Positions 1 to 64,000 of a DNA stretch of 64,000 nt are shown in pieces. The stretch is from positions 1 through 64,000 of the forward strand of contig MCFH01000011.1 in the NCBI GenBank assembly GCA_002104945.1, in the 5' to 3' direction. The translations under genes and the position numbers were made by a program. A model generated the notes under the pieces. That model had not been told where the DNA came from, searched no databases, and saw only the letters and a list, made by a program, of their open reading frames with translations. Origin of the DNA: Piromyces finnis finn (lineage: Eukaryota; Fungi; Neocallimastigomycota). Position 1 is the stretch's first letter; each line of letters opens with the position of its first letter.

Positions 1-3000
1 GTTCTTCTAAGGTTTTATTCTTTTTATTCAATTCTTCTTTATCCTTCAAGTTATTTAATATGGATGTTCTTGTAACTTCAATAATCTTGGATAATGAACG
101 AATATTTTCTTTGAACTTTTCATTTTCTAATTCTTTCTTTTGAAGTTCCTCTGTCATGTTAACTTGTAATTCTTTTAATTGTTGATTCTTTTCTTCTATT
201 TGAGCTCTTTCTTTAATAAGTTGCTCCATAAACATCTTTTCTTTTTCTTTATATTCTTCTTGTTCTTTTCTTAATGTGTCATTATCAGTTGAAGTTGATT
301 TTAATTTAATCTCTTGGTTCATCATTTCAGAATGTAATTTTTGAATGGTTTGCTCTAATTGATCATGACCACGTTTTGTAGACTCTAATCTTAACTTTTC
401 TTCATTAAATTGATCTAATAAATTATTATAATTCTCAGTTACCTTTACATAATTTTGTTCTTTTTCTTGAATTGTATCATAAAGTGTGGTAACTTTTTCT
501 TCTAATGATTGAATTTTATTATTCAATTGTTCATTTTGTTGTTCCCTTTCATTTACAATTTGTTTCAAATTTTCCATTTCTGTAGTCATCTTTTCACTGG
601 TGTCTTCTTTAACTTTTATTGTTTCTTGTTGTATTTCAAGTTCCTTTTGAGTTTCTTGGAAATCTTCTTTTAAATGTTCAATGATTTTCTTTGATATTTC
701 AACTTCTGTTTCTTTCTTTTTTAAATCTGTTTTAGTGGTTTCAAGAGCTTCAGAGGTTTCATCCAAAGATTTTTGTAATTCAATTATTTCGGATTGATGA
801 CTCTTATTAATATCTATTTCTTTTTGAAGTTTACCCTTTAACGTATTAACCGTTTCAATAAATTCTTTATTTCTTTCTGATAAAGTTTTTAAAATTAATC
901 TATTTTCTTCAATGACTTCTTCTTTTTCTTTAATGTTGTCATCAATAGAACAAAGTTTCATACTTAATTCAGTAACCTTTGCCTTTTCTGATTTTAGTTG
1001 TTCAATTAATTGATCATTCAATTTCTTGAAATCATTCTTACTATGTTCAGAAGATGTAAGTTGTTCATTCAAAACTTTTATTCTTTCTTCCTTTATTAAA
1101 TTACGTTCGTTTATTCCGAGAATTATTTTATCCTTTGTATTCATTTCAATTTCTAAAGCTCTAAGTTTTTCTTTAATTGATAAACCTTCTAATCTTAAAC
1201 CCTTTAATTTTTCATCCTTCATTAAATTATCAACTTCTAAATCATTTATAATTCCTTCTTTAGACATATTTTCAATCTCAAGAGCCTTTTTATTTTCATT
1301 CATGTCATATAATTCTTGCTTAACTTCATTTAAATCATTTTCATAGCTATCTAAATGTCTTTCTGCTTTACTTAAATCAAATTCTAAATCTCTGTTAATT
1401 TGATATACATCATCAATTTCATTCTTTAAGTTATTAATTTCTATGAGTTGACATTCAATTAAATCATCTCTTTGCCATAAAGTTTCTTCAAAGTACGAAA
1501 TACGAGATTCATAATCCTTTGATTTATTTTCTTCATCAATTATTCTCTTCTTTAAGTGAACATTTTCTTTTTGAATCATTCCTATTTCAGTTTTTAAATT
1601 ATCAATTGTTCTCTTACTTCTATCCATTTCTACCTCTCTTTCCTTGGATAAGCCATCTAAAATTTGTTTTTGTTCATTGAGATTTTGGACAGCTCTGTTT
1701 AATTCTTCAATCATTTTATCCTTATTTTGGCTTTCTTCCTTATTTTCCTTTAATTCATTTATATAATGTTGTTTATCAGTAGATGCTTTATCTACTTCGT
1801 GCTTGTAATAATCTAAATTATTAATTACTTGATTATACATAAATTCTAATTCATCTCTTTTACTTTCCAATGTTTCTGAAAGATGAGTAAGACGTTCAAT
1901 TTCTTTTTTATGAACCTTATTTTGGTCTACTTCTTTTTCGTATTTATCACTAAAGTCATCACGAGATTTCTTTAAAGCACTTATTACACCTTTAAGAATT
2001 TCATTAGCTTTTTTACTTTTTTTCAATTCTTCTGTGCTTTTCTGTGCTAAGGTTGTGGCTTCCTTCATTTGATTGTCAAATTCTTTTTCTTTATCAAGAT
2101 ATTTATCTTCCATACTTTTTAATTGATCTTTAAGAATATCCTTTTCAGAAAGTAACATTTGTATTTGCTCTTTCTTTTCTTGAAGTTGAAGAGTACCATT
2201 TCTAATTTTTCTTCCAGATTGTTTGTTGAGATAATCTAATTCATTCTTTAATCCGTCATTTATTTTTTCAAATTCTGTACAAGCTTCAGAGTGTATTTTA
2301 TTAAGCTCTTCTATTTCTTGTTCCAATTTGAATATCATTTCTTCCTTTTCTTTAATTTCCATTTTATATGAATTAACTGTGCTTCTGGTTTCTCTTAATT
2401 CATTATAGTATTTTTTATCCTTTTGGTATTTTTTATTAATATCTTTATTTAATTTTTCAATTTCTTCTTTACACATTTCAATTATTTCATCCTTACGATT
2501 GACATCATCAGATAATAAGGAAATTTCCTCTTGTAAAGATGCATTGGTTTGTTGTTCATTCTTTAATTTTTCAATAAATGTTCTATTCAAATTTAATATA
2601 TCTGAGTTTTTCTCACTTATATTCATAATTTCTTTGTCCTTTTCTTCAATTAAAACCTTTAAAGTATCATTAGAACGTGATATACGTTTCATTCTTTGAT
2701 TATTGAGTAACATCTCGTTTTTAATTTCTTCATAATTGTTATTTAAATTCATAATTTCCATTTGAAGTGATTTAATTTCTTGCTTGTCTTTTTCCTTTTC
2801 TTCTTCAAATTGTTGTTTTACCTCTATTAATTCCTTTTTAATAGATTTAGAATTATCTTTCTCGGTTTCTAGAGTTGTTTCTTTATGTTGGCTAATTTCA
2901 CCTTGTAGAGAAGAAATTTCATCATTATTTTGAATCTTATTTTCTATAAATGAAAGTTGGTCTTCCATAGACCTATTAGAAGAAACTAAATTATCATATC

Positions 3001-6000
3001 TATCTATTTCAATATCCAATAAATCTTGGGAATCCTTTAATTGTTGCTCCATAATTTCATTTTCAAAACTTATTGATTCATATTTCTTATTTTCTTGTTC
3101 CATATGCTCTTGAACTTCCTTTAATTGTTGCTCCATAATCTTATTTTCAAAAATTAAAGATTCATATTTCTTATTTTCTTTCTCCATGTATTCCTGAGTT
3201 TCTTTTAATTGTTGTTCCATGATCTCTTTTTCGAATACTAATGATTCATATTTCTTATTTTCATTTTCTGTGTATTCTTGTGATTCCTTAATTTGTTTCT
3301 CCATAATTTCATTTTCGGTAACTATGGATTCATATTTCTTATTTTCTTGTTCCATATGCTCTTGAACTTCCTTTAATTGTTGTTCCATAATCTTGTTTTC
3401 ACAAACTAAAGATTCATATTTTTCATTTTCTTGCTCTATCATTTCTTGAGTTTCTCTTAATTGATATTCCATAATTTCATTTTCAATAAGTAATGTTTTA
3501 CTTTCATATATTTTTTGCTCCAAATGTTTTTGGGACTCTTCTAATTGATTCTCTAGGTTTATCTTTTCAGATACCAAACTTTTTGTTTTATCAGTTTCTT
3601 GTTCTAATACTTCTTGAATATTAATGTACTCATTTTGAAGTTCAATATATTCTTTTTTAGATTCTTCTAATTCATTAACAATAATATTGTATTTAAATTC
3701 ATATTCGTTTGATGTTTCTTCTAATTCATCAATACGTTCTTTTAATTCATTAATTGTTTCTGTAGTATTAGAATCAATGTTTTTACTGGATTTCTTAAGA
3801 CTTTCGATTAATTTCTTAGATATTTCAACCTTTTTCTTTGAATTTTCTAATTCATTAACGATCTTTGTGTTTTTACTTGTTAATGAAGCAATTTCAGTTT
3901 CAAGTTTTTGAATCTTTTCATTGGAATTTTTAACCTTTTCTTTGCTATTGAAAAGTTTTCTATATATTTCCTTATTTACCTTCATAATATCATCTTGTTT
4001 TTCTTTTAGTTGATTAAATTTAATTTTTTGTTTTTCAATTATATCATTACTTTCTAATAATTGTTTATTCATTTCTTCAAATTCCTTTTCAGCATTATTC
4101 ATTTGGTCCTTTTTTTCTTTAATTATTTCTTGTTTTTCTTGAAGTTCACATTTTAGACTATTAACCATTTCAGATAATGTGGAAATTTCTTTTGATTTTT
4201 CATTATTTTCTTTTGTGATGCTTTCCTTTTCTTTTTCAATAGTTTTATAATAGTCCTTATTTTTATTAATCTCCTCTTCATTCTTCATAATCTTTCCCTT
4301 TAAAATTTCAATTTCTTCTGAACTTTTCTTTTCTTTCATTAAATGCTTTTCAATAAGACTTTCAATTTCTTTATTATACTTATTTTCTTCTTGTGTTTGT
4401 CTTTCTTTTATATTTTTAATCTCATTTTGAAGTTCTTTATCTTTTTGAGCGTGTTGTAACTTTATGCTATCTAAAATATCTTTGTATTCTTTTTCTTTTT
4501 GGTTGTACTTTTCCTTTTCTTCATCCATCATTTTCTTACTATCCTTTAATTGTTCTTTCAATGCTACAATTAAATTGTTATTCTTGTGTTTCATTTCATC
4601 AATATTTAATTTTTCATTTGAAATCATTTCATCTTTTTCTTTAAGTTGCATTTTTAAGGATTTAATCAATTTCGTTAATTCTACTTCCATAATTAAAGTA
4701 GAAGTAACTTTATGATTAAGCTTATTCTCTAAAGATGTAACTAATTTTTTATTATTATTTTCAATAATAGATATATTCTCTTTTTCTTTTTCTAATGCAC
4801 TTTCTTTCTCCTTTATAAGATGTTCTAACTTGTCAATCTTTTCTTTTTCCTTATCCTCTAATTTAATAAGTTTTTCACGAAGCATTTCATTTTCACTTTT
4901 TATAAAGTTATTCATTTTTTCACTACTGTCAATTTGATATCTTAAATCGTTATCAATTGTGGAGTACATTTCTAAAATTTCTTCACTATTCATTAATTGG
5001 CCGGCTAATGATTTATTATTTTTTTTTAATTCAACATTTTCAATAATCAATTTTTGAATTTGTTCTTGTTGAGTAACCTTTCCATTAGCCAAACTCTTTT
5101 CTTTTTTCATTTCATTAATTAAATCTTCTTTTTCCTTTTCTACTTTATTAATTTTATTATTATATTCCTTTAATTGTTGATTTAATGTAGCATTGATCTT
5201 TTCTTTTTCAGACATGTTTTTGTTAATATGATCTATTTTTTCTTTTAATTCTTGTATCTCGGTGTTTTTCATTGTTTCCATTTCTTTGATTTCTTCCTTT
5301 AATGTTTCAATTTCTTGTTTCTTAGATTCATCAACTTCTTTAATATGCATATTCATTTCTTTGATTTTTTCTATTTTATTTTTAATATCATTCTCTAAGC
5401 CATTCATTTGACTATTCATTTTTTTAATTTGTTCTTCTTTTTGTGCAACATTCGTTAATGTAGAATTATGGTCTTCGCTTATTGTCTTTATTTCCTTCTT
5501 TAAAGTTTCAATATCATCTTTATTTATATCAATGGTACTTTTTAATTCATTTATTTCTTTACTCTTATTTTCAATATTCTCAGCATAGTCATTAATTAAT
5601 TTATCATTTTCCTTCATTTGTTCATTTAATGTTTCAAAAAGATTATCTTTTTCATTAATTGACTGTAATAAAGTATCTATTGAATCTTCCTTTTCCTTAA
5701 TACTAGTCATTAAGATATTAACATTAGTTTGTAAGTTATTAATCATTTTTTCCTTATCATTTAATTCATTCTTTAAGGAATTAACTGTTTCATCTTTCTT
5801 TTGCAATTCTTCTGTAAGTGTCTGTTTTTCTTGTTCTAATTCCTCAGTCATTTCTTCAATATACTTATCTTTCTCGTAAAGAGTTTCATTAGATTCATCA
5901 ATTAATTTATTATTAATTTGAGCATCAATTTGAAGTTTTTCATTTAATTCATCCTTTTCTTTAATTGTTTTATTAAGACGTTTTATAGATTTTTCTTTAT

Positions 6001-9000
6001 TTGAAATATTAGTTCTTAATTTATTAATATCATTTTGATTTATTTCTGCTTGATTAGCTAGTTCTTCAATAATATCTTCTTTTTCAGAAATTACCTTTTT
6101 AAGTTCATCAATAATCTTATCTTTTTGAGAAATTGTTTGAGTTGTAAGAGTTTTTGATTTTTCCATTTCTAATTTTTTATTTTCTATGTCAATTACTAAT
6201 TGATTTATTTGTGATTCTTTTTCTTTTAAATCTTTATTAATGTTATCAAGAATTAATTGCTTATCTTGAACTAATAATGTAAGTTTTTCAATTACCTTGA
6301 ATTTTTCATTTACTTCCTTATTAAGGTTTTCCATTTTATCGTCTTTTTCTGCTAATGAATTATTTTTAAGTTCAATAGATTCATTCAAACATTTAACCTT
6401 TTCTTGGAGATCATCAATTAATTTATTCTTATTATTTATTATTTCATTATTACTTTGAATAAATTCTTCCTTTTCCAAAATGTTTCCATTTAATGATTTT
6501 ATTGAAACATCTTTTTCCTTAATAATATTTTCTAAATTTTTAATAATCTCCTTTTTCTTTTGAATTTCTTCATTATATTCATTAACAAGATTATTCTTTT
6601 CTTTAATGATTTCATTTAATGAATCTATGATTTTTTCCTTTTCTTTCATAGTATCATCTTTTTTATCATTCCATTTATTACTTTCTTTCAAATTACTTGT
6701 TAATGATTCAATTGAAGATTCCTTTTCATTAATATTATTAGTTAAATTATTAATACTACTATTTAATTCATCAATGGTAGTTTCATGACTTTTAATTTTG
6801 TTATTTAAACTTTCGATTAATTCATCTTTACCATTCATATGATCATTAATATTATAAAGTGAGTCATCTTTTTCTTTAATAATATTTTCTAATTCATTAA
6901 TTCTTTCTTCTGATTTAACCAAATTTGTCTTGTATGTTAAAAGGTTCTTATCCTTTTCATAAACAGAATTAGATAATTGATCAATAGAATTGTTCTTTTC
7001 TTTTAAACTTTTTCTTAAATCTTTAATCAATATATCCTTTTCTTTTATGGTAGCATCACGTTCTTCAACAGTTTCCTTGACATTGTGAATATCAATAAGT
7101 AATTGATTAATAGCGGTATCTTTTTCATTCAAATTATCATCATATTTCTTTTTCAAGTTTTTAATTTCGATAGTATTACATTCATTAATTTTCTTAATGC
7201 TATTTTCACGGTCATGGATAGCTTTTACTAACTTTTCAATTGTTTTTTCTTTTTCAACACATTCTTTATGCATATCATTAAGAGCAATTTTGTTCTCCAT
7301 TTTATCATTTTCCAATTTTTTAATAATATTTTCTTTTTCCTTTAATTTCTTAGAAGTATTATCATTTTGTTTTGCATTATCAGCAATAGTTTTTTGTAAA
7401 TCACTAGCAGCCTTTTCCATAATTTTCTTTTCGTTAATTATATTTGATATTTCGATCTTCATAGCTTTCATTTCATTATCCTTCTTTTCTAATTTTTCTT
7501 TTCCTTCTCTAATTTCAACTTCCTTGGATTTTAATTTTTTATCTAATTCTGTAATAGTACTTAAAAATTTTTTATTATCCTTTTCATATTTTTTATAATC
7601 TTGATTGTTTAATTTTTTTTCTAACTCTTCAATTTTTCTGTTCTTTTGATCTAATTCTCCACTAAGATTATCCATGCTACTTTTTGTAAATTTCAAATCT
7701 TGTTTAACTCTTTTAATAATATCTTGACTAATTTTAAGTTCAGCATTTTTAGCATTAATTTGTTGTTTATAATTATTTAATTGGGCTTCCATAGATTTAA
7801 TATCTTCACCTTTATTCACTTCACATTCATTATTATCATCATTATTAACTTCCATATGATTAAGTATATCATCTTTTTGTCTTTCTAATTCTTTAACCAT
7901 CTCTTCTTGTTCCTTTAATTCTTCCTTACATGCAGATAGTTCATTTTTTAAATCACAATTTAAAGCATGTTCTTTACGTTGTTCACTTTCTAATTTTTCA
8001 ATAGCACTTTCGAGAATATCATATTGAGTTTGCTTTTCATTTAATTGATGTTGAAGATTTTGACATTGATCTTTTAAATTTCTATTCACTTGCTCTAAAC
8101 TATCAATTACATTGTTTAATTGTTTATTACTTTCCATTATCTCTTCGTATTTGATGTTAAGTTCTTGAGTTTCATTTTTAGAAGTTTCCATGGTTTTATT
8201 TAATAATTCATTATACTTTGTATTTAGAATTTCCAATTCTTTTTCTTTTTCTTCTAATTGACCATTTTTTTGTTCTATCATATCGTTTAACGAATTTTCT
8301 TTTATACTAATTGAATCTACAATTAAATTAATTTCATTCATTAAATCATTAATTTTGTCATTCTTTTTATCACTTTGATTTACTTCATTTGTAATTTTAT
8401 CAATTTTGCATGCAATTATTTCTTTTTCCAAAATATAAGATTCTAATGATTGTGTAGTTGGTAAAGTTTCAGTAGTGGTATTGTTATTAACAGTCTTCTT
8501 TATTTGTTTATTTTGATAATCCTTTTTATTAGATATTGGTTCTGGAGTAATTGTGTCATTTCCATCTTTACTTTCAAAGAACTCTAAATCTTGTAAACTT
8601 GAATTTCTACTAAATACCTTTTTATCTAATATTTTATTATTTCTGTTTTCATTATCATTATTACATTCACTAGTATCTTTAACTTCGCTATCTAATTTTT
8701 CTTTGGAATCATAATATTCTAAGGATGAATTGTTACTTTTATTAAATGAGCTTAAACTTTCATTACTACTACTTTCAATTACATCTTTAATATTGTTATT
8801 AAAATTCTTTTTTGATTTTTTGGTAAAAGTATTGTTCTTTTTTGACATCTTTTTTTTACGATTATTTTTTTTGGATGTTGATTTATTTTTTTCCAAATTA
8901 GTATCATTATTAGCTAAACTTTTGTATCTATATTTGTTTAAATAATTTTTTATCTTTGGAGTATTTAGTTTTACTAAATATCCCAGTATTGATAATGCTA

Positions 9001-9016
9001 TAACTATTAAAAACAT
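1..9016 (-). CDS. Giant intronless coiled-coil protein (>3005 aa, 3' end outside window) with N-terminal hydrophobic anchor and Lys-rich segment
   Basis: ATG at 9016 reads MFLIVIALSILGYLVKLNTPKIKNYLNKYRY...KKNNRKKKMSKK, followed by E/K/N/L-rich heptad sequence. The frame was open at every point spot-checked (9016-7550, ~4700, 3500-2950, 50-2), but not every codon was read. It is missing from the ORF track, consistent with having no stop inside the window. Confidence 0.85.
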   Translation of the reverse strand, partial: MFLIVIALSILGYLVKLNTPKIKNYLNKYRYKSLANNDTNLEKNKSTSKKNNRKKKMSKKNNTFTKKSKKNFNNNIKDVIESSSNESLSSFNKSNNSSLEYYDSKEKLDSEVKDTSECNNDNENRNNKILDKKVFSRNSSLQDLEFFESKDGNDTITPEPISNKKDYQNKQIKKTVNNNTTTETLPTTQSLESYILEKEIIACKIDKITNEVNQSDKKNDKINDLMNEINLIVDSISIKENSLNDMIEQKNGQLEEKEKELEILNTKYNELLNKTMETSKNETQELNIKYEEIMESNKQLNNVIDSLEQVNRNLKDQCQNLQHQLNEKQTQYDILESAIEKLESEQRKEHALNCDLKNELSACKEELKEQEEMVKELERQKDDILNHMEVNNDDNNECEVNKGEDIKSMEAQLNNYKQQINAKNAELKISQDIIKRVKQDLKFTKSSMDNLSGELDQKNRKIEELEKKLNNQDYKKYEKDNKKFLSTITELDKKLKSKEVEIREGKEKLEKKDNEMKAMKIEISNIINEKKIMEKAASDLQKTIADNAKQNDNTSKKLKEKENIIKKLENDKMENKIALNDMHKECVEKEKTIEKLVKAIHDRENSIKKINECNTIEIKNLKKKYDDNLNEKDTAINQLLIDIHNVKETVEERDATIKEKDILIKDLRKSLKEKNNSIDQLSNSVYEKDKNLLTYKTNLVKSEERINELENIIKEKDDSLYNINDHMNGKDELIESLNNKIKSHETTIDELNSSINNLTNNINEKESSIESLTSNLKESNKWNDKKDDTMKEKEKIIDSLNEIIKEKNNLVNEYNEEIQKKKEIIKNLENIIKEKDVSIKSLNGNILEKEEFIQSNNEIINNKNKLIDDLQEKVKCLNESIELKNNSLAEKDDKMENLNKEVNEKFKVIEKLTLLVQDKQLILDNINKDLKEKESQINQLVIDIENKKLEMEKSKTLTTQTISQKDKIIDELKKVISEKEDIIEELANQAEINQNDINKLRTNISNKEKSIKRLNKTIKEKDELNEKLQIDAQINNKLIDESNETLYEKDKYIEEMTEELEQEKQTLTEELQKKDETVNSLKNELNDKEKMINNLQTNVNILMTSIKEKEDSIDTLLQSINEKDNLFETLNEQMKENDKLINDYAENIENKSKEINELKSTIDINKDDIETLKKEIKTISEDHNSTLTNVAQKEEQIKKMNSQMNGLENDIKNKIEKIKEMNMHIKEVDESKKQEIETLKEEIKEMETMKNTEIQELKEKIDHINKNMSEKEKINATLNQQLKEYNNKINKVEKEKEDLINEMKKEKSLANGKVTQQEQIQKLIIENVELKKNNKSLAGQLMNSEEILEMYSTIDNDLRYQIDSSEKMNNFIKSENEMLREKLIKLEDKEKEKIDKLEHLIKEKESALEKEKENISIIENNNKKLVTSLENKLNHKVTSTLIMEVELTKLIKSLKMQLKEKDEMISNEKLNIDEMKHKNNNLIVALKEQLKDSKKMMDEEKEKYNQKEKEYKDILDSIKLQHAQKDKELQNEIKNIKERQTQEENKYNKEIESLIEKHLMKEKKSSEEIEILKGKIMKNEEEINKNKDYYKTIEKEKESITKENNEKSKEISTLSEMVNSLKCELQEKQEIIKEKKDQMNNAEKEFEEMNKQLLESNDIIEKQKIKFNQLKEKQDDIMKVNKEIYRKLFNSKEKVKNSNEKIQKLETEIASLTSKNTKIVNELENSKKKVEISKKLIESLKKSSKNIDSNTTETINELKERIDELEETSNEYEFKYNIIVNELEESKKEYIELQNEYINIQEVLEQETDKTKSLVSEKINLENQLEESQKHLEQKIYESKTLLIENEIMEYQLRETQEMIEQENEKYESLVCENKIMEQQLKEVQEHMEQENKKYESIVTENEIMEKQIKESQEYTENENKKYESLVFEKEIMEQQLKETQEYMEKENKKYESLIFENKIMEQQLKEVQEHMEQENKKYESISFENEIMEQQLKDSQDLLDIEIDRYDNLVSSNRSMEDQLSFIENKIQNNDEISSLQGEISQHKETTLETEKDNSKSIKKELIEVKQQFEEEKEKDKQEIKSLQMEIMNLNNNYEEIKNEMLLNNQRMKRISRSNDTLKVLIEEKDKEIMNISEKNSDILNLNRTFIEKLKNEQQTNASLQEEISLLSDDVNRKDEIIEMCKEEIEKLNKDINKKYQKDKKYYNELRETRSTVNSYKMEIKEKEEMIFKLEQEIEELNKIHSEACTEFEKINDGLKNELDYLNKQSGRKIRNGTLQLQEKKEQIQMLLSEKDILKDQLKSMEDKYLDKEKEFDNQMKEATTLAQKSTEELKKSKKANEILKGVISALKKSRDDFSDKYEKEVDQNKVHKKEIERLTHLSETLESKRDELEFMYNQVINNLDYYKHEVDKASTDKQHYINELKENKEESQNKDKMIEELNRAVQNLNEQKQILDGLSKEREVEMDRSKRTIDNLKTEIGMIQKENVHLKKRIIDEENKSKDYESRISYFEETLWQRDDLIECQLIEINNLKNEIDDVYQINRDLEFDLSKAERHLDSYENDLNEVKQELYDMNENKKALEIENMSKEGIINDLEVDNLMKDEKLKGLRLEGLSIKEKLRALEIEMNTKDKIILGINERNLIKEERIKVLNEQLTSSEHSKNDFKKLNDQLIEQLKSEKAKVTELSMKLCSIDDNIKEKEEVIEENRLILKTLSERNKEFIETVNTLKGKLQKEIDINKSHQSEIIELQKSLDETSEALETTKTDLKKKETEVEISKKIIEHLKEDFQETQKELEIQQETIKVKEDTSEKMTTEMENLKQIVNEREQQNEQLNNKIQSLEEKVTTLYDTIQEKEQNYVKVTENYNNLLDQFNEEKLRLESTKRGHDQLEQTIQKLHSEMMNQEIKLKSTSTDNDTLRKEQEEYKEKEKMFMEQLIKERAQIEEKNQQLKELQVNMTEELQKKELENEKFKENIRSLSKIIEVTRTSILNNLKDKEELNKKNKTLEE
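2981..3484 (-). repeat. Six in-frame 84-bp (28-aa) tandem repeats inside the giant coiled-coil ORF
   Basis: Units such as ENKIMEQQLKEVQEHMEQENKKYESIVT and ENEIMEKQIKESQEYTENENKKYESLVF; the plus-strand word gattcatattt recurs every 84 nt. Confidence 0.9.
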
Positions 9017-11264
9017 TTTTATCACTGTAAAATATTATTAATTTATTTTTTAATTTGATATTTATAATTAATTATAAAGTAATTTTTGATAATATAAATG
9101 ATAATATACAATGTATATTGAATATATTTAATATTATAATATTATGGTTTCTTTTTTTTTTTACAAAATTAAAGAATATTAAAATTTATTTATGATTATG
9201 TTTAGTATATTTTTAAATTAATGAATATTAAAACATCTTATGTTTAGTTTTATTTATGTATTTTAATGTTTTGATTAGATAGTATACATTTAATTATTAT
9301 TAATTTGTTTAAAGTTCATTACCAATTTTTAATTTAAAATATACAAATTATACAATTTAATACAAAAAGGAAATATTCTTTCTTTATAGCAACAATTTAG
9401 TAAAACATCATTACTTATTTTCTCTTTATTATATTATTTTATTTTATTTTTTTAAAGACAAAGAGATTAAAAGAAAAAAAAAATTCACATAAAACATTTA
9501 TTTTTATTTTTTTACTTTTAATTCTATATATAGTTTAAAATTTTAAAAAACTTTTTACATAAATAATAAATTAAATATGTTATTTTTAAAATTTCATATT
9601 CGATACATTGCTATTATAAATACAAAACAATAAAAAAAAAATATATCCTTTTTTCTTATTAATTTTTATTATTACAATGAAACAAATTTATTACTATAAA
9701 TATTATTTATAAAATACTTATTTTATTAATATAGTCTTTTTTTTTTTTATTTCTTTTTTCATAATATATTTATAAACATTTATATATATATATATATTTT
9801 ATTATTATAATTATTATTAGTAAGTTAAGTAAGAAAGTTTTTTTTTTAAAAATAGAAATATTAAAATTTTAATATATTTTAAAATTTCAATGTATCATCT
9901 TCAACTACATACATTAAAAATAACAATAATAAAAAACAAAAAAAAACCTGAATAATAAATTTTAAGTTTAGTATCTTTGGATCTGTAGTTCATACATGAC
10001 ATATCACAATGCATATTAAATAAAATCAAAAATCATAATAATATCAAGTATTTTATAATATTGTGTTATGTATTATACATGTGAGCATGGAAGTGACAAA
10101 AAGTAGTATTTAACTTTTAAATTTTGTCTTATATAATAAATTTTATTTTAAAATTAATTCCTATATTATTATTTTATAAAAATTATGATAGCTATAGCTA
10201 TATTTAAAATAAGTTTTAAACAATATGTATAGAAATTATAAATTAAACTTTTATTAATAATTATTATTTTACTTTATACCTATTGACATTACTAAATATT
10301 ATTTTAATGACAATATTATTTAAAGGTTAAGATTTATACAAATATTAAGCAATAAAAAAATAAAAATTATATAAAGCTATTTCAAAAAATTATATAAAGA
10401 AGTAATAATGTAATGATATAGTTTTGTATTTTACTAAATTAAAGTTTAACCTTTTCCATTTTAAAAACTGATACTGTGTAAATAAAAAATAAAATTCTTT
10501 TTTTTTAAATTTGTTATTCTATTTTCTAAAAAATATGAATAACAGTTTTGGTATTTCATTTATTTGAGTTAAAATATAAAAACATCAATTATGTTTTATT
10601 ATAATTTATTTATATTTATTCATTTAATTCAATATTTATGTTTATATTGTAAATAATATTATTTTTCATTTGTTAAATTAAGTATAAATAAACTTTTGTA
10701 AAATTTTCTTTGAATATTATACTGCCATTAATAACATCATATTCTTATTAATTCTTTATCAGAAATAATATTTTATGAAATAATATTTAATTTTTCTATT
10801 ATGAATTTTTTAAATATGAAAATGAAGCCTTTTACTAGTTCTAATCATAAACAAATTTTAATTTTTAGTTTAATATTTTTCATTTTTAATCATACGCAAA
10901 GATATATAAAATATGAATAACATGCATTTAATATTATTGTATTTATAATTTTATTATATAACATAATTTATAAAAAATTCAGCTATGAACTCTAATAATT
11001 TATAATAAACATATGTTTGTATAGATTAGATTAAAATAAAGTTAAAAATTAAATATCCTTAACCCTTCAAAAAATCTATAACAAAAGATAGGTTTTAATA
11101 TCTTTTTAAATTATCTATTTGAAGTTGTTATAGGTGTGTTTTTATATTAAAATTTATGTAAATTATAAAGAAAAAGTTTGAATTATCAATGTCTTTAGAT
11201 TTCAAAATAGTATTTCAATTCAACAATATATTTATATATATACTTTTACCATCAAGATTACCAA

Positions 11265-11344
11265 GCAAGTATGGCCGAGCGGTCTAAGGCGCTACGTTCA
11301 GGTCGTAGTCAGTAATGGCGCGGGTTCGAATCCCGCTACTTGCA
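11265..11344 (+). tRNA. tRNA-Leu (anticodon CAG), intronless
   Basis: Acceptor stem GCAAGTA/TACTTGC with discriminator A; D-arm GCCGAGCGGTCTAAGGC; anticodon arm CTACG-TTCAGGT-CGTAG; extended variable arm; T-arm GCGGG-TTCGAAT-CCCGC. Confidence 0.96.
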
Positions 11345-11351
11345 ATTGATA

Positions 11352-11362
11352 TTTTGATTTTT
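11352..11362 (+). terminator. RNA polymerase III terminator (T4 and T5 runs) after tRNA-Leu
   Basis: TTTTGATTTTT begins 8 nt after the tRNA 3' end. Confidence 0.6.
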
Positions 11363-11754
11363 CTAACTATTTTAAATAAAACAAAATATATAAAATGAAT
11401 ATATAAAAAGAAAATTCATAAAAATAATAAAACCCTTTCTAAATACATATTAAGATATATATATATTTTTTTTGATATTATTCATTTCATAAAAATAAAA
11501 GAATACGTCTCTAAATCTTAAATAAAAACTATTAAGAAAAAAAAAAATTAAAGTTTTCCTTTTATACATTTAAAAATAAATCTGACCAGTTTTATAAAAT
11601 CAAATTAACAAATAAGAATTAAAAATTAACAGAAATGGTCATTCTATGCATTTCAATATTTTTTTCTTTTATTATTATTGGTTATTTATTATTTTTATTT
11701 ATTATTTATTATAAAATTACAGTTTGGCATTGATGTCCTATATAAATGGATTTA

Positions 11755-12861
11755 TTAGTTCATAGAGTGACCACCACAAACCCATTTTATTTTTTTATCT
11801 TTTAAAGATGAAATAGGAATTGTTTGATTAGTAGTGTACCAAGTACATTGACAACATATTGATGTAGAACCTAAAAAAAAAGATATGATTATAAATTTAT
11901 ATTTTTGTTTATTAAAAAGAAAAAAGATTAATACATATTAGTATGTGTGGTTTTATACCTTTTTTAGGAATAAGTTCTTTTGAAAGTTTATTAATATTTG
12001 GAACATAGTTTCTAAAGAATAAGTAATTTACTTTATTACTCCATTCATAATCCTTAAAATACATACAATTGAAATCACATGAAGTGCATCTTAGTTTACT
12101 GCATGACCTTTATTATTTAATAAAAATTCAAGTTTTATAAGTATTATATACGAAATTAAAATTTTCATTTCTATGATTATGTATGAATTATGTTAATATT
12201 ATTTACTTTTTATTATTTCCAATAGTTATTCCTTCTGGACCACCAATACATACTGTTGTACATCTATTTATTAAAAAATAATGAACAATATAAGATATTA
12301 TATACGATTTTTTTTTATTTTAAATTATTGTTATATCTTTTTCATAATAACTGATTATTACTTTGCTTTATGGTGAGATGTTGAACTATTATGTGTATTA
12401 TCTTTAATTGCTAATTTAGAACTTTGTGAATTAGTGGTATTATTACTGGTATATGATGCCTTTCTTTCGATTGCTATTTCCTTTTTATCAAATTTGTATT
12501 TACTAGCTGGTTTTAAATCCAATATATTATTGTTAGGTATGGCTGTATCAAAGGAAGACAATTCTTTCAATATATCGTTAATTTCATCTGTAGTAGTATT
12601 GTTTTGATATGTGTCAGTTTTATCATTATTATATTTTGAAATACCAGTGTTAATATTATATGATTTATTTTTATAAGACTTTGGTGGGCTATTTCATTAT
12701 TTTAATTATTATACATAATTAATATATATATGGTTATAAAAGTGTAATAAATATATCAATATTCAAATTAATTACTTTGGTAAAGTATCTTGTTCTAATT
12801 CTAATTCTTTAAGTAAATATTCTATATCATCTTCCATGTCAGACTTAATTAAGGATGCCAT
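11755..12861 (-). CDS. CFAP418: Cilia- and flagella-associated protein 418 (C8orf37 / RMP-domain) homolog, 5 exons
   Basis: Spliced translation gives MASLIKSDMEDDIEYLLKELE...KCTTVCIGG...SCSKLRCTSCDFNCMYFKDYEWSNKVNYLFFRNYVPNINKLSKELIPKKGSTSICCQCTW...KWVCGGH, matching the C8orf37 pattern (LRC..CDF, YLFFRN.P, CQCSW, WVCGKH). All four introns are GT-AG and in phase. Confidence 0.9.
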
Positions 12862-13357
12862 TTTGATAAAAATACTTTAGAAAACAATGCTAAAAAAAAG
12901 AAAAGGTTATATAAAGTTTATTTTAAAAAAGTAAAGAAAAAACTTTTTATTAAAAAGAAATTAAAATAAAAATTTAATTAAAATTTAAAATTTTTAATTA
13001 ATAACATAAAATATTTATTAAATAAAATTAAAGTTTTTCATTTTTTTTTTTCAACAACTTTTTCATATATGAAATAATAAGAAAAGAAAGAAGAGAATAC
13101 TAAAACTTTATTATTTATTTTTTTAGGATGATGTTACACCAATGATTAAACTCTTTCATTCAAGGAAACCAAAAAGTTGTTGAATAATACGAATTAATTA
13201 AATAATTATTTCTAATTAACTAAATGTATGAATATTTTAATTTATATATGAATAATGATCATTATAATTGAGATAAAAACTTTTTTTTTTATTTTATTTT
13301 ATTTATTACTATTAGCATTTTTTTTTTTTGTACATTTACATTTTGATATATCATGAC

Positions 13358-13436
13358 ATTATTATTATTATTATTATTTATTATTATTATTACTATTATT
13401 ATTATTTATTATTATTATTTATTATTATTATTATTA
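13358..13436 (+). repeat. Interrupted (TAT)n microsatellite
   Basis: Directly visible attattatt run between CFAP418 and the STRIP 3' end. Confidence 0.8.
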
Positions 13437-13534
13437 GTATTTTTATAATCTTTAATTTTTAAATGAAATATTTATTTATTTCTTAAATGTTAAGATATAT
13501 ATATATATATGTAATGTATTATTTTATTTTATTT

Positions 13535-15657
13535 TTATTTCCAGACTTCATCATTTTCGTCCAATGGATAGTCCCAACCCATATTATTCTCATTACCCGA
13601 ACTAAGTTTATCATCATTATCATAGTCTTCATCATTGTACCATTCAAAATCATTAGTATTTATATTATTGTAACTATCCCCAAAGATATCCTTATTTAAT
13701 TTTTTGTTGGAAAACAGTAAGTTTGAACCAACTAAGTCAGAATCAAGGGAAACAAGATTATTAAAAATTTGCTCATTTGAAAGATGAAGTTCTTCTATAC
13801 TACCTTTTTTGTTATTTAAATCATCATTATCTGGTTCATTCCATACTTCTTGATTTAGCCATGCTTCATAATTATTCATAAAGTTTTCATCAAGTTCCAA
13901 ATTTTCATAATTTTTCTTATAATCTGCATCTTTAATTGATGAATCAACTAAATTAAGACGTGATAAAAAGTCATCTTCAAAAGTATCAACAATTGATTTT
14001 TGAGATTGGTTACTATTATTATTATTATTATTATTATTTTCATTTTCAGAATCAAGGTTAACATTTGGAAACATTCTTTTATGATAATGAATAATTAAAT
14101 TTCTTAGTTGCTGCTCTTGATACTATATTCAAATAATTCAATAATAATAACAAAATAAATAATATTATGTGAAATACAAATACAAATACAATTTAGCAAT
14201 TTAAATTTCATCCTTAGAATAATATATATAGTATAATGATATATTTTGACTCACCAAAGCATCATCAACATCTACTTCATTATTGTCATTACATAAATAA
14301 TTGTCTTCAATATCTGGTCTTAAGTTTAAATAAATAGCTGTGATAATTCTCATATTACCTATTGAAGGATTAAATGGATTAACAACAATAATAAATATGT
14401 AAATATATATTTATTTAATATATATATGAATATTTATATAAATAGTTACTTGATTTCCATTTCTTTCCTAAAAATGGAATTTGACTTTTTAAAAGTTTTA
14501 ATACGTAGAGTTGAATTCCAATATGATTTACTCTCAATATTCTTTTTAATACAGCACTAGTTTTCCATTGTACTAGTGCTAATATTCTATGCATTTTTCT
14601 TTTTGTAATTATTTGTAAGACTCTTAAAAGATTAATCGAGGTAAAGAAATTTCTCCAACAGGATGGATACAAATTAACTTTATTTGCATTTTCATTCATT
14701 GGTTTATCTTCAGAAGTTTCTAAGGTATCATTATTTTTAGTGCCTTCTGTTATATTTTGATCTTCATTTTTTGGTTCTTCGTCACCATTACTATTGTCCT
14801 TATCTTCTCCATTAGTTTCTTTACTTTCATTTTCGTCTTGTTCTTCAGCATTTGGATCAACTCTACAGAAATCAAAGAAGCTTATAAATTAATTTTTTTT
14901 TAAAAAAAGAAGAAAAGATTAATATAAAAAACCCCAATTTTATAGTGATCATTGTTATAGAACCTTTTTATAAAATATATAGTTATTATTATAAAATTTA
15001 CTTTAATTCTTTAACATTAGTTTTTTTACATAACCATGAAGCTGCCATAGTATTAGACATTGGATTAACAGGGTTTTCATTATCTTTATTATAATTATCA
15101 TTATTGTAGATAGACATAATTTCTTCATCGTATGGAACGGCCGAGTTTTGAAACCATATACTAAGCATTTTTAAAATTAATATTGAACAATTGTTATCCA
15201 CAAGAAGCTGTGATATATATTCACATTGTAATACATCTATTGTATTTTATTAATGTTTATGAGAAAAAAATATATAATTTTTATAGTTAAGTGGTATAAC
15301 TTTTTCTCTTTTTTGATTGATTACTATATATTATATTTATTATAATAATATTATTAAAAAAAGGATACGACAATATTTTGTATATTTTAATAAAAGAAGT
15401 AAAATAGCAGATACAGCTTTAGTAACAACTTCTTTATGTCTTTCTAAATCAATTTGATCAACATATTTTCTATAGAGATCTTTAACTTTTTCTTTTTCTT
15501 CTTTTGTTTCCGGTTTTAATTTTTTAATTTCAATAAAGCTTTCTATTAACTTTTGATCTTTAGTTTGAATATTATTTCCAATATTAATATAGTAAAGTAA
15601 TCTAACAAGCATAGCTATATGAGTTGGCATATTTGGTAATAAATTTTTCTTTTTAAT

Positions 15658-15709
<52 letters not shown>

Positions 15710-15752
15710 ATTAAATAAAATTTTTTAGTTTCATTATTCATTTATTTATTCC

Positions 15753-15801
<49 letters not shown>

Positions 15802-18272
15802 TAAATAATGACTTACATAAAGTTTTCTTATAGATCTTATAACATCAAATTCTGATTTTTCTTTAGTTTTTCTATTTTCAATTCTTTCATTAATTTCATT
15901 TAATTTTGTATTATCTTTATTTGCACTTGCAATGTACTTCCAATATAAAAGAGGTAAATATTCTTTATTATTTTCAGGATCGACAACATATCCATATTCT
16001 TTTTCTGCTTCACTTTTTTTTACTCTCATTTTTTCTTCAACCATTTGAAGATTACTTAAACTAACGTATAAATTCTTTTGATATATATTACTTTTTTCCT
16101 TGATTGATTTGATAACAGGACTTTCATTATCAATAAATGGTAATACACTATGATTATTTAAAACCTTGAAATTGTTATTTAAAAAGAGTTTATATTCATT
16201 ACTTGATAATGGTGGTAAGTCTTTAACATTTGAAAGATAAACCGATGGATATTTATAAGTAGTTTCTGTATAGAATTGATAATAATCTTCAGGGGTCGCT
16301 TTGACATATTGTTCTTGAATTATTATATAATAATATTTTTGAATGATTTAATATTTTATACACAAATTAATAATAAATATTATATATATGATTTATTAAC
16401 TAACTTGATTCATCTATTTCATCTAACCCATTTTCTTTTCTTAATTCATTTTTTAACTCTTTTAGTTGATCTAATTTTCCATAACTTGCAAGCATAGTTT
16501 TCCATAAAAGTAATAATAACTATATTAAAAAAATTTTTTTTATTTTATAATATTAGTAATAATATTAATATATATATTATTGAAGAAAATACATGATATA
16601 TTTAACATATATCGAATTTTAATCCTAATATTTTAAATTTATTTATATTTAAAATAATACCTTTTTTACTGGATAATTTTTTCTATTTGCTAGTAATGCA
16701 ACTAAATTGAAAAGATATGCAGGAAGTGGTGGTTCTAATTTGTCTATTTATATTTGTATATATTATTTATTTTTGTATTGTTAATCGTTGAATATTTGAC
16801 ATTATCAATTTTATTTAATTATTTTTTTTTTAAAAAAAACCTAAATCTTTTGAGAAATCCTTTTCTCCATTATTCACTTCAACAATCATGTATAATAAAC
16901 TAAGATAAAGACTGATTTCTGAATTTGTTTGATTCATAGCATTTTGTAATTCTTCATTTTTAGTATTTTGATCATATGATTTAACAATAGAATCGAGTAA
17001 CGATGAACCAATTTTTAAAATTTGATAACAATATGGTAAAGCATCATTTTGCCACAAAAGTCTACAATTATATTTAATCCATTTCATTTGTTCCTCTTTT
17101 GAAGAGCATTCAGCAAAAACACCTTTAATTTATTTTTTTAAAATTTTAAAATTTATATTAATAAATAATATTATATACGAATATTTCTAAAAACAAACAA
17201 ATTTACTAACATATTTATTGATATATTATTTATTCTTAACTTTTTTTATTACCTTGTGATAAATATAATAAAATAGTGGCGGATGCGGAACGTTGATCTG
17301 AATTAACAATTTCTAATGTTTCTAATAAATATGTAATATAATCAATTCTTTCTTTATCTGTTGCAGTAATCCATTCTATCATAAAAATTTTTATATTTTT
17401 AATTTGTATTGTAAGGTTAATAACACACTTGGATTTATAGAATATATATATATATATATAAATATAAATATATAAACCTTTTTGAAAAGAATATTCAAAT
17501 AATCTTTTTCCTTCTTGAATATATGGATTATCTTGATAATTATAAAACTCATTTATTTCATTTTCCATAGTATCAACATCGTTATATATGAAATCATACT
17601 GGAATAAAATATAATATTTTAAAACAATATATCATAAATTATATATATATAAATTAATTTTTGAATATATACAATGTATTGATTTATATAAAATAATTTA
17701 TAAACGATTTTCTATATTAAAAAAAAAATACTTTTGGCTTTTGAAATGTATTTTTTTGGATTAGTTGTTTTAAATCGGTTATTGGAATTCCGCTTGAAAT
17801 ATTATTTTCAGCACCTGTAGTATCAATTACTTGTTTAATATCGGGTTTTATGGTTGAATCATCAGTTGTGAAATTATCGTTATTATCTTCAAATATTTTT
17901 GACATACTGTCATTCTTATTAAAATTTGTGTTGGTTTCAGAATTGTCAAATGACATTTTCTTTAAATCTTTTGATTTAATTGTTTTATCTCCGTCAAGTG
18001 AATTATTATCTTCATTATGATTAGTTTGAATAATTGATAAAATATTATTATTATTGTTATTTTCATTTGTTGATTCTTTTGAATTTGATAATTGAATTAA
18101 TTTTTTATTGGCATTTTGTAAAGTTGTGAAACTTGGATCTGGGGTATATGATTTTGGAGAAGATAATTTTATTGAATGAGCTTGAGTCTCACTAATAAAT
18201 AATAAAAGTGAATAATATATAATATGTGAATAATATTTATAAATAGAAAGAACATTATCCGTTATTAATAGA

Positions 18273-18313
<41 letters not shown>

Positions 18314-18370
18314 TAAAGTAAAAGTTGGTTTACTTATTTAATATTACTTTTTCATTAAAACAAATGCCAT
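13535..18370 (-). CDS. FAR11: Far11 / striatin-interacting protein (STRIPAK subunit; N1221 + DUF3402 type), multi-exon
   Basis: Motifs YDFIYNDVDTMENEINEFYNY, LYLSQGVFAEC, YPVKKLLLLLWK, RHKEVVTKAVSAILLLLLK, CWRNFFTSINLLRVLQIITK and LYVLKLLKSQIPFLGKKWKSS match the STRIP1/Far11 family. GT-AG introns were traced in phase. Start is 18370 or the in-frame ATG at 18355. Confidence 0.92.
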
Positions 18371-19266
18371 TGTTTTATATATATTTTTATTCTAAATTTT
18401 AATTTCTAGTATTTTTTTTTTTTATTAGTTTTTCATAGATAGATATAATATTTGGCTTATTTCAATATATGTAATGAATGTAAGATAAATTATCCCCAGA
18501 ACATTAAAATTATTTATATAATGGTTAAAATTTAATAATTAATATTAAAAGTATAATAAAGAAGTAAAATATTAATTTAATTTTTTTTTTTTTAACTAGT
18601 TAAATTTTTAAAAAATATATGTTAAGATTTACATGTTTTATACATTTTAGAATGGTAAACAATTTAAAAGAAAACCTTTTTTGGTTATTTATTTATTATA
18701 GCTAAAGTCTTCTTCTTCTTCTTTTTTTTTTTATTTTTTAAAAAATATACTTTTTTGAAATTAATTTTGAAATTTCAAATTTAAAATCAATTTCTCTTAT
18801 TATTAATAAAAAAGAAAGTTTGAAAAATACTTTTTATTTTTTTTTTTTAAAAAAAGTAAATAAATATATAAAAAAAATTAAATTTGATATTTTCCTATTA
18901 ATTAAAATTTATTATTTTTCAATATTAATTAAAAATGAAAAAGTTTAAAGTTTAAATCTATTGAAGTTTTAAAATTTGGAAAAATAACTTTTTGTTTTAA
19001 GTTTTTTTCTTTTTTTAATATTAACTATATAAAAAGAATAAAAATAATCCTAGATTAAAATAATAGTAATAACAACAACATTAATAATACTGTATAAAAT
19101 GGAGGATTAAAAAATAATTATAAAACAAAATACATATTTTCACTACACACACAATAAATTGTTTCAACAACTAAAAATATTAAATAGTTTTTTTTTTTTT
19201 ACATTGAATTGAATATTCATATATATATATATAAATATTTTTAAATTATAATTTATAGTAATAAAT

Positions 19267-27059
<7,793 letters not shown>

Positions 27060-27520
27060 TAGTAATCCTTGAACTATTTATATTAGATTTTTTATTATTT
27101 TTTTAAAAAAAAAAAAAAGATTTTTTTACCGAATACTGTTATTAATTTTTTTTTATTATTATTGCATTTACATTACATTATACAAAATAATATTTAATAG
27201 TATTATTTTAGTATATATTCAACATTTTATCAACTTATCGATTTTTATTTTTTATTTTTTATTAATTTTTACATTTACATGTATATAAATTATAATACAA
27301 TATTTACATCAATTTTTAAAGTATTTTATAGATTTTTTTTAAAAAAAAAAAGTTTTATTAAATTAATACAATAAATATAATAAAGATACTATTTTAATTA
27401 ATAGTTATATAAAATAAAATAAAATAAAATAAATAAAAAGTTTTAAAAATTCGATAATTTTTTATTGAATAAAAAAAAAATAATAAAGTTATAGTATTTT
27501 TTTTTTATTATTAATTTTTT

Positions 27521-29874
27521 TTAATGAGATGATTTAGTAATTATATTGTGTAAAACATCTTCTAATGAAGTTTGATTTAATTCAAATTCTCTAATTCCAT
27601 AATGATATGCTTCATCGGTAGTTATTACCTTAAAAACATTCATTAATATATTAATATTTTTTTCAAAAACGTAAATAAATTTTGAATTGTCATCTTTAAA
27701 ATTCTCACAATAAAACTTGAATGGAAATCCAATAAATACCTTTTCTTCGATAAATCTATATATTATTATTATAATAATAAATAAAAATATTAAATGTCTA
27801 AATTTCTTTTTTACTTAATAATAATAATAATAATGAGAATTTGAATAGTATCGAACCTTTTAATAGTTTCAATTTTATATATTGAAGTAGTGACAAGTAC
27901 TGTTAAAGTATAACCATTTCCATAATAATTTTTTAATTCTAATGGTGATCCTATACATTCCATGGTACCATTGACAATTATACCTATTCTATTACACAAA
28001 GCATTTGCTTCTTCCTATATTAAATATAGTTTAATTTTTTTTCCTATTAATTTAATTATAATCTATTTTTTATACCTACCATATTATGAGTAATCTTTTT
28101 TTTTTTTTTTTATTTCAAAAATATCAAACAATTTTATAATTTAGATATTAAAATTATATTACTAAAAAAGTATTAATATAAATTACCAATAAAATTGATA
28201 ATGATTTTTTTAATTCGGATATAACACTCCATAAGTTATTTCTCATTAATGGATCAATTCCTGTCTAAAAAAAAAAAAGATAATTAAAATATATTTATTA
28301 TTATAATGTATCATTATTATTATTATTATTTAAGATCTATTTATCTAAATTTAAATGTCTGTTTCTATCTATATAAATGGGTGATATATGGATTAAAATT
28401 ATGGAAAGGGGAAATTTTTACTGTTGGTTCATCTAAAATAACCATTTTTGGATTTCCGATTAATGAAAGGGCTAAACTTAATCTTCGTTTTTCACCCCCT
28501 GTCATAAATTTTACATTTTTTTTTGAATGACAATGTTTATAATTTTCTAGTTTTTTTCTAATATTTGTTGAAACCATGTCATGAATACCAACATTTTCCA
28601 TACATTTTAATATAATCTGCTTTTCATATCGATGGGGGATACCTTTTATTTTTGAAAATATTTTTAAATGTTCGATGGCATTTAGTTCATCCCATAAAAT
28701 ATCATTCTTTTTAAAATATAAATAACATACATTTATATATATATTTAATAATCATATTTTCAAAACTTTTCTCAATTATATATATATGTGTATTCTTTTC
28801 TTTTTTTTTTATTACCTGAGGACAGATTCCAAAATAATAATTTTTATAATAAAGATAGTTATTTTCACTTGAATTAATTATTTTATCTTGAAATTGAACA
28901 GAACCAGTACATGGTTGAATATAATTAGTTAAAATTTTACATAAGGTAGTTTTTCCTTTTTTTCAAATGAGGTAATAAATTGAAATATAATCATAATTAT
29001 ATATAATTGGGATAGATGAATAAATATAAAATCTTTCTCTCTCTCTCTTTTTTTTTTTTATAAATTACCTGAACCATTAGGTCCTAATAAACCAAATACT
29101 TCATTTTCCTTTATAGAAAAATTAATTTTATCCAATACTAATTTTAATTCTTTTTGATTCATATCCTCATTATTTTCATTTTCAATATTAGAATTTCGAT
29201 TGAGTAAATCAGTAATTTTTTTGATAATATTTTTTAAAAATGATTTCTCATTTCCACCTTTATATATCATGCTGACATTAGATACTATTAATTCATCTTG
29301 ACTATTTTCACAGTAATGATAATAATTATTGAAATCTCGATCCTTTATTGTTTTATGATCAAAGTATCCATTCACGGTATTATTGCTTTTAGTCAACCAT
29401 TTATTTAAAATATTACTTCTTTTAAAAAAATAACAAAGTACTCTTTTTTTAAATATTATTTGATATAATCCATAGATTATGAAAAGAATTAAAAGATCAA
29501 TAAGAATAAATAAATTATTTCTTCCTATGGGGTTTTTTAAATTATTTAATAAATCTAAATTCCATAACTATTAAAAGTTTTTGAATATTAAAAATGGGAA
29601 ATATTGTTATTTGAAATCTTTATCCATTTTTTTTTATATTTTTACTATGATAAAAAAAAATTTATATATATTTTCTTTACCTTTTTATTATCATCCATAA
29701 CATATTGACTAATAGTATAGATTATATTGCAAAATGAAAAAAAAGGCCATAATAAAAAATAATTTGGCATTGTAGTCGTGTAAAGTTCATTTAAACCCAT
29801 TCCAGTTAAAATACTAAATAAATATATAGAATAATAAAAAGCTTTATAATAATAAAATAATAAAATTAATTATA

Positions 29875-29922
<48 letters not shown>

Positions 29923-30997
29923 AAATAATTAAACATTAATGATATTTCAATAATAATAATAATAGTGTAATAATAAATCAATTGAATAACCAAATATTTA
30001 CATGAATTATTATAGTTTAAGATGATAGAGAAATAAAACAAGAAAAATACCAAAAGGGTTTGAGCGATACCCCAAAACCATAATACGACCCATAGAATCA
30101 TGTTTTTCATATCAAAAAAATGCATTTTAAAAAGATTTCCCGAGAGAAAAAACATTAAATTTGAAATAAAATAAAGAATATTAAAGTATATAAAATAAGT
30201 TATATAATAGATCTGCATGGATAATCCATTCTTAGTATAATAAAAAATGTATAGATATATATATTTATATGTATGTTTATAAATAATTAAAAATAAATTA
30301 TAGTTAAAGTAATAGGCTTAACATATTTTATTTTATTAAAAAAATCCACTTTACTGCTTTTAATATATAAATTTTTTGATCTCGGTAATCTTTTAATAAG
30401 ATAAACGCATTTACTATAAATAAGTAGGAAAATCCAAAAATAAATACAATCTTTACAATATAATCTTCATAATTTATATTCATGTAGGATTGAACTTTTT
30501 CAGGAAAAATCTATAATTTAAAAAAAAAAAGTGGTACTTAATTTATTCTTTTTTTTTTTTCCAAGAATAAATTATTATAAAAAATTAAAAAAAAAAAAAA
30601 AAAAAAACCAAACTGACTCTTAATCCTTGGGTGATTATAATATTATCATGATTTGTAATATGATTTACTGAAGTAGTACAATTATGCATTTTTATTTTTT
30701 AAATATAAAAAAAAGTTTTTTTTTATTATATATTAAAGTATAAAAAAAAATATTTATTATTACTCTTTATATAAAAAGCTTACAAAAAGCATTAGAAAGC
30801 CAAGATTGATAAATTAATCGTCTAAAACCTTCTGAGGGCCAAAATATAATATTATTTAAAAAAGGAAAGGTTCCAATTTGTAGAGTATATTCAAATTTTA
30901 ATTTTTCTTTATCGACTATATTAATAATTAAAGCTATATATATAAAAATAAAAAAATGAAAAATTTTTAATTTGAAAATACAATTTCATATTATCCC

Positions 30998-31033
<36 letters not shown>

Positions 31034-33478
31034 ATATAATTCAACCTCCAGATGGAAGATTTTTAATTTCTTCAAGGAAAGTCAAATAAAAGTTTATGGA
31101 AGAATAATTTGTATAATTTGATCCACAACTTTTATTAATATAATGATTTACTCTAGTTTCTGAACTTTTTTTTTTTTTTTTTTGTATATATTTATATAAA
31201 ATAAAATATATGAATAAAGTATATAAAATATATAAATATAAACACAAATATATATATATATATATATTATTATTATTATGATTTACTTTAAAAATGTAGT
31301 TGAGATGATATTGTCAATAAAATGAGATCGTTCTTTATCCATTTCATCCGACGTAGCAACAACAGTAAGATTATTAAAATAATTATGTATAAAATTAAAT
31401 TTAGGAACCGTTTGAACTGTCATAGCAATTGAAGAATTTGTGGTTACAGATGAATTTAATAAAGGTTTATGATTTTCCAAAGGAGTATATTTAAAATGTT
31501 CATGTTGATATTGATCCTCTAGTCCTTTTTGAGATACATTAATTATGCTATTGTAAGTTTCATTGTGAAAAAAGTCAAGATAAAGTAATTTTGGAATATT
31601 ATCAAGTATTTTTAAAAACTTATCATCTATTTAAAACAATAAGATTAATATATATAAATTTTTTTTTTTTTAAAAATAATAAAAAAAAAAAGAACAAGTA
31701 ATAATTAATAATTAAGAAAAAAAGTAGGAATAATAATTTTTTTTTAAAAAAAAAAAAAAAAACATAAATAGATCTATATATTATTTTATTTTATTCACCT
31801 TTAGAAGAAACAATTAATAAAAGGTTCATTTGAAATTGGATTAAATACACCAACTTTTTTAAATGATTTTCATTATTTAAAAATTTTTTTCGAACTATTT
31901 CTGTCAAAGCATTATTCCTATTAAAAATTTTGGACATGTTTTTTTTTTGACTAACTGGGATGTCAATTAGGTTGTTATAAATGTTATCTTTGATTTCCAT
32001 TCTTTTATTTAAATATGGAGTTTGTAAACTATTTGGATTATCCAACAATAAATCATTTATTTTTCTAGACAAATTATCATGAAAATAAGAATTTTCCAAA
32101 ATTTTTTCAAGAATTGAATTGGATTCCTCGTTCATTACGTTAGAAAGGATAGTTAAAAAAATTTCAGGATCTGATAAAATATTGTTATATACCTTATTTT
32201 TAGTATCTTGAAAAACATCACCGAAAAACCATCCATTATATGGTTGAGATCTAAATGTACTGTATATAAAGAAAAAAAAATATTATATATGTATATATAT
32301 ATTCATATTAATATATACGAAGAAAAATGATTAATTACCAAAGTTATAATTGTTTCTACATACCTATCTAATTTAAATCTATCATCAGTATTAGGATCAA
32401 CATCATAAGGAAAAGAATAAATATAATCTTTTTTATTATAAAAAGTATTGTTGCTACAAAATAATTATTATATAAATAGAGTATTCTTTCAAGAAAATAT
32501 ATGATATATGTATATAGTATCAATCGTATATGAATTAAAAAAAAAAAAAAAAAAATACATTTTAATTTTCCCACCACCAAACCAATAAGTACAACTACAA
32601 AATTGACCAGGAATCATGGTCAAATCAAAAGTTTCATTATAAATATTATATAAGCTTCAATTTATAAATAATATATTTAATTTTAATTAATATTTATAAA
32701 AAACATATTTTATTTTTTAATAATATAAAGTTCAACTTTTTTTTAGTGAGCTGTTGTTGTTTATATTCCCCTTTTAATTTTATTTTATGTATATATAAAT
32801 AAATATAATAAGTATATATATATTTCATATTTAAATAATTATGAATATATCTATATATGACACTATGAAAATAGAAGAATCATAAAAAAAAAAAAAAATA
32901 TTATTTACATAATTTATCTTCAGGAATATAAAAATTAAAATGTTTTACCATTTTTGTATCATGGCTGGATTCATCACTGAAATTTGAAACTGGTATTTTT
33001 GTGATATCAAATATTGGAATATTATTATAATCTGATGAATTAACAGAAGAACAAAGAATATAATCTATTTTTTTTTTTTATTATTCGTTTAGTTTATTGA
33101 AATATAGTATGAAACACTTTTAATTATTATAAATTTTCATGTATAAACGTTACTTTCTTTTGAAAAATAGGTATCATTGTAATATTTCAATATATAAACA
33201 ATAAAGTTTGGGATGAGTACCAAAAGAAATGGAATAATTATGATGATGAATAAATTAGTTTTCCATTGCCTTTTAAACAAAATGTAATTTTTATACATCT
33301 AAATATATATATATAGAAAGATAGATATGAATTTTAAAAAGTAAAATAATTAATTGTTAACTGTTCAATAAATAAAGAATGAAATAAATGAAAAATATAT
33401 ATATATATATACTAATGCAATAAATTGCATTGAAAAACATGGTTTGCATTCAATAACAGTTTGATTATCTAATGACAT
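27521..33478 (-). CDS. ABC transporter, ABCA subfamily, apparently one TMD + one NBD
   Basis: N-terminus MSLDNQ...MQFIAL|MYKNYILFKRQWKTNLFIIIIIPFLL (ABCA first TM pattern); Walker A FGLLGPNGSG|KTT; Q-loop FGICPQ; signature MTGGEKRRL; Walker B VILDEPT; H-loop ITHNM; LCNRIGII; C-terminal TSLEDV. Some middle exons were not fully traced. Confidence 0.85.
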
Positions 33479-34631
33479 TATATATAATTTTTTTTTTTTA
33501 TAGTTTCAATAAAGTTTCAATGAGACTACTGAATGGTTGAGAATGGTTTTAAAGTATATATATATATATATAATTTTACCAATATTGATAGTATAATTTT
33601 TTATTGTAGACAACATAATTTTTATTAATTTTTTTTATAAGAAAATATTAAAAATTTTGATTTTAGAAAATAGAAAAAAAAGGGTTTAAATACTACAAAT
33701 CCTTTTTCCTCTTTTATTATGGTAAAGTCTAAAAGTAAAATATATATATAAAAGCATATTATTAATATAATTTTAATAATACTATAAAATTTAAAGTTAA
33801 ATTAAAATAATAATTCATAATAATACCATAGTATTTCTAACTCTATTCCAAAAAGAAAAATCAATTATCAATACTATAAGAAATACGAAACCTCTCGACT
33901 TTATATATATATATATATATATTTTATAGAAAAACACCAACTATCATTCAAAACATTATTTTTATAAATATTTTAATTTCATTCTTTTTTTTTTTTTTTT
34001 TTCGTTCATTTGTGTATATAATTTTGATTAGGTAAATATTCTTATCCTTTTTTTTTTTTTTTTATTTCGTTTACCATTGAAAAACTTTTTTTTAAACTTT
34101 GAAAAAACAAACTAACAAAAAAAATAAAGGTATTTTTTTTTAAAACTTTTTATTATTAATATTGGTATAAGATTAATTATTTATATATGTTTATTTATTT
34201 AAAAATAAATAATTATTATAATATTATGTTGATATTAGTGTTATTAAAGATAATAAATAATGTTTTATATTTTTTCAAATATAAATAAGAAAAAGGATAA
34301 GAAAGAAAACAAAGTTGAGGTATTATTATAGAATACAATAATTCTATATAAATATTGGATTAAAAAAAAAAAAAAAGTGTATAATACTATAGAATGCTTA
34401 TAGAGCTTTGTAAAAAGTTGTTGAATTTTAATTATTAAAGAGTAATACTAATAAAATTTAAAATAAAAAGACTTTTAATGATAAAGATTAAAGTAAAAGT
34501 TTAAAAAAAAAAGCTACATTTTTTTTTTATATAAATAATAATAATAATAATAATAAAAGATTATACTAAAAGAAAAAAATATATATATATTTACACATGT
34601 ATCCTTTGAGCTTTAATTTAAAAAAAAAATA

Positions 34632-34662
<31 letters not shown>

Positions 34663-34864
34663 ATATTAATTTAATGATTAACTATAATAATAGATTTTTT
34701 TTTTGCTTTAATATAAATTTATTATATATAGGGAAGGTTATAAGATGACAGGTGAGGATGACATTGAAATTAAAAAAAAATATAATACTTTTATCATAAT
34801 ATATATACACATATATATTATTTTGTTTTTCCTTTTATATATATATATATATGTTTTATATATT

Positions 34865-37204
34865 TTATAAATTCAATTTCTCTATAACATCTGGAGGTAA
34901 ACGATACTTATTTTCATTTAAAATTTCTTTTGTTTTTTCCATTTTCTTTTGTAATAAATAATAATTATTTAAAATATTACTATAGTTTTGTTGGAATATT
35001 TCTTTTTCTTGTTGTTGTTTAGCTACAAATAAACTTAACTGGGAATTTTTTTCTTCTAATGCTTTTACTTTCTTTTCTAGATTCATAATTTTTAATACTT
35101 TTCTCATTCTTGAACGACGAGCAGCTTCAGTATTCTTTCTACGTTTTTCTAGTACAACAATGTCTTCATCTAATTCACTTGATTTTTTCATTTTCTTAGA
35201 ACTTGTTTCATCTTTCACCTCTACCTTAATACTTTCTTCTATTTTCTTTATTGCTTCTTCAATATCATCTTCATCTTTAATCGCGTTTAAATCAATTTGA
35301 TAACCATTTTTAGCTAATAATTCATCAACTTTCATCATATGCTTTCCTTTTCTATTAAGTTTTAACGAACTTGGCAATTCATTTGTATTATTTGAACTAT
35401 TGCTATTGCTATTATAAAGACTGGAGAATGACATAGAATTACAGCTTTTATTTAAATCATTTAGGAATGGTGGGTTTGTATTAATAGGTGATAATTTCAA
35501 TAAATCATTCGTTTCTAATTTAAATGGAGGGAGTTGTAAAAATGGTAAATTATTTTTTAACAATTGTTTATCATCAAAGTCACATTCCTTTTTAATATTC
35601 ACATTAAAATCTGGTATACTGTTAAAATCATTATATAATGATTCCTTTAAAAGGTTTTCCTCTTTTTTTATGAATAGCTTTAATTTTTCTTTATTTTCTT
35701 CTTCTTTTACTATATTTATATATAAGAAATTTATAATTTAATTAATATTATATATAAAATATTGTTTAATATCATCATTTTTAACGAATAAATTATTAAA
35801 ATTGATAGGGCCTCCCTTTCAATGAATCAAGTTATTAAATAATTAATAAAAATTTACCTTTTGCTATTTTTTCAAAGGAGCTATTCAAGGCTTTCATATT
35901 AAATTTGTTTAATCCATTCATTAGTTGAGAGTTTTGTTTTATATTTTTATTATATAGTATTTCTATATCATTATCTTTCTTTTCCAAAGGTTCGGATTTA
36001 ATTTTATTTTTATTTCCAAATGTTGATTCACAAATATCTAAACATTTGTCTATATCTTCTATCATATAATTATTCATAAATTTTGACGTTGAGTCTAATG
36101 CTTTCAATGAACTACTTTCACTATTTTTAATGGGTTTTTTGATGGTTTCTTTTGGTTCCTGTTTTACAGTATTTTTATTATAATTGAAATTAAGAGTTGA
36201 CAGCCACCCACTTTTAGGTTTTTCATCATTTTTTTCATTATTATTGCTATTGTTATTTTGATTAATTGAAGTATTATTGTTATTGCTGTTTTGATATGTC
36301 ATTTTATAATTATTAGCATTGTTATTATTATTATTAATATTGTTATTTATATTATTATTATTATTATTGACACTGTTGATATTGTTGTTATTATTGTTGT
36401 TGGTATTCATGGTATTATTGTTTGGGTTGTTTGGGTTATTATTATTGCTATTATTATAAGATGTCTCATTTGATTTTGATTGATAACAACAACTATATAC
36501 ATCGTTAACATTCTAGTAATGTGTGAAAGAACAGGAAAAAAAAAAAAGTATTACTAATATGTTTATATATTATATCAATATAATATATAATAAAAAAAAA
36601 AAAAAACTTACCACTATTGAATTATTATTATTTTGACAACTAGCATTACAATAATTGTTATTATAATGACAATTATTATTATTGTTGTCATTATTATTTT
36701 GATAATGACATTCATTATTATAGCAATTTTGATAAACTACATTATCGCATTTATTATTACTATTACTATTATTATTATTATTAAATTGGGATAGTGTATT
36801 GTAATTCATATTGCTTGTTGCATTATAACAATTATTTCCATTGACTGACAGAGAATGGTTTATTTTAGAATTGTATTCATTTCGATTATTCATAGAATTT
36901 ATATTATTGCTACAACATTCATTACAATTATTATTATTGTTGTTATTGTTGTTATTATTATTATTATTACCACTACAATTATGGTTCTTTTCCTCTGAAT
37001 GACTACAAAAACAATTTCCTGCAAGACAACCTAAACAAGGATTTTCTGAAGATGATATACAATATTTGTTAAGATCACACGAATTTCCTTTATATTTACT
37101 ATTATTATCATTATCAATTCTGATTCCATCACATTCAAGAGTATTTAAATTTCCTGCTATTGTATAAAAGTATTAAAAATTATTTTTAAAAATTTATTAA
37201 AAAA

Positions 37205-37264
<60 letters not shown>

Positions 37265-38336
37265 GTTTATTATTATGTTTATTATGTTTATTATTATTAT
37301 TATGTTTATTATTATGTTTATTATGTTTATTATTATTATTATGTTTATTATTATTATGTTTATTATTATTATTATTATGTTTATTATTATGTTTATTATA
37401 TTTATTATTAAATGATTATTTAATAGTATTGAATAGTATAGAGTAATCAACTATACCTTCTTCATTACAACAGCAACTACCAGAACATTTACAATTGTTA
37501 TCATCACAGTAAAATGTAAAAGTATTATCATAATTTAATATACTGTATACATCCTTAACGGTATTATTATTATTATTATTACTTTTATTATTAGTAGTAT
37601 TATTAGAAAAATTGTTTACATCACTGGTGTTATTAGTGTTCATGGAACAGTCATCATTATCAACAAAGTTACTATTAAATGTATTGTTAGAACAACAATT
37701 ATCAGTACAATGGCTATTATTGGTATTGATAGAACAACAATCATTACAATTTTTGCTATTATTATCATAACTATTACAGTTGTTACAATTAATATTTTCT
37801 GAACAATTATTATTGACACTATTATTATTCTTATTCGTATTGCTGTTATTACTGACGGTTATCGCATAATTTCTATCATTAGAATTATTAATATTTTTAT
37901 TATTATTTTTAACGTCATATTCACAATCACATTCACTATTAGAATAACAATTTGAAACCTTTTTTTTCCTTTTTGATTGATTTTTAGGTTTATCAGATGA
38001 TTTTGATTCCTGTGATTTATCTTTTCTAGTGTAGCTTCTAGTTTTTTTTTTCTGTTTTGCAGCCATATTTTTATAGTATGAAATACAGGTACGAGGTGAA
38101 CATCCACAGGCAGCACATTCCTCTTCTGTAAAAGAATGACCTTCTACGGTATATTCTTTTCCTCTTTTAGTTATTCTTATTGTGACACCTTCAAATAAAT
38201 CATTATTTTCTTGTTGGTATTTTGAACTGTTCTCATTATTACAATTTGGTGATGAAGAAGAACAAGATGTTGAATCATCTTTTGAGATATTACATGATGT
38301 ATTATTGCAATTGTCCATATTACATGAATAATTCAT
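34865..38336 (-). CDS. 974-aa Asn/Cys-rich protein with C-terminal Gcn4/Cpc1-type bZIP; 4 exons (38336-37457, 37156-36612, 36512-35858, 35709-34865)
   Basis: The four track ORFs join in phase through GT-AG introns (total 2925 nt). Basic region EKRRKNTEAARRSRMRK followed by a leucine zipper resembles Gcn4 (KRARNTEAARRSRARK). Confidence 0.85.
37205..37400 (+). repeat. Compound (TAT)n / (TTATTATGT)-type low-complexity repeat in bZIP intron 1
   Basis: A tattat run is followed by repeated attatgttt units and lies wholly within the predicted intron 37456-37157. Confidence 0.85.
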
Positions 38337-38734
38337 ACTACGTTATAAAAAAAATCCTAATAAATCTATAAAGTAGTATTTTTCAAAGAAATAAAAATAT
38401 TGTTCATTTAAAATAATTATTACTAAAAAATATATGAAGAGGAAAAAAAAAAAAACATAAATCCAATAATTTGATTTAAAATGAAAAACTTACATGTTTA
38501 AAGAATAATATTCGTTTGATATATAATTTCAAATATTATAAAATTGTATTATTATTATTTTTATTATTATTAAATAATGTTTTATATATATATATAAATT
38601 TTATATTGAATTTTAGATTTATTATTTTTCAAAAAAAAAAAAAAAATAGTTAATTTGATATCTAATTTATGTAATAAACTATTTATCTTTTTATTTGAAT
38701 AATTAATTTCGAAATTAATACTGATTTTTCCTTT

Positions 38735-38839
38735 AATAAATTGTATATATTGTTTTTATTACTATTTTAAAAACTTTGGAAAATAATAATAAATTGTATA
38801 TATTGTTTTATTACTATTTTAAAAACTTTGGTAATAATA
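38735..38839. repeat. Tandem direct duplication of ~53 bp upstream of the bZIP gene
   Basis: aataaattgtatatattgttt(t)tattactattttaaaaactttgg occurs at 38735 and again at 38788. Confidence 0.85.
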
Positions 38840-40618
38840 TTGTTTTATATATATATATTCCTTTTAAATCCAAAATATTTATAATGCTTTGTATTTTTTT
38901 TTTCCTCTATGAAATAAAAAAGAAAATGATATTTGTCATTTAAAGAAAAGATTGTTGTATATTAATGACGTTTTATTTTTTTTTTTTGTACTTTATACTC
39001 TACAAGGTATACTGTTCCTACTACTACTAATTGTTATTATAGTTGGTATTATTTTATATATATTAAATATCATTAAACTATATTATATTGATGTAGTTAT
39101 TAAAGTTGATGCTATTTCATAAATTTTTCTTTTTTTTTTTTTTAAAAAAAAAAGAGTTTATATTATTTTTTAATAATAATTATAACATATGAATACTCTA
39201 TTTATTACAGTTATTTATTCCATTTAAAAAAAAATAATAATTTATATAGAAAAGACTATATATATATATTTTGGTTTTTCTATTTCTATGCTTTAATCAT
39301 TTTATCGTTATTATTGATTTTCGTTTTTTTTTTTTTTTTTATTTGTATTATATATATATATATCAAATTATTGAAATTTATCTTTTTTACCAAGTCATTA
39401 TCATTTTTGTTAAACTCACCTTTATATATATTACAATGATTTAGGATAAATGTTTTAAATTTTGATTGAATTTTCATATACTATTTTATTTTATTTCTTT
39501 TTTGGTTTTAAAATAAATTTCTTTTTGTAAAAATATAGCTAATAGATAGTTTTCTTTCTTTTTTTTTTTTTTTACTAAAATACTTTTTTTTTTCGTTTAA
39601 CAAAATAAATGGTATTGTAGATTTTAAAAAGGTTACATTGAGTTTCTCATCTTAAAAAATTGGATTGACACACTCTTCTGAATAAAAATCTAAATTTTAA
39701 ATAATAATAATAACAATATATTATTATTATTATTATATAATATTATAATATTATATATTTTATTTTTATTTTTTAAAATTTAAAAAAAATTCTTTTTTTT
39801 TTTAAAGATTACTTTATTATAAAAAAATTTTTTATTAATAATTAAATTAATATATTGTTAATATATTACTTATATATTGCAATACATTCATACAGTTTAT
39901 TTTTATATAAAAATTTATAAATATTAATTTTCAGTTATAGGCCTAAAATAAATATAATATAAATTTATTGTTTATATATTCATTAATTTAATTGTACCAT
40001 ATATTATTTCATTGAAAAGCTTTTTTCCTCATTTTCAAATTCCACCTTATTTTATTAATAAAAATGGAATAATTTCCATTACCACTTTAATATATGTAAA
40101 TAATACATTTATAATATATTATTTTTAATAGAAATGATAGAAAGATAGCTCTTACTACCAAATTTTTTTTTATGGCTAAAAAGATACCATAAAAACTTTT
40201 TTCCCTACTAGAATAAAAACTGTGATGAATTAGGTATAAAAAGAGTTTTAGAAAGAAAAAATAGTTTGATAATATTATAGTCTTTATAAACGACATTTAC
40301 ACGTTATGTGATATATAGGTGATAAGGTGATAAGGAATGCAAAAAAATATATATATATATATTTATCCACTCTTTTTTTTTTATATTAAAATATCTAATT
40401 TAAAATGTTATTTTATTGTCCTTCAAATTGGAAAAATAAAAGTGTATTTAATATATTTAATCTTTTTTATAATTCATTTTTATTATTCTATTCATGATAC
40501 CTTTTTCTGACACAACTTTTTATTCTAATACTTTGTTTTTTTTGATATAACAAAAAGTAGCTATTTCTTTTTTTTCATACAAAAATTTATCATCCTTCAA
40601 ATGACATTTAATTTTAAT

Positions 40619-40627
40619 ATGACTCAT
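40619..40627. promoter_or_regulatory. Perfect Gcn4/AP-1 consensus site ATGACTCAT
   Basis: Exact 9-mer 2.3 kb upstream of the Gcn4-type bZIP ATG; function is inferred only. Confidence 0.4.
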
Positions 40628-43076
40628 TTACTATCGGATTAATTCAAATTTAATATATTTTTAATTCGGTTTTTTTCTTTATAAATAATGTAATGTAATT
40701 AAAAGCATTTATTAACCAATAATTAATTACATTAAATGTATATTTAATGTAGTAAATTAGGATGGGTTAGATTTTACATCCAATTGACTCTGAATCATGT
40801 TTCTTTCTTTTGTCCTACATTACATTACAATTACATTACGATTGCATGATTTCATTACTAATCTTTTTTTTTTCATGGATGGATTCAAGGCAAAAATTAC
40901 CACTTTTCGGAAATAGGGAAAACAAAAGGATAAATATTTATTATTTATGGATTTGATGCAAAATGACTAATTCTTTGCTTAAAAAAAACAACAACAGAAG
41001 CATCTTTATCTTTGCAGTTAAAACAAGCACAAAAAAAGTTTAAAACTATAAATAGAAATGGAGAACTTTTTACTTTTATAAAAAAGCCCTTTTACACAAT
41101 GAAAAGTTTATTTAATAAAGAGAAAGGTGTTTTTTTAAAAAAAAAAATCTTTTTTTTTTTTATTTTTATTCATTCGGTTAAAAAGAAAAAAGGAAGGATA
41201 CATAAAAAAAAAAAAAAAAAAAAGAAGTCAATGATATATAAATCTATACTATTATCTTTGATTATTCCTAATGCTATTCTTCTTCTTCTTTTTCTTCTGA
41301 TCATTTCTTTTTTTCATCGATTATTTTTACAATTGGTTCATTATTCTTTTATGCATGTAGTTTATTTTTTGAGATTGTTGTTGTTGTTGTATAACGCATC
41401 TATTTTTTTTTGTATTATCATCAAAGATCTTTTTATTAATTAATGTACTCTTTTTTTTTTTTTTTCTATTCCATTTTATTATTGTCTTATTTTAATAAAA
41501 ATCATCATCGATTATCTTTATTAATGTGTTAGTTGAATTGGTGTTATTGGGTATGGTTGATTTGGATAGAGTATACTAATTTTCATTGATAAAGGGTTCA
41601 TTTATTATAGAAATAAACTCTTTATTTATTTTGGACGATGACGATGATATGATGCTATGATTAGTTATTAAAAAACATCAATGATCATCATAGGATATAA
41701 TAATTTAAATATTTATTTTATTCCATAACATTACATTTAAACGATCAATCAATCAATAATAAATAATCCTTATTTTTTTTAATTATGTTCTGAAAATAAT
41801 TAAAAATAATAGTATTATTCCGTAAGAATAGAAATGAAAAGTGAAGTAATAAAAAAAAAAAAAAAATACATTGCAGTGATTCTCTCTCTTTTTTTTTTTA
41901 TCCCTTCATTAATACTATTTTGATTTTATTATTCTTGAAGTTGGAAATGAAAATTCTTTTTTTTTAAAAAAAAAAGCTTTTAATAATTATTAATTAAAAC
42001 ACAATTACATTATAACCATTTATACGATCAATATATTTTATAAGTTTTTTTTTTCCTTTTCATTATTTATTTAAAATACATGCAATGGTACTGTTTTTTT
42101 TTTATTATTTATAAAAATTAAGGATCTTTGATGTTCAATACAAACATTTTAAAAACACTAATTATTAAAAGTTAATTTTTCAATAATCATAAAAATCGTT
42201 CATTAGAATGATAAAAACAAATCCATTCCGCTTTTTTCTTTCTAAAGGTAATCATCTTTTCTCTCTCTTCTATCCTTTTTTTTTTTATTTATTCATTATG
42301 ATTTATTATTTAATTTTATAGCTTTAATCATTTATTTACATGTTCATTTAATTTTATTAATAATTTATTTATTTATTAATTTTTTTTTCATTTATTTATG
42401 AAAATAAAAATTAATTTATCCGGATAAAAAATAATATGAAAAGTAATAGCATAGCAGCAATAATAATCTATATTTTATACATACACCCTTAATAATATGT
42501 AATATGCTGTTGTATTCCATCATGTATCATTGTATATCGTTATACATCATTATTCATTCTTATTTCAATAGTAGAATATTAAAAAGTATTATAAAACGAT
42601 ATATTGAAAACTTTATTTTTTATAAAGCTATTTTTTTTTTTATTGTTTTAATGTTTTTTATAAATGTGTTTTCAATGTTAGCCCTATTATTCATAAGAAA
42701 AGTGTCGTATTACTGACAATTATTCATTTTTTTCTTGCTTTTATAGTAAAATAGTGTTAAATATTTTTCTTTCCCTTCCTTTCCCTTCCTTTTCTTATTC
42801 TTTTATTTTAACCCTACCTTTGCTAATACTTACCTACCTCTTAGAAATTAATGCATACTATTATACTATTTATTGGAAAGAATAATAAAAATCAATTATT
42901 ACATTATATAAAAAACAAGAAAAGAAAAAAAAGGAATTAAAATTTAGGTACAAACGTCCTTCTTTTATAGGAAAAAAAAAAAAAGTCTTTGATATTAAAA
43001 AAAAAAAAAAAAAACTTCTTTTTTATTTTTTTTAACTAAAAAAATCTTTAAATTAAAATCAAAAATTTTCTATTTA

Positions 43077-43345
43077 GTCACGTGTAGAGTTGGAAAGATG
43101 AAAATACCAAGAAAACCGGAAAATTATGAAAAATAAAAAGAAGAAATGAAAAGTGTAATGATTGATACGATTATAAAGAATTATAAATAGTATTATAATC
43201 ATAAAGGAATAAAGAAATAATAAAGTGTATTATAAAACAAACATAGTATCATATCTTACTATTATATTGTTTTTTTTTTATAACAAAAAGGATTAAAATG
43301 GTGATTTGAATAAATTACATTCATTTATGTAATTTATACACGTGA
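43077..43345. promoter_or_regulatory. Two TCACGTG E-boxes in opposite orientation (43077-43084 GTCACGTG; 43339-43345 CACGTGA)
   Basis: Exact bHLH/Cbf1-type motifs in otherwise very AT-rich intergenic DNA; function is inferred only. Confidence 0.35.
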
Positions 43346-44001
43346 TACTTTTTAATAAAAGTTATTTTTCTCCGCCAAAGTATGACCTTTTTACACCCAC
43401 TTCACCATTAAACTGTTATTTAGAAAAGAGGAATGGAAAGGATCCTAATCGTAGTAATACTACTATTTTTATTTTTATCCAATTTTAACAGTAAAAAGCT
43501 TTGGATGAGCTTCTTACATTATCTATTGATCCAGAAGGAATGGAATGCATTTTATGTAAAATCTTTTTTTTATCTGCCTTTCAAAAATCAAAGATGTGGA
43601 AACCAATTCCGATATGAGCTAAAAGCCGCCTTTATTTTATTGCGGATTAGTAATTAAAAAAAAAAGTTTTTTATTTTTACAAATTCATTTATTTATTAGT
43701 AATAAAGAGTAATTCCATTTTTTTTTATTTATTTAAAAAAAGGAAAAGGGTTTTAAAGAGGAAGGGGAATGAGGGGTTTTCCTTTTTTTTTTATTATTAT
43801 AAAAGGGAATAAAAGCAAGAAATTTTTAAAAAAGGCATTCTATTAATATTTCTATTAATATTGAAGATGGGTCTAATGGTGTCTTTTTACTATTTTTTTT
43901 TTTTTTTATTCATTTATTAAAATGGTTGGAAAAAAGGGTTTATTGTTTAATACATCAATTGAAAAGGTTAAAGTAAATAAATTTAAAAATAAAATATAAA
44001 A

Positions 44002-48177
<4,176 letters not shown>

Positions 48178-49244
48178 TTTTTTTTATTTTTATTTTTCTT
48201 TCAATTGAAAATAAAAACTTTACTACAAAAAAAGTGGAGGTATTTATGATGTATATATGATTTTTTTTTTTTAAAAAAAAAAAAAAGAAATTTCAAAATA
48301 TTTATGATTCCAAAAATATTTTTTTTTTTTTTTTATGGTTTTTCCTCTTTCCTTTCTTCCCTTCCTTTCTTTCACCTCGTTTTTTTTTTTTTTTTTTTTA
48401 CTTTTTTAAAAATTAAAAAAAAAAAAATATCAAAGGTATAAACTACTTTTTTTTACAATAAATACAATGAAAATAAATAGTTATCGTTTATCTATCTATT
48501 TTTTTTTTTTTTTATATATTTAAAAATAAAAAAAACTTTTTTTTTCAAAACTTTTTAAATTTTCTTTTTTTTAAAATTTTTTTATTGAATTAAATTAATT
48601 TTTTTTTTTTTAATTTAAAGTGACCTCCATTTTAATTAAAAAAAATTTTCTTTTTTTTTTTTATTATTTTTTATTTTATTTTATTTTATTTTATTTTTCT
48701 TATTTTTTTTTTTTATAAAAAATAAAAAAAACTTTAAATGTGGAAAAAAAAAAATACATTTTATTAGGATTTTTAAATAGATAATTATTATATATATTTA
48801 TAGTATTACTTATTATTAATTATATTAACAGAAAAAAATATATAATTTTTTTTTTTTTAATCATGATTTAATAGTATTGTTGTAGTGTATTATGTGTATT
48901 TTTTTGTGTGTATTTTATCTATAGCTATATAGATGTATTATGTATATATTAATGAGAATTAATTAATATTACTTTATCTTGATATTTTCTATTTTATTTT
49001 TTATTTTTTTTTTTAATTCTATTTATAGTTTTAAATTCTATTGTTTTTTTTTTGTTTTTTTTTTTTTTTTTTTTTTTTTTTGCTTTTTTTTGCTTTGAAT
49101 AATTTGATGATGGGTGGATTGTTATTATTCGTATTTTTATAAATGTTTTATACCTATATTATTATTAGGGTTTGTTTGTTTGCTTTTTTTTTTCTTTATT
49201 ATTATTGTGATGTCCTTTCTTGTCCTTTCTTCCATCAAAAAGGA

Positions 49245-52200
49245 TTATTTAAAGTTTTGGGCAAGAGCGGCCATCTTTTGACAAAGTTGTTCATTGGTTT
49301 CTTGTAAATCAAATATCTTGTCTTCTAAATCACGTTTTTGATCTTCTAATTTAGTATAGTCGGTCTTTAAATCTTTAAGTTCAGCTTGTAATTCAGCTAT
49401 AAGTTGATAACTTAATTCTTTTTCTTGCTTATATCCATCGACTTGATCATCCATGGCATCTAATTGTTCTTCCATAAGGTTGTACGCTTCTCTAACCTTG
49501 CTTAATTCTTCTGAAATTTCATTGATCTCTTGATCACGTTCTTTTAATACTTCACATAATTCTTGATAATCATCTTCGGTTTGACGAAGAAGATCTTCTA
49601 ATTCAATGTTCTTTTGTGTTAATTCTTCAACAAGCTTAGCTTGATCCTTCTTTTCACCTTCAGCTTCTTCCTTCTTTTCTTCGGTATTACCATTGGTATT
49701 ACCATCTTCACCTTCCTTCTTTTCTTTATCACCTTCAACTGGAGTATTGGCCTTTTCTTCGGTTTCCTTAGTTGGTGATGATGAGGCTTCTTTATCCTTG
49801 CTGTCGGTATCGTTCTTCTTTTGATTTGCTTCTAAATCTGTAATTTGACGGTTAAGATCTTCGTTTATCAAGGTAAGTTCATCTAATTGTTTAACTAAAT
49901 CTTCATTATTAAATTGAAGATCATCAATGTACTTATTCAATTCATCATTGTTAATCTCTACTTCCTCAATATGTTTGTTCATGTCATCGGCGGCAAATTC
50001 TAAATCTTCAATTTGCTTGTTTAACTCTTCATTGGCTGTTTGCAATTTGGTCACTTGATCTTCAAGATTCTTGTTCTTTCCTTCTAATTCTTCTATATGG
50101 TCCTTGCATTGAGTAATTTGTTCATTAAGTTGTCCTAATTGTTCATTTAATGCTGATGGAGTTTCAACATCAGCAGCAACAGTAGCTGGAACATCATCTG
50201 ATTCCTTGGCTTCCTTTCCTTGGAGAGATTTTAATTGTTCTTCCAAGAAAGCGGTGTCCTTCTTAAGATCAACTAATTCTTTTAATAGGTCGGAGTTTTC
50301 TTGAACTAATGATTCAAGTATATCCTTACCCTTTAATAAACTATCTTCAATGTCTGGGTTGGAAGTTTCGGCAATTTCATTCCATGAAATAAGTTCAAGA
50401 ACATCACTGACATTGGTAGTGTTACTTTGTAACATGGCTTGGCATTTTTGAAGAGAAACTTCTAATACCTTGATCTTTTGATCTAATTCACTTAAATCGT
50501 TATTGGATTGATGAATAGCTTCACCTACATTTTCTAAATCCTTTAATTTTCCTTCTAATTCTTGAATGGTTTGTTGAGCCTTGGCAAGATCTTCATTCAA
50601 GTTTTTAATCATTTCTTCAGTTTCTGGTGAAGACTGAGTAGCAGGAGATGAAATGTCACCATTCATACTCTTAGTGGCGTTTGGATTTTGGATGGATGAT
50701 TCTTCAGCTGGTTTAGCCTCTAATTCGGCTTGAAGACGAGCAATTTCTTGATGGGCTTGGTTTAATTCAGTAGTTAAACCATCAATTTGTTCTCTGAGAA
50801 GTGCCATATCTTCTTCCATTCCTTTAATGACATCTTCCATTTCGGTTTGATGGTTAACCTTGAGATCTTCCATTTGTTGTTGCGTATTTTCTAATTCTTG
50901 TTGAAGTTTATCAATGGTTGATTTTAATTCTTCAACATCACCCAAAGTACTGGTTGTTGGGCTTGGAACTATTCCTTGTCCATTGGCTGCAGCATTCTTA
51001 ACTTCTTCTAATTCTTTTTCAAGATCAGATTTTTCTTGAGTTAATCTATCAATAGTTTGCTTTAACTGTTCAACAGATTCAATACCGGAAGCTTCAGACA
51101 CTTCACCATTACTAACTTCTGGTGGAACTACAACAGAAGCATTGGAATCTTCTATAGTAGCACTTTGTGGTGAAGAAGAACCGTTCTTAGCTGATGGAGA
51201 TCCATTTGGAGATTGGCTTGGTGAATTGTTTCCGGAGGATTTTTGAGACAAACGACTTAACTTGTGGTTGAGACGATCACGTTCATGAAGAACTTGTTGA
51301 ATCTTACCCTTAATAATATCGTAGTCGGTATTGATCTTTTTCCAGCGGTATTTCATATCTTCATGATCATCAATCATTTGATGAATTTGTTTATTCAATT
51401 GACTATGATCCTTGTAACGGAGATCTAATTCATAATCTAACGCTTGTAATTGTTCAACAACGTTAGATCGTTCATAATCTAATTTACGGTTTTGATCTTG
51501 GAAGTAGTAGAATTCTTCACTTTCTTGTCCTTGAAGGGCTTCCAATCTATCAATAACTTCATGTCGTTGATTGTCAATAATACCTAAATCATCTTCAAGT
51601 TGTTGATGTCTGGCTCTCTTATCATCAATTTCTTGTTCTATGACATACTTCTCGTTTTGAGCTTGTTCAATGTTTTGATCAAGGTGAACTAAATCACCGT
51701 GAATAAGATCCATGTTATTTTTAATAAGTTGTCTATTCTCTTGATATTCTTGTAATTTGTTTTCCACAGCATTAATTCTACCTTTAAGCTCTTCCATTTC
51801 TACAGGAGATGGAGAACGTGCATTTTGTAATTGTTGAGTTAAATCATTAATAGTATTTTGAAGATTTTCAATTCTTTGTTCGTAATCTTCAATTAATTGA
51901 TTATCAACGTTTTTATTTTCGACACCATCATTTGTGGTGTTTTCATTATTCATGGTAGATAGTTGTTTTTGCTTATCTTGAATTTCTTGTTCTAATTGAG
52001 CAAGGGTAGCCTTTAATTCTTCAATTTGTCCTTGATAACCAGCTTCAGTGGCATCGATTTCACGAGAAACTGGTGATGTATTTTGTAAGTTTTGAATTTG
52101 TTCCTCCTTTTCATTAAGAAGATGTTGAATTTGTTCTAATTGTTGATTAAGATTTTCATTTTCCATTTTATATTGATCAACTTGTTGTTGAAGTTCAGAA

Positions 52201-55200
52201 TTATTATTGTTCTCATTAATAATAACTGGGGCGGCATCTCTTGTCATTGAAAGCTCACTAATGGATATATTCTTCTTTTCAATTTCTTCTAAAGAATCTT
52301 CTAATCTCTTCTTGATAGCTTCAGATTCATCACGAGTACGTTCTAATTCACCTCTTAACTCTTCCTCATGAGCAATGTGATCTTGAATAGATGTTTCCAA
52401 GTTTTGCTTTTCTTCCTTTAATTGTTCAAGGTTTTCTCTCATTTCATTGTATTCCTTAGTCATATTATTAATATCACCTTGTAAATTTTCATATTGAACT
52501 TCCATGGATTGAAGTTCATTCTTGGTTTGTTCATAATTTTCTAAATCATTTGTTTTTTCTTTAAGAGCATTGTAGGAAATTATCATTTCGTCACGTTCAT
52601 TTCTTAATTCGCTGTATTGGCGCGTTAAATCATTATAGATGTCTTGTTGTTCTTGTCTTTCTTGATTAATGATTTCAATATCACTAAGTTTCATTTGATA
52701 TTGTTCTTCCAAGTCCTTCTTCTCTTCAACAAGTTTTTCAATATTTTGCTCTAATTCGCCTTGTTTAGAATTGTATTCTTCAACCTTTCCCTTATACTCT
52801 TCAACTTCTTCCTTAAGTTGCTTGATTTCAATTTGGGCTTCTTCTAACAACTTTTCAGCAGCTTCAGAACCAGATAAATTACCAACTATGACTTCCATTT
52901 CAGTAATTTTTTTGTTTTTAGCCTCAATGTCCTTTGTACATTTATCATTTTCTTCACGAACAGAATCTAATTCTTGTTGCATACGACTAACTTCATTATC
53001 GAATTGTTCCATGGCGATTTGAAGTTGCTCTCTTAAATTCTCACGTTCTTCTTCAATAGATTCCTTTAATTCAGCATTGTTATCTTCAGCAGCTCTCAAT
53101 TTTTCATTTAAAAGATCTTTTTCTCTGGACATTTGTTCCAATTTATCGATGGATTGAGCAATTTGGACTTGTAATGTTTGAACCATTTTTCTTGATTCAT
53201 TTAATTGAATTTCAATTTCTTCGGAATCTTGTTCATCTTCTAAAACTAAAATCTTATCCTTTAACTCATTAATTTCCATGTTTGCTTTTTCTAATTGATC
53301 TTCTAAATCATTTTTACGACCTGAAACTTCAGATATTTTTCTTTCCATCATGACTTGAGATTGAGTGAATTCCATTTCACGTTGTTCTTTTTCTTCTTGT
53401 AAGGTTACGATTTGAGCATCATTTTGTTTAACTCTTTCTTCTAATTCCGAAATAGTTTTATCTTTTTGTTCTACATTATCTTGAAGAGAAAGAATATGTT
53501 CTTCCATTTTATTTAACTTTGATGTCAACTCTTCTTCAGTTTGATTTTTCATTTGTTCAACGTCAGAAAGTTGACGTTGTAAATTAGTCATAGATTCCTG
53601 GGAACGACCTAATTCGGTACGCAAATTATCAATTTGTTCAATATTTTTTACTCTATTTTCAATTTGAAGATTTTGTACCTTGAGAGATTCGTCTAATCGT
53701 TGACTCAAGTCTTCCACTTCAGATGTTTTCTTTTGTAATTGATCACGGAAAACTTGATTAGTAAGTTTTGTTTCTTCTAATTCTTTTTGACATTTCATTA
53801 AAACATCAGATTGATTTTTCATTTCTTCTGATTGCTTAAATAATTCATGTTCTAAATCTTCTTTAGCTTTTATCATTTTATCACGAGCATTATCAGCAGC
53901 TCTAATTCTTTCCTCATTTTCTTTCATATCATTTTCGTATTTTGAAATGGTATTTCTACATTCATTTAAACTTGCATCCAATCTTTCGTTTTCCATACGA
54001 TTAGTAGAAAGTTCCTTTTGAATATTTGAATTTATCATTTTCCATTCTAAAAGTTCTTCCTGTGCTTCGCGACATTTCTTTTCCAATTCTTTAATTTGTA
54101 ATATTTGATTTTTTCTTTCTTCATTACCTTTTGGTAATTGATTAGTATCTGGAGGTATGGCTAAACCTGAAGTTAAAATAGTAGCTTCAAGTTCTTGAAC
54201 ACGACTTTCATAGGCATCTTCTCTTGCCTTAACTTCTTCAAAAGCCTTTTTATAGGTTTCTAATTCACCTTCCATAGTTTTTGTACAAGTTTCAGCAATA
54301 TGTCTTGCTTCTAAATTACGTTTTGATGCCTTTGTCCAACTATTTAATTTTGTTCTTAAATTATTAATTATATCTTCTGATTCATCTAACCTTTTTTTTA
54401 ATTGTTGGCGATCCGATATTTCCCGATATAATGATGGATCTTTTGATGAAAGCTGTGAAACCACTGAATTAAGATAGAAAACTTCTTCTTGAGCAGCTTT
54501 ACGTTTACGTTCAGCTTCTTTTACCAATTCGTTATTTCTATGAGTAATTTGTTCTGCCTGCGCTAATTGTCTTTTAAATGAAAGTAAACTTTTAAATAAT
54601 TGGGAACGAGCTTCCATAGCTTCTTCTCTACTTAATTTATCATTATTCTTTAAAAAATCAAAAGCTAAAGTGGTATTTTCACCTTCTTCATCATTTGGTT
54701 TCCCTAGTTGTTTATATACAACTAATTCTGATTGAAGCCTTTAAAATAATAATATTATTTATAAATAATTTATATTATATTTAGATATAAATCAAATTAT
54801 ATTATACATTATAAAAATGGTATTTAACAACATTAATAATAACAGGAAAAATAAAGTATTTAAAAAATTATTTAATATTGATAATATTTTCATTTATACA
54901 ATAAAGCATCATTAATATCATAAATATAAAATAATTATCATTCAGTAATAAATATTTAAAATGAAATTTTTTTATTATTTTTAAAAAAATTATATATATA
55001 TATATTAAATTATTTAAATATTTAAAATATTTGTGTAAATAATATTTAATTTTTCTATTATAATCTATAAATTTTAAAAATACAATCAACTTTACTTACC
55101 AAGCTTCTTTTGTTTTTAAATCGAGTAATATCTTATTTTTTGTTTGAAGTTCATCTTGTAAATTTTCTTTATTAGATTAATTTTCATGAAAAGATTATAA

Positions 55201-55431
55201 ATATTAAAAATTTTTAAAATTACAAATTATATTCAGTAAATATTGGATATTTTAAGTAATTTTATTCTTAAAAAAAAAAACATATATATATATAAATGTT
55301 TTGGATTTTTTTCTATAATTTGAATGAAATTTACTCGTTATTTCAATAAGTTCTTGGTTATTCTTAAGTCTTAAATCCTCAGTTTTTAAGACAGGATTTA
55401 TATTAATTTTTTCTTGAGGCTCTTCCATCAT
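49245..55431 (-). CDS. 1885-aa extended coiled-coil protein, 3 exons (55431-55335, 55166-55100, 54738-49245)
   Basis: The 1790-aa track ORF extends upstream in phase through two GT-AG introns to MMEEPQEKIN. Sequence is E/Q/K/L heptad-rich with S/P-rich linkers; no catalytic motif recognised. Confidence 0.88.
49824..50033 (-). repeat. Five 14-aa repeats near the C-terminus of the 1885-aa protein
   Basis: NEELNKQIEDLEFA / ADDMNKHIEEVEIN / NDELNKYIDDLQFN / NEDLVKQLDELTLI / NEDLNRQITDLEAN. Confidence 0.8.
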
Positions 55432-57646
55432 TATTTATTTGTTAATAGGCATAATTAAATAAACATTATATATTTTATTTGATGAATTTTTTTTTTTTTT
55501 TTAATATCTACAATTCTAAATTAATACTATTAAAATAATTTATTTAATTAAAGAAAGAAAATAAATGTTTATTATTTGTTTTTACTTTTAAATATATATA
55601 TATATAATTAAATTATTGAAATTTATTTTGTCATTAATTACTATTATTATTAAAATTTTGACTAATACATTTACTTTACTTACTTTTATAAATATTATAC
55701 GCTTTTATTTCCCTTTCACTGTAATTGTTGTTGTTATTACTTTCTATTTCTTCGCTTTTATTTATATATAATAAAAGAAAAAATAAATTATTTATATATT
55801 AAATTAAAATAGTAAAACTTTTTCTAAGCAACAGAGTATTAAATTAAATTAGGTTATTATAAAAACAGCTGTTTGTAAAAAAAAAAAAAAAAAAAAAGTT
55901 AAAGAAAAATATTGATAATAAAATAAATAATTCGTCAAAAAGAGTTTTATTGAATTTATTAACTACACTGTAAATAATAATATAAATTAAAAAAAAAGAA
56001 TATTTTTTTAATTTATATTATAAATATTAAATGGTTGTTTATTATTGAAATGAATTATTTATTTTATTATTTATTTTTATTAGAAAGGAGCTTAACGTCT
56101 ACTTTTATTAAAAAGTCTTGTTTAAATCTAATAATTCCAATTTGATTTCTTTCTTATAATTAAGGTAGCTTTATTATGATAATATTAAAAAAAAAAAAAA
56201 AAAAAAAAAAACATTATTATAAATATAAAATGAAACAATAATACATTCATTCCAATACACTTATAATATATTACAAATATATTATGATAATAATGATTTC
56301 GAAATTTTATTTAATATTAAATATAAACATTTATTAAAAGAATATTAATATTAATTATTATTTAATTTATAATAGAAATATATAAATGGATGAATAAATA
56401 ATTATTTAAATAAATTTTAAAAAGTTTTAAAGACTTTTTTTTTTTTTCCTAGTCTAGTTGCTATATATACATATACATATATTTCAAAATAAAAAAAATG
56501 ATATATCAACTAATAGTATGTTATATTTTTAAATAAAAAAATAATTAATTCCAATGAATAATGAAATAGAATAGATTAACCACACCATAGTATTTTTTTA
56601 GTTTTACCCATATTTTTATACCACCATCTTTTTTTATTCTAGCAGAATGTATGCTATATTTAAATTTAGTATTTTCATTTTATGTAACCCTTTTTATATA
56701 TATCAATAATATATGTAATATATATGTAATCTATTCCTACTGAATATACGAATATATTCTTATATATTTATTATTATTATTATTGTTGATAAGTGTAACA
56801 TAATTTATATTATTTTTTGTTTTAAAATCTGGCACAAAACATGCCTAAAAAAGAAAAAATATTAATTAAACTCTTCCCATAATTATTTTTTTATCCTCTA
56901 TTCTTCATATATATAATAATGTATTAAATTATATTGTAATAAATGAACGATTTAAAATGTATTTATTTTTTCTATAAAAAGAAATACCTTAAAAAAAAAA
57001 CATTTATATTAATTATTAACTTTAATTATTAATAAACTTTATTATTCTTCTTATTATTTATTTTTTTAATTTTATCATTAGTTAATGAATTTTTGACCAA
57101 TGAAAAAGTGCGGATATTATTATAATAAAATTGAAATAAAATTAATATTTAAATAATAAAAAATCCTTTATATGTTTAAATAATAGTAAAAAAAAAGATA
57201 ATAATAACATAAACCTTAAAAGCATTCCTAACACCACCACTACCACCACCACCGATAGCATTATCCATAAATAATAAATAATAATATTTATCATTCATAA
57301 AGGAATCCATAAATAACTTTATGCAACTTTTATTGTCAAGTTAAATGTTTTATTGTACTTTTTAAAAAAAGTGATTATATTCTTCCTATAGTCATTTATA
57401 CTCTAAAAATTTTCATTACAACTATTTTGACTATCTATAAAAAGTAAATGATATATCGTTTACTATTTCAACGTTTTATAGTTTTATTTATTTTATTTTG
57501 CTTTGCTTAAAAATATAATTTTTCTTTTTTTTTTTTTTTTTTTTAAATTTAAAGTATCAATAAGATATTTTTCTTTTTATTTTTGAAAATTGAAATTAGT
57601 TTTTACACTATTCAAATAGTTATCATTGATTTTATAAATAAAAAAA

Positions 57647-58848
57647 ATGTCTTCAGTCTTAGTTATTGGTTCAACAGGTTAATAATAATGAAAAAATAAA
57701 GTATACTAAATTATGTTATTAAATAAATAATTCATTGTTCTTCTCTCCTTTGATAAACATAAATATAGGTGCAACAGGTGTTCACGTTATTAATGAATTA
57801 CTGAAATGTGGATTATTTGAAAAAGTAACGTCTGTAGCTAGAAGAAAGCTTGAATACACAGGAATAAATAAAAGCAAACTAGTATGAACTAATTTTAAAA
57901 TTAAAAATTGAAATTAAAGTCTAACGTTGAAGTAATAGTAATAATATATTGGTATGTTTATTATTAATTATATTAAAAATAATAAAAGGTTCAACATATT
58001 ATTGATTTTGAAAAAATTGAAGAGTATAAAGATGTATTTAAAGGTCATAGGTATACCTTTTTTTTTTTAATTTTTACTTAAAAAAAAATACTATATATTT
58101 GTTATTAATAAAATTATTTATAATAGTCATATGATTTCTTGTTTTGGAACAACAAGGTAATTTCGAAATATACTCTATGAATTATCTTATTTTCTATCAA
58201 TTTTTTTCTTTTTTTTTTTTTTTGGATTATTAAAATATTGTTTAAAATAAAAAAGAAAAATAGCTGGAACTGCTGAAATGCAACATAGAATTGACCATGA
58301 TTGTACTTGAATATTAATTTTTTTAGTAAATAATATTATATATAGTTGTAAATGTATGACTATTACTAATTTGTGCAATCTATTTATTAGATGTTTATAA
58401 TGCTGCAAAATTTTTTAAAGAACAAAATTCAAATGTTAAATTACATTATATTCATATGTCCTCTGGACAAGCAGATGTAAATTCTTCTTTTCAATTCATT
58501 AAAACAAAAGGACAACTTGAAGATGATCTTAAATCTTTAAAATTTTCTAGACTTACAATATTTAGACCTGCACCATTACTAGACCGAGGTCATGATAAAA
58601 GATTTTTTGAATCTATTTTTGGTTTTATTGCTAAAGGTATAAATTGTGTTGTTAATAGTAAAGTTGGTATTCCTGTAACTACTCTTGCTAAAGCTATGGT
58701 TCGTGTTACACAAATACAACCAAAAACAGATTTAGATGTAGTTAACGATACTTTTATTGAGTATTATTTCACAAAGGATGCCTATGCTCTTGCTGATCGA
58801 ACTGATATTCCTGGATTTGAAATAACAAAAAAAATTGAAAATCAATAA
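57647..58848 (+). CDS. HTATIP2: HTATIP2/TIP30 (Fmp52-like) NAD(P)-binding short-chain oxidoreductase, 6 exons
   Basis: Spliced translation: MSSVLVIGSTGATGVHVINELL, SCFGTTRKIAG...RIDHDY, MSSGQADVNSSFQFIKTKGQLE, IFRPAPLL, IPVTTLAKAMV. Confidence 0.85.
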
Positions 58849-58859
58849 ATTCTTTTAAT

Positions 58860-59080
58860 AATAATAGTAGCAATAATAATAAATAATAGTAGTAGTAGTA
58901 GTAGTAGTTTTAATAGTAGTAGTAGTAATAATAGTTGTAGTAATAATAGTAATAATAGTAATAATAGTAGTAGTAATAATAGTAGTAGTAATAATAGTTG
59001 TAGTAATAATAGTAATAATAGTAATAATAGTAGTAGTAATAATAGTAGTAATAGTAGTAGTAATAGTAGTAATAATAATA
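58860..59080 (+). repeat. Compound (AGT/AAT)n microsatellite with an internally duplicated block
   Basis: The block aataatagttgtagtaataatagtaataatagtaataatagtagtagt occurs twice; this repeat is the source of the poly-Tyr spurious ORF. Confidence 0.9.
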
Positions 59081-59339
59081 ATGCTTTAAGATATATATCA
59101 TATTTTATAATTATATATATATATTTTGGTTATAAATAAAAGTTTATTAAATTAATGAAAGTCATAAAATATTAATGATTTAATTTCTAACCTATTTTAA
59201 ATAAGTAAAAATTAATATTTATTGAAATTATGATATACATCTTACTTTATTAAAATAAAATAATAAATTTTATAGAAATAAAAATTGGTGTTTACAAAGA
59301 TTAAATAAAGTGTCAAAAATACTATTTCTTTTTGTTCTT

Positions 59340-61133
59340 TCAGTACTTTGTGTTTGGCGGAAATGTTGGATCTTGGAAATAACGGAAATTAATATACTCG
59401 ACATCCTTTGTTTTATTGATAATTCCAGTATACATCCAATTTTGATTATAAGTTACATTGTAGTTTGCAATTGGAGAAGTTGTATCAATATTCTTTATGT
59501 AATTTGAAATTAAATACTCTTTTGTAATAATCCAAACGAGGACTAGCATTATTGAAATAGCTAATTGTTGTTCAGAACCAGTATTACTACTCATGATAAC
59601 AATTCAAAGTTTCTTATATTTTTACTTATAATGTTCTAATTAAATTATTAATTGATAAGATATAGTTTACATTTTATATTTTATTAAACTTTTTTTTTAA
59701 AAAAAAAAAATAAATTATAATTAATTTAAAATATGTACAGTAATATATCATATATTACATAATTAGTTTACTGTACTTTTAAGATTAACCTTAATTAAAA
59801 ATATAAATAATGAATACATATAGATAACTATAATTAATTTATATCCACATATAGATATATATAAATTAAATATTAATCCAATATGTTTATAATAAATTAA
59901 GTATAAATAATAAACATAATAAATAATATATTTAAATAATTTTATTGCAATTTAAACAATAATATACTAATGTAGCTTAAATATTTAGCATCATATGAAG
60001 AATTAGTTAATTCATTATTTGCAGCGTATTCAATATAATTGGAACTTTATGATCCAAGAGATCTTGAACAAGTTTTGGTTTTCCTGTTTGTAAATTATAA
60101 TTATCTTGAACAAGTATATTCTGGTTAGTGTTATGAATATGTGAATAACATTTTTTCATATCTTCTTTATCAGAATCTGGATATTCCTTACAACTACCCA
60201 TATCTGATATATTAATTTCACTTCCTAAATATTCATCTTTCTTATTACCATACATCCATTGTCCACGAGTTAATAAAACTATTTTGCCACTTACATCGCC
60301 AAGTTTTGGAAAACTTTCCTTTCCACTATAGAAAAAATCTTTATATGATTTGGAGAAAGAAGTAGAATCGGTTTTTAATATACTGAGATTAGCAATTGCT
60401 TTATATACTTCTTCCTTTGATTCAAAACCGTCTATTTTAACCGTATGTACTTCACCATGCATATAATCATGATATTCACTAGTACTACCTAATTGAATAT
60501 CATCATCTTTTAAATGCATAATAATGGCTTCTCCTGAATTATTACCTAGAAATTCAATAGCTTCATCAAATACATCTTCTAAATAATATTTCTTTCCTGT
60601 ATCTCTATTCATACAATCAAATACATCGTGCGAAAGATATATTTCTTTATTTTTGTTTGTTTTAATTCGTATATCAAAATATCTAATTCCATTCATCATT
60701 TGTTCAAAAATATTTAATTCTTGAGTTCTACCAAACATTACTCTAGCATCCAAAAAATTAACACCAGTATCTCCTATAGCATATGTTCCACTATCATGTG
60801 TCCCAGGAATGTTAAGTTGATTAATTCGTACATAATCATCAGTAATTTTTGTTATCCAGTGAATATCATCATCATTGATTTTAAGTGTACACCATCTATA
60901 TTCAGTTAATGCACGCTTAGTTGTTAAATCAATGTCATAATAAGGAACTTTATTCATGGTAAGCATCCTATTGTAAGTTTCTCCGCCAGTTTCAGTATTT
61001 GTAAAATAACACTTGTTACTATCAATATCAATATAACCTTTGATTGTTATACCATCTAATATTGACCTTGATCTTTTACATCCAACACATTTCTAACTAG
61101 TGCAATTGCAATAATAGCTGAAAAAAATAGCAT
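59340..61133 (-). pseudogene. Bacterial-type PI-specific phospholipase C X-domain gene; 319-codon intronless core (60007-60966) with disrupted flanks
   Basis: Core motifs LNIPGTHDSGT, RTQELNIFEQMMNGIRYFDIR and YLSH. In-frame TAG (61093-61095) and TAA (61135-61137) lie upstream, a signal-like MLFFSAIIAIALV is out of frame, and a coding-like remnant lies at 59340-59594. The domain call is strong; pseudogene status is moderate. Confidence 0.6.
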
Positions 61134-61659
61134 TTTATGTGTCTATAATTTCAAATTTACAAATTATATTATTTGTTGGATTAATATTTATAGTTATCTT
61201 TAATAACTTTTTTTATCATAAATTATACTTTCAACAACAATAAATATTATATTGATAACTTTTTAATTTGTAAAAGTTAAAAAGTAATAAATTTTCAATA
61301 GGTTACACAAGTAATTAAAAATTTGTTTATAATTTTGGCTGATGTTTAAACATCAACAACTATAAAATCATTTTCTACTAAAATAAACATTAATAAGATT
61401 TCTTATTGTTAAACTTAAATAAAAGTTTCATTGCCTTTATCCTTGTTTTATATTTAATTGTTATAATAAATCAAGTAATTTTGTATTTATGAAATTTACA
61501 CAATTATATATAGCAAACTTTTTTATATTTAAATGAGATTTACACCAATCAAAATTAAAAAAAAATAATAATCTATTAATTTTAAAATTTTATAATTTTC
61601 CTGTGTGTAATTTTTTTTTTTTTTTAAATTAATTGAAGAATTGATATTATCAAAGAAAA

Positions 61660-64000
61660 ATGAGTGAAAATAAAAATACATTAACTTTGTTATTTGAATG
61701 GTTTGATAAAGTTGGAATTACATACAGTAAAGAATATCTTGATATTGATTATCATGTTCGTGGTACAGGAGATGGTCTTGGTATTCTTGCATTAAAAGAT
61801 ATTCCAGAAGGAACCGTAGGTTAATATTTAAATCATGCAAACAATTTTAATTCAATATTCAATCAAATTCTCATTATAAAGCTGTGGAAATATATAAATA
61901 AATAGTTTAATTAAATAAATTATTTCATTATTCTCTCAAAGAAAAATAAAAATTGTTTTCACATTTATTAAAAAATTAAAAAATAGAAAATTTCAAAATC
62001 AAAATCGTTTTATAAAGAATAACAAAATAAAATCAAATAGTATTTATAAACTTAATGACAAAATAATAAAAAAATCAACTCTCAGTTTTTAAAATATATA
62101 TATATATTTTTTTTCTTTCTTTTTTTTTTTTTTTTTTAGTAATTTACAAATTTTAAAATTTCTATAATTCAAAAAAAAAAAAATATATATATATATATAT
62201 ATACAAATAAATTATTTTTAAAATTACTAATTTCAAAATTTGAAATCTAATTATTAAAATCTATCTATATATAATATAATAAGAACAAAGCATTTTAACA
62301 TTGTAATATCTATATATTGTTATTTATTTTATATTTTAAAAGTATGTAAAATTCCAAAATCTTCTATTTTATCTGTTAAAACAAGTAGCATAGCAAACAT
62401 TTTAGGTAAATTAAATATAAATATAATTATATATATAGTTATATATTAAATATATAAATATATATTGTTTTATATTAGAAATTATTATAATTAATTCTAT
62501 ATTCAATTATATCAAATAGAGGAACAACTATTAAAGGGTGGAATTGGTCTTGCAGTTGCTGTAATGTATGAAATTGGTATTGGTGAAAAGTCTAAATGGT
62601 ATGGCTATATTCAATCTATTCCAAAAAAGGAGCCATTACCAATGTTTTGGAATGATGACTCTTTCCGTCATTTGGCTGGTACAGAATTAGAAAAGAGCGC
62701 CAGAGAAGATCGTGAACTCTTAGAAGGTGATTTTGAATCAGTTGTTTTACCACTAATTGAAACCTATCCAGACGTTTTCACCAAAGAAATTTGTACTTTA
62801 GAAAACTTTTTAAATGCTTCTTCTTTAGTTTCTTCTCGAGCCTTCCAAGTTGATAATTACCACGGTGATGCAATGGTTCCATTGGCTGATATGTAATTAT
62901 TTTTTTTATAATATTAATATTTATTAATAATAAATGGTTCCAAAAAAAAAAATTTCTAATATATATTCATATAAAAATTTAATATTATAAAAAAAAAAAA
63001 AAATACAATATAACTTCTTTTTATATTAATTCATAGCTTTAATCATAAAACCGGTGCTGAAAATGTTCACTTAGAAACTGAAGGTGATTTATGTGAAATT
63101 TGTGGTAAAATAGAAGAGCTTTGTAGTTGTGATGGTGATAATAATACTGATAATAATGGCCATGACCATGACCATGACCATGAACACGAACACGAACATG
63201 AACATGATGATGAAGATAATAATGAAAATAAAGGAAAAGAAGAAAAATTAAGTCCAGAAGAAGAACAAAAGATTGCTGAAATGATTGATATTCGTATTGT
63301 TAGAGCCTGTAAAAAGGGTGATGAAGTATTTAATACATATGGTGAACATGCTAATGCTTCTTTATTAAATAAATATGGTTTTGCTGAATTAAATAATAAA
63401 TATGATGTTGTTTCAATAGATATTAAAACTATCATGCGTATTATGTGTCCAAATGATCGTAAAAAGCCAAAGATGATTGAAAGAGCTATGTTTTGGTTTG
63501 AAAATAGAATGAAATTTCTTCCACCAGAATTCCATGATCCAAATAATACTGAAAATGATGATGAAATTGAAGATATTAACGATTTCTTCTTTAGATTTGA
63601 AGCCACTACTGAAATTGATCCAGATTTAAGAGGTCTTCTTTTAGTTCAATTAGTTGATGGTGGTCTTTTCCAAAATTGGAAAAAAGACAAAAAAGCTTTC
63701 AACCGTTGGTTAAAATCCCTTCCAACAGAAGAAAAAAAGAGAAAGTTTAATCAACCTTCTTTAAAAGAAAAAATTTGTCAATACGTTTGTCAATTTGCCG
63801 AAGCTAGACTTAAAAATAGTCCAACTACTTTAGAAGAAGATTATGAAGAATTAAAACCAATTGTAATATATTTAATTAAAAGTTTTTTTTTTTTTTAAAG
63901 TATAGAAATTTTAATAATATAATTTTTTTAAATATATATCTATCAATTTTTAGGATGAAGATAAATATAAATTAAAGGAAAAAGTTCCAGAAGATGTTTT
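61660..64000 (+). CDS. SETD6/Rkm-type protein-lysine N-methyltransferase (SET + Rubisco-LSMT-like), 3' end outside window
   Basis: GLGILALKDIPEGTVVCKIPKSSILS, SKWYGYIQSIP, SLVSSRAFQVDNYHGDAMVPLADM|FNH, EVFNTYGEHANASLLNKYGF. Confidence 0.88.

Follow-up and report, generated by a model that had tools for sequence, protein, structure and literature searches.

Several described fungal regulators resemble, in part, the gene that we report here. HapX and Yap5, whose CRR-B motif is CGFCX5CXC (PMC4232046), combine a bZIP domain with clusters of four cysteines that are located C-terminal of it. Cysteine-rich bZIP redox sensors of the Yap1 family have been discussed beside HapX (PMC4232046). The copper-sensing REP motif of Mac1 is CXCX4CXCX2CX2H (PMC4992176), and Mac1, Ace1 and Cuf1 use a copper fist as the DNA-binding domain. 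Gcn4, CpcA and Cpc1 carry a C-terminal bZIP domain with an acidic region upstream of it. Anaerobic gut fungi are of biotechnological interest and are still difficult to manipulate genetically; to our knowledge, next to nothing is known about gene regulation and metal sensing in these organisms.

The gene is located in a window of 64,000 nucleotides (positions 1 to 64,000 of contig MCFH01000011.1) from the anaerobic gut fungus Piromyces finnis. Its product shares the C-terminal bZIP, the upstream acidic region and an identical DNA-contact basic region with Gcn4, CpcA and Cpc1, but it is 974 amino acids long, has a Cys/His-rich N-terminal half and carries a conserved extension of about 50 amino acids past the zipper. 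As in HapX and Yap5, a bZIP is joined to clusters of four cysteines. However, the cysteine modules lie N-terminal of the bZIP, the basic region is not Yap-type, and there is neither a CBC-binding domain nor homology to those proteins outside the bZIP. Yap1 and Pap1 likewise pair a bZIP with regulatory Cys-rich domains, although theirs is another type of basic region, no n-CRD/c-CRD homology or nuclear export signal was identified in the P. finnis protein, and the latter has far more cysteines as well as runs of histidine. Dense CxC, CC and CxxC spacings, and a number of Cys repeats that differs among lineages, are shared with Mac1, Ace1, Cuf1 and the fungal metallothioneins, but here the DNA-binding domain is a bZIP rather than a copper fist.

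A transcribed four-exon gene

A preliminary description of this DNA proposed that four open reading frames are spliced into a single protein. Rebuilding the coding region from the sequence gives the following features.

37457–38336, minus strand: exon 1, 293 codons plus 1 base with the ATG at 38336 (spliced contigs, orthologue alignment); in order, N-terminal Cys motif, module A, basic stretch, Cys/Asn low complexity, module B
37157–37456, minus strand: intron 1, 300 nt, GT..AG (spliced contigs)
36612–37156, minus strand: exon 2, 545 nt (spliced contigs)
36513–36611, minus strand: intron 2, 99 nt, GT..AG (spliced contigs)
35858–36512, minus strand: exon 3, an Asn-rich tract, then conserved blocks EKPKSGWLSTLNFNYNK; SKFMNNYMIEDIDKCLDICESTFGN; FNMKALNSS
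35710–35857, minus strand: intron 3, 148 nt, GT..AG (contig record offsets)
34865–35709, minus strand: exon 4, conserved acidic/Leu-Pro motifs, bZIP and conserved C-terminal coiled-coil extension; stop at 34865–34867
35018–35149, minus strand: bZIP basic region and first zipper heptads EKRRKNTEAARRSRMRKVLKIMNLEKKVKALEEKNSQLSLFVAK (Pfam bZIP_2; GCN4 PDB chains)

When joined, the exons form a 2925-nt coding sequence with a single terminal stop that encodes 974 amino acids. All three junctions are backed by intron-less contigs from four public runs (X1–X4) belonging to three studies. Intron 1, which contains a 206-nt AT microsatellite (37205–37410), is precisely skipped in contigs of runs X1–X4, and intron 2 is precisely skipped in contigs of runs X1–X3. 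For intron 3, the contig record offsets 751 to 778 leave 26 nt that match 35684–35709, with 35710–35857 removed. Since these introns are present in the genome, contigs that lack them must be derived from RNA. The intact reading frame, the GT..AG introns and the RNA contigs thus agree with the proposal of one spliced protein, and the junction contigs place the Cys-rich half and the bZIP in a single transcript, with exons 1–3 spliced to the bZIP exon. The locus is therefore a genuine gene with four exons that this anaerobic gut fungus transcribes.

A low-complexity stretch within exon 2 (36658–36792) is bridged by none of the listed contig pieces; it is free of stops, has some depth and lies within the public 593-aa model P0003. 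Odd joints that occur in single contigs (for example 35253 to 36537 in run X4, side 20) were set aside as assembly chimeras at low-complexity sequence. Upstream of the start codon, ATGs at 38495, 38458 and 38407 would open uORFs of 1, 17 and 13 codons; the 5' contig pieces stop at 38358, with about 106 letters unplaced.

All public gene models at this locus are fragmentary. The P. finnis model of 593 amino acids lacks the Cys-rich half, that of Piromyces sp. E2 skips modules B and C, and those of Neocallimastix come as two separate pieces ('constans') or are confined to exons 3–4 (californiae/lanati). Thus, the architecture has gone unnoticed, and we found no paper that refers to the locus tags or describes a Cys-rich bZIP from anaerobic fungi.

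The bZIP domain and its paralogues

The assignment of a Gcn4-type bZIP to the C-terminus in the preliminary description holds. Exon 4, which contains EKRRKNTEAARRSRMRK, matches Pfam bZIP_2 with an E-value of 3.8e-9 (36.9 bits versus a cut-off of 22.3), and zipper heptads are legible in the sequence as L-L-L-Q-F-I-L. The Gcn4/Cpc1 signature N-x2-A-A-x2-S-R is present as NTEAARRSR, identical to that of yeast GCN4, and the best PDB matches are the GCN4 chains 2dgc, 1dgc and 1ysa.

Three further genes in the genome carry NTEAARRSRMRK, and these paralogues are Cys-poor (0–1 Cys). With four paralogues sharing this basic region, there is no single activator to which Gcn4 orthology could be assigned, so this copy cannot be named the Gcn4 orthologue and need not control the general-control regulon. 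The GCRE sequence (TGASTCA) occurs 6 times in the window, where 4.1 are expected, and is absent from the 2.2 kb upstream of the gene, counts that are uninformative.

Cysteine modules and repeats of the N-terminal half

The protein has 52 cysteines, and 48 of these fall in residues 1–484 (about 10%), which agrees exactly with the manual estimate of about 48 in the first 490 or so residues. Other stop-free segments of the genome, Asn-rich windows included, contain 0.95–1.2% Cys. Against this background rate the probability of 48 or more in 484 is about 8e-33, and so the enrichment is not due to chance. The N-terminal half is organized as follows.

38232–38336, minus strand: N-terminal motif MNYSCNMDNCNNTSC..., 5 Cys, of which only C5 is invariant
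38061–38198, minus strand: module A, aa 47–92
37956–38057, minus strand: Lys/Arg-rich stretch after module A
37551–37955, minus strand: Asn-rich, non-conserved low complexity with 13 Cys; 42-nt x2 tandem duplication at 37656–37763
37467–37550, minus strand: module B, aa 263–290
36978–37151, minus strand: module C, up to seven Cys, then a His/acidic tail
36612–36977, minus strand: Asn-rich, non-conserved low complexity with 11 Cys, CNECCS among them

All of the clusters emphasized in the preliminary description are present: CKCSGSCCC (aa 282–290), CNDCCS (aa 197–202), CTDNCCS (aa 210–216), CNECCS (aa 371–376) and PCLGCLAGNCFC (aa 333–344). However, CNDCCS, CTDNCCS and CNECCS are not conserved and lie in lineage-specific Asn-rich low complexity, the first two being the two copies of the 42-nt duplication. 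In total, 26 of the 48 cysteines fall in such non-conserved tracts, which are themselves 9–10% Cys. These residues derive from slippage and may be neutral, a point that weighs against the sensor reading that we favor below.

Four orthologues were recovered, from Piromyces sp. E2, Neocallimastix and two metagenome contigs, and they have intron positions and phases in common with the P. finnis gene. Contrary to the possibility that the cysteine positions are not retained among orthologues, 14 cysteines of exons 1–2 are invariant in the five sequences (C5, three in module A, four in module B and six in module C). They persist across three or more genera despite synonymous divergence (pS about 0.4–0.6). 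The Cys pair of KCLDIC (36030–36047, exon 3) is conserved in all three of the sequences that cover exon 3. Ratios of pN/pS in the modules are 0.13–0.30 at pS 0.39–0.57, and by this measure purifying selection acts on the conserved blocks.

Module A has the pattern LFEGVTI..T..G..YTVEG..FTEEEC-x2-C-G-[C/H]-S-x3-C-I-x-YYKN (core CxxCx[C/H]x4C), wherein C74, C77 and C84 are invariant and each of the three Neocallimastix copies has His in place of C79. Metal ligands typically show exchanges of this kind, here at the third ligand position, and Cys/His interchange is classic for structural zinc. An AF2 model of the module, with pLDDT 81–86 over about aa 51–90, predicts strands at 51–56, 59–64 and 67–70 and helices at 71–76 and 81–97. 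In the Lys/Arg-rich stretch that follows, a possible nuclear localization signal, 3/5 orthologues have a KRKKK core and the remaining 2/5 have similar basic runs (KKKK, KRKK). Module B, VYSILNYD....FYC-x4-C-x-C-x3-C(CC), has the core Cx4CxCx3C, formed by C277, C282, C284 and C288, which are invariant in 5/5 orthologues. Module C, NTLEC-DGIRID...YKGNSC-DL.KYC-ISS....C-[LF]G-C-x4-C-x-C, has six cysteines that are invariant in 5/5, and is followed in 5/5 by a His-rich tail (HNHNHNHNHN, HSHHH, EHHHKHH and similar); its AF2 model is unusable (pLDDT 50). The seventh Cys, that of NSC, is Phe in one metagenome orthologue. This loss, together with the retention of only C5 in the N-terminal motif, also counts against the sensor reading.

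Repeats are prominent in several lineages. In the metagenome orthologue L012, the N-terminal motif has its decapeptide CN[IM]DACNS[AS]S amplified to about 7 copies. Module A occurs three times in Neocallimastix, which also has a CNINDCNSNN minisatellite (15-nt period x22, or 30-nt period x11.6) that is found in N. californiae/lanati as well. Judging from these arrays, the Cys-bearing repeats are amplified separately by each lineage.

We searched widely for relatives of these modules. When each exon was scanned with Pfam at E<=1, exons 1–2 gave nothing and exon 3 gave only a sub-threshold Ssr4 row, leaving exons 1–3 without a match. A PDB sequence search with aa 1–105 returned only chance rows (prion, E 0.58; NiFe-hydrogenase, E 1.3), and an ESM Atlas feature search with the Neocallimastix N-terminus gave no usable match. 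Among 1.84 billion representative proteins, the genuine matches to a module A profile were exclusively anaerobic-fungal (P0005 and P0010); the other three were spurious, namely a translated 57-aa satellite (P0009), an LRR protein (P0011) and a repeat protein (P0012). Comparisons of the module A model gave E>1 throughout with Foldseek against PDB, a best Z of 4.3 with VIA-align (with many ribbon-helix-helix rows at Z 3–4, below the noise level stated for the tool) and TM <=0.40 in the Atlas fold comparison. A word search with module C produced zero candidates, and alignments of module C, used in two metagenome scans, yielded pattern matches only, none confirmed by tblastn; these blanks mean little because two of the orthologues, L009 and L012, are themselves JGI metagenome contigs. 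Within the P. finnis genome, a paralogue was found neither for exon 1 nor for module C. Across these searches, the conserved Cys/His modules are confined to the anaerobic gut fungi (Neocallimastigomycota). The lack of a match to a known metal-binding family among Pfam entries, PDB sequences or folds is a further point against the sensor reading.

Proposed metal coordination and competing explanations

We consider that this gene is a good candidate to encode a transcription factor that senses metal or thiol status, where metal binding, the identity of the metal and any sensing are inferred. Our main reading, to which we assign a probability of roughly 40%, is that it encodes a lineage-specific Gcn4-like bZIP protein with metal-coordinating sensor modules. 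Such a factor, confined to Neocallimastigomycota, would act as a dimer on AP-1/GCRE- or CRE-like half-sites, given the identity of its basic region. Modules A–C would coordinate metal ions as thiolate/imidazole centers, and a Zn- or Cu-type center appears likelier than Fe-S. Metal occupancy, or oxidative loss of the metal, might alter the activity, stability or localization of the factor, and transcription would thereby be tied to metal or thiol status. If the modules do bind metal, they would represent the first Cys-based sensor found on a bZIP of Gcn4 type instead of Yap type. They would also be three small metal-binding modules of a new kind, whose variants in repeat number form a natural series.

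A bolder version, which seems rather unlikely, holds that modules A–C and the evolvable Cys-Asn/His-Asn repeats together form an undescribed class of polynuclear metal-thiolate sensor grafted onto a Gcn4-like bZIP. The availability of trace metals (Zn, Cu or Fe) in the sulfide-rich gut would then be coupled to a GCRE-type regulon, and repeat number would tune metal capacity lineage by lineage. The protein itself has no copper fist (PF00649) according to Pfam and no REP motif. Modules B and C have the C-x4-C-x-C(+His) core in common with the Mac1 REP, a resemblance only, since the full REP pattern is absent. A six-frame genome search for PF00649 and a genome search for PF10297 (Hap4_Hap_bind) were both blank, each run without a positive control, and in this limited sense these fungi lack a detected copper-fist or HapX-type domain.

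The foremost competitor to metal sensing, though we think it unlikely, is a structural role for the modules, in which zinc would hold together small interaction domains that serve co-activators, partner bZIPs or additional contacts with DNA. The modules would then sense nothing, and the factor would be regulated by other means. Zinc bound by conserved Cys4 modules can have a purely structural role, and the compact strand-strand-strand-helix-helix fold predicted for module A, with ligands C, C, C/H, C, would suit this role, as would the conserved basic stretch that follows it, the Cys/His interchange and the absence of likeness to known sensor motifs. This explanation does not account for the recurrent, independent amplification of Cys repeats and His runs across lineages, or for the high Cys content of the non-conserved tracts. 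Even if it proved correct, the corrected gene model and a lineage-specific family of transcription factors would stand.

Alternatively, the cysteines might oxidize on exposure to O2 and change the localization or activity of the protein, as in a Yap1/Pap1-type thiol-disulfide switch. An obligate anaerobe with many conserved cysteines is a plausible host, and Cys-rich bZIP redox sensors are known in the Yap1 family (PMC4232046). We nevertheless judge this improbable, as the basic region is not Yap-type, no Cys-flanked nuclear export signal was identified, and both the CxC/CC spacing, which recalls metallothioneins, and the His-rich tails suggest metal ligands and not a few redox pairs.

The variant preferred in the preliminary description, a HapX/Yap5-like sensor in which a [2Fe-2S] cluster is bound by one module, perhaps together with glutathione or a glutaredoxin, and signals Fe-S status, strikes us as quite improbable. 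A general consideration in its favor is the heavy reliance of anaerobic fungi on Fe-S enzymes, although any link of this factor to those of the hydrogenosome would be speculative. The end of module C, C-[LF]-G-C-x4-C-x-C (C-x2-C-x4-C-x-C in outline), is near to CGFCX5CXC in spacing (PMC4232046) and is the closest sequence to it in the protein, from which CRR-B itself is absent. However, module C has x4 rather than x5 and lacks GF, and the Gcn4-type basic region, the missing CBC-binding domain and the restriction of homology to the bZIP also argue against a HapX/Yap5-like factor.

Finally, the view that the abundance of Cys arose neutrally from TGT/AAT-rich repeats prone to slippage in a genome of 17–20% GC, and that the protein is just a bZIP with a disordered N-terminus, fits the several Cys tracts that are tandem DNA repeats and the 26 unconserved cysteines, but it is highly improbable and already disfavored by the conservation data, namely the 14 invariant cysteines at the synonymous divergence given above, the roughly 0–1% Cys of the three paralogues and of Asn-rich tracts elsewhere, and the 5.5–9.9% Cys kept in exons 1–2 of all five orthologues.

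Gene structure and transcription

The Cys-rich, Gcn4-like bZIP gene, whose public match is named Piromyces finnis BCR36DRAFT_15052, was rebuilt from the sequence as four open segments on the minus strand, which join to form a 2925-nt CDS encoding 974 amino acids. GC content is 17-20% across the window and reaches 22-31% in coding parts only. Intron 1 is largely a 206-nt (TAT)n / ATAATAAAC microsatellite (37205-37410, GC of about 9%).

Exons and introns of the gene in the window
38336-37457, minus strand, exon 1, open segment with a GT..AG junction
37456-37157, minus strand, intron 1, 300 nt, GT..AG
37156-36612, minus strand, exon 2, open segment with GT..AG junctions
36611-36513, minus strand, intron 2, 99 nt, GT..AG
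36512-35858, minus strand, exon 3, open segment with GT..AG junctions
35857-35710, minus strand, intron 3, 148 nt, GT..AG
35709-34865, minus strand, exon 4, open segment with a GT..AG junction

Between 71 and 79% of the words sampled are present in four public sequencing runs from three studies, which is close to the value expected if introns are absent. When placed on the window, contigs of four runs skip intron 1 exactly, and contigs of three runs do the same for intron 2. For intron 3, positions 751 and 778 of the contig record correspond to 35683 and 35858, and because the 26 letters between them equal the repeat-masked stretch 35684-35709, the segment 35710-35857 is spliced out. Since intron-less copies of an intron-bearing gene need transcripts, the four runs, whose RNA type is only guessed, derive from transcripts. 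RNA data thus bear out the proposed splicing of the Cys-rich exons to the bZIP exon. No bridging piece spans the low-complexity stretch 36658-36792 inside exon 2 among the contig pieces listed; this stretch contains no stop, is covered at some depth and falls within a public protein model (P0003). A transcript contig from one run (X4, depth 13) carries an additional base in an A10 run at 38041 in exon 1; this insertion would put codons beyond about residue 98 out of frame. Run X4 also differs from the genome by three SNPs (36018, 37736 and 38055), and the other three runs agree with the genome. These differences are probably due to strain variation, slippage or assembly error.

Three ATGs occur on the minus strand within 38359-38500, at 38495 (ATG-TAA), 38458 (17 codons) and 38407 (13 codons). 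A GTAAGT is located at 38493-38488, also upstream of the start codon, and some 106 letters of the transcript contigs lie 5' of 38358 and are unplaced. Upstream ORFs or a 5'-UTR intron are possible.

Every public model of the locus is fragmentary, and the full architecture is absent from public annotation. For P. finnis, model P0003 (593 aa) begins within exon 2, and the Piromyces sp. E2 model P0001 (494 aa) splices exon 1 to exon 4, omitting two of the conserved Cys blocks described below (modules B and C). In Neocallimastix sp. 'constans' the gene is split between two models, a partial one of 308 aa and another of 564 aa, and for N. californiae/lanati P0015 (554 aa) holds exons 3-4 only. When DNA is read directly, four other sequences prove to contain the same four-exon gene, its introns at identical positions and in identical phases.

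Orthologues read from DNA
L007, Piromyces sp. E2, exon 3 lost to an assembly gap
L006, Neocallimastix sp. 'constans'
L012 (JGI 3300019375), Piromyces-like metagenome contig, complete
L009, second metagenome contig, exons 1-2 only

The gene is therefore real, expressed and conserved, which confirms and strengthens the original observation.

Conserved Cys modules and lineage-specific repeats

By scripted count, the translation has 52 Cys, with 48 within residues 1-484, and 25% Asn; all Cys clusters quoted in the preliminary description are present. Cys makes up 9.6% of exon 1 and 9.9% of exon 2. Because Cys is 0.95-1.2% in stop-free segments elsewhere in this genome and 1.2% in its Asn-rich 60-aa windows (a small sample), and the probability of at least 48 Cys in 484 residues is about 8e-33 at the background rate, this richness is not a by-product of AT-rich, Asn-rich coding.

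Five-way alignments (A8 and A9) define three modules. Module A (residues 47-92) reads LFEGVTI..T..G..YTVEG..FTEEEC-x2-C-G-[C/H]-S-x3-C-I-x-YYKN, wherein C74, C77 and C84 are invariant and each of the three Neocallimastix copies has His in place of C79. Module B (residues 263-290; VYSILNYD....FYC-x4-C-x-C-x3-C) has four invariant Cys (C277, C282, C284 and C288). Module C (NTLEC-DGIRID...YKGNSC-DL.KYC-ISS....C-[LF]G-C-x4-C-x-C) directly follows the exon 1/2 junction, such that it adjoins module B in the protein and an intron lies between them in the DNA. Six of its seven Cys are invariant, the seventh being Phe in L012, and all orthologues carry a His/acidic tail after it (HSEEKNH, HSHHH, (HN)5 in L012, EHHHKHH, HDH). 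C5 at the N-terminus is invariant too, giving 14 such Cys in exons 1-2. Both Cys of KCLDICESTF are kept in the three sequences that extend over exon 3. Protein-level selection rather than low divergence accounts for module conservation, because pN/pS is 0.13-0.30 at a pS of 0.39-0.57 and conserved Cys codons are mixed (some TGC, others TGT).

In searches run exon by exon, the modules match no known domain. Exons 1-2 have no Pfam match, PDB sequences gave only chance rows for the N-terminal region, and the P. finnis genome has no paralogues of exon 1 or module C. Among 1.84 billion representative proteins, genuine matches to a module A profile are confined to two anaerobic-fungal proteins (P0005 and P0010); the three remaining matches come from satellites in translation or from repeat proteins with no relationship to it. 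An AF2 model of module A has a pLDDT of 81-86 over about residues 51-90; residues 51-56, 59-64 and 67-70 are modelled as strands, and 71-76 and 81-97 as helices. Fold searches with this model (Foldseek, VIA-align with a best Z of 4.3, Atlas with TM <=0.40) yielded nothing above noise. Module C folded alone poorly (pLDDT 50).

The Asn-rich tracts, which hold 26 of the 48 Cys, are unalignable between genera. A 42-nt tandem duplication encodes both CNDCCS and CTDNCCS, one in each copy. Exons 1-2 have 5.5-9.9% Cys in all five orthologues, and the Cys-bearing unit that is amplified differs per lineage. In L012 (264-480) an N-terminal decapeptide, CN[IM]DACNS[AS]S, occurs about seven times. Neocallimastix carries the entire module A three times, in a repeat 210 nt long whose copies show 94% matches (L006 8099-8729), and its exon 3 has a minisatellite (15-nt period x22, or 30-nt period x11.6; L006 10867-11214) encoding a CNINDCNSNN tract of about 110 residues with 23 Cys, which is also found in N. 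californiae/lanati. Intron 3 of the same L006 gene contains a 19-nt repeat x25 (11558-12027).

The Gcn4-like bZIP domain and its paralogues

Exon 4 matches bZIP_2 with an E of 3.8e-9, exceeding the Pfam cut-off. Among PDB sequences it is matched best by chains of yeast GCN4, in which NTEAARRSR is identical, and the zipper is followed by a conserved C-terminal extension (NYSNILNNYY..QKKMEKTKEIL.ENKYRLPPDV). Three further genes in the P. finnis genome (G000; 56.46 Mb, 232 contigs) have an identical Gcn4-like NTEAARRSRMRK basic region.

bZIP paralogues with the NTEAARRSRMRK basic region
G000:C68:857235-857441 and 860927-861136, plus strand, tandem pair about 3.7 kb apart
G000:C101:831013-831273, minus strand, single paralogue

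All three are single open frames of about 500 residues with 0-1 Cys, and thus, within this small Gcn4-like family, it is the gene studied that is rich in Cys. Its Gcn4 orthology is not demonstrable, and one of the Cys-poor paralogues may be the true general-control factor.

A 278-aa protein from a Logan contig (P0006) is closely related to the bZIP and C-terminal extension. Its N-terminus is Ser/Thr-rich with one Cys, and its genome of origin is not AT-rich. It may represent the ancestral Cys-poor state, or merely a last exon.

Possible functions and comparison with known sensors

Our best, tentative reading (probability of roughly 0.4) is a lineage-specific metalloregulatory bZIP with putative Zn- or Cu-type thiolate/imidazole centers. 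The recurrent gain of thiol- or imidazole-bearing repeats, as read from sequence, is the best indirect argument and suggests a ligand function. It is somewhat unlikely that the modules are purely structural zinc modules. A thiol redox switch is improbable.

Slightly less probable again is a HapX-like Fe-S sensor. The preliminary description had drawn this analogy in proposing a metal, Fe-S or redox sensor for Gcn4-site genes in an anaerobe reliant on Fe-S hydrogenosomal enzymes. Its Gcn4-type head and its conserved Cys hold, whereas the specific Fe-S/hydrogenosome account and the HapX analogy do not. The HapX/Yap5 motif is CGFCX5CXC (PMC4232046), to which the C[LF]GCx4CxC end of module C is near in spacing but not identical, and the Yap-type basic region and CBC-binding domain of those proteins are absent. 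Likewise, only the C-x4-C-x-C(+His) core of the Mac1 REP motif, CXCX4CXCX2CX2H (PMC4992176), is common to modules B and C. Six-frame genome searches, run without a positive control, found neither copper-fist nor Hap4_Hap_bind domains. These likenesses would reflect resemblance in a possible mode of action, not family membership. Neutral low complexity is very improbable as the source of the Cys richness. Recurrent gain of thiol- and imidazole-bearing repeats is hard to reconcile with pure neutrality.

Elsewhere on the minus strand of the window are two giant stop-free frames, 2-9034 (3011 aa, extending past the window start) and 49248-54740 (1831 aa), both Cys-poor (0.5%) and with no Pfam domain at E<=1e-5. 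A 361-aa open frame at 60010-61092, also on the minus strand, carries a PI-PLC X domain (PF00388, E 6e-7).
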